Positions 1-43,937 of a DNA stretch of 43,937 nucleotides are shown here, in pieces. The stretch lies in the UHGV virus genome UHGV-0384622; one strand, given 5' to 3'. How positions within the stretch are numbered: the stretch's first letter is position 1; every line of letters starts with the position of its first letter. The position numbers and the translations under genes are program-made. Origin of the DNA: a virus. The notes under the pieces are model-generated. The model did not search any database and was not told the DNA's origin. It saw only the letters and a program-made list of their open reading frames with translations.

Positions 1-244
1 TCTCTAAGTCTCCTTGTGTTCCTGTGTTGATGTTGTTCAGTCCGGTGCCATCCTGAGAAACATAATCATATGTTCCGGCTGTATAAAGCCATGCGGCATT
101 GGTTCCTATCAGCGCTGCCAGCGTTACCAGGAACGCTATAAACCAATGCTTTGCATTCCTCTTGCTTTGCTCTATTACCTCTACAGCAAAATACTGTTCC
201 AGCCCTTCCCATGTTGGCTTGTCCTTCTGTTTTTCAATGTTCAT
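1..244 (-). CDS. hypothetical small membrane protein, partial (ATG at 244, runs off window start)
   Basis: AGGAGG (rc of 254-259) 9 nt upstream of ATG; one TM-like stretch HWFIAFLVTLAALIGTNAAWLY; the + strand ORFs 14..271 and 99..311 lack RBS. Confidence 0.4.
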   Translation of the reverse strand, partial: MNIEKQKDKPTWEGLEQYFAVEVIEQSKRNAKHWFIAFLVTLAALIGTNAAWLYTAGTYDYVSQDGTGLNNINTGTQGDLE

Positions 245-540
245 AAATATTTTCCTCCTGTGCTTGCGTAATACAGGAGAAAATGGTAAAATATTCCTGT
301 ATCCGCATTAGACTGATTAATGTGTGATACCGGGGTTATCTGTGTTCGAGACAGGTGGCCCCACCTTTATTTTGTTTCCTTGCTTCTATGACTTCCTTCA
401 TTAAGAAATCCATCCACGGGTATTTTTCTGCTTGCATATGTACAAGTTCATTAAATGATTTATCACTAAGCGAAATGCAATCATCATAAAATTGAGTTCC
501 GATTAAAATAATATTTCCTCCTTGTAAGCTAATCTGAGAA

Positions 541-1287
541 TTACTTTTCCCTCCTTAAAAACTTGTTAATAAAATACTGCTGACCTTTTCCAGTAACTTT
601 GGTAGTCTTGTTTATTCTTACGGAGCCATCAGGATTATTCACTGTACTTTCCTTCACCTCAAACAATCCAGCCTCCATACTGCGTTGTGTTGGCATATTC
701 CATTCCGAACCATTCCGTTTAATGAGATAGCCATTATCCCTCAACCAAGAAAATAGTCTTTTCTGTCCGATGTCCACGCCGTTTTGTTTAATCAGCTTTG
801 CCAAGTCACCAATAAGAATTGATGTATGACTAGTTGCCACAGCATCAGCGAATATTTCTTTCGGTTTCATACGCTGAACGTCCTCCAGGAGTACAGTGTT
901 TTGTGACTTTAGTTTGTCAATGGTCTTTCCTGCCATTTTTAACGCCCTTGCCATGACCTGCTCCGGTGTGTTCCATGCTTTCTCTAAGTCAAGGAAATAC
1001 TGACGGTACTGCCTGCCTTTTTCGGAACGTTGTATCATGCAAATCTGTTTTGCCATGTCTACGCTAATCTGATAGTCAACTATCTCCCTTTTAACCTCTC
1101 TACTTCCCTCAATTTGAACCCGCTCATTTTTGAGCATGTTGAAATCTTTACCGATTTCAAATCCATATTCTGCCATTCTAGGAAACCAATCCTTAAAAGC
1201 TGTCTTGATTTCCAGTCCCTCATGCAATTCCCTTGCCGATACTGTTGGCTGTTCAGCATCGTAATTGATTTTTATAATTTCTTCCAT
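541..1287 (-). CDS. phage antirepressor (AntA-like N-terminal plus KilAC/ANT C-terminal domain)
   Basis: 248 aa; C-terminal LIGDLAKLIKQNGVDIGQKRLFSWLRDNGYL typical of KilA-C/ANT; sits downstream of the Cro-like gene. Confidence 0.7.
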   Translation of the reverse strand: MEEIIKINYDAEQPTVSARELHEGLEIKTAFKDWFPRMAEYGFEIGKDFNMLKNERVQIEGSREVKREIVDYQISVDMAKQICMIQRSEKGRQYRQYFLDLEKAWNTPEQVMARALKMAGKTIDKLKSQNTVLLEDVQRMKPKEIFADAVATSHTSILIGDLAKLIKQNGVDIGQKRLFSWLRDNGYLIKRNGSEWNMPTQRSMEAGLFEVKESTVNNPDGSVRINKTTKVTGKGQQYFINKFLRREK

Positions 1288-1300
1288 TAAATCTCCTAAT

Positions 1301-1501
1301 CTAAGAAATAAGCTTGTCCACTTTAACTTTTAAAACATCCGCGACCGCTTTGAGGCTTTTTACAGTTGGGCTTGAATCATTCCATTTGCTAATAGCTCCA
1401 TTTTTTAATCCTGCTTCGATTTCAATAGACCTAACGCTCAAACCTCTTTCTTCGCATATTTCTTTAATTTTGTCATAAATCAATTTATCACCCCCTCTCA
1501 T
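1301..1501 (-). CDS. Cro-like XRE-family HTH regulator (alternative TTG start at 1483 with AGGGGGTGA RBS)
   Basis: 60-66 aa; HTH LIYDKIKEICEERGLSVRSIEIEAGL..ISKW; divergent from the cI-like gene. Confidence 0.7.
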   Translation of the reverse strand: MRGGDKLIYDKIKEICEERGLSVRSIEIEAGLKNGAISKWNDSSPTVKSLKAVADVLKVKVDKLIS

Positions 1502-1525
1502 TTTAGAAAATATTCAGCAAAACCC

Positions 1526-1554
1526 TTGACAAAACTCAGAAAGTATTCTAATAT
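1526..1554 (+). promoter_or_regulatory. sigma-A type promoter for cI/ImmA/int operon: TTGACA-17-TAATAT
   Basis: TTGACA at 1526-1531, 17-nt spacer, TAATAT at 1549-1554. Confidence 0.6.
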
Positions 1555-1631
1555 AAAGTTACCACACAATTTATTAGAAAAATATCTGTACCCATTAAGT
1601 TTTACCGAAAGTTTTCTGTGTTCATACCTCT

Positions 1632-1659
1632 ATTATACAGAATTCTTTCTAATTGTCAA
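1632..1659 (-). promoter_or_regulatory. sigma-A type promoter on - strand facing the cI promoter: TTGACA-16-TATAAT
   Basis: rc of 1654-1659 is TTGACA and rc of 1632-1637 is TATAAT; lies inside the cI leader and points toward the cro-like gene. Confidence 0.55.
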
Positions 1660-1702
1660 GCCTTTTTTACAGAAATTTTTCTGTAGGTTAGAAAGGAGTT
1701 AT

Positions 1703-2125
1703 ATGACCGTATATGAGCGGATTGAAAGCTTAAGGAAATCCACTGGGCTTTCGCAAGGAAAATTAGAAAAAGAGCTTGGTTTTTCTAATGGTTCTGTATC
1801 AAAATGGAAAACCAGCACTCCCACACCGGAGCGATTACAGAAACTCGCTGATTTCTTTGGTGTAACTGTTGATTACTTAATGAATGGGAAGGAGGAAACC
1901 CCAGAAGAAAAGAAGCCCACTCTTTCTAATAACGAAGAGCTTAATGTAATTAATGATGTTGACGAAATTATGAAGCGCATAAGGAACAACGAGACGGTTG
2001 TCCTAAGATTTAACGGCGAGGATTACTCGGGGGATGAGGATGAGGATAAATTATTAAGAGACTCACTGTTATCACTTTGTAGGGCAGCTAAGATTAAGAA
2101 AAAGCAGGAAGGCTTTGGAGAGTAG
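1703..2125 (+). CDS. cI-like XRE-family HTH repressor (ImmR-like)
   Basis: AAGGAG RBS; N-terminal HTH MTVYERIESLRKSTGLSQGKLEKELGFSNGSVSKW; acidic C-terminal tail; followed by an ImmA-like gene. Confidence 0.75.
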   Translation: MTVYERIESLRKSTGLSQGKLEKELGFSNGSVSKWKTSTPTPERLQKLADFFGVTVDYLMNGKEETPEEKKPTLSNNEELNVINDVDEIMKRIRNNETVVLRFNGEDYSGDEDEDKLLRDSLLSLCRAAKIKKKQEGFGE

Positions 2126-2128
2126 CGA

Positions 2129-2554
2129 TTGGAGATTAAAGATACTGTTTTGAATCTGGTTGAAAAATACGGAACCAGAAATCCTATGGAACTTGCGGAC
2201 TATTTAGGTTTTATTGTACAAAAGCATGACCTGGGGAAATACTCGGGTTACTACATAGAATACGAAGGAGTACCGTGTATATGCATCAACTCACGCATTA
2301 CCGATACCAAATACAGTGATATTGTCTTAGCCCATGAAGTAGGTCATGGGGTGTTACACAAAGGTACTGAATGTATGTTTTTTGGAGGAACTTTTTTTAG
2401 TAAAGCCAAGCCAGAGCAAGAAGCAAATATTTTTACTGCGGAGCTACTGATACCGGATACTACTATATTAGAAAACCCAGGATTAAACAAAAAGCAACTT
2501 TCCTGTTTAACAGGATACAGAGAAAAACTTTTTGAATTTAAAGAATGGAGATAG
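2129..2554 (+). CDS. ImmA/IrrE-family zinc metallopeptidase (anti-repressor protease)
   Basis: HEXXH motif LAHEVGHGVLH; classic ImmR-ImmA gene pair arrangement; TTG start with GGAGAG RBS. Confidence 0.8.
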   Translation: MEIKDTVLNLVEKYGTRNPMELADYLGFIVQKHDLGKYSGYYIEYEGVPCICINSRITDTKYSDIVLAHEVGHGVLHKGTECMFFGGTFFSKAKPEQEANIFTAELLIPDTTILENPGLNKKQLSCLTGYREKLFEFKEWR

Positions 2555-2743
2555 CCTATGCGTCCCAGTCAATACCATTATATAAAGCGCATGTGGGTAA
2601 GAAGTTCGTATAAGCGAAAAGAAAAAAGGAAACGTATATTATTGCTACCATTTCGACTGTTTTATAATTTATATAGTTTTCCTTTTAGGTTAATGGCCTA
2701 TCCATTTAAAAGTAGCAGAAAAATAAAAACATATAAAAATGAT

Positions 2744-3238
2744 ATGTCTAAAGAAATAATAAAAGGTATTTTGGGTGGGGTATCAATTTTACTTATAATA
2801 TTTTTAATATTATACTGTATTCAGAATTTCTTTTATTTATTTGGTTATGGACCTATAATATTGTTTGTGATTTTATTATCTATATTTATATATTGTAAGT
2901 GGGCTAAAAAAGAAATCTATGAATTACCAGAAAAAATTTTAGAACATATAAAAACATTGGCAGAAATCGTAAACACCACCAAAGATGAAGATATATTTGA
3001 AACTTCATTGAATGAGATTAAAATAGAATTGAATAAATTGGTATCTTATGAAAAAAATGGATGTCTGGGGCCAGAATTTTGTCCATCAAAGGACCTGGAA
3101 AAAATTACTGCTAACGAACAATTAACCAGAAAAAGATTTGAAGAAAGAAAAAAGTTTGATGTAGAACAATATGCAAAAATGTGTAATGCCTATATTGAAC
3201 ATCAAGAAGAGATGGAACAGTATAAGGATTCTAATTGA
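2744..3238 (+). CDS. hypothetical 2-TM membrane protein with coiled-coil C-terminal domain (cargo gene)
   Basis: two hydrophobic helices (GGVSILLIIFLILYCIQNFF, GPIILFVILLSIFIYC); very AT-rich; start uncertain because upstream is AT-rich with no SD. Confidence 0.5.
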   Translation: MSKEIIKGILGGVSILLIIFLILYCIQNFFYLFGYGPIILFVILLSIFIYCKWAKKEIYELPEKILEHIKTLAEIVNTTKDEDIFETSLNEIKIELNKLVSYEKNGCLGPEFCPSKDLEKITANEQLTRKRFEERKKFDVEQYAKMCNAYIEHQEEMEQYKDSN

Positions 3239-3285
3239 ATCACAGGGATGGTTATTGAGTCTGATGCACATTACGGAGGATGTTC

Positions 3286-3981
3286 ATGAGTATTAAGGGC
3301 GCTTCGCAAGAGTTATTTGTAGGTAAAAAGGATTCCAAAATTATAGACTTGTTTGGGAATTCTACAAAAATTTTTTACTCAGATTTAAAAAAAATTGAGT
3401 ATTGCTATTTTCAAATTGGCGTAGGTGGTGGATATCTGGATTTTGTTTATGATTCAAATAATGTAAAACGTTTTGACTTTAATCATAAAGCAAATGATAA
3501 AATAAGAAGAACTATTGAACTAATACAAGAAAATAATCCAGAATTAGAAATTATTGAACATTCTACTGAAGATTATAAATTCTATCAAAAGGATTGGTTT
3601 TATCTTCTAATGCTTTTCATTTGTTGTATGCCTTTAGGATTGTTTTTAATGTGGTATTACAAAAAAGGCACAAAATCAATGCGAATTATACTTACGGTTT
3701 TATTTATAACTTTATGGGGCATTGGGATATTCTCATCATGGCCACGCACTTACAGTTATCACATAACACTGAATGAATATAATCAATGTACTACTGGAAT
3801 GACATACCAAGAATGTGTAAATATAATTGGTGGAGAAGGAGAACCTATGGCAGAAACTAATATTTTAGACATTAATTCTACCGCATACATTTGGTACGGA
3901 GATGATTCATCAGGAGCTAATGCAACGATGTATTTTACAAATGGAAAATTGACTTCAAAAGCGCAATTTGGTTTGAAATAA
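3286..3981 (+). CDS. hypothetical membrane protein: N-terminal bPH-like domain, 2 TM, C-terminal BLIP/DUF3862-like domain (cargo gene)
   Basis: GGAGG 6 nt before ATG at 3286; TM pair FYLLMLFICCMPLGLFLMWYY / RIILTVLFITLWGIGIFSSW; C-terminal GMTYQECVNIIGG...YIWYG...ATMYFTNGKLTSKAQFGL resembles DUF3862. Confidence 0.5.
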   Translation: MSIKGASQELFVGKKDSKIIDLFGNSTKIFYSDLKKIEYCYFQIGVGGGYLDFVYDSNNVKRFDFNHKANDKIRRTIELIQENNPELEIIEHSTEDYKFYQKDWFYLLMLFICCMPLGLFLMWYYKKGTKSMRIILTVLFITLWGIGIFSSWPRTYSYHITLNEYNQCTTGMTYQECVNIIGGEGEPMAETNILDINSTAYIWYGDDSSGANATMYFTNGKLTSKAQFGLK

Positions 3982-3982
3982 G

Positions 3983-4016
3983 TAAAAACCGGCCCCTGCG
4001 CCAACAGGAACCGGCC
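3983..4016 (-). terminator. hairpin plus U-tract oriented for the - strand
   Basis: ccggcccctg/caggaaccgg stem (8 of 10 bp) preceded on + strand by AAAAA (a U-run when read on the - strand). Confidence 0.35.
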
Positions 4017-4147
4017 TACATACCCGAAGATATGCACTATAATTCGCACCTATATTGTACCATCTTCGGGGCGGCTTTGCAAGATATTTGCGGAGCTGTA
4101 TTTTTTATACCTATTTTTAGGAAAATCAATTGAAGGAGGAAAGAGAA

Positions 4148-5218
4148 GTGACTACAAAAGCCCCGAAAAAGAAAAAAGGAGAACTACCATCCAAAAATAT
4201 CCGTGTACAATTATATTTATACACGGATGAAAAAGGTAAACGGCATTACAAAAGCTTTGTTGCCCCATCACGCAAAATCGCACAAGAAATGGCTGCCAGA
4301 TGGAAATTAGATATGAAGGATAAGCCCATAGAGAAATACAATGAACCGGAAGAGGACGAAGAAGATATTACAGTCAATGATGCTATTGAACGCTATTTAA
4401 GCGCCAAGAGCGGTGTTTTAAGCCCTTCTACGCTTAGAGGGTACACTGGTCTGCAAAGACAGTATTTCGGCGGCGCATTTGGTCAAAAAAAGCTTTCAGA
4501 ACTGACAAGTCCATCTGTGCAAATATGGGTAAGTAATTTAGCTGCAAAAAAACTATCTCCAAAGACGGTAAGAAATGCCTATGGTCTGTTATCTCCAACA
4601 CTGGAAATGTTTGCACCCGAATTAACTTTAAACGTTAAACTGCCTCAAAAAAAACGTCCTAACTTATATTGCCCCAATGACAATGATATTAAAAAGTTGC
4701 TGGATGCTATTAAAGGCACTGATTTGGAGATAGCTGTATTATTGGCTGCGTTTGGTCCACTTAGGAGAGGGGAGATAAGCGCTCTAACTGATAAGGACGT
4801 GGATGGAAAAATTATCCATGTAAGAGATAATATGGTCAAGGGGCCAGACAATCAATGGTATATCAAACAGCCAAAGACAGATGACAGTACAAGGGATGTA
4901 GAAATGCCCGCATTTGTAATTGACCGGATATCTAAAAGAAAAGGAAAGCTGGTTGACATGAACCCGGATTACATCACACACCGATTCGGGCGAGTACTCA
5001 AAAAAATTGATATACCACACTTCAGATTCCATGACCTACGGCATTATGCTGCATCCATTATGCACGCTATAGGGATACCGGACCAATATATTTTGCAGCG
5101 GGGAGGATGGGCCAGCGACAATATTATGAAAACCGTATACAGAAATGCGATTGACTCTGAAACCGTCCGGCAAAATAAAAAAATTAATAAGCACTTTGAA
5201 AAGTTGAACAGCATGTAA
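4148..5218 (+). CDS. int: tyrosine site-specific integrase
   Basis: GTG start with AAGGAGG RBS (alternative TTG at 4130); catalytic-region motifs LRRGE, HDLRH, C-terminal VYRNA; lies beside an attP-like region. Confidence 0.85.
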   Translation: MTTKAPKKKKGELPSKNIRVQLYLYTDEKGKRHYKSFVAPSRKIAQEMAARWKLDMKDKPIEKYNEPEEDEEDITVNDAIERYLSAKSGVLSPSTLRGYTGLQRQYFGGAFGQKKLSELTSPSVQIWVSNLAAKKLSPKTVRNAYGLLSPTLEMFAPELTLNVKLPQKKRPNLYCPNDNDIKKLLDAIKGTDLEIAVLLAAFGPLRRGEISALTDKDVDGKIIHVRDNMVKGPDNQWYIKQPKTDDSTRDVEMPAFVIDRISKRKGKLVDMNPDYITHRFGRVLKKIDIPHFRFHDLRHYAASIMHAIGIPDQYILQRGGWASDNIMKTVYRNAIDSETVRQNKKINKHFEKLNSM

Positions 5219-5506
5219 TAAAATAGCATATTTTTCGTGTTGCATCGTGTTGCATATATCATAAAAAATATAATATAATCCTCCGTAATAGGCAGAGGAA
5301 GTGATGTTTAAAAACATGAAAAAACCTTGTAAATACGTTGTTTTTCCCGTATCTACAAGGTTTTATGGAAAAGCTGCTGACGGGAATCGGACCCGTAAAA
5401 TACAACGGTTTTATGCGGTTTGTAGGCTCCGTGTTGCATTTCGTGTTGCATATTTCCGAAGATGGTACTTTATTTATAGAAGCGTCAGAGTCAATTTCTG
5501 GTGCTT
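5219..5506. other. candidate attP: four direct CGTGTTGCAT arm-type repeats flanking an imperfect inverted repeat core
   Basis: CGTGTTGCAT at 5236-5245, 5246-5255, 5430-5439, 5442-5451; inverted repeat ccttgtaaatacg (5325-5337) / cgtatctacaagg (5348-5360); sits between int and the endolysin. Confidence 0.4.
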
Positions 5507-6247
5507 TTATATTGAATTAGAATCCTCTATGTACCAAATTTCCTGCGCTCCATTATCCCGGCTATGCCAGCAAGCGCCCTCCAGCGGTCCATCCGGTGTC
5601 GGGTCAAAATAATACCAATCGCCAGAACCGTCATCCGGGTCACATATGCTACCATTCCATCGGTGCCAGCTGGTGCAAGCATATCCGTCCTTATTAAACA
5701 GATACCAATGGTGATTTATGACACACCACTTATTAGCCGGGTAGGTCCCATCTGGCCTGCGGTACCACCAACCGTTATTATCTTTAATCCAGCCAGTGCG
5801 TTCCTCCGTCACCCAAGTTTTCATAAATTCATCCGGGTTACGATACAATTTCTTGATTCCAGATGTACTACTTCCCCAGTCTGGAAGCTGAAAATGCGGC
5901 TTGTCTACAATAGACTTCCAATTTCCTCCCCACTCAAGACCAATGGATACACCAATAACACCCACGTGGTTAAAAAAGCCACCAATTTCGTTATAGGCCC
6001 CAGCTCCATCATTGCGGAATATATCAAAAGCCGTTCCCCACTGATGATAGGAGCTGTAGCTACTGCCAGGAGCATTAGTGACAATATTCCCTGGCTGAGT
6101 TCGACCCTGGGCGTATAAAGCATCCTGTTCTGCCACGGTCCGCAGTGTTTCGCCTATCTTAATTTTCAATCCCTGTTTATTGCATTCATCCACCAACTGG
6201 CCCGCTAAAAGTTGCAAGCGTGGATGGCACAATGTAATATCTCTCAT
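5507..6247 (-). CDS. endolysin: M15 (VanY-like) peptidase domain plus CW_binding_1-type cell-wall-binding repeats
   Basis: LHPRL...SYHQWGTAFD (M15 zinc-site pattern); C-terminal GW/WYY repeats (GWIKDNNGWWYRR, WYLFNKDGY, DWYYFD); GGAGG RBS inside the end of the upstream gene. Confidence 0.8.
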   Translation of the reverse strand: MRDITLCHPRLQLLAGQLVDECNKQGLKIKIGETLRTVAEQDALYAQGRTQPGNIVTNAPGSSYSSYHQWGTAFDIFRNDGAGAYNEIGGFFNHVGVIGVSIGLEWGGNWKSIVDKPHFQLPDWGSSTSGIKKLYRNPDEFMKTWVTEERTGWIKDNNGWWYRRPDGTYPANKWCVINHHWYLFNKDGYACTSWHRWNGSICDPDDGSGDWYYFDPTPDGPLEGACWHSRDNGAQEIWYIEDSNSI

Positions 6248-6249
6248 AA

Positions 6250-6375
6250 TCATCCTCCGATTATACTGTTTTTCTGCTGCTCTGTAATCCATCCAATTGA
6301 CACAGCCCGGTTGAGTTCAGCAACAGTTAATGGCCCTTTACCATTGTTATATAGCCTTTTTAAAGTTGTATACAT
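6250..6375 (-). CDS. XkdX-family small phage protein (41 aa; below the ORF-track cutoff)
   Basis: MYTTLKRLYNNGKGPLTVAELNRAVSIGWITEQQKNSIIGG fits the XkdX pattern (..Y..G.......AV..G.IT.......I.G); GGAGGTG RBS; its stop overlaps the lysin start. Confidence 0.6.
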   Translation of the reverse strand: MYTTLKRLYNNGKGPLTVAELNRAVSIGWITEQQKNSIIGG

Positions 6376-6376
6376 G

Positions 6377-6790
6377 TTACACCTCCAGCTGACTTAAAAT
6401 TATTGCATCCACTGTATCTTGCAATGTCTGTACTGTATCCCGGATATCTGGCCTACGAAGTTTAACTACCATAACGGTATCTTTCACTTCCTTGGTTTCA
6501 TAATTCGGTTCTTCCTCGGTGCCGGTATTTACTGTTTCAGAAGATATGACATAATCCATTTTCTTGCGCATCTCCACCAGCTGAGTAAATCCGGTTTTTA
6601 CTTCAATCGGCTGACCATCCAAACCAAGTATGTAAATTTTCTCTGCATTTGTAGGATTAAATTCGGATTCTACCATCTCAAAGCTGTCTAGGCCGGGAAG
6701 AAACGACAGGGTTAGGTAATCGCTGGATTCTTCCACCCCGTTTGTTATTAAGTCGTATTTTGTGTTGTTTGATAGTTTTAATTGATTCAT
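6377..6790 (-). CDS. hypothetical protein (XkdW-like position upstream of XkdX)
   Basis: ATG at 6790 with AGGAG RBS; the longer track ORF would overlap the tRNA; no TM segment. Confidence 0.45.
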   Translation of the reverse strand: MNQLKLSNNTKYDLITNGVEESSDYLTLSFLPGLDSFEMVESEFNPTNAEKIYILGLDGQPIEVKTGFTQLVEMRKKMDYVISSETVNTGTEEEPNYETKEVKDTVMVVKLRRPDIRDTVQTLQDTVDAIILSQLEV

Positions 6791-6848
6791 CTTACTCCTT
6801 TCATGGATATGTTTTTTAATATGTTTTTTATATAGTAAATAGCAATTC

Positions 6849-6936
6849 GGAGAAATACTCAAGAGGCCGAAGAGGCGCCCCTGCTAAGGGTGTAGGCTGG
6901 GCAACCGGCGCGAGGGTTCAAATCCCTCTTTCTCCG
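6849..6936 (+). tRNA. tRNA-Ser (anticodon GCT), class II with long variable arm, CCA not encoded
   Basis: acceptor GGAGAAA/TTTCTCC perfect 7 bp; D stem CTC/GAG; anticodon stem CGCCC/GGGTG; loop CTGCTAA (U33, GCU, A37); T arm GAGGG-TTCAAAT-CCCTC; discriminator G. Confidence 0.75.
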
Positions 6937-7090
6937 CTCCATTTTCCAAATGATTATTTGGTGGCAAAAGTAAAAACAGCATATGTTATTTAAGCATAGA
7001 TACGTCTGGAAACTTTAAAATTACGCCACAAGCAGCAGTTGCATCTGGTGACGCTATGTCTATCATGGAGTATTATGTCTAAATGATCAT

Positions 7091-7777
7091 TTACCATCCC
7101 TCCGAAACAACTTTAGATTGATTGGTTGCCCAGTTGTCAGTTGTCCGGTACATGGTAAGTTGCCCAGTATTCTCAATTTGGAGGCGATACCGTATACTCT
7201 CTCCAATATTTAGTGTCATGGCTGCCCACTGGTTATTATTGGACAATTCCACATACCATCCTTCTGTTCCTTTGGTCCTTACCGTGGATCCAGCAAGGGG
7301 GCCATCATAACCATTGGAAAAATTTCCCTCAAGCGAGGATACGCGATTATTTGTACTTCCCAAATTGCTATTTATGTTATCAATCGCGCGCTGCATCGAA
7401 TAGGACAGAGAGGATGACGGAACCATATCATCCGAATTCACTTGAACAGTTGAAATAGAAGTTTTTTTAATCAAATTATTAACAACTTCGTTTGTAAGAT
7501 AATCAATCAGACTTTGCGCAGATACAGACTCACCTACATTTCCAATTGCTCCATAAGTATCCTTTGCAACAACATCTGCTAACGCATTGGCACTAAATCC
7601 CTGTGCCATTAATATGTAATTTATCTTATCATTATTAGGTATTATACCCGTAACTGTGCGAAGGGTAATGTATGTACTATTTTGGTATAAAATCATTGTA
7701 AGCTGTTCGTAAGTGGTGTCAGGATTATATTCGCCACCATTTGTTATCATCCATTTACCCAAGTCTGTTGTTTCCAT
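7091..7777 (-). CDS. hypothetical tail fiber / receptor-binding associated protein
   Basis: position downstream of the fiber genes; Ser/Asn/Thr-rich; no recognizable motif. Confidence 0.4.
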   Translation of the reverse strand: METTDLGKWMITNGGEYNPDTTYEQLTMILYQNSTYITLRTVTGIIPNNDKINYILMAQGFSANALADVVAKDTYGAIGNVGESVSAQSLIDYLTNEVVNNLIKKTSISTVQVNSDDMVPSSSLSYSMQRAIDNINSNLGSTNNRVSSLEGNFSNGYDGPLAGSTVRTKGTEGWYVELSNNNQWAAMTLNIGESIRYRLQIENTGQLTMYRTTDNWATNQSKVVSEGW

Positions 7778-8550
7778 TATGCCACCTCTACAATCACATG
7801 ATTATTTGAATTCACCGAAAATGTTACATTTTTTCCTTGTTTACACATTAAATGTCCAGTACCATTATCAAGGGAAAATTCTGGGAATGTTAGTTCCGAA
7901 AAGGATGCTGCTCTGTCAGCTTCCATTTTCGCCTTCTCGCTATACCATTTACTGTTGTCATTATCTTCGTTGTCACGGCTTGATGTCCCCCCTACCGCCC
8001 AGCTTTTTGATGCAATATAATATTTTTCTGAAGATGTTGCCGCAGTTTGCGCATCGAGCATATACTGCCTGATAGTGGTCATAACAGACTGTTCCAACTT
8101 TGATAACGTAATTGACCCGTCCACAACCTCCGCTGTAATTGTTCTATCGCTGATTTTCATGGAGATTGTTGCTGTGCTATCAACAGAGTATACAAACCTG
8201 GTTAAGTCAATAATCGTTTCTGTACCATCCGCAAGTTCAAGTACAAGTTCATTGTCATCTGTAATATGAAAATTTACAACGACCTTTTCAATCGCTAAAT
8301 CATACGTTTTTGTCGTGCCATTTTTTTGCCTTACCGTAAGAATACCAGTATCTACATCCATTGTAACGTCCTGTACCATGGTATTCACTTCGGATAACTC
8401 TGCCTTATCTTGCGACAGTGATAAAATATGCTGAGCGCATTGCAGAATTCCGCTATCCATATGACGAAGGTTTTTCTTTCCCAATGGAGTGGATTTGTCT
8501 GGGAAGTTCAGCCACCCAACAATCGTATAGAATATGCTATCCAGTCTCAT
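7777..8550 (-). CDS. hypothetical tail protein
   Basis: position in the tail fiber cluster; start overlaps the previous stop. Confidence 0.4.
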   Translation of the reverse strand: MRLDSIFYTIVGWLNFPDKSTPLGKKNLRHMDSGILQCAQHILSLSQDKAELSEVNTMVQDVTMDVDTGILTVRQKNGTTKTYDLAIEKVVVNFHITDDNELVLELADGTETIIDLTRFVYSVDSTATISMKISDRTITAEVVDGSITLSKLEQSVMTTIRQYMLDAQTAATSSEKYYIASKSWAVGGTSSRDNEDNDNSKWYSEKAKMEADRAASFSELTFPEFSLDNGTGHLMCKQGKNVTFSVNSNNHVIVEVA

Positions 8551-8743
8551 TGCCGTCCCCTTCCATGCTATCTTTATTTTTTATTCTTCCAGTATCAATG
8601 ATGTTGGCCGCAATCGAGATAAGCTTTGCATTTTCAAATCCAGATACTTGTATGGAGTTGATGCAGTCTGCTAACTTACGCACATCCTCATATTTGAACA
8701 CTACTATCTTGTCCATCATTCTCCCAACCTTTCCAATATGCAT
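8537..8743 (-). CDS. small hypothetical protein (overlaps both neighbours)
   Basis: 68 aa ORF; probable start MMDKIVVFKYED. Confidence 0.3.
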   Translation of the reverse strand: MHIGKVGRMMDKIVVFKYEDVRKLADCINSIQVSGFENAKLISIAANIIDTGRIKNKDSMEGDGNETG

Positions 8744-10656
8744 TGAACAGCTCCGGTCAGCAATGCAATATAATTATTGTATTCTATACCATACCTTTCA
8801 TGTTCCGAAAGATAGCTTACAAGTTGATAATCAAGGTTCATTTCATCTGATATTTCTTTGACATCTTGGGCAATGAACCCCGTCCCCCTAATTCCATTGT
8901 TAATCAACGTGTAAGCGACAGGTTTCAACCTTTTTATTACTTCAATACATGTATCTGGGGGCATGTCCTGTATATCCCGCTTTTCTCTCCTGTCTGATAT
9001 TTCTACCCATCCACCTCCATATACAATTCCGGTACAATATATGCTCCGGGTGTTTATCTCTTCAAGCGAACCTATGCTTGCCTCTATTTCTCCATTACAA
9101 TTGATTCCATTTTCAGCGTATATAATGCCTGTAGCATTCAATGTAGCTGCTGTGATTTTTGCATTTTTGGCTTCCACAATTCCACCAGAAGAAACAGTGA
9201 AATTACCATTTCCTATATTTATACTCCCACCAACAATTGACGCACCGGACACAGTACCCGAAAAAGTAGCATTTCCACCACTATCAACAGTCATATTTTT
9301 AGCATTGATTGTAAAATGTCCTGTTGTAAGTTCGATGGCATTTCCTGTCACCTTTAATTCGGAGTTTATTTGTGATGTAACATCTCCCTTTTTCACCATA
9401 AGCAAAATTTCCTGGGCTGTTTGTGTGAATTTTGATGTAGTTTCCCGTTCAAGATCGGTCAATTCATTTGATACTTCCTCAACCGTGCGCTTTAATATGG
9501 CGGAAAGCCCTTTCACTTGAATGATTTCGCTTTCTATGTTAAACTTTCTTTCGAGTTCTTGACTTCCTGTGCTAGAAAAATCATCCATTGAACCCTGTAT
9601 GCCTGTCAAATCTCGCTTCATGACAATGGTATTTACAGTTCCATCCGAAGTCAATATCTTAATTCTGTCCCCTACTTCAATCCATGGTGAACCATTTGTT
9701 GATATTTCTGCCGGACAATAAGATATGCCGCTTATCACAGATTTTATGTTATTGGCAATAGCAATCATTTGGGATGTATTTTTCCCATATACAAGTGGAT
9801 TCCCTTCAATGATATAGATATTATTTCCATCACCTTCACTGGTTCCACCTATATCCCCCTCTTCTTGCTGTATTTTTACCGTATCAATATCTGGCACATT
9901 ATATTCTTCACTCTCAACGGTCTTATATACCATAATTTCTATACTTATATCATCTGTCTTTGGTACAGAAACATATCGTAGTTCACCATTTTTAGTAATA
10001 TTTCCAAATGTGCCGTTGATTTGGCATATATACTTTAATACATCCCTCCCATTAAGTGATGATGGTTCAAGTGTCTTTTCCACTTCCATATCATCATTTA
10101 TTAATTCCGTGTTTTCTACTTCATTTACTCCAACAAACTCACACAAAGAATTTCTAAATGCTTTTAATGTCATCGGAAAGGACAAAAGATTATACCACCC
10201 CGATACATCCGCATCAAAGCGTTTCATACGGTCATATGCAATGATTTTTCTGGTGTCCTTATCTTCCTGCTTGGGTGTGGAATCAACCGTAAAAAGCCCC
10301 AATGTAAGTTCATATTCTCCGAGCTGTTCAGATACAAGGAATTCTTTGCCCGCAATATTTTTTGACAATCCTGACACAACAATTTCAAACTGAGAGCATT
10401 CACATGCACCAAAGTTTAAATCTTCATCCGAGCACAGACTTTCCGTGATCTTCATGCTATCAGACTGTATCATATCATCGGAAATGACGAAATCTATCGC
10501 ATCAGAATCCATTTCTGACGGATAAAGCTGTTCTGATGGAAATAATGTCTCTGATGGGTACAATGCTCTGTAATCGTCTTTATAAAACGTTAATTTAAGT
10601 CTTTTCCCACCATATGAATTATATAAATCCTTGAATTTCTGTTCTACATCTAACAT
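8716..10656 (-). CDS. tail-associated fiber/spike protein with C-terminal peptidase S74 intramolecular chaperone auto-processing domain
   Basis: 646 aa; C-terminal ISDRREKRDI...KPVAY...GFIAQDV...LDYQLVSYL...ALLTGAVQCILERL matches the endosialidase-type chaperone domain; lies 2 genes after the TMP. Confidence 0.7.
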   Translation of the reverse strand: MLDVEQKFKDLYNSYGGKRLKLTFYKDDYRALYPSETLFPSEQLYPSEMDSDAIDFVISDDMIQSDSMKITESLCSDEDLNFGACECSQFEIVVSGLSKNIAGKEFLVSEQLGEYELTLGLFTVDSTPKQEDKDTRKIIAYDRMKRFDADVSGWYNLLSFPMTLKAFRNSLCEFVGVNEVENTELINDDMEVEKTLEPSSLNGRDVLKYICQINGTFGNITKNGELRYVSVPKTDDISIEIMVYKTVESEEYNVPDIDTVKIQQEEGDIGGTSEGDGNNIYIIEGNPLVYGKNTSQMIAIANNIKSVISGISYCPAEISTNGSPWIEVGDRIKILTSDGTVNTIVMKRDLTGIQGSMDDFSSTGSQELERKFNIESEIIQVKGLSAILKRTVEEVSNELTDLERETTSKFTQTAQEILLMVKKGDVTSQINSELKVTGNAIELTTGHFTINAKNMTVDSGGNATFSGTVSGASIVGGSINIGNGNFTVSSGGIVEAKNAKITAATLNATGIIYAENGINCNGEIEASIGSLEEINTRSIYCTGIVYGGGWVEISDRREKRDIQDMPPDTCIEVIKRLKPVAYTLINNGIRGTGFIAQDVKEISDEMNLDYQLVSYLSEHERYGIEYNNYIALLTGAVQCILERLGE

Positions 10657-10670
10657 ATCAGCACCTACAC

Positions 10671-11093
10671 TTAATACTGAATCATTTCCAGGGTAAATGC
10701 CTCATATTGCATGTCACCTGTCTCATTGTCATATATATGGCTAACTGCATATTCCGTATCAGGAACATAAAAATCACCCGTTCCATACACACATGTATCC
10801 AAGTTCCAATATGTAACTGAATACTTACGCTGCGTTTCATCCAAAATTCCGTCCGCCTTTATGCTGTTCCAAAGGTCTTTTTCTCGCTGAGTCAGCGGTC
10901 GGATTTCTAGATTTAATGTCGTTTTATAATTGGGAGAGGTAACACGCTGAAGAGCCTCCGTGTTATCCCTCCATGCTTTTTTTTCAATTCTCTGGTCAGG
11001 AGTTGAGGCATAACGGGTAAGAAAAGAATTGGGAAGCTGATGGCTTCCAAACATAACTAGATATCCCCTGTAATCCTTCTGCATACCGCTCAC
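10671..11093 (-). CDS. putative distal tail protein (Dit-like, small)
   Basis: immediately downstream of the TMP; called by position only. Confidence 0.4.
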   Translation of the reverse strand: MSGMQKDYRGYLVMFGSHQLPNSFLTRYASTPDQRIEKKAWRDNTEALQRVTSPNYKTTLNLEIRPLTQREKDLWNSIKADGILDETQRKYSVTYWNLDTCVYGTGDFYVPDTEYAVSHIYDNETGDMQYEAFTLEMIQY

Positions 11094-11096
11094 TCC

Positions 11097-14000
11097 TTAC
11101 GCTAATAGTGGATTGCTCCCTGTTCTGTTCTTTTCCATTCGGTTCCTCTTGACTACAGTGTCATAAATAGCCTTTCCTTCCAAGTTTACTGTCAGATGGA
11201 TATCTCCGCCACCTATTCCTCCAAAGTCGCCCAGAGCTTCTTTTAATGCCTGTTTCATGGTTGATATTGGGGAAACTACTTCGGTTTCTCTCTTGTTGTC
11301 TCCCAGTATTGCGGCAAATTCTCCGGCTTTTGGAGGAATTACGGTACCACTTGCAAGTTGCGGGATTCTTGGAAGTGTGAATTCTTCCAGATTGAATCCA
11401 AGAGTCTCTCCGCCTACTTTAGGAACCCAATCTGGAATGTCAATTGATACCTTATTAATTCCTCTGATTACATAATTCAATCCATTTTCTATTGCGGATA
11501 TCATCTTATTAACCAAATTAATTATTAATTTTATTGGTGTTTTTATAAAGTCTGGCATTGCATCCCATATTCCCTTGAATACCTTTTTTATGCCCTCCCA
11601 AGCTTTTTCCCAATCTCCTGAGAACACTCCTGTTAAAAACTCTATAACCCCTCTTGCAGCAGTAATTAATCCGTTAAATCTTTCGCTGATTTCTTGAATT
11701 ACAGCAAAGAATAATTCTCCTATTTTCTCTAATACTGGCGCAAGAATTGGGTATACAACCGATGCAAACCAATTAAGTACAGGCTGAAACACATTTTCCC
11801 ACACAGCTTTTAATAAATCAGCCACATCGCCAATTAACCCTATTGCATTTTCAATCATAGGTTGTATTGTGCCTTCCCATACCTCTGTAAATTTTTTGGA
11901 TAATCTATCCAATACAGGAGCTATATGGGTGTTATATCCATCCAGTAATGTTCCAAGTATTTCACTAAATCCATCTCTAAGCGATTCAAACAGCGGCTTA
12001 ATATGTTCATCATACATTTGATTAAGTTCTTTGAAAGTCTTTTTCACACTGTCCGAAAGGGTGCCGAGAATTTCTTCGATTGGCTTTAACATATTTTCCA
12101 GGGCTTCTTTTATTTTATCCTTGTTTTCCGTGAAAGGAGTAAGGATTGTGTCCAGTACATCACGAAATAGTTTCCCGGAAAGTTCCGTTATTCCCATAAA
12201 AGCATTTGAAAATATGCTAATTATATCAGCGGTTATTTGCTTTGCGGTATCACTTCTAAACACTGTAAACACATCAGCCATTGCAACAGCAAAATTTGCC
12301 CGTATTGTACTAATTTCGCTAGTGATATCAAACATGGATATCAGATATTCTTTTATCCGTTCTTTATTCTGTTCAAGGAATTTTGAAAAACCGCCCAGTA
12401 GATTATCCGCAATAGTCAAACCCACAGATACAAACGAACCTGCTATTCTTCCAGCATCATATGCAAGGGTATTAAGCATATTATTGAATGCAGTTGTCAC
12501 CCCAGAATCCGTGGCTATTTCCATTAGGCTTGCCTTTATGCTGGATATACTGGATTTTATACTGTCAAAAACCGATGTGTCTCCCAATCCTACAGAAAAA
12601 CCCTGCTTGAATAAATTCGATAAATCAAGCCATTTTTGCTTTATTCTATCAAGTGATTGCGTAATTGAATTGTCTACAGGCACAGTCTCAAACATTTCCT
12701 CTGGTGATAAGTCTCCGCCGCTTCCACCACCACCTTTGCTTGAAGTATCCTGCGCAACATTAAGTTTGTCGAACGATGCTAAAGCCCCTTCTGCTTCCTC
12801 CGCTGCTCCCCCTGTCTTTTCAAGACTTTCAGCGTAGTCCTGCTGTACTTTTGTAGCTTTTACAAAACTATTTTTTCCGGTTAGTGCAGAAATCAACTGC
12901 GCTACTGCTGTTGCTACCGAAGTCAATAATCCAATAAGATAATTAAGTGCCGGCGCAACTACTGTAAGGATGGGTGAAAATGCTGTGGCAAATGCATTTT
13001 TAAGTTGCGTAAGAGATGACATAAGGCTGGATAGTGTGGAATTGGTTTCGCCGGAATATTGAGCCAGATTGTCCATCCCTTCTTTCATGGCTCCCATAAT
13101 AGAATACAATCCCTGGAATACCACTCCCATCAATAGGCCAGTTCCCATCATTCTTAACAGCCCTGACCTACCTTTGTTTGATGATTTTGTAGTGTCCTTA
13201 ACAGATTTATTGAAGTTATTCTGGGCATCCTCAGTCTTTACCAGATTATTTCTGTATTCATCAAGTTCACCTTTTAAGCGGTTGATTTCTTTTATATTCT
13301 GGTCATATTCCGTATTTCCAAGCCCTACACCAGCTTTTTCAAGGTCTTTTTGCCTATTCGTTAATGCTTCAAGTTCCTGGCGCATCATTACTATTTTAGG
13401 TGTCGATACCTGGGCATTATCACCAATGTCCTTTAATCTTTGAGCCTCCGCAGCCGCAGCCGATTCCTTTTGTTTTGTCTCCTCCAACTTTTGATTAAGC
13501 TGAGCTTGTCTTTCGGCCTGTTTCCTAGCTGTTTCAGCTTCTTTCTCTCGCTGCGCATCCGTCTTAAACAGTTCATTCTTATATTCCGCAAGGGCTTGCT
13601 CTGCTCGTTTTAACGATTGAGCGGTAGAATCAAATTCACTATCACCAAACCCTTTACCCTGATTCCTCAACCCTTCAAGCTTTGCCTTGAGCAGATTAAT
13701 TTGTCCTTCCATTGTTGAGGTGTCAACCACCATTGGCAACTGAATGGGTTCTTCTTTTTTTGTGAGATTTTTTTTATATTCTTTTAGTTCTTCCTGAACT
13801 TTTATAAGACTTTTATATGCGGAATCAAACGTTTCGTCTCCAAACCCTTTACCCTGTTCCCGAAGTTTCACCAATTTATTTGACAAACGCTCTATTTGTC
13901 CTTCTAAAGACGAACTATCAAAAGACATTGCATCAGGTGTTGGACTCACCAGTTCTTTCTTGTAGTCCTTTAAGGCTTGTTGTACTTTCTGCAATTGTAG

Positions 14001-14282
14001 ATATGTATTATCATAATCCTCATCACCAAAATACAATCCTTTGCTTTCCATACTTTTAAGCTGTTTTTTTAGTGATTCTATTTGTTTCCGAAACTCATTG
14101 GTTGATGCAGTGGATTGGTTAAGACCCTTTTCATAATCATCAATAAATTTGAGAATCTCCTTATTAGCATTTTTTAGTGCTAATGCCATTCGATCCACAC
14201 CGTCTTGTATGTCTTTCGCTCCAGCAGTAATTCCATCGGAGTTAATTTTTGTGTCAATGATTATACTTCCATCGGCCGCCAT
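11097..14282 (-). CDS. tail tape measure protein
   Basis: 1061 aa; coiled-coil N-terminal part with three ~57-aa repeats (GKGFGD..FDS...L...Q.L.EYK..L); hydrophobic central segments; GGG-rich linker. Confidence 0.9.
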   Translation of the reverse strand: MAADGSIIIDTKINSDGITAGAKDIQDGVDRMALALKNANKEILKFIDDYEKGLNQSTASTNEFRKQIESLKKQLKSMESKGLYFGDEDYDNTYLQLQKVQQALKDYKKELVSPTPDAMSFDSSSLEGQIERLSNKLVKLREQGKGFGDETFDSAYKSLIKVQEELKEYKKNLTKKEEPIQLPMVVDTSTMEGQINLLKAKLEGLRNQGKGFGDSEFDSTAQSLKRAEQALAEYKNELFKTDAQREKEAETARKQAERQAQLNQKLEETKQKESAAAAEAQRLKDIGDNAQVSTPKIVMMRQELEALTNRQKDLEKAGVGLGNTEYDQNIKEINRLKGELDEYRNNLVKTEDAQNNFNKSVKDTTKSSNKGRSGLLRMMGTGLLMGVVFQGLYSIMGAMKEGMDNLAQYSGETNSTLSSLMSSLTQLKNAFATAFSPILTVVAPALNYLIGLLTSVATAVAQLISALTGKNSFVKATKVQQDYAESLEKTGGAAEEAEGALASFDKLNVAQDTSSKGGGGSGGDLSPEEMFETVPVDNSITQSLDRIKQKWLDLSNLFKQGFSVGLGDTSVFDSIKSSISSIKASLMEIATDSGVTTAFNNMLNTLAYDAGRIAGSFVSVGLTIADNLLGGFSKFLEQNKERIKEYLISMFDITSEISTIRANFAVAMADVFTVFRSDTAKQITADIISIFSNAFMGITELSGKLFRDVLDTILTPFTENKDKIKEALENMLKPIEEILGTLSDSVKKTFKELNQMYDEHIKPLFESLRDGFSEILGTLLDGYNTHIAPVLDRLSKKFTEVWEGTIQPMIENAIGLIGDVADLLKAVWENVFQPVLNWFASVVYPILAPVLEKIGELFFAVIQEISERFNGLITAARGVIEFLTGVFSGDWEKAWEGIKKVFKGIWDAMPDFIKTPIKLIINLVNKMISAIENGLNYVIRGINKVSIDIPDWVPKVGGETLGFNLEEFTLPRIPQLASGTVIPPKAGEFAAILGDNKRETEVVSPISTMKQALKEALGDFGGIGGGDIHLTVNLEGKAIYDTVVKRNRMEKNRTGSNPLLA

Positions 14283-14294
14283 TCCATCACCGCC

Positions 14295-14849
14295 TTATAG
14301 CCATTTTTCGATACTGTTAATTTCTTTTTGTTGTTTCTCGCTGTATATCTTCTTAAGCTTTACCAATTCTGGATTGCTTCGTTCAAATTCCTTTTCCCAC
14401 TTTTCTAGTTTTTTTCCTCTGGCTCGTTTCTGCCGGATTGCCCACACCTGAGATACAAGTCCATCTCCAATTTCCATGAAATACCCCATGAATGTCCACC
14501 AGTGCAGGTATGGCACAGACCTTACCTCCATCCCAGCAATCTTATTGACTGCCGGGATAATAATGGGAGCATCCTGTTCCCAGTCCATGGTTTTAGGCTG
14601 TGGTTTGCCAGGAGGCAGATTGTAATCAATGAAATCAACTGCCTTTTGGCACGCCTCCGACTTAGCTTCTGGAGGAATGTCTTGATAGTTCGGGTACATG
14701 ATTCGGAACATTATTTCCTGTTTTTCCCAGTCATTGAGTTCCGGGTCAGACATATCAATCAAAATATCAATAATCACTCTAAAATCGCTTTCAATCGCAT
14801 AGTCTTTTCCTGCAACCTTAAGTGACTTAGGCAAATCGTATGTATTCAT
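14295..14849 (-). CDS. tail assembly chaperone (Gp15-like)
   Basis: position between the major tail and TMP genes; 184 aa; overlaps the upstream gene by 4 nt. Confidence 0.55.
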   Translation of the reverse strand: MNTYDLPKSLKVAGKDYAIESDFRVIIDILIDMSDPELNDWEKQEIMFRIMYPNYQDIPPEAKSEACQKAVDFIDYNLPPGKPQPKTMDWEQDAPIIIPAVNKIAGMEVRSVPYLHWWTFMGYFMEIGDGLVSQVWAIRQKRARGKKLEKWEKEFERSNPELVKLKKIYSEKQQKEINSIEKWL

Positions 14850-15247
14850 CGGCCATATTTTTCGGTATATTTCTTAATCCGGGCTTCACTTTTCTTAATT
14901 CTGGTTTTCATTTCAGATTCAATAAACTTAACCAATGTATCAAGCACATATTCCATATGGAAGGTTCCGTCCGAACGCGGGGAAAGTGGGTTGCAATGCT
15001 TGAATAATTCTTCTGAGGCGTTATCTGAGCCAAGAAGATAGTTAAATTGCTTCTTAATTTCATCAGATATAGCAAAGAAATCTGCTTCTTTATCAACATC
15101 TATATCATTGAAATAGTTGAGTACATTCTCACAACGCTTGGCAATATCTAAATCAGATGGATTCCACCAAAATCCACCCGTCACTTCCTTTCCCGAATTT
15201 ACAATCTCAATCCATTCCCTGTCATTAAGGGTAATCTGTCTTGACAT
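14846..15247 (-). CDS. tail assembly chaperone (first of pair)
   Basis: position; 133 aa. Confidence 0.5.
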   Translation of the reverse strand: MSRQITLNDREWIEIVNSGKEVTGGFWWNPSDLDIAKRCENVLNYFNDIDVDKEADFFAISDEIKKQFNYLLGSDNASEELFKHCNPLSPRSDGTFHMEYVLDTLVKFIESEMKTRIKKSEARIKKYTEKYGR

Positions 15248-15257
15248 AATTCCTCCA

Positions 15258-15782
15258 TTAATCGCTCAGACTACCACTAGGGGCCGTGGTAAACTTCTTT
15301 GTTTCAACATCCCATGTGCCTTTAATGCGATTTCCAGCTTTATATACTGTAAATGGTGTCTGAATGCCGGATGTATCACCGCCTACACTATTGGGGATAA
15401 CATATACATCTTCACGGTATGCCCATACCACTGTTGGCGCTGTTTCTTCGTCTGCTCCAGGCTTAAGAAGTACATCCACCATAGATGTTTTGCATTTATC
15501 TCCGGTCGCCCTGGTATTGGCCAGTTCCATAATCTTGTTTGACAAGGCATCATCATAGTTTTCGTAATAGTAAGGGTCTACATCGGACTGCACTTCATAT
15601 CCACTATGCTGTACAGACTGTTCCCCAAGAATATTTTTTGTCACCTCAACATCTGGGTTCAATTCTTCATTGTATTCTTCCAGATTCTTTCCCAGCCTTG
15701 CATATTCTGTTTTTGCGTATGTAACATCAAAAGCAGCATCTAAATAATGTGCCAGGTATTTGCGTTCAACCATTATTTGTCT
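15258..15782 (-). CDS. major tail protein
   Basis: ATG at 15782 with AGGAGA RBS; size, and position upstream of the chaperone pair. Confidence 0.6.
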   Translation of the reverse strand, partial: RQIMVERKYLAHYLDAAFDVTYAKTEYARLGKNLEEYNEELNPDVEVTKNILGEQSVQHSGYEVQSDVDPYYYENYDDALSNKIMELANTRATGDKCKTSMVDVLLKPGADEETAPTVVWAYREDVYVIPNSVGGDTSGIQTPFTVYKAGNRIKGTWDVETKKFTTAPSGSLSD

Positions 15783-15793
15783 CCTTTCATGAT

Positions 15794-15842
15794 AAAAAAA
15801 TAGAGCCATAGCTTAAGGCTCTGCGTCTTAGCGTCTGGCTCT
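15794..15842 (-). promoter_or_regulatory. conserved structured element E1: AGAGCC hairpin with GCGTCTnnGCGTCT direct repeats and a U-tract (terminator/attenuator-like), overlapping the stop of the upstream gene
   Basis: AGAGCC(15802-15807)-9 nt loop-GGCTCT(15817-15822); GCGTCTTAGCGTCTGGCTCT follows; A7 at 15794-15800 (U-tract when read on the - strand); the stop TAG of the 15841.. gene lies within it; paralogous to E2 at 20167. Confidence 0.5.
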
Positions 15843-16368
15843 ACCATCTTTCAAATTCATTTTTATATTCAACCGACACCGGAAGTATCCAATCCTGCAC
15901 GCCACCGTCCTGCGGTTCAAGTCCGTAAGAATTATCTCTGGTTAATTTGGTTATTTTTCTTCCTTCCGACAATTCTGGATAAGCATTCAGCCGGTATAAA
16001 ACACCATTAATCTCAACTGGTTCTTTACACAACCATTTTCCAAATGTATCAAGAAATTCCTGTGTGTTAATTTTGGGCTTTTCCTTAGTTGCTGCAATAC
16101 GGTACACAATATAAAATGGATATTGGCACGTCTGATGAACAAATCCTAATATATCCTCTGTTTCAGAAAATACCAATGCTCCATTATCCGCAGAAAAAGC
16201 AATCCCACTGGTATCCTCCAATTGCTCAAATCGTACAATATCATATGGAGACTGCTGATGGTCTAACCCTGGAAATTGATTAAGCAACGCCTTTACCGCG
16301 GTCGTTAATACATCATAACCGCTTGCATCTTTCCCGATTGGTTTTCGTTCATCATCCACGTTTTCCAC
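15841..16368 (-). CDS. hypothetical structural protein (neck/tail completion by position)
   Basis: position between the connector proteins and the major tail protein. Confidence 0.4.
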   Translation of the reverse strand: MENVDDERKPIGKDASGYDVLTTAVKALLNQFPGLDHQQSPYDIVRFEQLEDTSGIAFSADNGALVFSETEDILGFVHQTCQYPFYIVYRIAATKEKPKINTQEFLDTFGKWLCKEPVEINGVLYRLNAYPELSEGRKITKLTRDNSYGLEPQDGGVQDWILPVSVEYKNEFERW

Positions 16369-16864
16369 CTCCAGCAGTTTTCTTGGCTTGCTTTATCCAT
16401 GATTTACCATCTGCTTTTTTGGCTGCATCAAACCATTTAGCCTGTGCCTTAGGATGCGCTGTTTTGGTATATTGTAAATCCTCTTTTGCTTTGGTTTTAC
16501 CTCCATATTGGCTTACTAATACCTTTTTAGTACCCTTTGTAGCCCAGGTACTACCAGTAACAGCGCTAACCATAGTTTTACCCTGATATAAAAAACGACC
16601 AGCAGGGCCATAAGCGGCATATACTTTTCCGCCCCCTTGTACTGCGGCGCTCGCTGCTCTGGTAACATCCACAAAATCGCCTGTAATCATAGGCATAAAA
16701 GGGACCATACTATTCATGACATTTCCGTCAAGCTGATACTGCGCGCGCTGGAATTGCTTATCAAACCGGGTTAAATTAATCTTGATTTTGATATCCGCAT
16801 CAACAACAGAGAATCCTTTAAAATGTGTTGTTTTACTTGCCATATTATTTCCCCAATATCTCAA
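16352..16864 (-). CDS. hypothetical structural protein (head-tail joining region; likely start MASKTT)
   Basis: position; Lys/Ala-rich C-terminus. Confidence 0.4.
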   Translation of the reverse strand: MRYWGNNMASKTTHFKGFSVVDADIKIKINLTRFDKQFQRAQYQLDGNVMNSMVPFMPMITGDFVDVTRAASAAVQGGGKVYAAYGPAGRFLYQGKTMVSAVTGSTWATKGTKKVLVSQYGGKTKAKEDLQYTKTAHPKAQAKWFDAAKKADGKSWIKQAKKTAGGGKRG

Positions 16865-17312
16865 AGTGAGGAATCACAGAGTATGGACCTCCAACAGAGG
16901 ATACCAAATATACAAAGTCATACCGGTTGTTCATATAGGCATAAAAACCGTCACGATAATCTTCATCATTTACCGGACCACTATCCCATACTCCTTCCCA
17001 AAAAAAGCAATCGTCTGAAAAATCGAATGTAATGGTATCGTCCAACAAATCATTTACCTGTCTCCTCCACTCCTTCGGAGGGAGCCAGGGCAATACTTTG
17101 CCATCAGCATCACGGATTATCTGTTTACCGTCTTGTAACTCGTAGACTATGTGTAACTCTGCATTATCTGTGCTATCTGGTCCATACTTTTTTAGTATTG
17201 CGCCTTTGTCAGTATTAAGGTCAACACCAGATAATACATGGGGATACCAAAGTCCAACGCCAGTTGTGGATGATTCATAATAGTTAAAAACAGTCACCGT
17301 GGCATTGTACAT
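16845..17312 (-). CDS. hypothetical structural protein (minor capsid / head closure by position)
   Basis: position. Confidence 0.35.
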   Translation of the reverse strand: MYNATVTVFNYYESSTTGVGLWYPHVLSGVDLNTDKGAILKKYGPDSTDNAELHIVYELQDGKQIIRDADGKVLPWLPPKEWRRQVNDLLDDTITFDFSDDCFFWEGVWDSGPVNDEDYRDGFYAYMNNRYDFVYLVSSVGGPYSVIPHFEILGK

Positions 17313-17327
17313 AAGGTATCCCCTCCA

Positions 17328-17594
17328 TTATTTATTCATCTGCTTATACATCTGGTTAACCCCTGTAGCCGCCAGGCCAGATACCGCACCAACCGCTACA
17401 GCCGTGATATAGTCCGATGCCGGGAAATCTGGGATTGTCCCCATACCAAGCGCGCCCAGAATGCCACCCACAACAGCCATAATGACCGGAATCCATTCAT
17501 CCGGTATCTTCTTTGCGGCCTTGCATCCAAGGCCAACCACATAGCTCAAAGCCACAATAGCCACACATGTTCCCAATGTCGTAATATCCATCAC
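17328..17594 (-). CDS. holin-like small membrane protein (Phage_holin_4_1-like), in an atypical position
   Basis: 88 aa; 2-3 TM; C-terminal SGLAATGVNQMYKQ reminiscent of the lactococcal-phage holin family. Confidence 0.4.
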   Translation of the reverse strand: MMDITTLGTCVAIVALSYVVGLGCKAAKKIPDEWIPVIMAVVGGILGALGMGTIPDFPASDYITAVAVGAVSGLAATGVNQMYKQMNK

Positions 17595-17908
17595 CCTGTT
17601 ACCTCCTCATAAGTTTTCATAAAAATGTCTGGCTTACAGGGATACAGTTCTCCGTTTACACCACGAATGACATAATCACCAACAGAAACGTGGTGAACAC
17701 CTTCGAGTGTGGAAATATACAATTCTGGTCCATCATAATACATCACCGGATGTTCTCCCTCAAATGAATACACTGCCCATTCCGGTACATAATATTTTCC
17801 ATCAGAACTTTTTAAATCTCCATCGTATTGAAATGCCTCGATTACTACAGGTTTCTTTCTGTACCTCATAATAGTCCTTTCTGTTATGTTCACACTACAA
17901 TCCTGCAA
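17591..17908 (-). CDS. hypothetical protein
   Basis: ORF in the structural operon; likely start MRYRKKP. Confidence 0.35.
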   Translation of the reverse strand: MQDCSVNITERTIMRYRKKPVVIEAFQYDGDLKSSDGKYYVPEWAVYSFEGEHPVMYYDGPELYISTLEGVHHVSVGDYVIRGVNGELYPCKPDIFMKTYEEVTG

Positions 17909-18392
17909 ACAAAAGCGGTGTCCCTTTGCTATCTCTTACTCCCATCAGATACACCTTTACAGTATCATACAGAAGTTTATTGGTTGCCTGTTCATCCCCT
18001 GCCGCAGAGTATACAGTACTCCAGGCTTTAGCTCCGTTAGCTATTTCAGACGGGGATGCATAGCTGATTGATTCGGAACCGGAATTGCGAGAAATAATAA
18101 TTCCAGAAGATTTTCCATTGATATCTGTCTTAGAATCACTTCCAGCGGCGGCAGATAGCGCCTGTTTTTCTGCCAGTTCCAAACCATACAGCTTATCAGC
18201 TAAGGCACATACGGCTTTCTTGATTTTGGTTTGCGCTCGTTCATTGTCTGGGAGGCCATAAACCAACCTATCTCTAGTTACAATGTCAAGAAAGTCGCTT
18301 GCCCGTTCTGCTTCTTTATCAAATGATTGAGAATCCGGTATGGCGCTGCCGTAGTATTTTGTTGTGTAAAACTCATAATCAGCATAGGCCAT
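17895..18392 (-). CDS. head-tail connector / DNA packaging protein (gp6-like)
   Basis: position directly after the major capsid gene; 165 aa. Confidence 0.45.
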   Translation of the reverse strand: MAYADYEFYTTKYYGSAIPDSQSFDKEAERASDFLDIVTRDRLVYGLPDNERAQTKIKKAVCALADKLYGLELAEKQALSAAAGSDSKTDINGKSSGIIISRNSGSESISYASPSEIANGAKAWSTVYSAAGDEQATNKLLYDTVKVYLMGVRDSKGTPLLFAGL

Positions 18393-18475
18393 GCCGGTTC
18401 CTCCTTACTTACTTCGTGCTTTCTTACTCCCTGTCAGTTCTTCGCCGTCAGCGTCCAGGGATAAAGTGCTGGCGG

Positions 18476-19345
18476 CTACGCTCCCCCCGCGCTGATGCTT
18501 CCAACCACGATTCCATCAATTCGCTCTGCAAAAAGTTCAATTCCAGACACAACTGTATCTGATGCAGTCATATTGGTATAATCTGCCTCTTCATGAATTC
18601 CAATATATCCAGTTTCGTCAGAAGTGAACGAAAATGCTTCGTTTAAATCAGCTCCATTTACTGGGATATAATACAATACAATGTTGTCAGCAGCCGTTGC
18701 GTATATTTTTCCTTTCGGAACAGAACTATTAAAAAATACAGTTCCAAGACCCAGGAAGTTTTCCACATATGTCATACCAAATGCGGTCTGTAAAGTAATG
18801 TTTGCAGATGCAAGGTAATCTGCTATATCCAATGGGTTAAGAAAATAAACGGACTGGATTTCATCATCTTCAAAAAGCACTTGTAATTGTCCCCATGCCT
18901 GAGCAAGAGTTGCCTGAAAACTAGCACCAGTTGCTGTCCCTGTACCCGTTGCCAAAAAATCAAAGAAATCTTTTCGGATTCCTTTCTGAACATCTCTTAG
19001 CATCTCATCTGTGGTCATATCCACTGCCTGTTCATATCCTCGGTCGATAATGGCTTCGGCTGATGTTGCTTTTCTCCATTTATGCAGTGTGATTTCTTTG
19101 TATGTGACAGGCTCTGTTTTATACTTTGACAGTGGAATGGTGTCTCCTTCTGCCACTTCCCCATTTTCCAATGTTCCAGCCGCCTTATAAGATTTAAGGA
19201 CAGTACCGGCCTGTTTCGAAATCTTTCTTGTTACACCCAGTGCTTCCGTTAATTTTTTAAGGGAATAGCCAAACATATTGGTAAATTCGACTTCGCGCAC
19301 CTTGGCTAAGTCGGATTTTTTAATTAAATTTACTTCTGCTGCCAT
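18476..19345 (-). CDS. major capsid protein
   Basis: 289 aa immediately after the scaffold gene; called by size and position. Confidence 0.7.
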   Translation of the reverse strand: MAAEVNLIKKSDLAKVREVEFTNMFGYSLKKLTEALGVTRKISKQAGTVLKSYKAAGTLENGEVAEGDTIPLSKYKTEPVTYKEITLHKWRKATSAEAIIDRGYEQAVDMTTDEMLRDVQKGIRKDFFDFLATGTGTATGASFQATLAQAWGQLQVLFEDDEIQSVYFLNPLDIADYLASANITLQTAFGMTYVENFLGLGTVFFNSSVPKGKIYATAADNIVLYYIPVNGADLNEAFSFTSDETGYIGIHEEADYTNMTASDTVVSGIELFAERIDGIVVGSISAGGA

Positions 19346-19962
19346 TATTTATCTCCTTCAAATAAATGCATGTTTTGAGCTATGGCGGTGCGGCGTTCCC
19401 CCCGGTCCTTAATAGCCATAATCTCATCTTTACTCATGGTGCCAGAACTATTCGTTTTTTTAGGTGCAGTAAACCTCGCCATGTTCTGCTGTACCTGCTG
19501 CTGTGCACCATCAACAAAAGCCGAAGCATCTTTTTCTTTCATTTGAGACAAAAGGTCATTCAGCCCCAGAATTTTACCATCTTTCAGTTTTAAACCGGCC
19601 TCTTTTACTTCTGCCATAATTGCCCGCTTTGCTGCCTCACTGGAAAATTTAATCCCTTCAAATTCTGTCTTAAGCGCATCCGCGAAATCACGTTCATAAA
19701 GCTGTGCCTGGGCGTTCTTTTCGGCTTCTGTAGCTTTTTGTTTCCAGTCAGACAGTTCTTTCTGCATCGTCTCCAGGTCAACCCCTTCAAAGCCTTTCAG
19801 CGTTGTTTCTGCTGCTTCTGCTTTTTCTTTCCAGGTATCCCGTTCGGATGTAAGATTGTCATTTTCTTTCTGCAACTTTTTAAGGTCTTTTCCATTTTCA
19901 GCCATGACAAAAGATATCTGTTCCTCTGTTAATCCCTGTGCTTTTAATTCTTCGGTTTTCAT
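19345..19962 (-). CDS. scaffolding protein
   Basis: 205 aa, highly charged coiled-coil (E/K-rich); precedes the capsid gene. Confidence 0.65.
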   Translation of the reverse strand: MKTEELKAQGLTEEQISFVMAENGKDLKKLQKENDNLTSERDTWKEKAEAAETTLKGFEGVDLETMQKELSDWKQKATEAEKNAQAQLYERDFADALKTEFEGIKFSSEAAKRAIMAEVKEAGLKLKDGKILGLNDLLSQMKEKDASAFVDGAQQQVQQNMARFTAPKKTNSSGTMSKDEIMAIKDRGERRTAIAQNMHLFEGDK

Positions 19963-20166
19963 TGATGATTCTCCTTTTCCGTTATTAGGTTATTTGTAGG
20001 TGTGTAACCGTCCACCAACGGTTTGCCATTTTGTAGGACTTGGCGTGTCCCGAAACGCACATGCCGGAAATTGCATCCGCTTTTCAACCTCCAGGCCGTT
20101 TATGCTATGCATTAGGACCCGTTTCTATTAAGGACATGTGCAGTTGGAGGAGGTTCAAATACTAGA

Positions 20167-20226
20167 AAGAGCCACACAAACTACATTCTTGTAATCTGTA
20201 TGGCTCTGCGACTGGCGACTGGCTCT
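20167..20226 (-). promoter_or_regulatory. conserved structured element E2 (paralog of E1), overlapping the stop of the Cys_rich_KTR gene, upstream of the scaffold-capsid operon
   Basis: AGAGCCA(20167-20173)-27 nt loop-TGGCTCT(20201-20207) then GCGACTGGCGACTGGCTCT; same architecture as E1. Confidence 0.45.
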
Positions 20227-20395
20227 AATTAATGTTTTGCATTCTTTTTATTTCACTTCCGTATATATCCATTACAATTGTATTCCTACACTTTGGACAA
20301 AACACAGGTAAATTCTTGGCTTCGGTATCTTTTCTGATTTTTGTTCTTGTCTTATTACTGCATATGGGGCAGTATACCCAACCGTCTTTTACCAT
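20225..20395 (-). CDS. Cys_rich_KTR-type small zinc-ribbon protein
   Basis: VYCPICSNKTRTKIRKDTEAKNLPVFCPKCRN (CxxC...CxxC with a KTR motif); ATG at 20395 with RBS; the track ORF extends to a GTG at 20461. Confidence 0.55.
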   Translation of the reverse strand: MVKDGWVYCPICSNKTRTKIRKDTEAKNLPVFCPKCRNTIVMDIYGSEIKRMQNIN

Positions 20396-20476
20396 GTTTT
20401 CACCCTTTCTGTTTATTCTTACTCCCATTTTACCGTATTGGCCTAAAATAATCGTCCCCACATTTTAAATATACTG

Positions 20477-20505
20477 TTGACTTTACGCCAATATTGGCGT
20501 ATAAT
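20477..20505 (+). promoter_or_regulatory. strong sigma-A promoter TTGACT-17-TATAAT with a 14-bp perfect palindrome CGCCAATATTGGCG in the spacer (operator)
   Basis: TTGACT 20477-20482; TATAAT 20500-20505; palindrome 20486-20499. Confidence 0.6.
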
Positions 20506-20537
20506 ATAATTAGAAGTAAGGGAAGGGGATTAAAACA

Positions 20538-20867
20538 ATGACAGTGGCCGAATTAAAGGAAATGATTGCGAACAATAATGATTGGGATTCTTACGAAAAA
20601 TATGGTATCCGCATTCAAGAACAGGACTTTGAACTCGGAACTGTTGACCACAACTCAAAAGTCTGGGTTGATGGAGAGGAAACAGAAGAGGAACTTGATG
20701 GAATATGTGCCATTAATTTAAACTCTCCGGAAGCTGCTGGTGCGCTCAATGGTCGTGGATATTTTGGTTCCCACATAGCCCTACTTGCAAGTAACCGTTT
20801 TTCATATGGTCTTGATGCAGGAGAGGTAATATTAAAAGATGCAGAAGTATTATATATTATCAAATAG
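20538..20867 (+). CDS. hypothetical protein (cargo island, + strand)
   Basis: 109 aa ORF downstream of the promoter. Confidence 0.5.
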   Translation: MTVAELKEMIANNNDWDSYEKYGIRIQEQDFELGTVDHNSKVWVDGEETEEELDGICAINLNSPEAAGALNGRGYFGSHIALLASNRFSYGLDAGEVILKDAEVLYIIK

Positions 20868-20880
20868 GAGGTGTGAAAAA

Positions 20881-21159
20881 TTGAGAAGATATCCTGATTG
20901 CATAAGAACTGATGGACTATGCGGGGCCTGCTCCGCCTCCAGTCGTGGCAGGGATTGCCACAACAACAAAATAAACAAGCTGTTATATCAACGCTCTTTG
21001 GCGGAGATGACCCAACAGCAGGTAGCGGATGCCGCCAAAATAAATATCCGTCAGATTCAGAAGTTTGAATCTGGAGAAGGGGATCTTGGCAACATGACCC
21101 TGCGCAATGCTCTGGCTCTGGCAAAAGCCCTTGACTGCGATGTTGATGATTTTTTGTAA
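20881..21159 (+). CDS. Cys-rich N-terminal segment fused to an XRE-type HTH (putative regulator of the island)
   Basis: AGGAGG 9 nt before TTG at 20881 (alternative ATG at 20839); CIRTDGLCGACSASSRGRDC followed by the HTH MTQQQVADAAKINIRQIQKFESGE. Confidence 0.5.
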   Translation: MRRYPDCIRTDGLCGACSASSRGRDCHNNKINKLLYQRSLAEMTQQQVADAAKINIRQIQKFESGEGDLGNMTLRNALALAKALDCDVDDFL

Positions 21160-21194
21160 CAAATACTTACTCAGGAAATTTGGAGGATAATATT

Positions 21195-21527
21195 ATGGAG
21201 AAATATGATATTTTTAAATCAGAGGGCGGTTATAGAGTATGTTTGGCCACATATGGAGATGACCCTATCATTGACAGGTGTCCGTGGTGTAAAACTTTGG
21301 CTGACGCAAAAGCTGTTGCTAGAGATGCTAAGTTTGACAATGAGACAAGACAATATGGGGTATTTAATGGTGAGGGCTGGATGGCAAGCCTCCCGTCTAA
21401 CGATTACGAAACAGATTATTATAAGTTTGGCTCGCGAGATGAGGCGGTAAAAGCAGTAATATCAGCAATGGAAAAGCTGGGATACACCCGTGAATACATT
21501 CTGTATCGCAGGAAAGATTTATTATAA
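21195..21527 (+). CDS. hypothetical protein
   Basis: GGAGGA RBS 8 nt before ATG at 21195. Confidence 0.45.
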   Translation: MEKYDIFKSEGGYRVCLATYGDDPIIDRCPWCKTLADAKAVARDAKFDNETRQYGVFNGEGWMASLPSNDYETDYYKFGSRDEAVKAVISAMEKLGYTREYILYRRKDLL

Positions 21528-21569
21528 AAAAATATCGCCTTCTCAATATGAGTTGGCGATATTTTTTTG
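21526..21569. terminator. bidirectional rho-independent terminator
   Basis: A-tract, stem ATATCGCC/GGCGATAT (21532-21539 / 21555-21562), T7 tract. Confidence 0.7.
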
Positions 21570-21716
21570 ATAAAAACGAATAACCTAATATTTCAATCCA
21601 CACCGCTCAGATTGGAGAGCGGTGACCAGTATCAACCCCATCTGCTGATACCTTATAGTTAAATAATATATCCTATTCCCTTATTTGTCAAGACACTATT
21701 TGGTTATACATCTTCA

Positions 21717-21745
21717 AAAGGCGGTGAAATTATTCCCACCGCCAA
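21717..21745 (-). terminator. rho-independent terminator for the - strand gene ending at 21750
   Basis: GGCGGTG/CACCGCC stem (21721-21727 / 21738-21744) followed on the - strand by UUUU. Confidence 0.55.
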
Positions 21746-21749
21746 TACG

Positions 21750-22295
21750 TTACATCATATTACGTAACTTTTCGATATATCTTTTCATGGTTTCCCGTTC
21801 TTCACGGCAATCCGCATCTTTAGACATTTCGCCTAATTCTTCCGTGAGAGCATCCATGTGTTCCTCCAGCGCGGAAAGCATACGCCGTTTGCAATCTTCA
21901 TCTTTTCCACCGGATCGGTAACTTTGCTTCTGATTTATATAGTCATCATACGCAGCCGGACCAGTTGCACGGCTGTAATGACCTCTGACATAATGCTTTC
22001 CTCTGGTACCGCGATAAGAGCTGTCATTATCGTAGTCTGGAGACATACGTCCATCAGCGCGACTATAGCGTCCCATACTATCACGCTTGCGGCGTGCTTC
22101 GCTGTACTCTCCACCATCCATTTCATCCATTACCTGGTTGTAGTACTCTTCCTTGCATTTCCAGTACTCTACATTCTCCATGTCTTTCCACATGTCAATC
22201 AATTTATATGCGGTTTCAAGGTTGTTGGTATTCAGGCCCTTTTCCGCAATCTTATCCAGTTCTTCGTGGATATTCTGCATTAACTTATAACTCAT
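21750..22295 (-). CDS. hypothetical protein, Tyr/Arg/Asp-rich low-complexity middle region (cargo)
   Basis: 181 aa ORF with its own terminator. Confidence 0.45.
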   Translation of the reverse strand: MSYKLMQNIHEELDKIAEKGLNTNNLETAYKLIDMWKDMENVEYWKCKEEYYNQVMDEMDGGEYSEARRKRDSMGRYSRADGRMSPDYDNDSSYRGTRGKHYVRGHYSRATGPAAYDDYINQKQSYRSGGKDEDCKRRMLSALEEHMDALTEELGEMSKDADCREERETMKRYIEKLRNMM

Positions 22296-22307
22296 AGCCT
22301 TACCTCC

Positions 22308-22706
22308 TTAACCTATTCTGCTAACTACAAGGTTAGCGTCTGTTACCGTTGCTGCTGCGGTTCCAACGTTTTTCACTGAGAGCGTAGCGCAACATGGCTT
22401 ACATACTCGCACTTCTACAGTTGCTGCACCATTGATTGTTGCTCCAGCTGCGACTGTATTCTGGATTCTTGCTCCTGGAATACCTTCTCCGTCCTGCTGC
22501 ACTTCAAAGATAACATCACCTGCGGCAGCTGCGGAAAAGTTTCCGTTAAATCCTACACGGTACAGGCCAGGAAGCAACACCACTCTACCAGAAAGTGGCT
22601 CATGCCTTATGTTTGGGCAATTGCAAGAATATACCCGGTTTGCTGCAAACAGTACACTTCCATTAACTTCAACAGTTTGTGTGCCAGCAGTTACAAAATC
22701 TGCCAT
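22308..22706 (-). CDS. hypothetical protein with a BclA-C-terminal-like (C1q/TNF-like) pattern
   Basis: LPGLYRVGFNGNFSAAAAGDVIFEVQQDG..IPGA....VAAGATING resembles the exosporium BclA C-terminal domain pattern. Confidence 0.35.
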   Translation of the reverse strand: MADFVTAGTQTVEVNGSVLFAANRVYSCNCPNIRHEPLSGRVVLLPGLYRVGFNGNFSAAAAGDVIFEVQQDGEGIPGARIQNTVAAGATINGAATVEVRVCKPCCATLSVKNVGTAAATVTDANLVVSRIG

Positions 22707-22771
22707 AATAAATCCTCCTTAAATGTGCAGAAGGGCAAGCCTATGCCTACCCTTCCACATGTGTAATACTA

Positions 22772-22981
22772 CTATTCAGTAGACATGTCCTTTTCGGACA
22801 AGATACGCAATATACGGTTGTTTTGGTCGATAATCTTTTCCATGTATTCTTTGTTTTGCTGTTGCAATGCCTCCATAATATCATTATTAGAAGCTTCTCC
22901 CAAAAGCAAAAACACATCAATCATTTGTAATGCTGCTGCATATAAGGCAAGATTATCATAAAACTGTTCGTTTCGGTTTAG
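22772..22981 (-). CDS. hypothetical protein
   Basis: ATG overlaps the upstream stop (ATGCTAA). Confidence 0.35.
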   Translation of the reverse strand, partial: LNRNEQFYDNLALYAAALQMIDVFLLLGEASNNDIMEALQQQNKEYMEKIIDQNNRILRILSEKDMSTE

Positions 22982-23205
22982 CATCCACATCCAGCATTGC
23001 ATCCACAATTAGATGCATATGGATATGGCGCCGGAACCGTATAAGCCGGTACAGGCTGTGGCTGACGAAGCTGTGCAACGATGGTGTTGCCAACTGCATC
23101 AATAAAGCCGTTCTGGGCTGTCTGGCTTGCCTGGAACCTAAGGGTCTGATTCTCTGCCTGGAGGCTGGAGTCCCGCTCCATTTGCACCGTTGCCGCCGAA
23201 GCCAT
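22978..23205 (-). CDS. hypothetical protein, Pro/Tyr-rich with C-terminal CGCNAGCGC
   Basis: GGGGAGG RBS before ATG at 23205 (MASAATVQ). Confidence 0.3.
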   Translation of the reverse strand: MASAATVQMERDSSLQAENQTLRFQASQTAQNGFIDAVGNTIVAQLRQPQPVPAYTVPAPYPYASNCGCNAGCGC

Positions 23206-23338
23206 TGCCCCAGCCTCCCCCGGCGAACAGGAAGAGAACGATAATCCAAATCCAATCGCCCCACATACCATCACCATTTCTGTTATTTCCGTTTCCTGTA
23301 GCGGCAGCAATGTCCGCTAAAGAGTAACCACTTTCCAT
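23138..23338 (-). CDS. Gly-rich tiny-TM protein (YjcZ-like sporulation-associated family pattern)
   Basis: GDGMWGDWIWIIVLFLFAGGGWGNGFGGNG: a hydrophobic core flanked by Gly/aromatic residues. Confidence 0.35.
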   Translation of the reverse strand: MESGYSLADIAAATGNGNNRNGDGMWGDWIWIIVLFLFAGGGWGNGFGGNGANGAGLQPPGRESDP

Positions 23339-23392
23339 AAAATTTACTCCTTTTAAAATATATTTACAAAATCATGCGCATTGATTTATGTA

Positions 23393-23641
23393 CTATTTTT
23401 TCATGCCTCCAAGCATCTGCTGAAACTGCTGGGCCATCTGTTGCGCCTGGTCTAATTGCTGCTGAGTTATTTGACCAGACTGTAGCATTTTCTGTACTTC
23501 TTCCTGAGGGTTTCCCCTAAAATTGTTTTTAAACTCCATGAATTTCTGTATCATTTGCATGGGGTTGTTTCCCCCACCAATTCCAGGCATCATTCCACCC
23601 ATTGGTGAGCTACCGCCCAACATATTAAATAATGGATTCAT
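23393..23641 (-). CDS. hypothetical Gly/Met/Gln-rich protein
   Basis: 82 aa ORF. Confidence 0.4.
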   Translation of the reverse strand: MNPLFNMLGGSSPMGGMMPGIGGGNNPMQMIQKFMEFKNNFRGNPQEEVQKMLQSGQITQQQLDQAQQMAQQFQQMLGGMKK

Positions 23642-23645
23642 ATAT

Positions 23646-24116
23646 CTATTTCCCCTTTCCTGTTGGCGCCGTACTGGTTTCTAAAAGTCCATATAATTCC
23701 TCGTATTTTGCTTTTAAATCCTGGTACTCATTTCGTGTTACATACTTATCATCCAGATTATCCGCTGGAACAGATTCCTTTTTCTGCCCATTGACAATCT
23801 CTTTATATTCAAAAGTGCGGAGTGTTGGCATTCCTGCTGCATCGGTTGTCTTAATATAAAAATATTCGTTCTCGCTGTCCATCAACAATATGGATGTGCT
23901 AGGTGCTACTAAATAAGACTTTGCACCTGCCTCTCCCTGTACCCATAATATTCCCTGATTGGTTTGTGGGACTTGTGGTACTTGTGTCTGCTGCGGCATC
24001 TGGTATGGTGCCTGTAGCTGTTGCAAACGATCCATAGGTGGTTGCATCTGCGGCTGATACGGGTATGCGTTTGGATATGCATTCAGGTAGTTTGGATTGA
24101 TAAATGGTTGCGGCAT
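23646..24116 (-). CDS. hypothetical protein with Pro/Gln/Tyr-rich N-terminus and a compact C-terminal domain
   Basis: 156 aa ORF. Confidence 0.45.
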   Translation of the reverse strand: MPQPFINPNYLNAYPNAYPYQPQMQPPMDRLQQLQAPYQMPQQTQVPQVPQTNQGILWVQGEAGAKSYLVAPSTSILLMDSENEYFYIKTTDAAGMPTLRTFEYKEIVNGQKKESVPADNLDDKYVTRNEYQDLKAKYEELYGLLETSTAPTGKGK

Positions 24117-24208
24117 TATATCCCCTCCGTTCTTTTATATCCCAATTATCCCATAAAAAATAAGCCCTTGACAGGTCGTCAAAGACTTATAAAAGTATCA
24201 TGCAAGTA

Positions 24209-24409
24209 TCAGCATACTCTGATTATTTTATTATTGACTTTTCGGCTTAATCTTTTCGCCGTGGACACACTGACATTCATTTTTTCTGCACATTGTTCCA
24301 GCGGCATGTTCTGTGAACGTAATTCAAAAAGCTGCCGTTCATCATTTGTGAAATTGCAGTATGTACGGAAATAGTTTAACTCTGGCACCGTAAAGTCATA
24401 TACTTTCAA
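24209..24409 (-). CDS. small sigma-70 region-4-like HTH regulator (Tn916 Orf7-like / late activator-like)
   Basis: ELNYFRTYCNFT..ERQLFELR...EQCAEKMNVSVSTAKRLSRKV. Confidence 0.5.
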   Translation of the reverse strand: MKVYDFTVPELNYFRTYCNFTNDERQLFELRSQNMPLEQCAEKMNVSVSTAKRLSRKVNNKIIRVC

Positions 24410-24420
24410 AGCAACGCTCC

Positions 24421-24714
24421 TTAAATACCTTCTGACAAATGCTTTATCATAGCATCTTTGGTTTTTTTTAAACCCTCAATATTGTTACCGGTTATACGAT
24501 TATCAATTAATGCTATCATTCCCTGGCATAAAAGAGATTGCATATCTCTTATTTCTTGGATAGATTTATAATCCTTTTCCACATTTATTTCTAATTTATC
24601 CACTCTGTTTTTTAGCTTAAATGCCGGGTGAAACAATTTATATATTACGGTTCCTGCGCCTCCAAGAGTAATAAGCCAACCACATACAACCATAATAGAG
24701 TTTAATGTTTCCAT
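24421..24714 (-). CDS. hypothetical N-terminally membrane-anchored protein
   Basis: TM segment IMVVCGWLITLGGAGTVIYKLF. Confidence 0.4.
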   Translation of the reverse strand: METLNSIMVVCGWLITLGGAGTVIYKLFHPAFKLKNRVDKLEINVEKDYKSIQEIRDMQSLLCQGMIALIDNRITGNNIEGLKKTKDAMIKHLSEGI

Positions 24715-24717
24715 AAG

Positions 24718-25101
24718 TTATCGCCTTTCCCAGTAGTATATTGGTATCTCCTGCCCGCTGTCCCATGTGTCCCAGTAAAATCCGTCTACAACCGTTACCA
24801 CATGACCATCAAGCCCAAGAACAAACACTCCGTTCTGGTGGTCTGCCGCAAATTCTTCCACAGTATAATCTTCTGGATATTCGTTTGGTATAATGTTTCT
24901 CCGAAACCCGTTGCGCCTGAGATATGTCCCCCACACGCTGTTAGCTGACGGCATATCTGATTTCTCGCACGCCACCACCATAACACCAGCAAAGACGGTT
25001 TCCCAATCCTGTCCGGTTGCTTTGCAGATTGCACGTATGGCACAGTCGCCTACACGCTGATTACGGACTGGGTTAGGGTTATATGGTTTCCATCTATTCA
25101 A
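24718..25101 (-). CDS. hypothetical protein (possible Cys-peptidase-like motif GDCAIRAI)
   Basis: 127 aa ORF. Confidence 0.4.
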   Translation of the reverse strand: MNRWKPYNPNPVRNQRVGDCAIRAICKATGQDWETVFAGVMVVACEKSDMPSANSVWGTYLRRNGFRRNIIPNEYPEDYTVEEFAADHQNGVFVLGLDGHVVTVVDGFYWDTWDSGQEIPIYYWERR

Positions 25102-26321
25102 ATTAATTCCCCTTTCGCATTTTGATACCGCCTTGCCGCCCCTCTGGCCTTTGCGGCCTGTTCACGGCTCCAGCGGGCAATCTGTAACCGTTCCTGCTGG
25201 GTGCGTAAGTCATTCGCTTTGCAAAATTCGTTGTATGCTTTATTCTTCCGCTGTAACAGATACGACTTTCGGTCAAGGTCAAGCTGCATTTCAAATTTAA
25301 CTGATTCGTCCTTGCATTTATCCACGGCCTCTTGCATCCCAATGACTTCGCGTTTGGTCTTTCTGATGCGCCGTTCAAGCGTTCTCTGTCGCTTCTCCAG
25401 CTGCTCAACCTTGTAATTGTCTGCGGTTTGGATGTCTTTGTATGGATTGTTTACCCCATCACCGCTTCCGAAGGAGTGACGGCAGTTCCATCCACATAAC
25501 CCTTCACCTGTTCCGTATCCAGTATGGGAAAATGGAGGAAAGCGCTTATCCTTTCCAGTCCTGCTGTAAAACTGCCCTTGCCACCATAAATGATTGCCCG
25601 GATTCTGTCCCCCATCCCCGGTTCTGGCCCCGATGTGCGCCGACACCAGTATGATATCCCAGTCCATTTCTTCCATACGCTTAATAGAGATATCGCCTGT
25701 AGCCTGGGCTACTCCAGTACGTACTGCACGCGCCGTAGCAGTTTCTATGGTGTCTTTATGGCCCGAAGGATAGTGTACTATCACTCCGCCCGATACCACA
25801 TTATTAACTGCCTCTTTGACAGCCTGTGTGTACGATACAGCCCCAGAAGATACAAGGTGGTATGCATTATCACATTCGTTTATAAAAAGCCTTTGTGCAG
25901 CTTCTGCTGTGGTCCTAGTATAGTTTTCCCACTCTCCCATTGTTGCATCCATGTTTCGTTCCATCAGTCGGATAAGCTGCGGAGATTGAGTAAGAGGAAT
26001 TGGAGATAAACCAGCAGCTTCATATATTTTATGGTCATATTCCAGGGCCTTGACTCCCGCTTCTTCCATTGCGGACTTGATTTCTTTTTCCTGCCGATTA
26101 GTGACTTTGGATAATTCTGCCGTTATGTCCTCCAGCAGATATCCTGCATCCTGCAATATCTGTATGCGCCATCGGTCAGAGGAGGTGAGCAGGTAATCAT
26201 CACCGCGGCCTATGCGTATCATCATGCGGTCTATTATCTGACGGATAATGTATGTATGGAGCTGTGAGGCTATTTCTTCGCTTCCTTCTGCGATTCTTGC
26301 AAGGTACTCAGGGCTTAACAT
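25098..26321 (-). CDS. minor head / head morphogenesis protein (SPP1 gp7-like)
   Basis: 407 aa directly downstream of the portal; Arg/Lys-rich C-terminal tail. Confidence 0.6.
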   Translation of the reverse strand: MLSPEYLARIAEGSEEIASQLHTYIIRQIIDRMMIRIGRGDDYLLTSSDRWRIQILQDAGYLLEDITAELSKVTNRQEKEIKSAMEEAGVKALEYDHKIYEAAGLSPIPLTQSPQLIRLMERNMDATMGEWENYTRTTAEAAQRLFINECDNAYHLVSSGAVSYTQAVKEAVNNVVSGGVIVHYPSGHKDTIETATARAVRTGVAQATGDISIKRMEEMDWDIILVSAHIGARTGDGGQNPGNHLWWQGQFYSRTGKDKRFPPFSHTGYGTGEGLCGWNCRHSFGSGDGVNNPYKDIQTADNYKVEQLEKRQRTLERRIRKTKREVIGMQEAVDKCKDESVKFEMQLDLDRKSYLLQRKNKAYNEFCKANDLRTQQERLQIARWSREQAAKARGAARRYQNAKGELI

Positions 26322-26426
26322 TTACTCTTCCTTCTTTCCCTTATGTCCAATTGTCCATTCAAGCACTTTCGGGGCAAATGAACCAAGTGGTATATTGAAT
26401 ACTATCCAAATTAATAAGCTTCTCAA
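26322..26426 (-). CDS. possible 34-aa hydrophobic peptide between the portal and minor head genes
   Basis: GGAGG 6 nt before TTG; MRSLLIWIVFNIPLGSFAPKVLEWTIGHKGKKEE; its stop abuts the next ATG. Confidence 0.25.
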   Translation of the reverse strand: MRSLLIWIVFNIPLGSFAPKVLEWTIGHKGKKEE

Positions 26427-26427
26427 T

Positions 26428-27861
26428 TTATTCCTCCTCAAACATCCTCGGTCTATCCTTCGGTTGCGCTTCCTGTACCATAGCTTTTGCATCTTCTTCA
26501 GATAATCCTTCAAACTTCCGAAAATACATCCAGGCCGGCACCTTTCCCTGCACAACATACTGCCACCATCTTGCCCGGTCCTCTTCACGGTTGTATGTAA
26601 TGTCCCCAAAATCATATGTTATTTCGTAGTTTCCGGCTGGTGCCAGTCCGTACAGGTCAGCATATACATTGAGCGCATATATTGCCCCGTCAAGACAACT
26701 TTCCAGTTTGTCGCGCACATCCTTGATTAGCTGTATGGTTCTCCTGTCGTCAGCCTCTACCTGTGTGGCTGTGACCATTCCTGTTTTTTCATCAAGCACA
26801 AAATACCCATTGGAATATCCACACTTAAATCCCACAAATGAGAGTAGGTTGTTTATTCCGGTAATTCTGATATCAGTATTCAACGATGGAACAATCTCCT
26901 GATAGAAAGACTCTGTTCCATTTCCAAATACATTTTTAACATAATGAGGAAGCTTTTCATTGCTCATGCCAGCATAACGGCTTTTAATGTTTGTACCGCT
27001 TCCAAACATCAGCTGGTCATCTGCCAATATGATTTTCTCACTGTCAAATATTTCACCCACGTTTCGGCTATATGCTATATCAAGGTCCTTTAATTCTTCT
27101 ATGGCCTCGGCATACATCGGTAATCCAAAAGGTGATGAAATATCCAAATTATTAGCCTGTGGAGTGCGGAGTATTCCAAACATGGGACCATCTATTTTAT
27201 CATTGTTTGCTTTAAGTATAGGTGGAGTCTCTGGAAGTAAGTCGGACCACTTAGTCCTGTTTAATGCTATCGGTTCCCCCACGCTTTTTGCAGAGTGAGA
27301 CACATAGGCTCTATTGGATATGTAATATGGGTAATAGGTGTTCTCCCCATCCTTAACCTCAACAAACCGATGATACTCAAATCTGGTATAATACTTATCA
27401 TTTTCGCTGTAACTATCCTTGAACACAATCCCATAGATACCTTCATTATCGCAATCCGTAATGATAAAATCCATAGGTGTGAATATGTCCAGTCCCTTAC
27501 CATTTGGCTTAAGGATGATTGTACCGTAGGCCATACCATATTCTACCCAGTGACGAATCTGGAAATATATCTTATCAATCTGCTCCTGAAGCCATGCCGC
27601 CCGCGCGCTCCCATCAATCTGTATTCCGATTGCCAGGGTAGCAAGTCGGGCCGTCTCTGAGCATATGGCCTTTGCAAAATTGATTGTCTTAACGTTATCG
27701 TCAGCATTCACCCAATAGGGAGTGCCCCGGTAGATATTGGCGCACTCTGTAATCTTGCTTTCCATCTCCGGGGATACCACTGATTCAACGTTGAAATCTT
27801 CTTCTGCCTGTCGCTTGAATATCATTCCTATCACCTTTTTAGCCCATGTTATTAGTCCCAT
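26428..27861 (-). CDS. portal protein (SPP1 gp6-like)
   Basis: 477 aa between TerL and the minor head gene. Confidence 0.75.
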   Translation of the reverse strand: MGLITWAKKVIGMIFKRQAEEDFNVESVVSPEMESKITECANIYRGTPYWVNADDNVKTINFAKAICSETARLATLAIGIQIDGSARAAWLQEQIDKIYFQIRHWVEYGMAYGTIILKPNGKGLDIFTPMDFIITDCDNEGIYGIVFKDSYSENDKYYTRFEYHRFVEVKDGENTYYPYYISNRAYVSHSAKSVGEPIALNRTKWSDLLPETPPILKANNDKIDGPMFGILRTPQANNLDISSPFGLPMYAEAIEELKDLDIAYSRNVGEIFDSEKIILADDQLMFGSGTNIKSRYAGMSNEKLPHYVKNVFGNGTESFYQEIVPSLNTDIRITGINNLLSFVGFKCGYSNGYFVLDEKTGMVTATQVEADDRRTIQLIKDVRDKLESCLDGAIYALNVYADLYGLAPAGNYEITYDFGDITYNREEDRARWWQYVVQGKVPAWMYFRKFEGLSEEDAKAMVQEAQPKDRPRMFEEE

Positions 27862-27865
27862 TTAC

Positions 27866-28054
27866 TCACCTAATTTTTTCTGCTATTTTTTCGCCTATCA
27901 AAAACGCAAGATTAAATGTGCCAAAGATTAGAAGAAGAAATAGTGTCAACGGCCAGAAGAACAATGGAAGCAAAGAAGGCTTTCCGTTTACTTGCATGGC
28001 CCCAGAAACAATAGTGCCAATTAACAAATAAATTATAATCAATATATAAATCAT
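27866..28054 (-). CDS. small 2-TM membrane protein
   Basis: 62 aa, strongly hydrophobic. Confidence 0.4.
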   Translation of the reverse strand: MIYILIIIYLLIGTIVSGAMQVNGKPSLLPLFFWPLTLFLLLIFGTFNLAFLIGEKIAEKIR

Positions 28055-29292
28055 GCGCTGTTTCCTCTCATCATTGATAGCGGGCTTGTAGCATAACGGA
28101 GAGCATCAATCCAGTGGTCATTTCCATCTGGGTAATCCGCTATTACTTCTCCGTTTCCGTCTACCTCATGCTCATACTCTATTATTTCCTTGTATGCTCG
28201 TGGCGTGCGGGCCGGGTCTATAACGATTGTACGGCACTGCAACCACTCAAAGGTATATTTCCTGCTTCCTGGTGTTACAATGGCTTTACGTGCCGGTAAA
28301 CCAGCGTCACGGAAGTCTATAATGCTTTCTTCTTCATCCACACCGCAATAGATTGTATAATCATCGTACCCAGCCGTCTGTATATCCTCAGCCATCTTGC
28401 TGTTACGAATTTTACAGCCACCCATTTCATCAAGCAACACAACCAATTCTTTGTTTGGTATGTAAGCGGCCCGGATAAAGGCTTTTGGGTCCGGGAACCA
28501 GCCCCAGTCTTGCCCCTGGTATATGCTTTGGTATTTCTGAATTTCCTCGTCTGTGATTGTCCGTACATCCAGCATATCAAATATATTTGTACCAAGTCCA
28601 ACCGGCAAGCCTAAATACTCGTGGTTGTATGCCCGCTCATTGGTGGCTTTAAGATGTTCTGCGCGTTCAATAAACATTTCTCCCAGCCATTCAACCGGTA
28701 CAGAACGGTAATCGCTTTTATGCCTATACGCGCTATCGTCTGGAGTATTTACATACTGATTAGCCCAGTTGCTTTGGCTGATGGGTGGGTTGAAGGATTT
28801 AAACACAACAAACTTGCTTCCACCACGCAACACTGATTGTTCAACAGTTCGTATTTCTTCCGGTCCTGCAAATTCGTCCAGTTCCTCGAACCATAGATAT
28901 TTAAAGTATCCTTTACTGGCTTTTATAGATTTTGTTTTCTTTGCCTTGTCAAGTCCACGGAATATTATCTTTTGCCCTGTTGGCTTATAAACGAATCGGT
29001 ATGGGCTTGTACGTGATTCCCATAAATCAGTTACCCCTAATGCATCTATGGCCCACTGTATCTGCTCAAAGACTGATTCTCCGATGGTCACCGCATATTT
29101 ACGAAACACTACCGCATTAGCCTCTGGGTCATCCATCATACCCAAAACAATCTCCACAGATATGAAAGAGGACTTCGTGGAACCTCGCCCACCGTACAGG
29201 TCATAATATGTATGATTACCTTCGAGTATATCCCAATGAACATCATAGAAAGAAGGGGCGATTACATCAGTCAGATTTATTATGTCACTCAT
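28051..29292 (-). CDS. terminase large subunit
   Basis: 413 aa; Walker A-like YGGRGSTKS; acidic nuclease-domain residues; preceded by TerS. Confidence 0.85.
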   Translation of the reverse strand: MSDIINLTDVIAPSFYDVHWDILEGNHTYYDLYGGRGSTKSSFISVEIVLGMMDDPEANAVVFRKYAVTIGESVFEQIQWAIDALGVTDLWESRTSPYRFVYKPTGQKIIFRGLDKAKKTKSIKASKGYFKYLWFEELDEFAGPEEIRTVEQSVLRGGSKFVVFKSFNPPISQSNWANQYVNTPDDSAYRHKSDYRSVPVEWLGEMFIERAEHLKATNERAYNHEYLGLPVGLGTNIFDMLDVRTITDEEIQKYQSIYQGQDWGWFPDPKAFIRAAYIPNKELVVLLDEMGGCKIRNSKMAEDIQTAGYDDYTIYCGVDEEESIIDFRDAGLPARKAIVTPGSRKYTFEWLQCRTIVIDPARTPRAYKEIIEYEHEVDGNGEVIADYPDGNDHWIDALRYATSPLSMMRGNSA

Positions 29293-29714
29293 GCATCATC
29301 ATTCCCTTTCTCCGGTTTTGGTATATCGTTCAGTATAGTGACTCCTTGTGCATTTTCTCCCTTTTTTGTATTATCCATAAACTTATCAACTACTATCCCC
29401 ATCGCTGTTGCAATTTGGGAGATAGTAGCATTTTCTAACTTATGCGGGTCCGCCAGCTTTTCAAGATATTTATCAATAATACCCTGTGCTTGTTCTTTTC
29501 TGGAATCCATATATGCCAACATATCGGCTGTATTCTGTTCTTTTTTTTGTGCGCACTTCTGCGCAATATCTGCACTTTTTGCGCATATGTTTTTTACTGT
29601 GTTATCTGAAACACCGAATTTTTTTGCTGTGGCACGATAGCTTCCAGATTCCACATAATCAGCTATTATTTTCTTTTTCTGTTTATCTGTTAATCTGGAA
29701 GCCACGATCACCAC
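29289..29714 (-). CDS. terminase small subunit (N-terminal HTH)
   Basis: 141 aa; overlaps the TerL start. Confidence 0.6.
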   Translation of the reverse strand: MVIVASRLTDKQKKKIIADYVESGSYRATAKKFGVSDNTVKNICAKSADIAQKCAQKKEQNTADMLAYMDSRKEQAQGIIDKYLEKLADPHKLENATISQIATAMGIVVDKFMDNTKKGENAQGVTILNDIPKPEKGNDDA

Positions 29715-29795
29715 CTCTTATTCTCTGTGCTTCACACGATATAATAGTCCTATACTAATTTTACCATGTACAGGTTAAGCAAACCGTCCCCACAT

Positions 29796-30101
29796 TTATG
29801 CATATCCATTCATCGTTCCTACTTGCATCCACTTTTTATCAGAATAATTTCCGTATCGATAAATATATCCACTTGTCGGATACTCAACTATTGTTAAAAT
29901 TAGTGATTCTCCATATTTTTTTCTAACCTGCTCATAAATATCTTGAAGATTTAGTATTTCATCTCTTTCATTCTCTCTCCATTCTGGTATAAATAAAACA
30001 TCTTCTGGCATTCCATTTTGATATGGAGATACAATAATTCTTAAACTTGCTCCTCCCATCCTATAGAATTTTATTTCATCTGGATTTTCTATTGATTTCA
30101 T
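29796..30101 (-). CDS. hypothetical protein (AT-rich segment)
   Basis: 101 aa ORF. Confidence 0.4.
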   Translation of the reverse strand: MKSIENPDEIKFYRMGGASLRIIVSPYQNGMPEDVLFIPEWRENERDEILNLQDIYEQVRKKYGESLILTIVEYPTSGYIYRYGNYSDKKWMQVGTMNGYA

Positions 30102-30236
30102 TTTTTATTTCCTCCATTTTCTCCGCAATGTTTTTAAGTATTACCATATCTTCATCGGTTAATTTCTTACTGGCTTCTATAACCAATCGTAAGGCATATA
30201 AAAACTCTGTTACCCGTATAGTGCTATCAGTATTAA

Positions 30237-30539
30237 TCATCCTTTCCACCTACCAAACAGTGTCATTAACCGCCTATATTCATCCAACGTTTTTCTTTGA
30301 TACCCGTAAAAATCATCCCGCTTAATTGGTATATTCTTTCTCTTGCTCAACTTGTCATATCCGATATTACTTACAAGGCTTTCGTATATCTCCACCTCCA
30401 GTCCAGGAGCCGAGGATATAGCACACTGGAACAATGTAAGCTTATCTTCTACGCTGGCGGTCTGGCAGTATTCTTTTATGCGTTTGGCTTCATCATCGGT
30501 AATGCCATAATCACTATAGTTCTTGTCCCTGGTCCTCAT
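30237..30539 (-). CDS. hypothetical protein (AT-rich segment)
   Basis: 100 aa ORF; its stop overlaps the ATG of a further 53-aa ORF (30079..30240). Confidence 0.4.
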   Translation of the reverse strand: MRTRDKNYSDYGITDDEAKRIKEYCQTASVEDKLTLFQCAISSAPGLEVEIYESLVSNIGYDKLSKRKNIPIKRDDFYGYQRKTLDEYRRLMTLFGRWKG

Positions 30540-30550
30540 AGCCCTCCTTC

Positions 30551-31597
30551 CTACACATTAACTCTTTCTCTTACTGAACGAAGAGTGCGCGGGTTAGACT
30601 GTGCATAATAACGTGCCGTAACTCCTGGGTCTGCATGGCCCATAATTTCCTGTATGGTCCCAATATCAACTCCTCTGTTTTTCAGATTCATTCCCAGCGT
30701 CTTGCGTGACTTATGCGGATATACCCGACATGTTAGACCGGCTCTTTTCCTTATGGTTTTCAATATCGCCCGAAATCCACAAGTAGTCATCTTTCCATAC
30801 GGTTTTCTGGAGCGTGGGAACATATATGGACAATCATCTTTCCTGCTGTCAAAATACAGGCCGTAGTAATGACGCGCATCATCATCCAGATAGATAGTCC
30901 GATATCTTCCGCCTTTCTCTCCCTGTATCCAAATATCGCCGGTTCTCATGTCTATCTGGTCCAGAGTTATTTCTGCAATCTCCCCTATCCTGGCTCCAGT
31001 ACTTCGAAGTACCTCCAGCAAGGCCCTCTCGCGGATATTTTTGCACGCATCCCTTAATCTTGCAGATTCTTCCGGGCTGTAATAATCAATTGGTTTAATT
31101 GGTACTTTCTTGGCAGGTATTGGTTCCACCGGATTATCTGTAATAAGCTTTTCAAGGCGCATCCATGTAAAGAATGCTGATAGAAAACGGCGTTCATTGT
31201 TGTAGGTACTGGGCTGATTTTTCTTTCCTCCGCTGGACACATTCCTAATTTCGTATCGGGATAAATACCAATCAATATCTGTGGTATCCATCTGGTCCAA
31301 TGATTTTGTGTTTATTTCTGTCAACAATCTTCGTATGGCATTCAGATAGTTTTGTTTGGTTCCTCTTGCTAAATCGCGTTTTTTAATCAGGAATAATTGT
31401 ATTATGTACTGATTCCGCTGGCTTATATCATCCTTTCTTTCTGCCGGAAGAGTAGTTATTTCCTCCATATTTACCCTTACCAATTCCTGCTGCATTACAT
31501 TTTGCAGAATGTTAAGAGTCTGCTGCTCCACAATATATAAGGACATGGCTACCAGTACATTGTTAATTATTTCAGCTTTAATTGTCTGTGTACTCAT
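30551..31597 (-). CDS. second tyrosine recombinase (XerC/D-like or phage integrase family)
   Basis: GGAGG RBS before ATG at 31597; motifs RSTGARIGE, HKSRKT, GHADPGVTARYY (R..HxxR..H..Y). Confidence 0.8.
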   Translation of the reverse strand: MSTQTIKAEIINNVLVAMSLYIVEQQTLNILQNVMQQELVRVNMEEITTLPAERKDDISQRNQYIIQLFLIKKRDLARGTKQNYLNAIRRLLTEINTKSLDQMDTTDIDWYLSRYEIRNVSSGGKKNQPSTYNNERRFLSAFFTWMRLEKLITDNPVEPIPAKKVPIKPIDYYSPEESARLRDACKNIRERALLEVLRSTGARIGEIAEITLDQIDMRTGDIWIQGEKGGRYRTIYLDDDARHYYGLYFDSRKDDCPYMFPRSRKPYGKMTTCGFRAILKTIRKRAGLTCRVYPHKSRKTLGMNLKNRGVDIGTIQEIMGHADPGVTARYYAQSNPRTLRSVRERVNV

Positions 31598-31755
31598 AAT
31601 TATATCCTCCTCATTCGTATTGATTTTCACGTCTGAGTGAGATATAATATACTCAGACGTATTTACGAGAGCGGTGGAATCATCTTGGCGGGTGACCATC
31701 GCTCAGTTTTCATTCTGTGCATATATGTGTTCCTTTATCTATTTTTCTTTAATCT

Positions 31756-31793
31756 GAAACTGCTAATACTACTGATATCAGTTTAGCAGTTTC
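31756..31793. promoter_or_regulatory. 38-bp palindromic site GAAACTGCTAA-tact-ACTGATATCAGT-TTAGCAGTTTC
   Basis: 11-bp inverted arms plus a central 12-bp perfect palindrome; overlaps the stop of the 31778.. gene; upstream of recombinase 2. Confidence 0.5.
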
Positions 31794-32014
31794 TCTATGA
31801 TAAATTTCGGTACATAAACCACTCCATTTTCTTCGTTGTCTCTTAAGTAGTGTTTTAAATCTGCTTCCATAATAATCCACTTTTTCAGCGCTTTAATACC
31901 CATCTCGCAGGCCTCAAGCCCTTCCAATGTTTGATGTGCACCATCAGATTTAGCTACTACCTGTCTATCAAATACCGCTAATATATTCATAGCCTCTGTT
32001 TTTGTCATGATCAT
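31778..32014 (-). CDS. hypothetical protein
   Basis: 78 aa ORF. Confidence 0.4.
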   Translation of the reverse strand: MIMTKTEAMNILAVFDRQVVAKSDGAHQTLEGLEACEMGIKALKKWIIMEADLKHYLRDNEENGVVYVPKFIIEKLLN

Positions 32015-32041
32015 TCCCTTTCTGGATTATAATTTAAAATC

Positions 32042-32254
32042 TTAATTCTCCAACTCCTCAGCCCAGGCAGTATGGTTGTATGTATAAACTACATTACCCG
32101 TAACAATGGCCTCAAGCCCCTCCCATTCTTCTACATTTTCAAGAGACAGTTCTTCGCTATTCAATGCACAAGCGATAGCTTCTTTCTCGTTTTCCGCCTC
32201 GACTTCCACATAACATGCTGCAACTATCGGTACCATAACTCGATATTTTTTCAT
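32042..32254 (-). CDS. hypothetical protein
   Basis: RBS-supported start at MKKYRV. Confidence 0.4.
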   Translation of the reverse strand: MKKYRVMVPIVAACYVEVEAENEKEAIACALNSEELSLENVEEWEGLEAIVTGNVVYTYNHTAWAEELEN

Positions 32255-32315
32255 CTTTATTCCTTCCTTCGTTACTCCCGGAAATATCAGTTTTGTTGTG
32301 TAACGATACACATTG

Positions 32316-32513
32316 TTACGCAACGTTATCATTAAGATACCTGTCCAGGGCCTGCCGGATCACCCAACTTATAGCCCTGTCCTCTTTCTGGCAGTAGGCG
32401 GTTACCCGTTTTAGTTGTTCCGGGTCCATGCTTATGTTCTGCCGGATATACTTCTTATTGGTCTCTTTCTTTGGTCTTGCCATACCTCTGCCCCTTTCTG
32501 TGTATGTATACAC
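32316..32513 (-). CDS. ribbon-helix-helix (CopG/Arc-like) DNA-binding protein
   Basis: ISMDPEQLKRVTAYCQKEDRAISWVIRQALDRYL. Confidence 0.5.
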   Translation of the reverse strand: MYTYTERGRGMARPKKETNKKYIRQNISMDPEQLKRVTAYCQKEDRAISWVIRQALDRYLNDNVA

Positions 32514-32533
32514 AATTTTTGATCAATATCAGT

Positions 32534-32827
32534 TTAGCGACCTAACTCGTCAGCATAAATAAGCCCAGAACAACCAAACTTATTACCATACCAATAACAA
32601 TATTTTCCGCTTAAAATCGGATAATCCTCACATTTTAATTCATACGGTGCTATTACTTGCGCCTTATAAACTCCATCTGATATTGCTCCGTACTTTTTCC
32701 TTTGTGACTCTTTTTCCAAACTGTTATGCCTGACTTTTATAATGGCGCTGTCTCCGACTTCCAATCTCCTTAAAGGACGCTGCCAGTCATACTCAAATTC
32801 TTTCAAATTTTCCTCCTTCTCAATCAA
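32534..32827 (-). CDS. hypothetical protein
   Basis: TTG start (AGGAGG-supported alternative TTG 8 codons in). Confidence 0.35.
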   Translation of the reverse strand: MIEKEENLKEFEYDWQRPLRRLEVGDSAIIKVRHNSLEKESQRKKYGAISDGVYKAQVIAPYELKCEDYPILSGKYCYWYGNKFGCSGLIYADELGR

Positions 32828-32830
32828 ATG

Positions 32831-33046
32831 CTAATACTGCTGATTATCATTTAACGGACAAATTCCAATTACAGAACAAGATATACTGTCACACCATATC
32901 GGACATTTTTGGCAATAAGTTCCGTTAAAATCCTTAGGCACAACAACCGATATTGTCATTATCTTTTCATCTTCTGTGATTTTTGAAATTTTACATTCAT
33001 TACTTTTATCTGTTTCATACAAACCACCATTTTTTATAAATTTCAT
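32831..33046 (-). CDS. small Cys-rich protein
   Basis: CQKCPIWCDSISCSVIGICP. Confidence 0.4.
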   Translation of the reverse strand: MKFIKNGGLYETDKSNECKISKITEDEKIMTISVVVPKDFNGTYCQKCPIWCDSISCSVIGICPLNDNQQY

Positions 33047-33252
33047 ATTTTCTACCTCTGGAAAACTTAATATCTCTTAAAAGTATCATCATAATCAAAG
33101 CAGTAGCAACTTGGGTGATTAACATCCACCTGTTCTCTTATATCAACATTACAAATTACCATTCCTTCTGTTTCTTTCTCACATTCACAATATATGCAAT
33201 ATTTACATATATATCTTTCTTCTGTCTTCTGGTATCATTCTTTATCCTCCAG

Positions 33253-33426
33253 ATACTAATCTTCAAAACATTTTTTTGTTTCCACTGGAACATCAAAAAC
33301 ACTTATCTTATTGCAATACCACTGCCCCCTATGGAATGCTTGTAGATTGCAGTGCCTACAATTTTCGCAGCTTTTTTCCCGTTTCTTTGTTTCAATAATC
33401 CCCAACAGCTCTTTGTTTTTAATCAT
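33253..33426 (-). CDS. small Cys-rich protein (57 aa; below the track cutoff)
   Basis: GAGGT RBS; MIKNKELLGIIETKKREKSCENCRHCNLQAFHRGQWYCNKISVFDVPVETKKCFED. Confidence 0.35.
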
Positions 33427-33443
33427 ACCAATACCTCAAAATT

Positions 33444-33674
33444 TTAAATTAATGGGATATCTGCTTCTTCAATGGCTCGATTTAGAAGTGATCTATAATC
33501 ACCCAAACAAGCCACAGTGTCAATCAACAACCCTGAAAATGATTTTACGCCTGAATAGCATTCAATGCTTTCCTCAATGCTATCGTCAATATCTCTTGAT
33601 TTATCTACTTTTTCAAGATCAGACATTAGGCTCTCTATTCGTTTCACCATCTCACGCGTCTGTTTTACTTTCAT
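33444..33674 (-). CDS. hypothetical protein
   Basis: 76 aa ORF. Confidence 0.4.
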   Translation of the reverse strand: MKVKQTREMVKRIESLMSDLEKVDKSRDIDDSIEESIECYSGVKSFSGLLIDTVACLGDYRSLLNRAIEEADIPLI

Positions 33675-33697
33675 GTTATTTACTCCTCTGTAAAATT

Positions 33698-33889
33698 TTA
33701 ATCTTCCTGCTTTTTAGAATAATTTAAGCAGTATGTCAAATTGTCAAGCAATGCATTTTCTCCACATGGTATATCGTTTTCCGAATGTGATGATATTAAT
33801 ACCACGGATAACTTACATCCCATTTTCTTATTATGATTTTCGCAATCATGATTCCCGCATCTTACATATGCCACAGCTGGTTCCTCCAT
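33698..33889 (-). CDS. small Cys-rich protein
   Basis: VRCGNHDCENHNKKMGC. Confidence 0.4.
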   Translation of the reverse strand: MEEPAVAYVRCGNHDCENHNKKMGCKLSVVLISSHSENDIPCGENALLDNLTYCLNYSKKQED

Positions 33890-33914
33890 AATGTTAATAC
33901 TGCTGATTATCAGT

Positions 33915-34157
33915 TTAATGGATTATCGCCTGACCACATGTAGAGCAACGCCCTGTATTTACACAGTCTTCCGCAGTTGATTCACCACAATTAGGGCAGA
34001 GATAAAATCCCCTATCATACGCACATCTCTTGTAAATATCCTTTCGCATAGATACTATAGCGATTTTATATGCCTCCTCGATATCAGAAAAACTTTCACC
34101 CTCATTAGGGATTGTTGTTTTTCTGCTAACAATTTCTATTGCCTTTTCAATTTCCAT
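33915..34157 (-). CDS. small zinc-ribbon protein (CPxCG-type)
   Basis: LCPNCGEST...RCSTCGQ. Confidence 0.45.
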   Translation of the reverse strand: MEIEKAIEIVSRKTTIPNEGESFSDIEEAYKIAIVSMRKDIYKRCAYDRGFYLCPNCGESTAEDCVNTGRCSTCGQAIIH

Positions 34158-34212
34158 TCGCTACAGTCCTTTCTCAAATCCTAATTTTCATCGTTTAATA
34201 CAATATTTCCTT

Positions 34213-34938
34213 TCAGTCATTTATCCAGCCTATCCCCTGGCTAAGTAATTGGCAGGCTATCGTACAGTCTTCCATAACCTCCAGGTCCATCCTTCCACGG
34301 TTCGGGTCTAACTCGTCCAGATATACTCCCCCGATACAACTATGCCCTATCTCCCTCTCCTGCCTAGCCCGGCGTTCAAATACCTCCGGGAAATCAATCC
34401 GAATCTTATTCCAGTATCCCATGCCGCCTTTTACGCAACCAATGCAGTTGTTGTTTGGATACCCCATGTCATACATTACTGGGCGTTTCAGCCCCAGTTT
34501 ATCGGCTATCCCGTGGCACTCTGCTTTTGTCAATCCATTCTCAATCAACGGGAACTCATGGTCGTAGTCAGAAAGCGCTTTAACAACTGCGTCTGCTCTG
34601 TGCATCTCATTCACATCATAACCCCACACATATGTATGATGGTCTGGATTCGCTGCCTCCCAGTCTCTGCGTACCTGTTTTTTCAACCATTTAGTGCAGG
34701 GTGCTCCAAAAGCTGTGTTTATGCATCTGGTATTTTCAATTACATCATCCACATCTTTGTATTTATCTGATTGTATAGGCTCAATCTTTCTTCCCAAAAT
34801 CGCCTCGCAATCCTTCAAAAATCTCAGACTATCAGGATGTTGATTTTCGACATGAGTGTAAATAATTTTATCAATATCCTTAGCCAAGTAACACGCCACA
34901 AAAGACGATACTCCGGTGCTAAACCAACATACTTTCAT
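34213..34938 (-). CDS. PAPS-reductase-family PP-loop protein with a degenerate ATP-binding loop
   Basis: WFSTGVSS in place of SGGxDS; ECHGI (similar to the ECGLH motif) and NNCIGC. Confidence 0.55.
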   Translation of the reverse strand: MKVCWFSTGVSSFVACYLAKDIDKIIYTHVENQHPDSLRFLKDCEAILGRKIEPIQSDKYKDVDDVIENTRCINTAFGAPCTKWLKKQVRRDWEAANPDHHTYVWGYDVNEMHRADAVVKALSDYDHEFPLIENGLTKAECHGIADKLGLKRPVMYDMGYPNNNCIGCVKGGMGYWNKIRIDFPEVFERRARQEREIGHSCIGGVYLDELDPNRGRMDLEVMEDCTIACQLLSQGIGWIND

Positions 34939-35094
34939 AGGTACCTCCTAAAATGAATAATTACTATTATCGCTCACCAGCGCTAATGTATTGACTGGTA
35001 AATCCTGTAATTTTACCATTCAGAAAGTGATCACTTTACCCGGCCAGGACTGTTTTACTTTCTATTTCTTTAATTGCTTAAATAGCGATTTTGG

Positions 35095-35397
35095 TTAACA
35101 AATTGGCGACTGAAACGAGCATATTCCATCCAGATAACACCGGTTCGCAAACTCCTCTGCCTCCCCGCTCTCCAGTGCTTTGATTGCCATCTTATATGCC
35201 TGTATCTGCTTTTCTGCGTCTGCCCGGAATGCCAACTTGTCTTGTATCGTGTTTCTGGCAATTCCCATACGCACCATCTGTTCCCATCCACCATCCGTAA
35301 TTTGGTGGTGGTATGTATTAATGTGTTCCTGCAATATGCCTATGGCTTCTCTTTTGTCAATTGTCATACTTTTCCTTCCCTCGCTCCCCATAATCAT
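35095..35397 (-). CDS. hypothetical protein
   Basis: ORF; likely start MTIDKRE. Confidence 0.4.
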   Translation of the reverse strand: MIMGSEGRKSMTIDKREAIGILQEHINTYHHQITDGGWEQMVRMGIARNTIQDKLAFRADAEKQIQAYKMAIKALESGEAEEFANRCYLDGICSFQSPIC

Positions 35398-35719
35398 GTT
35401 CTTTTTCCTCTTCCCAGATTACCTTAATAACCTCCACTTTATCGAGCGGAATGTAGAATGATCCTTGAGCCTCCCACTCTCCAGCCTTCCACTGCTGTTC
35501 AAACTCTTCCAAACTATCAGCCAGCAAAAATCCGGCTTCCTCTTCTGTCTGGTACATAGTTCGCATCATTGCATCGTCCGATTCATCCGGCCAGCTGAAC
35601 AGATGATACATCTCGTAGTTGTCATAATCCCATAACGTTAACGCTACTACATACCCATCTATCGGCCATCCAGTGCTGTTTACCCGTCCTTCAACGAGTT
35701 TTGGTCTATATCCCTTCAT
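35357..35719 (-). CDS. hypothetical acidic protein
   Basis: 120 aa ORF. Confidence 0.4.
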   Translation of the reverse strand: MKGYRPKLVEGRVNSTGWPIDGYVVALTLWDYDNYEMYHLFSWPDESDDAMMRTMYQTEEEAGFLLADSLEEFEQQWKAGEWEAQGSFYIPLDKVEVIKVIWEEEKEHDYGERGKEKYDN

Positions 35720-36021
35720 CCCTCTGCCTCCTTATATGGATCCGGTGCTGGATGCCATGCAATCACATCAAGAAGTCCTTCATCATCAACCTTCCACCAT
35801 TCTTCTCTAACATCATCATAATATCCAACTTCAACATATCCACGTCTAACCGTAACGTGTACTATCTCTCCACACGGAGGAAGGTCCCTTTCAACCGGAA
35901 CCCACTTATTCTCTGTTTTTGCGGTTGGAATTTTTCTTATATCCTCGATTATGTACTCTTCTCCCTCATATCTTGCAATAAGCAGTTTTTTTACATCATC
36001 CGAATCAATTAGTCTTCCCAT
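35716..36021 (-). CDS. DUF551-like phage protein
   Basis: C-terminal VIAWHPAPDPY similar to the DUF551 pattern (V..WMPLPEP). Confidence 0.45.
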   Translation of the reverse strand: MGRLIDSDDVKKLLIARYEGEEYIIEDIRKIPTAKTENKWVPVERDLPPCGEIVHVTVRRGYVEVGYYDDVREEWWKVDDEGLLDVIAWHPAPDPYKEAEG

Positions 36022-36046
36022 TCTGCTTCCTCCTCTAAATCTGTGT

Positions 36047-36208
36047 TTATTCTTTTACCTCCCACCAAGAACAATCTAAATGACTATTTTTCCAATCCTC
36101 ATACGAATCTTCAACTTCTTCCTGCGATGCATCATCATCAAATTCAAATTCTTCTTCATGGGTTGCCCCGGCAAATCCTGTCCCCATATAAAAGTGATAT
36201 TTTTTCAT
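36047..36208 (-). CDS. small acidic protein (53 aa; below the track cutoff); identical copy at 37180..37341
   Basis: AAAGGAG 8 nt before ATG; MKKYHFYMGTGFAGATHEEEFEFDDDASQEEVEDSYEDWKNSHLDCSWWEVKE. Confidence 0.35.
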   Translation of the reverse strand: MKKYHFYMGTGFAGATHEEEFEFDDDASQEEVEDSYEDWKNSHLDCSWWEVKE

Positions 36209-36391
36209 TCAGTTTCTTCTCCTTTCAGAAATGGGCATTTTGATTACTTGGACGCCTGGAATGATCCGGGCATATTTCCGTCCTATCATAGGCTGGACGT
36301 AGATATGCTTGTGTCATGGGCGATGGATGTTTTTCCATATCTTTTATTGCTGCCATTCTTTGGCGTTCTGAATTTTCGCTATATTGATTTT

Positions 36392-36646
36392 TTATTTTAT
36401 TTTCCGGCATTCAAGCACATCTCCCTTCTCAAAAACGTAATGACATCCAGGTATTGTAATCGTCCTTGGGCATTCATCCGTATAATCAATCAGTCCCTTA
36501 TCTCTCATGTCACGTAAATATCCCCATATGGTAGAACTAGATGTATATCCAACTCCATCCCCAATCTCCCTGGTAGTAGGAGGATAGTTATGGATCACCA
36601 TGTAGGACTTAATATAGTCAAGTATACGCCTATGTGCTTCCTTCAT
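36392..36646 (-). CDS. LexA DNA-binding-domain-only protein (no S24 peptidase domain); identical copy at 37525..37779
   Basis: YPPTTREIGDGVGYTSSSTIWGYLRDMRDKGLI closely resembles the LexA N-terminal winged helix. Confidence 0.6.
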   Translation of the reverse strand: MKEAHRRILDYIKSYMVIHNYPPTTREIGDGVGYTSSSTIWGYLRDMRDKGLIDYTDECPRTITIPGCHYVFEKGDVLECRKIK

Positions 36647-37158
36647 CTGTCCCCTCCCCTACCCAGTCCTGTACCTGTTTTAGCATCAATGCATCGTAGT
36701 CCGTATCTCGCTGGTCAAAATTATGAAACTGGTTCTTGCTTACAGTAGCCTTCTTATCTGGCTTCACAACTGGTTCCCTGTAGTCTGTTTTGAGATAATC
36801 GTCAAACGAGGTATCTGGTCCAAAAAATGTTGCTGCATGTTTTACAAACTGCTCCTGGGTACCTAATAACTCACACTCTCTGGCATATCTTTTAACTGCT
36901 GTCTCCAGCTCGTCCTCTGAAAAACCATCCTTTAGGCGGGCATTGTACGCTTTATATGCTTTCGCCTTTTCTTTTTTTCTCGGGTATACCTTCCAGATTT
37001 CCTCAAAACGCACACAATATTTTTTATTACTATCATTTACATTATCATTATCATATACATTATCATTATCATGTTTTTTTGCTTCGGTTTGCTTTTCAAA
37101 AAAACCATTTGCTTTTTTTGACTCCGAATTTTTATCAAACGAAGCACTTCCTTTTGGC
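36630..37158 (-). pseudogene. duplicated C-terminal fragment of the replisome organizer gene (no ATG; internal GTG at 37013)
   Basis: identical to the 3' part of 37763..38530; an in-frame TAA lies 10 codons upstream of the junction. Confidence 0.45.
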
Positions 37159-38291
37159 CTTCCTCCTCTAAATCTGTGTTTATTCTTTTACCTCCCACCA
37201 AGAACAATCTAAATGACTATTTTTCCAATCCTCATACGAATCTTCAACTTCTTCCTGCGATGCATCATCATCAAATTCAAATTCTTCTTCATGGGTTGCC
37301 CCGGCAAATCCTGTCCCCATATAAAAGTGATATTTTTTCATTCAGTTTCTTCTCCTTTCAGAAATGGGCATTTTGATTACTTGGACGCCTGGAATGATCC
37401 GGGCATATTTCCGTCCTATCATAGGCTGGACGTAGATATGCTTGTGTCATGGGCGATGGATGTTTTTCCATATCTTTTATTGCTGCCATTCTTTGGCGTT
37501 CTGAATTTTCGCTATATTGATTTTTTATTTTATTTTCCGGCATTCAAGCACATCTCCCTTCTCAAAAACGTAATGACATCCAGGTATTGTAATCGTCCTT
37601 GGGCATTCATCCGTATAATCAATCAGTCCCTTATCTCTCATGTCACGTAAATATCCCCATATGGTAGAACTAGATGTATATCCAACTCCATCCCCAATCT
37701 CCCTGGTAGTAGGAGGATAGTTATGGATCACCATGTAGGACTTAATATAGTCAAGTATACGCCTATGTGCTTCCTTCATCTGTCCCCTCCCCTACCCAGT
37801 CCTGTACCTGTTTTAGCATCAATGCATCGTAGTCCGTATCTCGCTGGTCAAAATTATGAAACTGGTTCTTGCTTACAGTAGCCTTCTTATCTGGCTTCAC
37901 AACTGGTTCCCTGTAGTCTGTTTTGAGATAATCGTCAAACGAGGTATCTGGTCCAAAAAATGTTGCTGCATGTTTTACAAACTGCTCCTGGGTACCTAAT
38001 AACTCACACTCTCTGGCATATCTTTTAACTGCTGTCTCCAGCTCGTCCTCTGAAAAACCATCCTTTAGGCGGGCATTGTACGCTTTATATGCTTTCGCCT
38101 TTTCTTTTTTTCTCGGGTATACCTTCCAGATTTCCTCAAAACGCACACAATATTTTTTATTACTATCATTTACATTATCATTATCATATACATTATCATT
38201 ATCATGTTTTTTTGCTTCGGTTTGCTTTTCAAAAAAACCATTTGCTTTTTTTGACTCCGAATTTTTATCAAACGAAGCACTTCCTTTTGGC
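37159..38291. repeat. tandem direct repeat, copy 2; followed by a third CTTCCTCC at 38292-38299 (8-bp microhomology)
   Basis: as above. Confidence 0.85.
37525..37779 (-). CDS. LexA DNA-binding-domain-only protein (upstream copy)
   Basis: identical to 36392..36646. Confidence 0.6.
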   Translation of the reverse strand: MKEAHRRILDYIKSYMVIHNYPPTTREIGDGVGYTSSSTIWGYLRDMRDKGLIDYTDECPRTITIPGCHYVFEKGDVLECRKIK

Positions 38292-38530
38292 CTTCCTCCA
38301 AGTTTCCCAGCTTCTCTTCTGGATTCTACCATCTTCTGGTACTTCTGATTATCTCTATCAAGCTGAGCCTTGATGAAGCTAAAAGCCATTTGTGTCATTC
38401 CATCCATCTGTGGAAGTTCTTTATCCGCTGCATATAACATGATAGCAGTAAATAGATTTCCTCTCTGCTCCATGTTCAATAATAAAATTTGGTCAATATT
38501 TGCTGTATACATTACAAAACTTTCTCTCAT
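37763..38530 (-). CDS. phage replisome organizer / replication initiator-like protein
   Basis: N-terminal NIDQILLLNMEQRGNLFTAIMLYAADK... typical of replisome-organizer N-terminal domains; 255 aa. Confidence 0.55.
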   Translation of the reverse strand: MRESFVMYTANIDQILLLNMEQRGNLFTAIMLYAADKELPQMDGMTQMAFSFIKAQLDRDNQKYQKMVESRREAGKLGGRPKGSASFDKNSESKKANGFFEKQTEAKKHDNDNVYDNDNVNDSNKKYCVRFEEIWKVYPRKKEKAKAYKAYNARLKDGFSEDELETAVKRYARECELLGTQEQFVKHAATFFGPDTSFDDYLKTDYREPVVKPDKKATVSKNQFHNFDQRDTDYDALMLKQVQDWVGEGTDEGST

Positions 38531-38910
38531 AATCCTGCACCAAACATACTCAATTGCCCAGGAAATCCGGTATCTTTCCTTTTAGTGTTCTTATTTTGTT
38601 TTATAAAGAGCTGTGCGCCACGCTCTGCCGCCTTTATGCTCTCTATCCGGCTATTCTGGCTTTCCATCCATTTATAGGCTTCTTGCCGTCCCTGTGCATC
38701 GTCACGGGGTACATAGTAACCTTTGCCTGTTGTCAAGGAAAGAATCACTTTATCATGCCTTAACATCTCTATCGCGGTTCTTACATCTCTGTCCTTTTCT
38801 CCTGTCTTGGATACTAATTCATCCCGGTTCAATGCATTCCCTTTCCCTACAAGGAGTGCATTATATACCCTTGCTTGAACATCTTCACTAACAGTTCGCT
38901 TATTCTTCAA
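38527..38910 (-). CDS. hypothetical winged-helix DNA-binding protein (TTG start, AAAGGAGG RBS)
   Basis: 127 aa; overlaps the replisome organizer start. Confidence 0.4.
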   Translation of the reverse strand: MKNKRTVSEDVQARVYNALLVGKGNALNRDELVSKTGEKDRDVRTAIEMLRHDKVILSLTTGKGYYVPRDDAQGRQEAYKWMESQNSRIESIKAAERGAQLFIKQNKNTKRKDTGFPGQLSMFGAGL

Positions 38911-39056
38911 ATAATCCCTCCTTTCGGGCCGGGTAAAGGAGGTTTGATAGGTCCCGGCCCAGGGTCAGAAAGTATATCATGACATATCAGCATTCTGACC
39001 AGTACTCATTTCCGTTGTATGTATCATCCCACAAGGGGGAATAGATACCAAAAATG

Positions 39057-39503
39057 TCAGTTTAAATGAACTACTTCTGCCTTTTTCACAGGCTGGCTAC
39101 AATATTCCACCGTTACATTCCGCTGATATGAAAACACACTGCCACAGCAAGGACACTCACACTCGTCTTCATCATCGTCAGCTTCCCAACTGTCACCATT
39201 TTCATATCCACAATATGGACAAGTAATCTGTCCTGTGTAATCTTTATCTTCTGGCTCCTCGCCATCAATAAAAACTTTCTGCAACTTTAATTTCTTAACA
39301 TATGCCGTATGATACCTCCCCCCTTTTCCGGCTAGGGAGGTGACGCCATATGCAGTGTTGTCTATGATTAGCGTGTCCCCAATGTTGATTTCCTTGTCGG
39401 TCTCTATAATGGGCTTTATCCCATTATCTTCAGGAGTAAGTCCGTTCATGCTGAAATCCCACGAACGCTTACTACCCAAATCTGCATAATCAAATATTTT
39501 CAT
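39057..39503 (-). CDS. hypothetical protein with C-terminal Cys cluster (CPYCG...CECPCCG)
   Basis: 148 aa ORF. Confidence 0.4.
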   Translation of the reverse strand: MKIFDYADLGSKRSWDFSMNGLTPEDNGIKPIIETDKEINIGDTLIIDNTAYGVTSLAGKGGRYHTAYVKKLKLQKVFIDGEEPEDKDYTGQITCPYCGYENGDSWEADDDEDECECPCCGSVFSYQRNVTVEYCSQPVKKAEVVHLN

Positions 39504-39534
39504 CTTCCACCTCTGTTAAATCTTAATTTTGCTT

Positions 39535-40671
39535 TCAAGGCATCATCTCCAGGAAACCCTTTATGGTCATCTGGCCACCGTTCTTCGCCTCTGCCTGTTT
39601 CATCTTCTTAAAATCGTTATATCTCTGTCTGTACCTATAGCTGTCACCAAATATATTCCATGCAGCCTTAACAACATTCGGTTCGTATGCTCTTATCTTT
39701 TCCAAATCCGCTACCGCTTTAGAGGAAATACTACACCCACAACATCCTGTACGTGTCAACCCATACACCTCGTAAGCGTCCGAATATCTTATCTCATACC
39801 GCTCTTTATACCATGCCTTATCTGCGTCCGACACATAATACAATGGCTTTAATCGGAACTGTCCGCTGCTCGTTTCTGAAAAACACATCGTTCCATTTGC
39901 ATCTTCAGATTTTGGCACGGAGCGCATGCCTCCCTCGTCCCGGCGTTCTCCTGTAATAACCATTTCATATCCCGCTTGTACCTTATGGGCTATCTGTTTC
40001 TTGCAGTAGTCACAGCATTTTGCGCTGATTTTAAAATCGCACGGATTTTCTTTCATAAACTCGTATAGGTATTTCGATGAATCAATCACTAACTGTATAT
40101 TTGGCCTTGGTTCCCCATCTCGGTTACAACAACACAGAAAATTGATTCCCTGTTCTGATTTCGGATACCGCTCTCGCAATTCCTCTCTCTTTGCCATTTT
40201 ATTCTCCGCATTGTCATATTCTTCCCTGATAGAAAGTGGAAGCTCTTTCTTCTGCACCGTTTCCATTGCGCTTGATACAATTTTTGAAATGAATGGGATA
40301 CCATATTCCCTCGTAGACTGTACAATGTTTTTCTTAGGTCTGTACTCCGTTATCTCAACACCATATTTATTTTTAACATCTATTACATGGTCTTTTGTCG
40401 CCTTCATTTCAAGCCCAGTATTGAAAAAACAGTATTTCACCTCAGGTAGGCCGAACAACGTTCTTGTCCGTTCTATCAAATCGAGCATAATATCACTGTC
40501 ACTTCCACCGGAATACGAACATATTGCATTTGGATGCTCTTTTAATCTCCTTGCAATAATCGACTGTATTGCCTGAAATTTACTCGGCGCATCAAAATCA
40601 GCGTACGCCGGGCGTTCAGTGTATACTCTTGAATAATATACTTCCTTACTATTTTTATTTGTCTGTCTCAT
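39535..40671 (-). CDS. PAPS-reductase-family PP-loop ATP pyrophosphatase with C-terminal Cys-rich (DUF3440-like) extension
   Basis: canonical SYSGGSDS PP-loop; CCCNRDG, CCDYCKK, TGCCGCS clusters; the ATG is preceded by A9 instead of an SD. Confidence 0.65.
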   Translation of the reverse strand: MRQTNKNSKEVYYSRVYTERPAYADFDAPSKFQAIQSIIARRLKEHPNAICSYSGGSDSDIMLDLIERTRTLFGLPEVKYCFFNTGLEMKATKDHVIDVKNKYGVEITEYRPKKNIVQSTREYGIPFISKIVSSAMETVQKKELPLSIREEYDNAENKMAKREELRERYPKSEQGINFLCCCNRDGEPRPNIQLVIDSSKYLYEFMKENPCDFKISAKCCDYCKKQIAHKVQAGYEMVITGERRDEGGMRSVPKSEDANGTMCFSETSSGQFRLKPLYYVSDADKAWYKERYEIRYSDAYEVYGLTRTGCCGCSISSKAVADLEKIRAYEPNVVKAAWNIFGDSYRYRQRYNDFKKMKQAEAKNGGQMTIKGFLEMMP

Positions 40672-40744
40672 TTTTTTTTTAAGAAGCCCGGTATACCCTT
40701 ACCCCTGCAGGAGGCTGGCTCCTTTCTTAGTTTTCAAAATTTTA

Positions 40745-40918
40745 ATTATTGAGCAAATCACCCTCAACCTCAAAATATATGTACCGACTACTCTGTTTAA
40801 CCGGTTTTTCAATGTCCACCCACTTTTTTAATAATCTGGCATATATCCGCAGTTCTTTTACTTTAACCTTAAACCTGGTCCAAGTCTTTCCATCTCGCTC
40901 AAAAACTCTTGTCTCCAT
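40745..40918 (-). CDS. small hypothetical protein (57 aa; below cutoff)
   Basis: RBS-like AAAGGAAAAGAGG; METRVFERDGKTWTRFKVKVKELRIYARLL... Confidence 0.3.
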
Positions 40919-40924
40919 CCTCTT

Positions 40925-41104
40925 TTCCTTTCTCCGGTCTTATATTTTTTCTATTGGACTTATTTGTTTTTCAGCATCAATAGCAATTAAAATCGCTACA
41001 TTAGCTTTGGCTTCTGACATTCCATAATCATTAATCAGAATATTACGAACCGACCAAATAGAAGAAGAAAGTGTAAAAAGCAAATTCTGAATTTCTTGAT
41101 TCAT
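40925..41104 (-). CDS. small hypothetical protein (59 aa; below cutoff)
   Basis: GGAGA RBS; MNQEIQNLLFTLSSSIWSVRNILINDYGMSEAKANVAILIAIDAEKQISPIEKI. Confidence 0.3.
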
Positions 41105-41107
41105 GTA

Positions 41108-41758
41108 CTAATCATCTCCAAATTTAATTCCATATACCTTATATCTACTTTCAAACGCTGTCATACCAATGCTATGCGCTTCTGTGTGGTGCTGCCGGCA
41201 TAAACATATTTTCCGGTACTCCGAATCATCAACCTTCCTCCGGTCATTCCCCATGCCAATTGTGTCTACATGATGTATTTCACCCTCTCGACCGCATATA
41301 GCGCATTTCCGAAGCTTGAGACATGCATACAAATAATGGCCTATATCATCGGTACGATTAAGTGCAAAGTCCAGTAATGGTATCCCCTGCTCCAGCGCAT
41401 AATCCAGCATGGTATTGATAAATTCCCTGGCAGTATCCATAGAGCAATCAGACAGGGAAAAATATCCGCATCCGGTCCGGTTGATGTGTAAATACTTAAG
41501 CCATTCTTTCTCAACCTCCGGCACGTTCCCGGAATAGGCGGAGATGTCATTAACTGTGGCATAAATCTTCCTGCGCTGGTCTGCACTTATATGTCTACCA
41601 TCGTCAAGCCATACACTGCATCTATTCATGTGCTTATCAACGATTGGTTCCATAAGATTTTTTCCAGGAATAAATATCTTTAGATACGTTCCCTCTGGAA
41701 CAAGCTTGTATGCTATTATGTCTGCTGCCTCATGCATATAATCACCTCTTTGGGTCAT
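41108..41758 (-). CDS. HNH-nuclease-motif protein
   Basis: CAICGREGEIHHVDTIGMGNDRRKV....ICLCRQHHTEAH (CxxC..HH..N..CxC..HxxxH). Confidence 0.5.
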   Translation of the reverse strand: MTQRGDYMHEAADIIAYKLVPEGTYLKIFIPGKNLMEPIVDKHMNRCSVWLDDGRHISADQRRKIYATVNDISAYSGNVPEVEKEWLKYLHINRTGCGYFSLSDCSMDTAREFINTMLDYALEQGIPLLDFALNRTDDIGHYLYACLKLRKCAICGREGEIHHVDTIGMGNDRRKVDDSEYRKICLCRQHHTEAHSIGMTAFESRYKVYGIKFGDD

Positions 41759-42425
41759 TCCATGGTAGTTCACTATCCTGCATATCATTCGGTGGCTGCA
41801 TAACTAACTCTTTCTTTGGATTCTCTTTCAGTTTTTTAATTGTTTCATTTGCCTGGGAATTAGTCATATCATGGATATCAGTCAGTCCATACTTTGATAG
41901 CACATTCTTAATCCCTATTCCGGTACGTTTAAGCTCCAGGAATATTTCATTGATATCGGATTCATTAATCAAATCAGGATTATTCTGCTTATTGTATTTA
42001 GTTCGGTCTGAATCCCAATAAACATCCGCGCCAATCCCAAGCTGCTTACACGCTACCGATATAGCATCTGTGGTTGCCATCTTGTAACATTCGTCCGAAA
42101 CGTATATGCCGGATTTCTCTTTTGATGCAAACATGCTGCCGCCGTTTCCTGGGATTGGTTTAGACCATTCCCCATCAACCTTTATGTATAATTCGATATC
42201 TACAAAAGCTGCTATCTCATTACCCGATGTTTCCAACCACTTCTTCGTTGGGATGTAGTACCATCCTATCCCACATGGCCCGAACTGTTCAGTAAGGACT
42301 TTTATGCGCCACATAGGGTTAATATCGGTCATACCGCTGGTACGACCTCCCTTAATGGTTTTCTTAGCGCTATCTGGAACAGAACGGACCTTTTGGTATA
42401 AGTCAAGATTTTCCATACACAACAC
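41742..42425 (-). CDS. Rad52/Sak-like single-strand annealing protein
   Basis: VRSVPDSAKKTIKGGRTSGMTDINPMWRIKVLTEQFGPCGIGWYY matches the Rad52_Rad22/Sak N-terminal pattern. Confidence 0.6.
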   Translation of the reverse strand: MLCMENLDLYQKVRSVPDSAKKTIKGGRTSGMTDINPMWRIKVLTEQFGPCGIGWYYIPTKKWLETSGNEIAAFVDIELYIKVDGEWSKPIPGNGGSMFASKEKSGIYVSDECYKMATTDAISVACKQLGIGADVYWDSDRTKYNKQNNPDLINESDINEIFLELKRTGIGIKNVLSKYGLTDIHDMTNSQANETIKKLKENPKKELVMQPPNDMQDSELPWNDPKR

Positions 42426-42887
42426 CTACTTAATCTGTATATTCTGTTTCTGTTCAATATGCGCCCCTGGAACTGTAAGACCTCCTTTTATGGCTTCTTT
42501 AATTTTGGTTTTGCTCGGTTCCGGCTCCTTGGTAACAAGGTATTCTGTAGGGATATTAGATGTATCCTCAATCACAACCGATTCTGATTTACGGTAAGAT
42601 ATTGAAATTCTCGCCGTTTTGAACTTCTCACCGTCAAGATATCCAGATAAGTATTCCTTAAGCCGTTCGGCCTGATTACCTGCGGCTACTTTTCTTGCAT
42701 TAAGATTTTTAATTTCAGAATCAATGGCACCCTCCTCCGCTTTGAGATTTTTGTACCAGCAAGCTATATTCTCAATCTTCTTTTCCTTTTCCATCTGGAG
42801 TCGGTCCAGACGTCCATCGTCTATGATTTCCCCTGTTTCCATGTCAACGCAACCCAATATTTCTGTATCAATTTCATATAAGTTCAT
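42426..42887 (-). CDS. Siphovirus Gp157-family protein
   Basis: MNLYEIDTEILGCVDMETGEI...ENIACWYKNLKAE; sits beside Sak as in Sfi21-type phages. Confidence 0.55.
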   Translation of the reverse strand: MNLYEIDTEILGCVDMETGEIIDDGRLDRLQMEKEKKIENIACWYKNLKAEEGAIDSEIKNLNARKVAAGNQAERLKEYLSGYLDGEKFKTARISISYRKSESVVIEDTSNIPTEYLVTKEPEPSKTKIKEAIKGGLTVPGAHIEQKQNIQIK

Positions 42888-43065
42888 CTACTTGTCCTCC
42901 ATCTGAATATAAAGTGTAATTCTGACCCTCTGATTTGATAGGCTCCTGCATTCTTTCTACCTTTTTCACTCGCTTAAGCTTCCTCTGATGGCATTTATCA
43001 CATTCTTTCCAATGTTCCGGGTCAAGGAAACATCCGCAAGAATCACATTTAGAATTATTCATCAT
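42874..43065 (-). CDS. small Cys-rich protein
   Basis: CDSCGCF...CDKCHQ. Confidence 0.35.
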   Translation of the reverse strand: MMNNSKCDSCGCFLDPEHWKECDKCHQRKLKRVKKVERMQEPIKSEGQNYTLYSDGGQVDELI

Positions 43066-43252
43066 GTGTTTTATCCTTAGGAACTTTAACCGGTACGCCT
43101 CTCAAAATACCGACCAGCACATTACGCTGGGCATATTCATCTGTATCCAAAAAAACCAAAGCTGCATTTACCCGACCTTCAAGCTCAATAAGCTTTCTAT
43201 ATTCATTGGCAGAAATTTCAACTGTTCTTTCTTCCATCTTGCAAACCTCCAT
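43055..43252 (-). CDS. hypothetical protein
   Basis: 65 aa ORF. Confidence 0.35.
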   Translation of the reverse strand: MEVCKMEERTVEISANEYRKLIELEGRVNAALVFLDTDEYAQRNVLVGILRGVPVKVPKDKTHDE

Positions 43253-43424
43253 AATCTCTGATATAATCAGACTGAGTTATTTTTTGTATCCGGTCGTTTA
43301 GCTCTGTCAAGCTGACGACCTTTTTTATTGGCTTACCATATCCGGTGTACCGGCTTGCATTCACCATTGCTCCGGCCCGGTTGGTGCCATTCCGGCGGCG
43401 GCTCATAATATCACCGCCACACAT
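43218..43424 (-). CDS. hypothetical basic protein
   Basis: 68 aa ORF. Confidence 0.3.
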   Translation of the reverse strand: MCGGDIMSRRRNGTNRAGAMVNASRYTGYGKPIKKVVSLTELNDRIQKITQSDYIRDYGGLQDGRKNS

Positions 43425-43529
43425 ATCACCAGCAATCCGCTTAAGACCATCACCGCAGCGGTTAAACCGCGAATAATCATACGGTCTTTCTGCCGCGGGC
43501 TTAAGTGTGTTTTACCAACAGGTATGTAT

Positions 43530-43757
43530 TCAAGCTGTTTCAACAAATTTCATCTCCTTTCCGGTCAATTGCAGAAGTATCTGTAATTTTTCTATTGTCA
43601 GTTTTTCAGGGTTGGCTTTACGCTCTCTAAACGAGCTTGTACAAAAACCCAAATACAAGGCCAGCTCATTATCATCAAAGTTATTTCTTATTTTGGCTTC
43701 TTCTATCAGTAGCCGGATGCTGTCCTTTTGCCATTCTGACGGCTTCTTAGATTTCAC
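43530..43757 (-). CDS. hypothetical HTH-like protein (GTG start, AAGGAGG RBS)
   Basis: 75 aa; NELALYLGFCTSSFRERK. Confidence 0.4.
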   Translation of the reverse strand: MKSKKPSEWQKDSIRLLIEEAKIRNNFDDNELALYLGFCTSSFRERKANPEKLTIEKLQILLQLTGKEMKFVETA

Positions 43758-43760
43758 GCT

Positions 43761-43865
43761 TTACTTCCTCCTTTTAAAATACTGATAAATAGCAGCCAAT
43801 ATAATGATTAATACCTCGCCAAAGATAGTGCAGATAACTCCCGCTAAAAATGGATTAACATACAT
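43761..43865 (-). CDS. possible 34-aa single-TM peptide
   Basis: GGAGGAG RBS; MYVNPFLAGVICTIFGEVLIIILAAIYQYFKRRK. Confidence 0.25.
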   Translation of the reverse strand: MYVNPFLAGVICTIFGEVLIIILAAIYQYFKRRK

Positions 43866-43937
43866 GGGCTATCTCCTCCTCTTTCTCTTGATTCCCCGGC
43901 TCTTGCCGTTCTTCTTAATCCTGGCTCTCTGTCCCAT

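What the first reader, a model, noticed from the sequence alone, without database searches (positions are those of the whole stretch)
2560..3981. AT-rich two-gene membrane-protein cargo between ImmA and integrase, a candidate superinfection-exclusion or abortive-infection module
The segment between the repressor/ImmA pair and int is visibly more AT-rich than the rest of the phage. It carries two co-oriented genes on the lysogeny strand, so they would be expressed from the prophage. Protein A is a 2-TM protein with a charged coiled-coil tail. Protein B has an N-terminal bPH-like domain, two TM helices and a C-terminal BLIP/DUF3862-like domain (GMTYQECVNIIGG...YIWYG...FTNGKLTSKAQFGL). In Lactococcus and Streptococcus phages the int-repressor interval is a known hotspot for Sie/Abi membrane proteins. 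This domain combination is not one I can assign to a described system.
Basis: partly seen in the sequence, partly recalled or inferred. Interest (0 to 1): 0.7.

Follow-up and report, generated by a model that had tools for sequence, protein, structure and literature searches.

The report
Two independent prophage membrane-protein cargo genes
Between the repressor/ImmA genes and the integrase, this gut (Dorea/Blautia-type) temperate phage carries two real, AT-rich membrane-protein genes of uncharacterised families. They sit in a true swap-in/swap-out hotspot but are separate cassettes, not a two-gene system, and their most likely job, excluding or aborting other phages, is still untested.

Summary
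Window 2558-3981 has the lowest G+C of any segment its size (0.291 vs 0.408±0.024, z = -4.9). It carries two co-oriented genes downstream of repressor-ImmA, with no predicted terminator until 4071-4099. Both are under purifying selection (dN/dS: A 0.24-0.26, B 0.07-0.08).

**Protein A (2558-3238):** an unannotated family with an invariant N-terminal peptide MRPSQYHYIKRMW, two TM helices, a cytoplasmic helical domain and a conserved C-terminal motif. Relatives are fused to FtsK-gamma or Mrr-type nuclease domains.

**Hotspot:** among 38 phage contigs with related integrases, the slot holds A+B (5), B without A (6), other PH-domain alleles (20) or unrelated cargo. The A-B spacer retains the 3' end of another phage's short ImmA gene, a recombination scar.

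So the "two-gene module" is not supported. These are two independent morons. Superinfection exclusion or defence is the best inference, but it rests on position, topology and domain fusions. No known Sie, Abi or PADLOC family matches.

The parts
1703..2125 (+). Repressor (HTH_3/XRE type), first gene of the lysogeny-strand operon
   Evidence: Pfam HTH_3 8.7e-11; phrog_8 1e-22. A promoter-like site TTGACA-17-TAATAT lies at 1526-1554 (consensus match only).
2129..2554 (+). ImmA/IrrE-type metalloprotease; left border of the cargo slot
   Evidence: Pfam Peptidase_M78 7.2e-15; phrog_87. Its stop codon lies 3 nt before the ATG of A.
2558..3238 (+). Protein A, 226 aa: membrane-anchored, cytoplasm-facing protein of an unannotated family
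   Evidence: No Pfam, PHROG, NCBIfam or PADLOC match. 89 clusters at E<=1e-3 among 1.84 billion representatives. dN/dS 0.24-0.26. All-helical model, pLDDT 68, with no fold match.
2558..2596 (+). Invariant N-terminal peptide MRPSQYHYIKRMW of protein A
   Evidence: Identical in homologues that are only 25-36% identical overall. The DNA carries many synonymous differences and the upstream DNA is unrelated, so conservation is at protein level.
2765..2899 (+). Two transmembrane helices of A (aa 70-92 and 97-114), joined by a loop of about 4 residues
   Evidence: Kyte-Doolittle maxima 2.7 and 2.3. Flanks are strongly basic (11 K/R in aa 1-26, 7 in aa 51-69), which points to N-in/C-in topology. Topology is inferred.
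2930..3154 (+). Cytoplasmic helical domain of A (LAEIVNTT...EFE.SL.EIK.EL..L..YE...PS.DL..I..NE.LTR..FEER)
   Evidence: Conserved across the family. The same domain occurs in proteins carrying Mrr_cat nuclease (P0064, P0074, P0086, P0109) or FtsK_gamma (P0053, P0063).
3155..3223 (+). C-terminal motif of A (FDVEQYAKMCNAYIEHQEEMEQY)
   Evidence: Conserved with synonymous DNA changes. It also occurs in tandem copies and as stand-alone mini-proteins (P0067, P0073, P0085).
3254..3289 (+). Recombination scar: the last 11 codons and stop of a short ImmA-like gene, now non-coding between A and B
   Evidence: Identical to the 3' end of the 76-aa ImmA-like gene that precedes B in L044, where its TGA overlaps B's ATG. 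Absent from the L005 lineage.
3286..3981 (+). Protein B, 231 aa: PH-like domain, hydrophobic hairpin, TM helix and BLIP/DUF3862 ectodomain
   Evidence: AlphaFold model pLDDT 90. dN/dS 0.07-0.08. Homologues lie in the lysogeny modules of several phage lineages.
3286..3570 (+). PH-like N-terminal domain of B (aa 1-95), cytoplasmic
3592..3738 (+). Membrane region of B: helical hairpin aa 103-124 broken at P-L-G, a basic loop (KKGTKSMR), and a TM helix at aa 130-151
   Evidence: Model helices 103-112, 115-124 and 130-151; hydropathy and charges. Homologues P0020, P0021 and P0024-26 lack the hairpin and have one TM with the same two domains, which implies N-in/C-out. Topology is inferred.
3760..3978 (+). 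Single BLIP/DUF3862-type repeat (aa 159-231), predicted extracellular
3989..4109 (+). Conserved structured intergenic element: two hairpins plus an intrinsic terminator (4071-4099 and T-run); right border of the cargo slot
   Evidence: RNA fold -50.9 kcal/mol, z = -5.07. Terminator-like site. The sequence is near-invariant and starts at the same base in relatives whatever cargo precedes it. 83% identical in Blautia phage Montmirail at the same position.
4148..5218 (+). Tyrosine integrase
   Evidence: Pfam Phage_integrase 7.4e-10; phrog_1 2.2e-51. In L006 a host Ldh gene follows int, which is the integrated form.

Best explanation
The segment is the cargo slot of the phage's lysogeny operon (repressor-ImmA-[cargo]-terminator-int). 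It currently holds two unrelated, independently acquired morons that would be made in the lysogen together with the repressor. Protein B is a bitopic membrane protein. It has a constant cytoplasmic PH-like domain, a membrane-embedded hairpin plus one TM helix, and an exchangeable ectodomain, here one BLIP/PepSY-clan repeat, a fold used elsewhere to bind and inhibit enzymes. Protein A is anchored by two TM helices with almost nothing exposed outside. Its invariant N-terminal peptide, helical domain and C-terminal motif all face the cytoplasm. Relatives of its modules are fused to DNA-binding (FtsK gamma) or DNA-cutting (Mrr) domains. The most likely role of each is protection of the lysogen against other phages. 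B would act at the outer face of the membrane, in an Ltp/Sie-like way, by binding an incoming phage component or a cell-envelope factor the phage needs. A would act at the inner face, on entering DNA or its entry apparatus, or as a membrane-acting abortive-infection effector in the way AbiP and PdpSau do. Shown here: gene reality, architecture, fold, operon position, hotspot behaviour and separability. Inferred: membrane topology, expression in lysogens, and the anti-phage function and its mechanism.
For: Operon position. A and B follow ImmA after 3 nt and 47 nt, with no predicted + strand terminator until 4071-4099. An integrated copy exists in L006. Hotspot behaviour. Among 38 contigs with related integrases (34 at >=86% identity) the slot holds A+B (5), B alone at 98-100% identity (6), other PH-domain alleles (20), or unrelated cargo such as a 363-aa protein plus a TM2-like protein, a 342-aa protein plus DUF2085, or a HicAB-like pair identified by eye. 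The right border is sharp and conserved. Foreign composition: G+C z = -4.9. Mobility: B is 68% identical in L015 while the flanking ImmA, repressor and int there are 34-43% identical. A (the 66 residues held in that locus) is 100% identical in L033 next to a 65% repressor. There is a recombination scar between A and B. B architecture. The N-terminal module is recombined with DUF4352, DUF5067, an OB-fold domain, TM2, Zn-ribbon and SHOCT partners. A DUF3862 lipoprotein occupies the same ImmA-int slot in Lactobacillus prophage Lj771. A bPH_3+SHOCT protein occupies it in Blautia phage Montmirail. A family: protein-level conservation of both termini; fusions to FtsK_gamma (E 1e-9 to 1e-19) and Mrr_cat (E about 1e-26 to 1e-29); three further homologue contexts all lie between the immunity genes and the recombinase (L013, L014, L077). 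Precedents from the literature: Ltp-type Sie lipoproteins encoded in the lysogeny module (PMC3952083); the membrane-anchored prophage Abi protein PdpSau, which resembles AbiP (PMC10127798); the TM+DUF4352 protein Mpr, which confers phage resistance (PMC12596739).
Against: No experiment bears on function. Neither protein matches any PADLOC model or any PHROG annotated as superinfection exclusion. The window's own protein A has no recognisable DNA-binding or nuclease domain; those occur only in relatives. Some PH-domain alleles in the same slot have no membrane segment at all (PH+SHOCT, L040). The conserved function of that domain may therefore be cytoplasmic and unrelated to the cell surface. 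Between B orthologues the ectodomain is the most conserved part (pN 0.15 against 0.25 for the PH domain), not the fast-evolving part expected in an arms race. Proteins with the A-type N-terminal motif also occur at an ordinary chromosomal locus (P0133, L078/L079). The model of A is weak (pLDDT 68).
Confidence: 0.5

Rival explanations
1. A and B form one obligate two-gene exclusion or abortive-infection system: sensor plus effector, or a complex of the two membrane proteins.
For: They are adjacent, co-oriented and probably co-transcribed. They occur together in all close relatives recovered through protein A (L001-L012, L024-L031). The gene after an A homologue in L014 carries a weak DUF4429/PH-like match (E 0.0019) and a faint similarity to B's PH domain (E 0.13).
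Against: B at 98-100% identity is found without A in 6 contigs (L041, L044, L045, L054, L064, L069), and at 68% identity directly after ImmA in L015. A homologues are followed by an unrelated lipoprotein (L013) or a 95-aa ORF (L077). The spacer holds a recombination scar from a short-ImmA-B arrangement. dS differs between the two genes against the same relative (0.17 against 0.47 for L005), which indicates different histories.
Confidence: 0.08
2. One or both proteins regulate the prophage itself rather than other phages. For example, B could be a transmembrane sensor (ectodomain outside, PH domain inside) and A a membrane tether, each tuning ImmA/repressor activity, induction, or integration and excision.
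For: The cargo is tightly packed behind ImmA or the repressor: 3 nt in the window, and ATGA overlaps in L013, L015 and L044. What triggers ImmA-type proteases in phages is generally unknown (established knowledge). PH-domain proteins recur at this slot in many lineages, including soluble forms. B has a receptor-like architecture.
Against: The slot is dispensable and interchangeable among phages that share the same repressor, ImmA and int. B-family genes also occur after int, away from ImmA (L016, L076), and beside repressors that lack ImmA (L021, L023). A core regulator would be expected to co-vary with its immunity genes, but B does not.
Confidence: 0.15
3. They are lysogenic-conversion genes that benefit the host for reasons unrelated to phages. 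For example, the BLIP/PepSY-type ectodomain could inhibit an extracellular hydrolase, protease, beta-lactamase-like or PBP-like enzyme, or modify the cell envelope in the gut.
For: The BLIP-like group (Pfam clan PepSY) contains families that act as enzyme inhibitors (PMC11836899). DUF3862 lipoproteins are also common chromosomal genes in Firmicutes (for example S. mutans 3d4e). The ectodomain is the most conserved part of B.
Against: BLIP itself is matched only below threshold, and B has one repeat, not the two that form BLIP's binding surface. This reading says nothing about A, which has no extracellular part. Strict confinement to prophage lysogeny modules is more typical of phage-phage conflict genes.
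Confidence: 0.15
4. The AT-rich segment is non-functional filler, with decaying or spurious ORFs.
For: The composition is very AT-rich and neither protein has a functional annotation. AT-rich DNA readily yields promoter-like matches and ORFs by chance (21 promoter-like sites found against 17 expected).
Against: dN/dS is 0.07-0.26. Homologues down to 25-45% identity keep motifs, length and architecture. B gives a confident fold prediction (pLDDT 90). Synonymous variation lies over invariant peptides.
Confidence: 0.02

Closest known systems
Ltp-type superinfection-exclusion lipoproteins of Streptococcus thermophilus phages (TP-J34) and lactococcal Sie2009-type proteins
   Same: They are encoded in the lysogeny module next to the int and repressor genes, are expressed from the prophage, and are displayed on or anchored in the cytoplasmic membrane (PMC3952083; own knowledge for Sie2009).
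   Different: There is no sequence or fold relationship. B has no signal peptide or lipobox, is anchored by an internal hairpin plus a TM helix, carries a cytoplasmic PH-like domain, and has a BLIP-type ectodomain instead of Ltp's helix-turn-helix-like repeats. No PHROG annotated as Sie matches it. A block of DNA injection is untested.
DUF3862/'BLIP' lipoproteins of temperate Firmicutes phages, e.g. Lactobacillus prophage Lj771 LJ771_002 and the Paenibacillus larvae and Bacillus phage proteins
   Same: They share the ectodomain family (40-46% identity over about 75-80 residues). In Lj771 the gene order is also the same: regulator, metalloprotease, DUF3862 protein, integrase.
   Different: Those proteins are classical lipoproteins, and by eye the Lj771 one carries two repeats. 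B has one repeat plus the PH-like cytoplasmic domain. I found no functional data for any of them; only 2 held papers mention DUF3862.
Bacterial PH-domain proteins in prophage lysogeny modules, e.g. the bPH_3+SHOCT protein of Blautia phage Montmirail
   Same: A PH-fold domain is encoded in the same repressor-int slot, which ends at the same conserved intergenic element. The L040 allele of the B family is also PH+SHOCT.
   Different: B's PH-like domain reaches no Pfam bPH threshold. Its link to an ectodomain through a membrane segment is a different architecture. These proteins also have no known function.
Membrane-anchored abortive-infection proteins AbiP (Lactococcus) and PdpSau (S. aureus prophages)
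   Same: The description fits A: a prophage- or MGE-encoded membrane anchor with a cytoplasmic tail. PdpSau is reported to have a DNA-binding-type fold and to cause membrane depolarisation on infection (PMC10127798). Relatives of A carry DNA-binding or nuclease domains.
   Different: There is no detectable homology: PADLOC gives nothing and A's model has no fold match. PdpSau lies next to the lysis genes, not in the immunity operon. A has two TM helices and conserved terminal motifs that those proteins lack.
Mpr of Mycobacterium smegmatis (TM + DUF4352 phage-resistance protein)
   Same: It has the same layout as the sister alleles of B, which pair the PH-hairpin-TM module with DUF4352: a short cytoplasmic part, a TM helix and a DUF4352 domain. 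Temperate phages carry DUF4352 proteins (PMC12596739).
   Different: The window's B carries DUF3862, not DUF4352. Mpr has no PH domain.

Membership tests
DUF3862 (PF12978) | HMM score above Pfam's gathering threshold | tested here: met
   28.7 bits against a cut-off of 25, E 1.4e-6. The match covers only profile positions 84-159 of 159, i.e. one repeat.
BLIP (PF07467), beta-lactamase inhibitor protein | HMM score above the gathering threshold | tested here: not met
   19.5 bits against a cut-off of 26.7.
BLIP (PF07467), beta-lactamase inhibitor protein | Tandem pair of about 76-residue repeats that together form the binding surface | tested here: not met
BLIP (PF07467), beta-lactamase inhibitor protein | Inhibition of class A beta-lactamases | not testable with these tools
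   This needs biochemistry.
PH-like fold / bacterial PH domains (bPH) | Seven-stranded beta-sandwich capped by a C-terminal helix | tested here: met
PH-like fold / bacterial PH domains (bPH) | Match to a Pfam bPH family at threshold | tested here: not met
   No hit for the window's protein. Among 21 relatives there are only sub-threshold hits: bPH_7 0.021, DUF4429 0.0062, DUF956 0.001.
Ltp-type Sie lipoproteins | Signal peptide with a lipobox cysteine | tested here: not met
   B starts MSIKGASQELFVGKK, and its first hydrophobic stretch is at aa 103.
Ltp-type Sie lipoproteins | Gene in the lysogeny module on the repressor strand | tested here: met
Ltp-type Sie lipoproteins | Blocks DNA injection by superinfecting phages | not testable with these tools
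   This needs plating and DNA-entry assays.
Known anti-phage defence and Abi families (PADLOC-DB v2) | HMM match to any component model | tested here: not met
   Zero families at E<=1 for both proteins.
AbiP/PdpSau-like membrane-anchored Abi | N-terminal membrane anchor plus a cytoplasmic nucleic-acid-binding domain | tested here: inconclusive
   The anchor and cytoplasmic tail are present in A. DNA-binding or nuclease domains are found only in relatives (FtsK_gamma, Mrr_cat), not in the window's A.
Obligate two-gene system (A+B) | The two genes co-occur wherever either is found | tested here: not met
   B occurs without A in L015, L041, L044, L045, L054, L064 and L069. A homologues have other downstream neighbours in L013, L014 and L077.
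Moron / variable cargo hotspot | Different gene content between conserved flanks in related phages, with deviant composition | tested here: met
   At least seven different slot contents among phages with related integrases (most >=86% identical); a sharp conserved right border; G+C z = -4.9.
FtsK/SpoIIIE-derived proteins | FtsK gamma (or alpha) domain | tested here: not met
   Neither domain is found in the window's A. FtsK_gamma is present in relatives P0053, P0063, P0106 and P0129. FtsK_alpha gives only sub-threshold hits in P0133 and P0137 (E 0.02-0.04).

The most novel reading that the evidence does not exclude
A and B each found a new family of prophage-encoded exclusion or defence proteins. 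(1) In the 'PH-TM-X' family, a constant cytoplasmic PH-like domain is coupled through the membrane to an exchangeable ectodomain (BLIP, DUF4352, DUF5067, OB-fold and others), forming a modular surface receptor that recognises incoming phages. (2) The 'MRPSQYHYIKRMW' family consists of inner-face membrane proteins evolutionarily entangled with FtsK-gamma and Mrr nuclease modules. Its invariant N-terminal peptide and C-terminal motif would dock onto a conserved DNA-entry or DNA-translocation component to block or destroy entering DNA.
Probability: 0.3. Interest if true: 0.65.

Novelty: new variant of a known kind. Interest (0 to 1): 0.45.

Why it matters
Phage exclusion and defence in the dominant gut Lachnospiraceae (Dorea, Blautia) is almost unexplored. 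The known Gram-positive Sie proteins come from a few dairy bacteria. This locus offers two compact, testable candidates. It also offers a well-delimited natural 'cassette exchange' slot: its left border is the ImmA stop codon and its right border is a conserved hairpin/terminator element shared with the cultured Blautia phage Montmirail. The alleles of that slot form a ready-made catalogue of candidate lysogen-protection genes. The invariant 13-residue N-terminus of protein A and the FtsK-gamma and Mrr fusions of its relatives give concrete handles for finding its target. If no anti-phage phenotype appears, the recurrent PH-domain cargo would instead point to an unrecognised layer of prophage regulation.

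Tried and rejected
- **Known annotation for A:** Pfam, PHROGs, NCBIfam, PADLOC, a profile search against PDB sequences and a Foldseek search of its model against PDB all gave nothing meaningful.
- **tblastn of A against 50,697 phage records:** no match. B's N-terminal module matched one record only, Dulem virus 35.
- **More A-family context:** degenerate DNA patterns for the N-terminal peptide were scanned in viral, genome and metagenome collections. Only the same phage lineage and the L014-type gene turned up. The alignment-based locus search used an uninformative TM pattern.
- **afdb50 fold library:** not available.
- **Are the conserved termini of A a DNA-level mosaic artefact?** Rejected, because the codons differ synonymously and the flanks are unrelated.
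- **Are the genes downstream of A homologues in L013 and L014 B homologues?** Rejected for L013, which is a lipoprotein with no similarity. For L014 there is only a faint PH-like resemblance.
- **Diversifying selection on B's ectodomain:** not seen.
- **Rfam:** no known RNA family in or next to the segment.
- **Literature on DUF3862, DUF4429 and BLIP in prophages:** essentially empty.
Full report
**1. What is there**

The window is a temperate siphovirus-like genome of about 44 kb. Most genes lie on the - strand. A short + strand lysogeny block runs repressor (1703-2125, HTH_3), ImmA/Peptidase_M78 (2129-2554), ORF A (2558-3238), ORF B (3280/3286-3981) and a tyrosine integrase (4148-5218). An M15/VanY-type lysin follows on the - strand.

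Near-identical contigs show int followed by the lysin, which is the circular or free form. One (L006) shows int followed by a host lactate dehydrogenase gene, which is the integrated form. The only genome-collection hit is a contig assigned to an uncultured Dorea sp..

**2.

- The segment 2558-3981 has G+C 0.291. Same-size segments elsewhere average 0.408 ± 0.024 (z = -4.9), and this is the lowest of 851 sliding windows.
- GC3 is 0.22 in both genes against 0.32-0.41 in ImmA, the repressor and int.
- Both ORFs are real genes. Against relatives L001 and L005, dN/dS is 0.24-0.26 for A and 0.07-0.08 for B, compared with 0.04-0.10 for the repressor, ImmA and int.
- B most likely starts at ATG 3286 (MSIKG...), 6 nt after GGAGG. 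All homologues start there.
- The ImmA stop is 3 nt from A's ATG, and A's stop is 47 nt from B's start.
- The pattern scan finds no + strand terminator between 1200 and 4071. It finds a good one at 4071-4099 followed by a T-run.
- Co-transcription with the repressor is therefore likely but inferred.

**3. Protein B**

The AlphaFold model, built from 31 homologues, is confident (pLDDT 90).

- *Membrane region.* Between the two domains lie two short helices (103-112 and 115-124) broken at P-L-G, a basic loop (KKGTKSMR), and a 22-residue helix (130-151).
- *Topology.* Homologues P0020, P0021 and P0024-26 keep both globular domains but have a single TM helix and no hairpin. Soluble relatives of the PH domain exist, with SHOCT or Zn-ribbon partners. 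DUF3862 domains elsewhere sit on lipoproteins. The consistent topology is therefore PH domain and basic loop inside, hairpin re-entrant, BLIP repeat outside. This is inference.

**4. Protein A**

A has no hit in Pfam, PHROGs, NCBIfam or PADLOC. Its model (pLDDT 68, all helical) has no structural neighbour. An exhaustive profile search of 1.84 billion representatives finds a small family: 89 clusters at E ≤ 1e-3 and 30 at ≤ 1e-10.

- *N-terminal peptide.* M[RK]PS[QHN]Y[HN]Y[IL]KRMW is nearly invariant. It is identical in proteins that are 25-36% identical overall. The codons differ synonymously and the upstream DNA is unrelated, so conservation is at protein level.
- *Membrane region.* A very basic stretch comes first, then a proline-rich, weakly hydrophobic segment (aa 27-50), then two strong TM helices (70-92 and 97-114) joined by about 4 residues. 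Almost nothing is exposed outside.
- *Cytoplasmic part.* A conserved helical domain (LAEIVNTT...EFE.SL.EIK...PS.DL...NE.LTR..FEER) is followed by a C-terminal motif (F[DE].E.YA.MCNAYLEHQEEMEQY). That motif also occurs duplicated and as stand-alone mini-proteins.
- *Fusions in relatives.* These modules are fused to FtsK_gamma (P0053, P0063, P0106, P0129; E 2e-9 to 1e-19) and to Mrr_cat restriction-endonuclease domains (P0064, P0074, P0086, P0109; E about 1e-26 to 1e-29).
- *Weaker links.* Two proteins with the N-terminal motif carry sub-threshold FtsK_alpha matches and sit at an ordinary chromosomal locus.
- The window's A itself has none of these extra domains.

**5. The slot is a real hotspot, and A and B are separable**

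I fetched 38 viral contigs with related integrases, 34 of them at ≥86% identity, and scored the interval upstream of int.

| Slot content | Contigs |
|---|---|
| A+B | 5 (L039, L047, L053, L072, L075) |
| B at 98-100% identity without A, directly after a different repressor and a 76-aa short ImmA-like gene | 6 (L041, L044, L045, L054, L064, L069) |
| Other alleles sharing B's PH domain: PH + hairpin + TM only (175-198 aa), PH + Zn-ribbons, PH + SHOCT | 20 |
| Unrelated cargo | remainder |

The unrelated cargo includes:
- a 363-aa protein plus a TM2-like membrane protein (L043);
- a 342-aa protein plus a Zn-ribbon plus DUF2085 (L051);
- a HicA/HicB-like pair identified by eye (L071).

Further evidence for independent mobility:
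- Outside this lineage, B homologues sit in lysogeny modules with other tyrosine or serine recombinases (L015, L016, L018, L021, Dulem virus 35).
- A homologues sit between the immunity gene and the recombinase, followed by unrelated genes (L013, L014, L077).
- B is 68% identical in L015, where ImmA, repressor and int are 34-43% identical. A (the 66 residues held in that locus) is 100% identical in L033 beside a 65% repressor.
- The A-B spacer (3254-3289) is identical to the last 11 codons plus stop of the short ImmA gene that precedes B in L044, where its TGA overlaps B's ATG. This scar shows B arrived from a short-ImmA-B arrangement and was later juxtaposed to A. The L005 lineage lacks the scar.

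The right border of the slot is sharp. In every relative, whatever the cargo, conservation begins at AACCGGCCCCTGCG... (window 3989) and runs through two hairpins and the terminator to int. This 161-nt region folds far better than shuffles (z = -5.07). It is 83% identical in the cultured Blautia phage Montmirail, at the same place. There the slot holds a bPH_3+SHOCT protein and a homologue of the L043 363-aa protein.

**6. How it most likely works**

*Shown:* two independently mobile, selected membrane-protein genes sit in the cargo slot of the immunity operon.

*Inferred:* both are made in lysogens. B displays a BLIP/PepSY-clan binding module on the outer face of the membrane and a PH-like module inside. 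A faces the cytoplasm.

The position matches that of Ltp- and Sie2009-type exclusion genes (PMC3952083). Lactobacillus prophage Lj771 carries a DUF3862 lipoprotein in exactly this ImmA-int slot. The exchangeable ectodomains resemble Mpr, a TM+DUF4352 phage-resistance protein (PMC12596739). A's layout and the DNA-binding or nuclease fusions of its relatives recall the membrane-anchored Abi proteins AbiP and PdpSau (PMC10127798).

I therefore rank 'two separate anti-phage morons' first, at about 0.5 for the function. In that reading B acts at the surface. A acts at the inner face, on entering DNA or as an Abi effector.

*Against this reading:*
- there is no homology to any validated system;
- soluble PH alleles occupy the same slot;
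- B's ectodomain is its most conserved part;
- the window's A lacks a DNA-binding domain.

*Rivals:* a regulatory or sensor role in prophage induction (0.15), a phage-unrelated lysogenic-conversion role such as enzyme inhibition (0.15), an obligate A+B system (0.08), and junk DNA (0.02).

**7. Novelty and verdict**

The kind of thing, lysogeny-module morons in a hotspot, is well known. 'BLIP/DUF3862' proteins at this position are already annotated in deposited phages. What is new:
- the architecture of B (PH-like domain, re-entrant hairpin, TM helix, exchangeable ectodomain);
- the A family, with its invariant N-terminal peptide and its FtsK-gamma and Mrr relatives;
- the precise delimitation of the slot.

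Its 'two-gene module' is not supported, and its functional proposal remains plausible but untested. Interest is moderate (0.45).

Noticed in passing
window 3989-4109: A near-invariant structured intergenic element between the cargo and int: two hairpins plus an intrinsic terminator, RNA fold z = -5.07. It starts at the same base in all relatives whatever cargo precedes it, and is 83% identical at the same position in Blautia phage Montmirail. In the more distant L071 the third hairpin has a different sequence but is still a hairpin followed by a T-run. It may double as the int promoter/regulatory region and as the recombination anchor of the hotspot.
   Followed up: partly
window 3254-3289: The A-B spacer contains the last 11 codons and stop of a 76-aa short ImmA-like gene that precedes B in other phages (L044). 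It is a recombination scar.
   Followed up: yes
window 19986-20142 (- strand): Two Rfam matches above gathering score lie side by side among the structural genes: RAGATH-21 sRNA (83.2 bits) and the GP20-b cis-regulatory RNA (39.4 bits).
   Followed up: no
window 20538-21527 (+ strand): A small island of three + strand ORFs (109, 106 and 115 aa) interrupts the - strand block and shows reversed GC skew. By eye the middle ORF looks like an XRE-type HTH protein. This is possibly a second moron or regulatory island.
   Followed up: no
window 6849-6954: About 100 nt match at 87-92% identity to unannotated GenBank 'phage' records attributed to Enterococcus, Listeria and Staphylococcus and to a human faecal phage. 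Either the element is widely shared or those assemblies are contaminated.
   Followed up: no
window 1526-1659: Two strong promoter-like sites face each other between the cro-like gene and the repressor: + strand TTGACA-17-TAATAT at 1526-1554 and - strand TTGACA-16-TATAAT (12/12) at 1659-1632. This would be a convergent-promoter switch. The evidence is consensus matches only.
   Followed up: no
L043 2374-3465; L051 2344-3372; L081 3474-4505; C-terminal halves of P0106 and P0129: An unannotated domain family of about 340-360 aa (motif ...GYG.TGSLDY..RMKA...) recurs as alternative cargo in the same slot. It is also in Blautia phage Montmirail (49% identity over 117 aa to L043). In other prophages it is fused behind the A-type N-terminal motif, TM helices and FtsK_gamma. 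Domains are shuffled within this hotspot's gene pool.
   Followed up: partly
L078 6001-7182; L079 3840-5021: A 393-aa protein with the A-type N-terminus (MRPSQYHYIKCAVTR), TM helices and a sub-threshold FtsK_alpha-like C-terminal domain sits at an ordinary chromosomal locus, between an MgsA-like AAA ATPase gene and ferredoxin and hrcA-grpE-dnaK genes. The N-terminal motif is therefore not confined to prophages.
   Followed up: partly
L071 3690-4338: In a relative whose integrase is 64% identical, the repressor-int slot holds what looks by eye like a HicA/HicB toxin-antitoxin pair. This was not checked against Pfam.
   Followed up: no
L037 863-1489: One short metagenome contig carries a copy of gene A that diverges abruptly after residue 110 (…SIFILLYFVLNIKIKINFI). 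It could be a frameshifted or truncated allele, or an assembly chimera.
   Followed up: no

Follow-up and report, generated by a model that had tools for sequence, protein, structure and literature searches.

The 43,937-nucleotide window (UHGV virus genome UHGV-0384622) is the complete genome of a temperate phage of a gut Lachnospiraceae host. Two genes in its early region, here called P1 (34213-34938) and P2 (39535-40671) and both on the minus strand, are mutually independent single-gene cassettes that were acquired separately, and they are not a catalytic/pseudo-catalytic pair. Neither encodes an assimilatory PAPS reductase. The best explanation, which is judged somewhat probable, is that each of the two separate cassettes supplies a stand-alone PAPS-reductase/PP-loop enzyme, presumably for DNA sulfur chemistry as counter-defence. 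An earlier note on this DNA had placed the two open reading frames correctly and had described them as bracketing the replication genes; indeed, a DnaD-like gene (37763-38530) has P2 upstream and P1 downstream. Overall, its observation is partly confirmed and its interpretation partly supported, as detailed below.

P1 and P2 are related only at the superfamily level

The two proteins had been proposed to be paralogs of the same family. However, BLASTP found nothing significant between them (best E-value 0.035, with the alignment out of register), and hhalign with shallow profiles gave no match. With a deeper P1 profile, 63 N-terminal columns only were aligned (probability 69%, E 4.6e-5). Both proteins match the broad PHROG family phrog_424, P1 at 4.1e-39 and P2 at 2.5e-22. 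P1 and P2 are distant members of one superfamily and not paralogs.

P1 belongs to the PptA family

P1 (241 aa) is an SspD-like protein with a PAPS-reductase fold, and is a regular member of a large phage family, which forms about 1,300 clusters when grouped at 50% identity. Its solved homolog, PptA of Vibrio phage vB_VhaP_VH-5 (PDB 21fy chain C; GenBank QGH73774), is matched over residues 3-231 (phmmer, E 2.4e-49) and is homologous over its full length, with 39% identity in the family alignment. Both proteins begin directly with the nucleotide-binding loop (FSCGAPS in PptA, FSTGVSS in P1), and both have GAxCT, NNNCxGCVKGGMGYWN, and a C-terminal CxxxC. PptA, like P1, is a stand-alone gene in its own phage, although that phage is unlike the window: it is lytic and T7-like, its host is a Gammaproteobacterium, and the gene lies between the RNA polymerase gene and the structural genes. 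The SspD model of PADLOC is matched over ~190 residues by P1 (2.4e-9) as well as by PptA (1.5e-11). No Pfam match to P1 was obtained at E<=1, PF01507 not detecting it, and the NCBIfam search of P1 gave no match. The AF2 model of P1 has a mean pLDDT of 86.5, and its best Foldseek matches, in a PDB copy older than entry 21fy, are PAPS reductase, CysH and LarE.

The loop of P1 reads WFSTGVSS in translation, as the earlier note had reported, with S7-T-G-V-S-S12 at 34903-34920 (minus strand). In the profile alignment S7-T8-G9-V10-S11-S12 fall onto S54-G55-G56-S57-D58-S59 of P2, and Gly2 and Asp5 of SGGxDS are therefore lost, as claimed. From this loss P1 had been taken for a non-catalytic partner, but the P1 loop has a conserved signature of its own, S-x-G-x-x-S. 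Among 60 family representatives of 34-57% identity, S12 is kept in every one and S7 and G9 in 59 each, while Asp is found at position 5 in just two. By hhalign the loop falls on S53-F54-G55 of CysH from E. coli, which is an active enzyme, and in the same comparison HPDxxRF of P1 stands opposite the 'DTG' segment of CysH. Since P1 is without the Mg-binding Asp of ATP-pyrophosphatase loops, it might not cleave ATP itself but bind an adenylyl compound that is already made.

Cys, Lys and Arg residues that are invariant or nearly so also occur across the P1 family. The most conserved motif is N162-N-N-C165-I-G-C168 (34435-34455, minus strand), the Cys motif of the earlier note, in which N164 is kept in 59, C165 in 58, and C168 in all of the 60 representatives. 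Together with Cys81 (34696-34698; 59/60), near which K86 is invariant, C165 and C168 are positioned like Fe-S ligands and are proposed as such. A Cys pair, C225-T-I-A-C229 (34252-34266), is located in the C-terminal tail (C225 58/60, C229 59/60) and is also present in PptA, as 'ECSLVC'; the AF2 model is confident to about residue 226 only, with pLDDT <50 at residues 227-241. In contrast, ECHGI, which had been offered as a family motif, is unconserved (C141 in 45 and H142 in 14 of the 60 representatives) and is distinct from the C-terminal ECGLH motif of CysH, which P1 is missing. In at least five clusters (50% identity) of the P1 family, LAGLIDADG inteins are inserted immediately before C165, in the CxGC motif. 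Therefore, given a loop and Cys residues conserved in diverse representatives, a loop that aligns with S-F-G of CysH, inteins at an active-site position, and a solved homolog, P1 looks functional.

P2 is a canonical PP-loop protein with a helical insertion

P2 (378 aa) carries the motif SYSGGSDS, read in translation as the earlier note had it, with the PP-loop S54-G-G-S-D-S59 at 40495-40512 (minus strand). In an alignment of 46 homologs, S54, G55, G56, D58 and S59 are invariant, and position 57 holds Ser (41 homologs) or Ala (5 homologs). A PAPS_reduct plus DUF3440 architecture had been suggested; the first part holds, as PF01507 (4.5e-13) is the sole Pfam match at E<=1, and DUF3440 was not matched. 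Two Cys clusters correspond to Fe-S ligands of APS reductase in the phmmer alignment with 2goy: C219-C220-D-Y-C223 (40003-40017), invariant in the homolog alignment, in which C219 and C220 are equivalent to Cys139 and Cys140, and C310-C311-G-C313 (39733-39744), in which C310 and C313 are equivalent to Cys228 and Cys231. In these alignments, P2 is a canonical SGGxDS ATP-pyrophosphatase-type protein with a four-Cys Fe-S site, CC...CxxC, as in APS reductase. A third cluster, the invariant triple C180-C181-C182 (40126-40134), lies in an inserted helical segment (residues ~128-215). The AF2 model has a mean pLDDT of 78.5, and its best Foldseek matches are APS reductase 2goy, CysH, TtuA and TilS. 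In PADLOC, the BrxP model was matched at 3.1e-8 by the N-terminal part only, and no DndC or SspD model was among the NCBIfam matches of P2 at E<=1.

The names given by PHROG, NCBI and JGI are PAPS reductase, and the virome literature usually labels this gene a sulfur auxiliary metabolic gene. One or both proteins could accordingly be working PAPS/APS reductases (cysH) that raise host sulfate assimilation in infection. CysH and APS reductase (PDB 2goy, 1sur, 2o8v) are the best structural matches of both proteins; P1 has a CysH-type loop, Fe-S-type Cys and a Cys-bearing tail like that of APS reductase, and P2 retains the APS reductase ligands. However, P2 scores far under the curated NCBIfam equivalog cut-offs (36.8 vs 154, 30.9 vs 235, and 14.2 vs 254) and P1 is unmatched. 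Unlike CysH, P2 has a true SGGxDS loop and a ~90-residue insertion, and its final Cys is C313, so that the C-terminal catalytic cysteine is missing. The scores and the lack of a Cys past C313 argue that these are not assimilatory reductases. Additionally, P1 has HPDxxRF opposite 'DTG' and is not detected by PF01507, relatives carry a fused DNA methyltransferase, and both genes sit amid replication and anti-restriction genes and are exchanged as accessory cassettes. A metabolic role in sulfate assimilation is thus quite improbable.

Similarly, thiolation or other modification of tRNA, by which one or both proteins would evade tRNA-targeting defences or tune translation, is considered unlikely. 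P2 combines SGGxDS with Fe-S-type Cys, as do TtcA and TtuA, its Foldseek matches include TtuA, NcsA and TilS (E 5e-5 to 2e-3), and its profile matches TilS in the PDB (E 9e-4). These matches nevertheless rank under the APS and PAPS reductases, no THUMP or TilS C-terminal tRNA-binding domain was detected with Pfam or NCBIfam, and the fusions and defence-model matches favour DNA as the substrate.

P1 and P2 are separately acquired cassettes

The distribution of the two genes was compared among phages. The smallest P1 cassette (34173-35091) has ~99.8% nucleotide identity with the otherwise different phages L002, L003 and L262 (blastn); this segment is what L003 has in common with the window (99.8%). 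P2 lies in a 1.9-kb accessory module (39030-40937, minus strand) with a 148-aa Zn-ribbon ORF (39057-39503) and a 58-aa ORF (40742-40918). In sibling phage L260, which is 99.65% identical over window positions 30237-37166 and 99.9% identical over 37159-39029, ~20 nt replace this module; L260 keeps P1 and has no P2. Of the module, L082 and L265, which have other backbones, contain only 39518-40740, the P2 gene itself (blastn); in L082 this segment is all that is common to the window, at 99.6% identity. At eight places with a gene for exactly the P2 protein, P1 is absent. In other phages P2 stands first in a row of accessory genes, among them Lar, DNA methyltransferases and further small ORFs.

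The earlier note had proposed to look for co-occurrence of the two families. No P1 homolog is present in any of 80 P2 loci from IMG/VR, 52 of which extend at least 6 kb downstream, and no close P2 homolog is present in any of 80 P1 loci. No conserved neighbours were found around P1 or P2 loci. Among 40 backbone relatives with enough flank, one has a P1-like gene and none a canonical PAPS-like gene, and Vibrio phage VH-5 has a single such gene. Therefore, based on the empty loci, the separate cassettes, L260 and VH-5, P1 and P2 are independent of each other.

These observations bear on the proposal of one minimal DNA-modification system, with P2 as its catalytic subunit and P1 as a degenerate, non-catalytic partner. 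In its favour are the occurrence of both genes in one early region, the missing Gly2 and Asp5, a second genome that holds both (L265, with a different gene order), and a canonical PP-loop PAPS-like gene upstream of P1 in 9/58 loci (~15%). The missing linkage, the conserved CysH-type loop of P1, and the inteins within its active-site motif contradict a pair of this kind, and such a system is very improbable.

Strict independence may nonetheless fall short of the full story, given those nine loci and L265. The upstream genes, 0.24-7 kb from P1, encode SGGKDS or SAGLDS proteins with CC...CxxC and belong to at least four subfamilies; the control set had none in 40, although the Fisher p (nominally 0.004) is inflated by non-independent lineages, five of the nine loci being of one lineage. 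P1-type and canonical PP-loop enzymes could therefore work singly and yet be enriched together, either countering different phosphorothioate-based defences or one aiding the reaction of the other, and the two gene orders in which the window and L265 unite them fit this. However, the 80 P2-type loci have no P1 homolog nearby, and both genes are very common cassettes of one gene pool (319 and 442 blocks on record), so that chance combination is expected. Such enrichment is a rather doubtful alternative to wholly separate cassettes.

Proposed function

Of the pathways suggested earlier, a queuosine-type one has nothing in its favour, whereas DNA modification or anti-restriction without Dnd, Ssp or Que partners survives as the best functional guess, though not as a two-part pair. 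Each protein would most likely be an independent DNA-acting sulfur-transfer enzyme like SspD, DndC and BrxP, used in counter-defence. These sulfur-insertion subunits of Ssp, Dnd and BREX type 4 have their superfamily in common with P1 and P2, whose genes, however, are in a phage and not in a host defence island. DndC is described as having a three-Cys 4Fe-4S cluster and a sulfur-relay Cys pair, and this layout is mirrored by the three conserved Cys and the Cys pair of P1. One P1-family member, P0299, is a fusion with a D12-class (Dam-class) N6-adenine DNA methyltransferase. The PAPS-Dam fusion p0018 of Vibrio crassostreae podophage 44E38.1, for which there is genetic evidence of countering Dnd (Piel et al., bioRxiv 10.1101/2021.05.05.442762), likewise has its PAPS-reductase domain at the extreme N-terminus; it is likened to P0299 by architecture alone, and its methyltransferase domain is absent from P1. 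In the Tdp system, one gene, tdpC, is enough for phosphorothioation. It is the SspD and BrxP matches, the fusion, p0018, the DndC layout, tdpC and the accessory genes that follow P2 in other phages that point to DNA sulfur chemistry.

Other observations count against it. The SspD and BrxP matches are weak and partial. The partners of Ssp, Dnd and BREX type 4 (cysteine desulfurase, the DndD, SspC and BrxC NTPases, DndE, SspB and DUF4007) are missing among the window genes examined. In all three systems, the known phosphorothioation requires a P-loop NTPase partner, no gene for which was seen among those genes, and no phosphorothioate signal was obtained from gut isolates whose PAPS-reductase gene stood alone, with no NTPase partner. 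No PAPS reductase is listed among 268 curated anti-defence proteins, and a literature search found nothing on the activity of PptA, P1 or P2, nor a relevant paper for the name PptA.

Under the favoured explanation, the cassettes were gained in the variable part of the early region, and a host cysteine desulfurase would supply sulfur to each enzyme. A nucleic-acid oxygen could then be activated via a nucleotide-bound intermediate and sulfur inserted into DNA by phosphorothioate-type chemistry, as with SspD, DndC, BrxP and TdpC. Phage DNA would in this way be shielded from phosphorothioate-based host defences, or those defences would be disturbed. Being separately acquired and independent, P1 and P2 are accessory genes of a kind common in phages and do not make up a novel two-part system for DNA modification.

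Genome context of the two genes

The two ORFs to which an earlier note drew attention are real and both lie on the minus strand, P1 at 34213-34938 and P2 at 39535-40671. Gene annotation identifies the window as a temperate siphovirus-type genome: an antirepressor, an HTH repressor with an IrrE-like protease, an integrase and an endolysin are found at 541-6292 (the lysogeny integrase at 4130-5218), and terminase, portal and head genes occupy approximately 25-29.7 kb. The early region carries a Gam-like gene, a gene matching an exonuclease-annotated PHROG family, an HNHc_6 gene, a DnaD-like replication gene and a LexA-type wHTH gene. At its end, just upstream of the terminase genes, is a second tyrosine recombinase (382 aa; 30551-31699, minus strand) that is separate from the lysogeny integrase; many related phages have a 340-348-aa recombinase called at the matching spot, where the early-gene array ends. 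The last base of the window (43937) and its first base (1) are adjacent in the related contig L163 (5074-5075), which shows the window to be a complete phage genome that is circularly permuted. Named homologs come from gut Lachnospiraceae (Faecalicatena, Blautia, Ruminococcus and Qiania), and a megablast search of the cultured-phage collection gave no match to window 34000-41000.

The window also contains a perfect tandem duplication whose copies lie 1133 nt apart (36014-37166 and 37147-38299, with identity spanning 36026 to 37166). It gives two copies of the LexA-type wHTH gene and of two small ORFs, and at 36630-37013 a C-terminal piece of the DnaD-like gene for replication is left. Only one copy of the unit is present in a sibling contig, L260 (99.65% identical), and the duplication in the window is therefore either very recent or an assembly artefact.

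P1 is a PptA-family protein with a conserved loop

P1 is a protein of 241 aa with the N-terminus MKVCWFSTGVSS; the motif coordinates of P1 and P2 were checked by translation. Residues 3-231 match residues 29-263 of PptA (PDB 21fy chain C; E 2.4e-49, profile E 3.8e-57), a chain sharing 100% identity with a hypothetical protein from the T7-like Vibrio phage vB_VhaP_VH-5. In VH-5 the PptA gene stands alone, with the RNA polymerase gene on one side and the structural genes on the other, and no second PAPS-like gene is present in that phage. When the neighbours of P1 and P2 were searched as a joined query against the PDB, none matched a partner chain of 21fy, and the best matches were linker-sequence artefacts or LexA-type HTH. 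Literature searches for PptA together with phage, PAPS reductase, PptB, anti-phage or the phage name returned nothing relevant. Profile matches thus place P1 in the PptA family of stand-alone, PAPS-reductase-like phage proteins, itself part of the PHROG family phrog_424. The PptA family has 6,920 matches in 90%-identity clusters and 1,306 clusters at 50% identity (E<=1e-3).

Conservation was assessed in an alignment (A3) of 60 diverse family representatives that are 34-57% identical to P1. The motifs S-x-G-x-x-S, GAxC, NNNCxGC and a C-terminal CxxxC, all carried by P1, are each kept in 58-60 of the 60. In contrast to the SGGxDS of canonical PP-loop ATP pyrophosphatases, which P2 has, the P1 loop is STGVSS. 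Within this loop S7 and G9 are each conserved in 59/60 representatives and S12 in 60/60; the second position is mostly Cys, Ala or Gly, and Ala, Ser or Thr stands at the fifth, where 2/60 have Asp. Across the family, the loop is therefore conserved and not decayed. S7-T8-G9 pairs with S53-F54-G55 of E. coli CysH by hhalign (the CysH query was checked against 2o8v, E 1e-166). The loop of an active PAPS reductase likewise lacks the second Gly and the Asp, and thus the P1 loop is no sign of a pseudo-enzyme. Because the alignment of A3 with CysH spans the first 59 columns only, the equivalence of P1 cysteines to APS-reductase ligands is by motif position and not by significant alignment.

Other conserved residues are D36, R39 and F40 (HPDxxRF), G78-A-x-C81, K86, G106, E111, R114, N164-C165-x-G167-C168-x-K170, C225 and C229. 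The only Fe-S-type cysteines are C81 and the C165xxC168 pair. By comparison, the ECHGI sequence, regarded earlier as a family motif, is not conserved, with H142 kept in 14/60 representatives, and was rejected as a catalytic motif. Inteins typically insert at catalytically critical sites, and a LAGLIDADG intein lies exactly between NNN and C165 in at least five representative clusters at 50% identity (P0266, P0273, P0280, P0301 and P0365; 453-618 aa). In one representative, P0299 (537 aa), the P1 domain is fused to a D12-class N6-adenine DNA methyltransferase; no such fusion was detected among cultured phages by tblastn. The AF2 model of P1 has a mean pLDDT of 86.5 with a tail that is disordered from residue 227, and its best PDB matches by Foldseek are PAPS reductase, CysH, APS reductase and the Fe-S sulfur transferase LarE.

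P2 is a predicted adenylating PP-loop enzyme

P2 (378 aa) contains the sequence SYSGGSDS. Its loop, S54-G-G-S-D-S59, is invariant in 46 homologs save at position 57 (Ser in 41, Ala in 5), and further motifs are N84-T-G and G241-E-R-R-x-E...R250. Similar to APS reductase, P2 retains a CC...CxxC set of cysteines: C219 and C220 pair in the alignment with Cys139 and Cys140 of the Pseudomonas enzyme (2goy), and C310-x-x-C313 with Cys228 and Cys231, these four being the Fe-S ligands of 2goy. In CysH and APS reductases the catalytic cysteine is C-terminal, within an ECG[LI]H motif. P2 has no Cys beyond residue 313 and therefore lacks this catalytic tail cysteine, and P1 ends in EDCTIACQ rather than ECGLH. 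Neither protein, then, is an ordinary PAPS reductase with its catalytic residues intact.

P2 also scores far below the NCBIfam equivalog cut-offs for CysH-type enzymes (PRK02090, 36.8 bits against 154; TIGR02055, 30.9 against 235.3; TIGR02057, 14.2 against 254.2), and P1 has no NCBIfam match at E<=1. The AF2 model of P2 (mean pLDDT 78.5) has a PAPS-reductase core. Inserted helices at approximately residues 128-215 hold an invariant C180-C181-C182, and the C-terminal helix is long. In Foldseek, APS and PAPS reductases rank highest and TtuA, TilS and FAD synthase come next, and P2 gave no match to the solved PptA chain. Together with the PADLOC matches described below, the loop, cysteines, NCBIfam scores, model and fold matches point to a PP-loop enzyme of adenylating type whose Fe-S site resembles that of APS reductase, and not to an enzyme of sulfate assimilation.

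The two genes are independent accessory cassettes

The earlier note described P1 and P2 as paralogs, which holds at the superfamily level only. BLASTP between them gave nothing significant (best E 0.035, out of register), and hhalign with the shallow alignments A1 and A2 found no relation. With the A3 profile, 63 N-terminal columns align to P2 (probability 69%, E 4.6e-5), which bears out the proposed placement of P1 S7-TGVS-S12 over P2 S54-GGSD-S59. Both proteins match the broad family phrog_424 ('PAPS reductase'). The suggested IbrA-like architecture of PAPS_reduct plus DUF3440 was not recovered: at E<=1, Pfam gives PF01507 in P2 only (4.5e-13), no match in P1 and, in contrast to IbrA, DUF3440 in neither.

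Co-occurrence analysis of the two families gives no indication of linkage. In IMG/VR, a P1 homolog was found in 0/80 loci around P2 homologs, 52 of which have at least 6 kb downstream, and a close P2 homolog in 0/80 loci around P1 homologs. Neither gene has conserved neighbours in these loci, and the idea of such neighbours as functional partners was rejected. Individual contigs share the genes separately. For instance, L082 has in common with the window only 39518-40740 (P2; 99.6%), and L003 shares 34173-35091 (P1; 99.8%) plus a few patches. The sibling L260 retains P1; its identity to the window is 99.65% over 30237-37166 and 99.9% over 37159-39029, and approximately 20 nt take the place of window 39030-40937 (a 148-aa zinc-ribbon ORF, P2 and a 58-aa ORF). 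In L163, the P2 slot is filled by unrelated sequence, as is the P1 region. With the HNHc_6 gene as anchor for backbone relatives, a P1-like gene is present in 1/40 of those with enough flanking sequence and a canonical PAPS-like gene in 0/40. Exact copies of the P2 protein are recorded in 319 assembly-collection blocks and exact copies of the P1 protein in 442, and P1 is missing from all eight of the exact-P2 places listed. P1 and P2 are independent accessory cassettes. Consequently, the proposed pair of a catalytic P2 with a degenerate, non-catalytic P1 is refuted, since the P1 loop is conserved and CysH-like and the genes are unlinked.

Two further features of the P2 surroundings were observed. 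The 148-aa protein (39057-39503, minus strand; phrog_14328), encoded 32 nt downstream of P2, has a CPYC...CPCC zinc-ribbon motif; together with P2 it is part of the 1.9-kb indel relative to L260, and it is not co-carried with P2 in other phages. In contigs L252-L259 (11.1-15.9 kb), exact P2 lies directly after the replicative helicase and is first in an array of small accessory ORFs, followed by genes for Lar restriction alleviation, N6/N4 and C5 DNA methyltransferases, Sequestin and ASCH/DUF3850. This array looks like an anti-defence hotspot.

A residual co-occurrence signal

In 9/80 P1 loci, profile searches picked up another PP-loop gene, of canonical type, at a distance of 0.24-7 kb on the upstream side of P1, equivalent to 9/58 loci with at least 7 kb upstream or 5/22 clusters at 95% P1 identity, and in 0/40 loci of the control set. 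The nominal p of 0.004 is inflated because the lineages are not independent. The upstream genes (among them L028 8796-9761; L039 8352-9446; L007 7214-8317; L015 4969-5937; L068 2745-4277) encode SGGKDS or SAGLDS loops with CC and CxxC, and belong to at least four subfamilies. In addition, contig L265 (GCA_027662505.1, JAQDJP010000014.1) carries P1 at 10001-10726 (100% aa identity) and P2 at 14427-15563 (98.1%) in an order that differs from the window, P2 being 3.7 kb downstream of P1. In L265, the gene for the small terminase and a fragment (81 aa) of the large terminase precede P2, and this contig could be a rearranged or composite prophage.

It is conceivable, but improbable, that PptA-type proteins, with their S-x-G loop and Cys pair in the tail, and canonical SGGxDS/Fe-S PAPS-like proteins form an optional two-enzyme phage pathway of sulfur insertion, without Dnd, Ssp or BREX partners, in which one would activate DNA and the other deliver sulfur. 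If true, such a pathway would explain why at least four unrelated canonical subfamilies adjoin P1-type genes in approximately 15% of loci, the zero PP-loop genes in control loci, and the presence of P1 and P2 together in two gene orders (the window and L265). Both cassettes are highly abundant within a single gene pool, and therefore chance assortment is a sufficient explanation.

Comparison with phosphorothioation systems and possible function

The absence of Dnd and Que partner genes, as reported from the sequence alone, was confirmed. P1 has a weak PADLOC match to SspD of the Ssp phosphorothioation system (2.4e-9, 35 bits), as has PptA (1.5e-11), and the value for P2 is 0.003; no Ssp partner, NTPase or desulfurase was found in PHROG and Pfam scans of the neighbouring genes. 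The DndC model is absent from the NCBIfam and PADLOC matches at E<=1, and there is no dndD or dndE among the neighbouring genes scanned. DndC, an enzyme of the PP-loop family, is described as having a 4Fe-4S cluster held by three cysteines together with a Cys dyad for sulfur relay, a layout that the three Fe-S-position cysteines and Cys pair of P1 may parallel. P2 matches BrxP of BREX type 4 at model positions 129-212 of 779 only (PADLOC 3.1e-8), and neither DUF4007 (Pfam) nor brx genes (neighbouring-gene scans) accompany it. The suggestion of a queuosine-type pathway also fails: neither protein matches a QueC family in Pfam or NCBIfam, the fold match of P1 to QueC is weak (Foldseek rank 42, E 6e-3), and QueD, QueE and DpdA partners are not present.

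Virome studies routinely count such genes as sulfur metabolism, under the label 'cysH auxiliary metabolic gene'. For P1 and P2 this label is not supported, and the catalytic-residue tests go against it. Five features together argue that the label is probably wrong and that the proteins act on nucleic acid: the lack of the catalytic tail cysteine in P2, the similarity to SspD and BrxP, the Dam-class methyltransferase fusion, the inteins at CxGC and the location among anti-restriction genes. The architecture of P0299 is the same as that of the anti-Dnd PAPS-Dam protein of Vibrio phages, and a 479-aa PAPS-Dam fusion of Vibrio podophages confers Dnd resistance (Piel et al., bioRxiv 10.1101/2021.05.05.442762). 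DNA modification, as the earlier note guessed, may be involved. P1 and P2 would each act alone on nucleic acid, probably with host IscS, and the most likely activity would be insertion of sulfur into the DNA backbone or interference with phosphorothioate-based defence.

Several reports are relevant to this proposal. PAPS reductases are found in Aca-regulated anti-defence operons, gut Bacillota carry phosphorothioation systems, and in the Tdp system tdpC alone is enough for phosphorothioation. Against it, phosphorothioation by Dnd, Ssp and BREX type 4 requires an NTPase partner, and isolates with a lone PAPS-reductase gene and no NTPase partner gave no phosphorothioate signal. Also against it, P1 lacks the Asp used for ATP splitting, and a curated list of anti-defence proteins has no PAPS-reductase-type entry.

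Overall, the main value of these results for the window is corrective: the original observation is partly confirmed, and the two genes are independent cassettes and not a pair. What had looked like a partner with a degenerate P-loop belongs, as a normal and conserved member, to a widespread family of phage proteins. Both proteins belong to already known, abundant phage families that are very common in gut phages, and the members found here probably act on nucleic acid, likely in conflict over phosphorothioate-based defence, rather than as cysH enzymes.

Follow-up and report, generated by a model that had tools for sequence, protein, structure and literature searches.

An exact 1133-nt tandem repeat with an 8-nt microhomology at its joint in the replication module of a phage genome assembly

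The phage genome assembly UHGV-0384622, analysed here over its full 43,937 nt (the window), contains part of its replication module twice in a row, and the question this locus raises is whether the phage itself made the second copy, and how, or whether the copy arose in the library or in the assembler. The original prediction had described a perfect 1133-bp tandem duplication through an 8-bp microhomology, to be read as either very recent or an assembly artefact. The structure was borne out by direct comparison, and that pair of alternatives is the right one; relatives are single-copy everywhere, and indirect evidence favours the presence of the junction in reads. We think that the repeat is probably genuine: a segmental tandem duplication of very recent date, located in the early (replication) operon of a temperate, siphovirus-like gut Firmicutes phage.

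Structure of the repeat and its joint

Within the window, positions 36026-37158 and 37159-38291 are two head-to-tail units of 1133 nt each with 0 mismatches, and the identity run at period 1133 extends to 1141 nt (36026-37166 against 37159-38299). An 8-nt sequence, CTTCCTCC, stands at 36026, 37159 and 38292, that is, once at each outer edge and once where the units meet. The genes of the duplicated module all lie on the minus strand, and on this coding strand the joint octamer reads GGAGGAAG; the string that spans the novel joint is GATTTAGAGGAGGAAGGCCAAAAGG. Self-BLAST and a repeat search found no further long repeats in the window. The features of the locus are as follows.

37159-38291, minus strand: repeat unit, promoter-proximal copy (transcribed first), with organizer codons 80-255, the LexA-like gene, the 61-aa ORF and the DUF7167 gene
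36026-37158, minus strand: repeat unit, promoter-distal copy, holding a C-terminal piece of the organizer plus the second set of the three small genes
38292-38299, minus strand: microhomology GGAGGAAG, right parental site, organizer codons G78 G79 R80 at the end of the DUF6291 domain
37159-37166, minus strand: microhomology GGAGGAAG, novel junction, single occurrence
36026-36033, minus strand: microhomology GGAGGAAG, left parental site, Shine-Dalgarno of the 101-aa gene
37763-38530, minus strand: replisome-organizer gene, intact, 255 aa, DUF6291 N-domain (aa 4-82) and replication-initiator/DnaD-like C-terminal part
36630-37158, minus strand: organizer fragment, codons 81-255, start-less, in-frame TAA upstream
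38157-38205, minus strand: copy 1 of an AT-rich array (21% GC) of GATAATGTA(A/T)A repeats, located in the linker of the organizer, a putative iteron-bearing origin
37024-37072, minus strand: GATAATGTA array, copy 2, identical repeat, product of the duplication
37525-37779, minus strand: stand-alone LexA DNA-binding (winged-helix) domain gene, 84 aa, copy 1 (PF01726)
36392-36646, minus strand: LexA-like gene, copy 2, identical repeat
37358-37543, minus strand: 61-aa ORF, copy 1, called as a gene in every relative
36225-36410, minus strand: 61-aa ORF, copy 2, identical repeat
37180-37341, minus strand: acidic DUF7167 gene, 53 aa, copy 1 (Pfam PF23768, E = 2.2e-12)
36047-36208, minus strand: DUF7167 gene, copy 2, identical repeat
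35716-36021, minus strand: 101-aa gene, immediately downstream of the unit and not duplicated, whose Shine-Dalgarno is one microhomology site

At the left edge, GGAGGAAG serves the 101-aa gene as its ribosome-binding site, 4 nt ahead of the ATG (ggaggaagcagaATG), and at the right edge it encodes codons G78-G79-R80 inside the organizer gene; both placements agree with what had been predicted. The DUF551 (PF04448) label proposed for the 101-aa gene had to be given up, as the gene has no Pfam match even at E <= 10 and matches only PHROGs of unknown function. In the de-duplicated genome, flanking identity of at least 8 nt has a probability of P = 2.2e-4 at a random breakpoint pair, and the microhomology is therefore no chance by-product of the event. 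Being Shine-Dalgarno-like, GGAGGAAG is found in the window 7 times where 1.5 would be expected, and the two sites that were used are the nearest same-strand pair in the window.

Content of the duplicated module

The organizer matches DUF6291 (Pfam E = 1.9e-30), a family for which, to our knowledge, neither function nor structure is known. Its C-terminal part matches phage replication-initiator and DnaD-like PHROGs, among them phrog_270 (7e-24) and phrog_1701 (7e-13); it also falls in phrog_26426 and phrog_9327, and the annotations of these four PHROGs name replication initiation, a primosomal role or a DnaD-like protein. A sequence search found no relative of the organizer among PDB structures. 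No helicase loader or helicase was recognised beside it in the window, and an IstB/DnaC-like gene immediately follows the organizer in two relatives (L093 and L098). As the original prediction held, the organizer stays intact (38530-37763 is complete) and the repeat adds a promoter-less C-terminal fragment, with neither promoter-like sites on the minus strand nor terminator-like sites found inside the unit. Ahead of the joint, the reading frame of this fragment is closed by a TAA at a distance of 8 codons, and the first possible start (ATG, GTG or TTG) after it is the GTG at 37013, which itself lacks a Shine-Dalgarno. Since no start stands before that GTG and a stop lies upstream in frame, the fragment is, judging from its reading frame, probably untranslated. 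The 127-aa product that the GTG would begin is recorded only in one short, unrelated contig (L048, 1053 nt), which begins within the unit and has the parental left junction.

Between its two domains the organizer gene contains the GATAATGTA array, which is conserved, with variable copy number, across 56 related loci. These repeats also code for a conserved DNV peptide repeat, so that their conservation may not reflect constraint at the DNA level. From its sequence features the array is probably the phage origin, and we treat it as a candidate. In phage lambda the ori lies within gene O, and in SPP1 oriL lies within gene 38 and another origin, oriR, is situated elsewhere; here likewise, AT-rich short direct repeats lie in the interdomain linker of the organizer. 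With the duplication the genome has two of these putative sites, just as SPP1 has two origins by nature.

The LexA-like gene, the 61-aa ORF and the acidic 53-aa ORF were all found doubled in the ORF and family analysis, in line with the earlier claim. The 84-aa LexA-like protein matches Pfam PF01726 (LexA_DNA_bind) over aa 3-62 with E = 3.9e-14 and the PDB LexA structure 8s7g with E = 6.5e-6, and its gene has a strong Shine-Dalgarno of its own (ggggagggg). It shares the N-terminal winged-helix DNA-binding domain with the LexA repressor but lacks the S24 peptidase/dimerisation domain, of which Pfam found no trace, and therefore cannot undergo self-cleavage in the SOS response. In relatives this gene is a constant part of the replication module, behind the organizer and, in some, behind a DnaC/IstB-like loader. 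The 61-aa ORF has no family match in Pfam or PHROGs, the DUF7167 protein has 16 D+E against 4 K+R, and none of the duplicated proteins gave a PADLOC defence-system match.

Related loci and competing accounts of the repeat

The original prediction had called for a comparison with sister genomes, and this comparison gave single copies everywhere else: the module is present in at least 15 independent contigs (Logan, ENA, NCBI, IMG/VR), always once, and several of these are 100% identical. One of them, SRR30479998_3165, has precisely the unduplicated arrangement, matching window 43779-30392 with one unit removed at 100% identity, and more single-copy relatives were added through look-ups with the 378-, 413-, 407-, 148- and 248-aa proteins. 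The novel junction occurs at 0 of 103 related loci, and its exact string is also absent from IMG/VR; no other kb-scale tandem repeat is present at any related locus. The 26-nt string common to the junction and the parental left edge is absent from JGI metagenome contigs, and GenBank phages yielded no megablast match to 35000-39600. A single-copy genome would measure roughly 42.8 kb, to which the duplication adds 2.6%, and the resulting 43.9 kb lies inside the 41.9 to 46.1 kb range of the relatives' genomes. Absence of the duplication from all other assemblies fits a young event and a sample-specific artefact equally.

Reads bear on the choice through the same-strain Logan contig ERR8081659_162, which is 100% identical, without gaps, to window 33338-5714 and shares the window's rare 340-nt deletion marker. 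Its first base maps to window 36055 (36056 minus contig position, assuming colinearity over the first 2717 nt), and 36055 precedes the first base beyond the unit by 30 nt (k-1). Logan graphs are built with k=31 from k-mers that occur 2 or more times, and no 31-mer appears in them twice (PMC12424806). In such a graph, a contig start at 36055 means that the reads of ERR8081659 have two continuations after GGAGGAAG at 36026. We take this start as indirect read-level support for the junction, with the qualification that ERR8081659 is possibly the same data set as the source of the window and would then not be independent at the library level. A SNP bubble was rejected as the cause of the contig start, as a bubble re-converges after 31 k-mers and the contig continues for 30 kb; the deletion variant ERR11027644_555 was rejected as well, as it diverges at 36046/36045 and the break would be expected at 36075, not 36055. 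The partial product 'GGRPKGS...', expected from a predicted stand-alone 1141-nt unit contig, is not on record.

The marker itself is a 340-nt deletion at about 23165, flanked by a 5-bp TCCAG microhomology, which was found in three different samples and is for that reason real. It is smaller than the 1133-nt gain, it also occurs in other samples, and nothing shows that the deletion compensates for the gain.

A library or assembly artefact is an unlikely account. By this account an in-vitro chimera, made by an MDA or PCR template switch at GGAGGAAG, would have put a back-edge into the assembly graph, the resulting loop would have been traversed once, and the real genomes would have one copy. Such an origin would suit a duplication confined to this assembly, with the same module single-copy in all others. 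In-vitro template switching likewise uses microhomology, and traversal of a loop yields perfect identity; papers mentioning the run accession were looked for, and none came up. However, SPAdes-like simplification normally clears away a chimeric back-edge that few reads support, and this one nonetheless seems to break the ERR8081659 Logan contig. Overlap or k-mer assemblers are themselves unable to join sequences at 8 bp, and the 340-nt deletion gives this lineage a second microhomology-flanked rearrangement, present in three samples; both points speak against the artefact.

A mixture of single-copy genomes and a separate 1133-bp circle, whether a pop-out product or a lambda-dv-like mini-replicon with a putative origin and organizer supplied in trans, would give a de Bruijn graph of the same form (A-U-D plus a unit, U, closing on itself), and the topology of ERR8081659 cannot separate circle from tandem. 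The unit does hold the conserved AT-rich GATAATGTA array, the best origin candidate, but it has no complete organizer gene and no promoter, the circle has no direct evidence in its favour, and the assembler of the window put both copies into one closed path of 43.9 kb; we consider such a mixture very improbable. Relatives align straight through position 1/43937, so the window is a closed circle and some circularisation step was applied to it, but an untrimmed terminal overlap (a direct terminal repeat) joined end-to-start, with later rotation of the genome, is barely credible, given that such joins have arbitrary ends, at which the 8-bp extension of identity has P about 2e-4, that the boundaries here fall on a meaningful motif pair, that the repeat is 5.6 kb away from the window cut point, and that the same-strain Logan contig breaks at the unit boundary.

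Possible mechanism, precedents and consequences

The genuine duplication that we favour is best read as microhomology-mediated, by analogy with phage T4. While the DNA was being replicated or recombined, an end or nascent strand located at one GGAGGAAG would have paired anew with the identical octamer 1133 bp away, by RecA-independent slippage, by a template switch, or by unequal exchange between copies that are sisters or lie in a concatemer, and the outcome would be A-U-U-D with a single octamer at the joint. The phage would thereby keep its essential organizer gene and gain a C-terminal organizer fragment, probably untranslated, and a second copy of the GATAATGTA array, the probable origin. 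The three doubled small genes each keep their own ribosome-binding site and would be co-transcribed, and so their dosage should roughly double. Because the 1.1-kb copies are identical, homologous recombination should collapse the duplication quickly, and from this expectation it follows that the duplication is young and probably polymorphic in the population.

Segmental amplifications in T4 (dmd-tifA, rII and others) have boundaries of 6-10 bp microhomology, with one copy left between the repeats (Srikant, Guegler and Laub 2022, eLife, PMC9391042), and the same paper cites Kumagai et al. 1993 and Wu et al. 1991 for earlier T4 cases. Our locus resembles these in its head-to-tail copies, in the short (8 bp) microhomology that appears once at the joint, and in the doubling of whole small genes; a microhomology-flanked deletion elsewhere in the genome (here the 340 nt at TCCAG) is a further likeness. 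The T4 amplifications arose under experimental selection, ran to many copies and were confirmed with PCR and coverage, whereas our locus has two copies, seen in the assembly of a temperate phage that is uncultured. Phage lambda, too, undergoes spontaneous tandem duplication. In bacterial chromosomes such duplications have been shown genetically, according to the account given in PMC9391042 of Anderson and Roth 1977 and 1981. The bacterial and lambda duplications are recent, unstable and formed between short repeats, and they collapse by homologous recombination and so appear as population polymorphisms; they were established by genetics, whereas the phage event here is inferred from one assembly. 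The event is ordinary in kind, a well-known type of copying error.

If real, the repeat is a natural snapshot, from a gut sample, of the raw material for gene-dosage evolution in phages: a young microhomology-bounded duplication caught before its copies diverged, with the exact unduplicated form existing from another sample. It also flags a probable origin within a DUF6291-family organizer gene. For curation the locus offers a caution, in that graph-based catalogues such as Logan cannot display duplications of this kind and loop-resolving assemblers print an arbitrary copy number.

It is tempting to speculate about bolder readings, although we strongly doubt that the duplication was selected as an amplification, or that it leads toward a mini-replicon, rather than being a neutral accident. 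A doubled acidic DUF7167 protein or LexA-like regulator could possibly bring a dosage benefit against host defence, as tifA does in T4, and a second origin-like GATAATGTA array might alter replication control. At its most extreme, this reading would have the 1.13-kb unit exist as an origin-bearing circle as well, one that parasitises the phage organizer in the manner of lambda-dv.

The duplicated segment and its genes

Comparison of the window with itself shows two identical tandem units of 1133 nt, 36026-37158 and 37159-38291 (0 mismatches), and a repeat search together with self-BLAST found no further long repeat elsewhere in the window. Since the run of identity at period 1133 (1141 nt) exceeds the period, the octamer CTTCCTCC (coding strand: GGAGGAAG) stands at three positions, 36026, 37159 and 38292, which bears out the 8-bp microhomology that the original prediction had placed at the joint. 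In the de-duplicated genome, at least 8 nt of flanking identity at a random breakpoint pair has P = 2.2e-4. The octamer is Shine-Dalgarno-like and occurs seven times in the window, and those at the breakpoints are the closest same-strand pair. As predicted, one breakpoint (left) coincides with the ribosome-binding site that serves the 101-aa gene and the other (right) lies inside the replisome-organizer gene, at codons G78-G79-R80, where the DUF6291 domain ends. The observation is thus confirmed and the duplication reading supported; the label 'DUF551' for the 101-aa gene is unsupported. All genes of the region are on the minus strand.

Features in and around the 1133-nt unit, genes in order of transcription
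127-aa gene, minus strand, first in transcription order
38530-37763, minus strand, replisome organizer, 255 aa, DUF6291 N-domain at aa 4-82 (E = 1.9e-30)
LexA-like gene, minus strand, 84 aa, overlaps the organizer; LexA_DNA_bind (E = 3.9e-14), PDB LexA chains
61-aa ORF, minus strand, after the LexA-like gene
DUF7167 gene, minus strand, acidic, 53 aa, after the 61-aa ORF and before the junction at 37159
Organizer fragment, minus strand, codon 78 onward, directly after the junction
Second copies of the LexA-like, 61-aa and DUF7167 genes, minus strand, after the organizer fragment
101-aa gene, minus strand, last, beyond the second copies
38157-38205 and 37024-37072, GATAATGTA(A/T)A array, one per organizer linker copy

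The organizer, with C-terminal matches to PHROGs whose annotations are replication initiator, primosomal protein or DnaD-like loader, remains complete, and the duplication adds a C-terminal fragment of it and second copies of the three small genes, all as anticipated. The fragment is probably untranslated, because an in-frame TAA lies eight codons upstream of the joint and the first ATG, GTG or TTG start is a GTG at 37013 that lacks a Shine-Dalgarno sequence. All three small genes retain their own Shine-Dalgarno sequences, and since the unit holds neither a promoter-like site on the minus strand (the fragment is promoter-less, as foreseen) nor a terminator-like one, the second copies should be co-transcribed and their dosage roughly doubled. 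In two related loci (L093 13569-14613 and L098 13810-14824) an IstB/DnaC-like loader gene comes after the organizer and precedes an 83-aa LexA_DNA_bind gene, an order that marks the stand-alone LexA-type winged-helix protein as a conserved member of the replication module; in the window's phage no loader gene was recognised.

Single-copy relatives and a contig that starts at the unit's edge

In public assemblies the LexA-like protein recurs with exactly this sequence in 236 blocks, and the organizer-LexA-61-53-101 order is single-copy in 10 of 10 places among the matches listed. Logan contig SRR30479998_3165 matches window 43779-37159 and 37166-30392 at 100% identity and has exactly the parental sequence, with a single unit. 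Other contigs at 99.7-100% identity (Logan, ENA metaSPAdes and SPIRE scaffolds, an NCBI MAG, IMG/VR) are single-copy, as are more distant IMG/VR relatives (70-87% identity). The novel junction string is found in none of the 103 fetched loci and is absent from IMG/VR too, and no relative has another kb-scale tandem repeat. The 127-aa product predicted from the truncated organizer is recorded once only, in a short contig that begins inside the unit and does not hold the junction. This comparison with sister genomes, which the original prediction had proposed as a check, argues that the duplication is private to this assembly and postdates the last common ancestor with genomes otherwise identical over >12 kb, because all relatives examined are single-copy and without the junction.

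Logan contigs are built at k=31 with singleton k-mers removed and every 31-mer present once per accession (PMC12424806), so they can never display the duplication; they can only run straight through, when the graph holds no junction, or break at the unit's edges. Contig ERR8081659_162 (30,342 nt) aligns to window 33338-5714 at 100% identity without gaps, and a map from two independent anchors (window = 36056 minus contig position) puts its first base at window 36055, the first 2717 nt of the contig being extrapolated. The first 31-mer holding 36025, the first base past the unit, covers 36055-36025, and a k=31 contig would have to start at exactly this point if the 31-mer before it, whose last bases are GGAGGAAG at 36026, had two successors. 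The simplest reading is that the ERR8081659 reads contain the junction at appreciable depth. This argument is limited by the extrapolated contig start, by the chance that ERR8081659 is itself the window's source, and by the failure of the expected stand-alone unit contig to turn up via its predicted partial product. Two other causes of the break were rejected: a SNP bubble would re-converge rather than begin a 30-kb contig, and ERR11027644_555, a known deletion variant close by, has its point of divergence 20 nt earlier.

Origin of the duplication

We regard a real, recent, microhomology-mediated tandem duplication as the probable explanation, because an 8-bp overlap is the characteristic mark left by polymerase or recombination events between short repeats and because T4 offers a close parallel. 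Segmental amplifications in that phage, the closest documented case, are bounded by microhomologies of 6-10 bp with one copy kept between repeats, and come with microhomology-flanked deletions that arise under the constraint of headful packaging (PMC9391042). The duplication is probably polymorphic, since perfect homology over 1.1 kb should make it quick to collapse. Its copy number of two is provisional, being the minimal traversal of a loop. A chimera formed in vitro, its loop traversed by the assembler, is conceivable and in our judgment unlikely; that single-copy genomes are mixed with the unit as a separate 1.13-kb circle seems very unlikely. Least credible is computational concatenation, as neither a k-mer or overlap assembler nor the joining of an untrimmed terminal overlap can yield the 8-bp overlap.

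A real duplication would also be physically unremarkable: a single-copy genome would measure 42,804 bp, to which the unit adds 2.6%, and relatives span about 41.9 to 46.1 kb. The window is a closed circular genome, as relatives align unbroken across its position 1/43937. The phage is temperate; its genes include an integrase, a repressor module of the HTH/Peptidase_M78 kind, an anti-repressor of AntA type, a large terminase (Terminase_3) and a tape-measure protein of 1061 aa. The window, with attP near 5396, and some relatives run through attP, and other relatives are integrated beside host Ldh (lactate dehydrogenase) and T2SSE ATPase genes (attP/prophage contrast: L093, L095 and L099 against L094, L096, L097 and L100). 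Distant organizer homologues occur in Enterocloster and Dorea genomes.

A putative origin and neighboring rearrangements

Within the organizer linker lies a tract of 21% GC that contains GATAATGTA(A/T)A repeats; all four copies of this motif in the window (0.13 expected) lie within the two linker copies. Related loci totalling 1.3 Mb contain 139 copies on the organizer strand that are grouped in arrays of 2-5, spread over 56 loci, against 22 isolated ones, and the array is retained even in organizers at only ~36% protein identity (array-bearing genes include those of L001, L005, L010, L011, L013 and L024). In lambda, ori lies within gene O, and in SPP1, oriL lies within gene 38. By analogy, it is plausible that the array is an origin of the iteron type within the DUF6291 organizer gene, and that the duplication created a second putative origin. 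Selection on the array at the DNA level is unproven, because the repeats encode a peptide repeat, DNV, as well. Three more novel readings, namely amplification selected for its dosage, a change in origin control and a mini-circle that bears an origin, are together improbable. As an event, the duplication falls within a class that is already well known.

Against nearly all relatives, the window carries a 340-nt frameshifting deletion on the minus strand at ~23165 (window 23160-23175), flanked by 5-bp TCCAG microhomology, which cuts a conserved 234-aa gene to 66 aa (ORF 23138-23338). With the 66-aa product on record in three contigs only (ERR8081659_162, ERR8083624_362 and ERZ28598810 scaffold_2625), the deletion is a rare strain marker and a second illegitimate-recombination event in the lineage. 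The otherwise 100% identical ERR11027644_555 (L067/L084/L094) lacks the 101-, 120-, 100- and 241-aa genes (window 34188-36045); its deletion starts directly past the stop codon of the DUF7167 gene, with 20 nt separating it from the left breakpoint of the duplication. The short intergenic region concerned is a hot spot for rearrangements.

PAPS-reductase-like genes lie on both sides of the replication module, at 39535-40671 (378 aa) and 34213-34938 (241 aa). The 378-aa protein recurs with an identical sequence in 319 blocks, some of them from phages whose replication and structural modules are quite different (L057-L065), and its gene appears to be a highly mobile cassette. Two tyrosine-recombinase genes share this 43-kb phage (30551-31699 and 4130-5218): one adjoins attP, and the second (348 aa, Phage_int_SAM_4 and Phage_integrase) occupies a mid-genome position immediately upstream of the terminase genes. 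Tandem arrays of 24-nt period and 91-94% identity occur in the IMG/VR loci L006 (27-391), L012 (1100-1325) and L021 (1-326). The large terminase gene is intact in the window (28051-29292); in L066, L077 and L078 an insertion of ~854 nt at window ~28884-28889, encoding a NUMOD4/HNH_3 endonuclease, divides it into 152-aa and 259-aa parts and looks like a homing-endonuclease or intron-type element.
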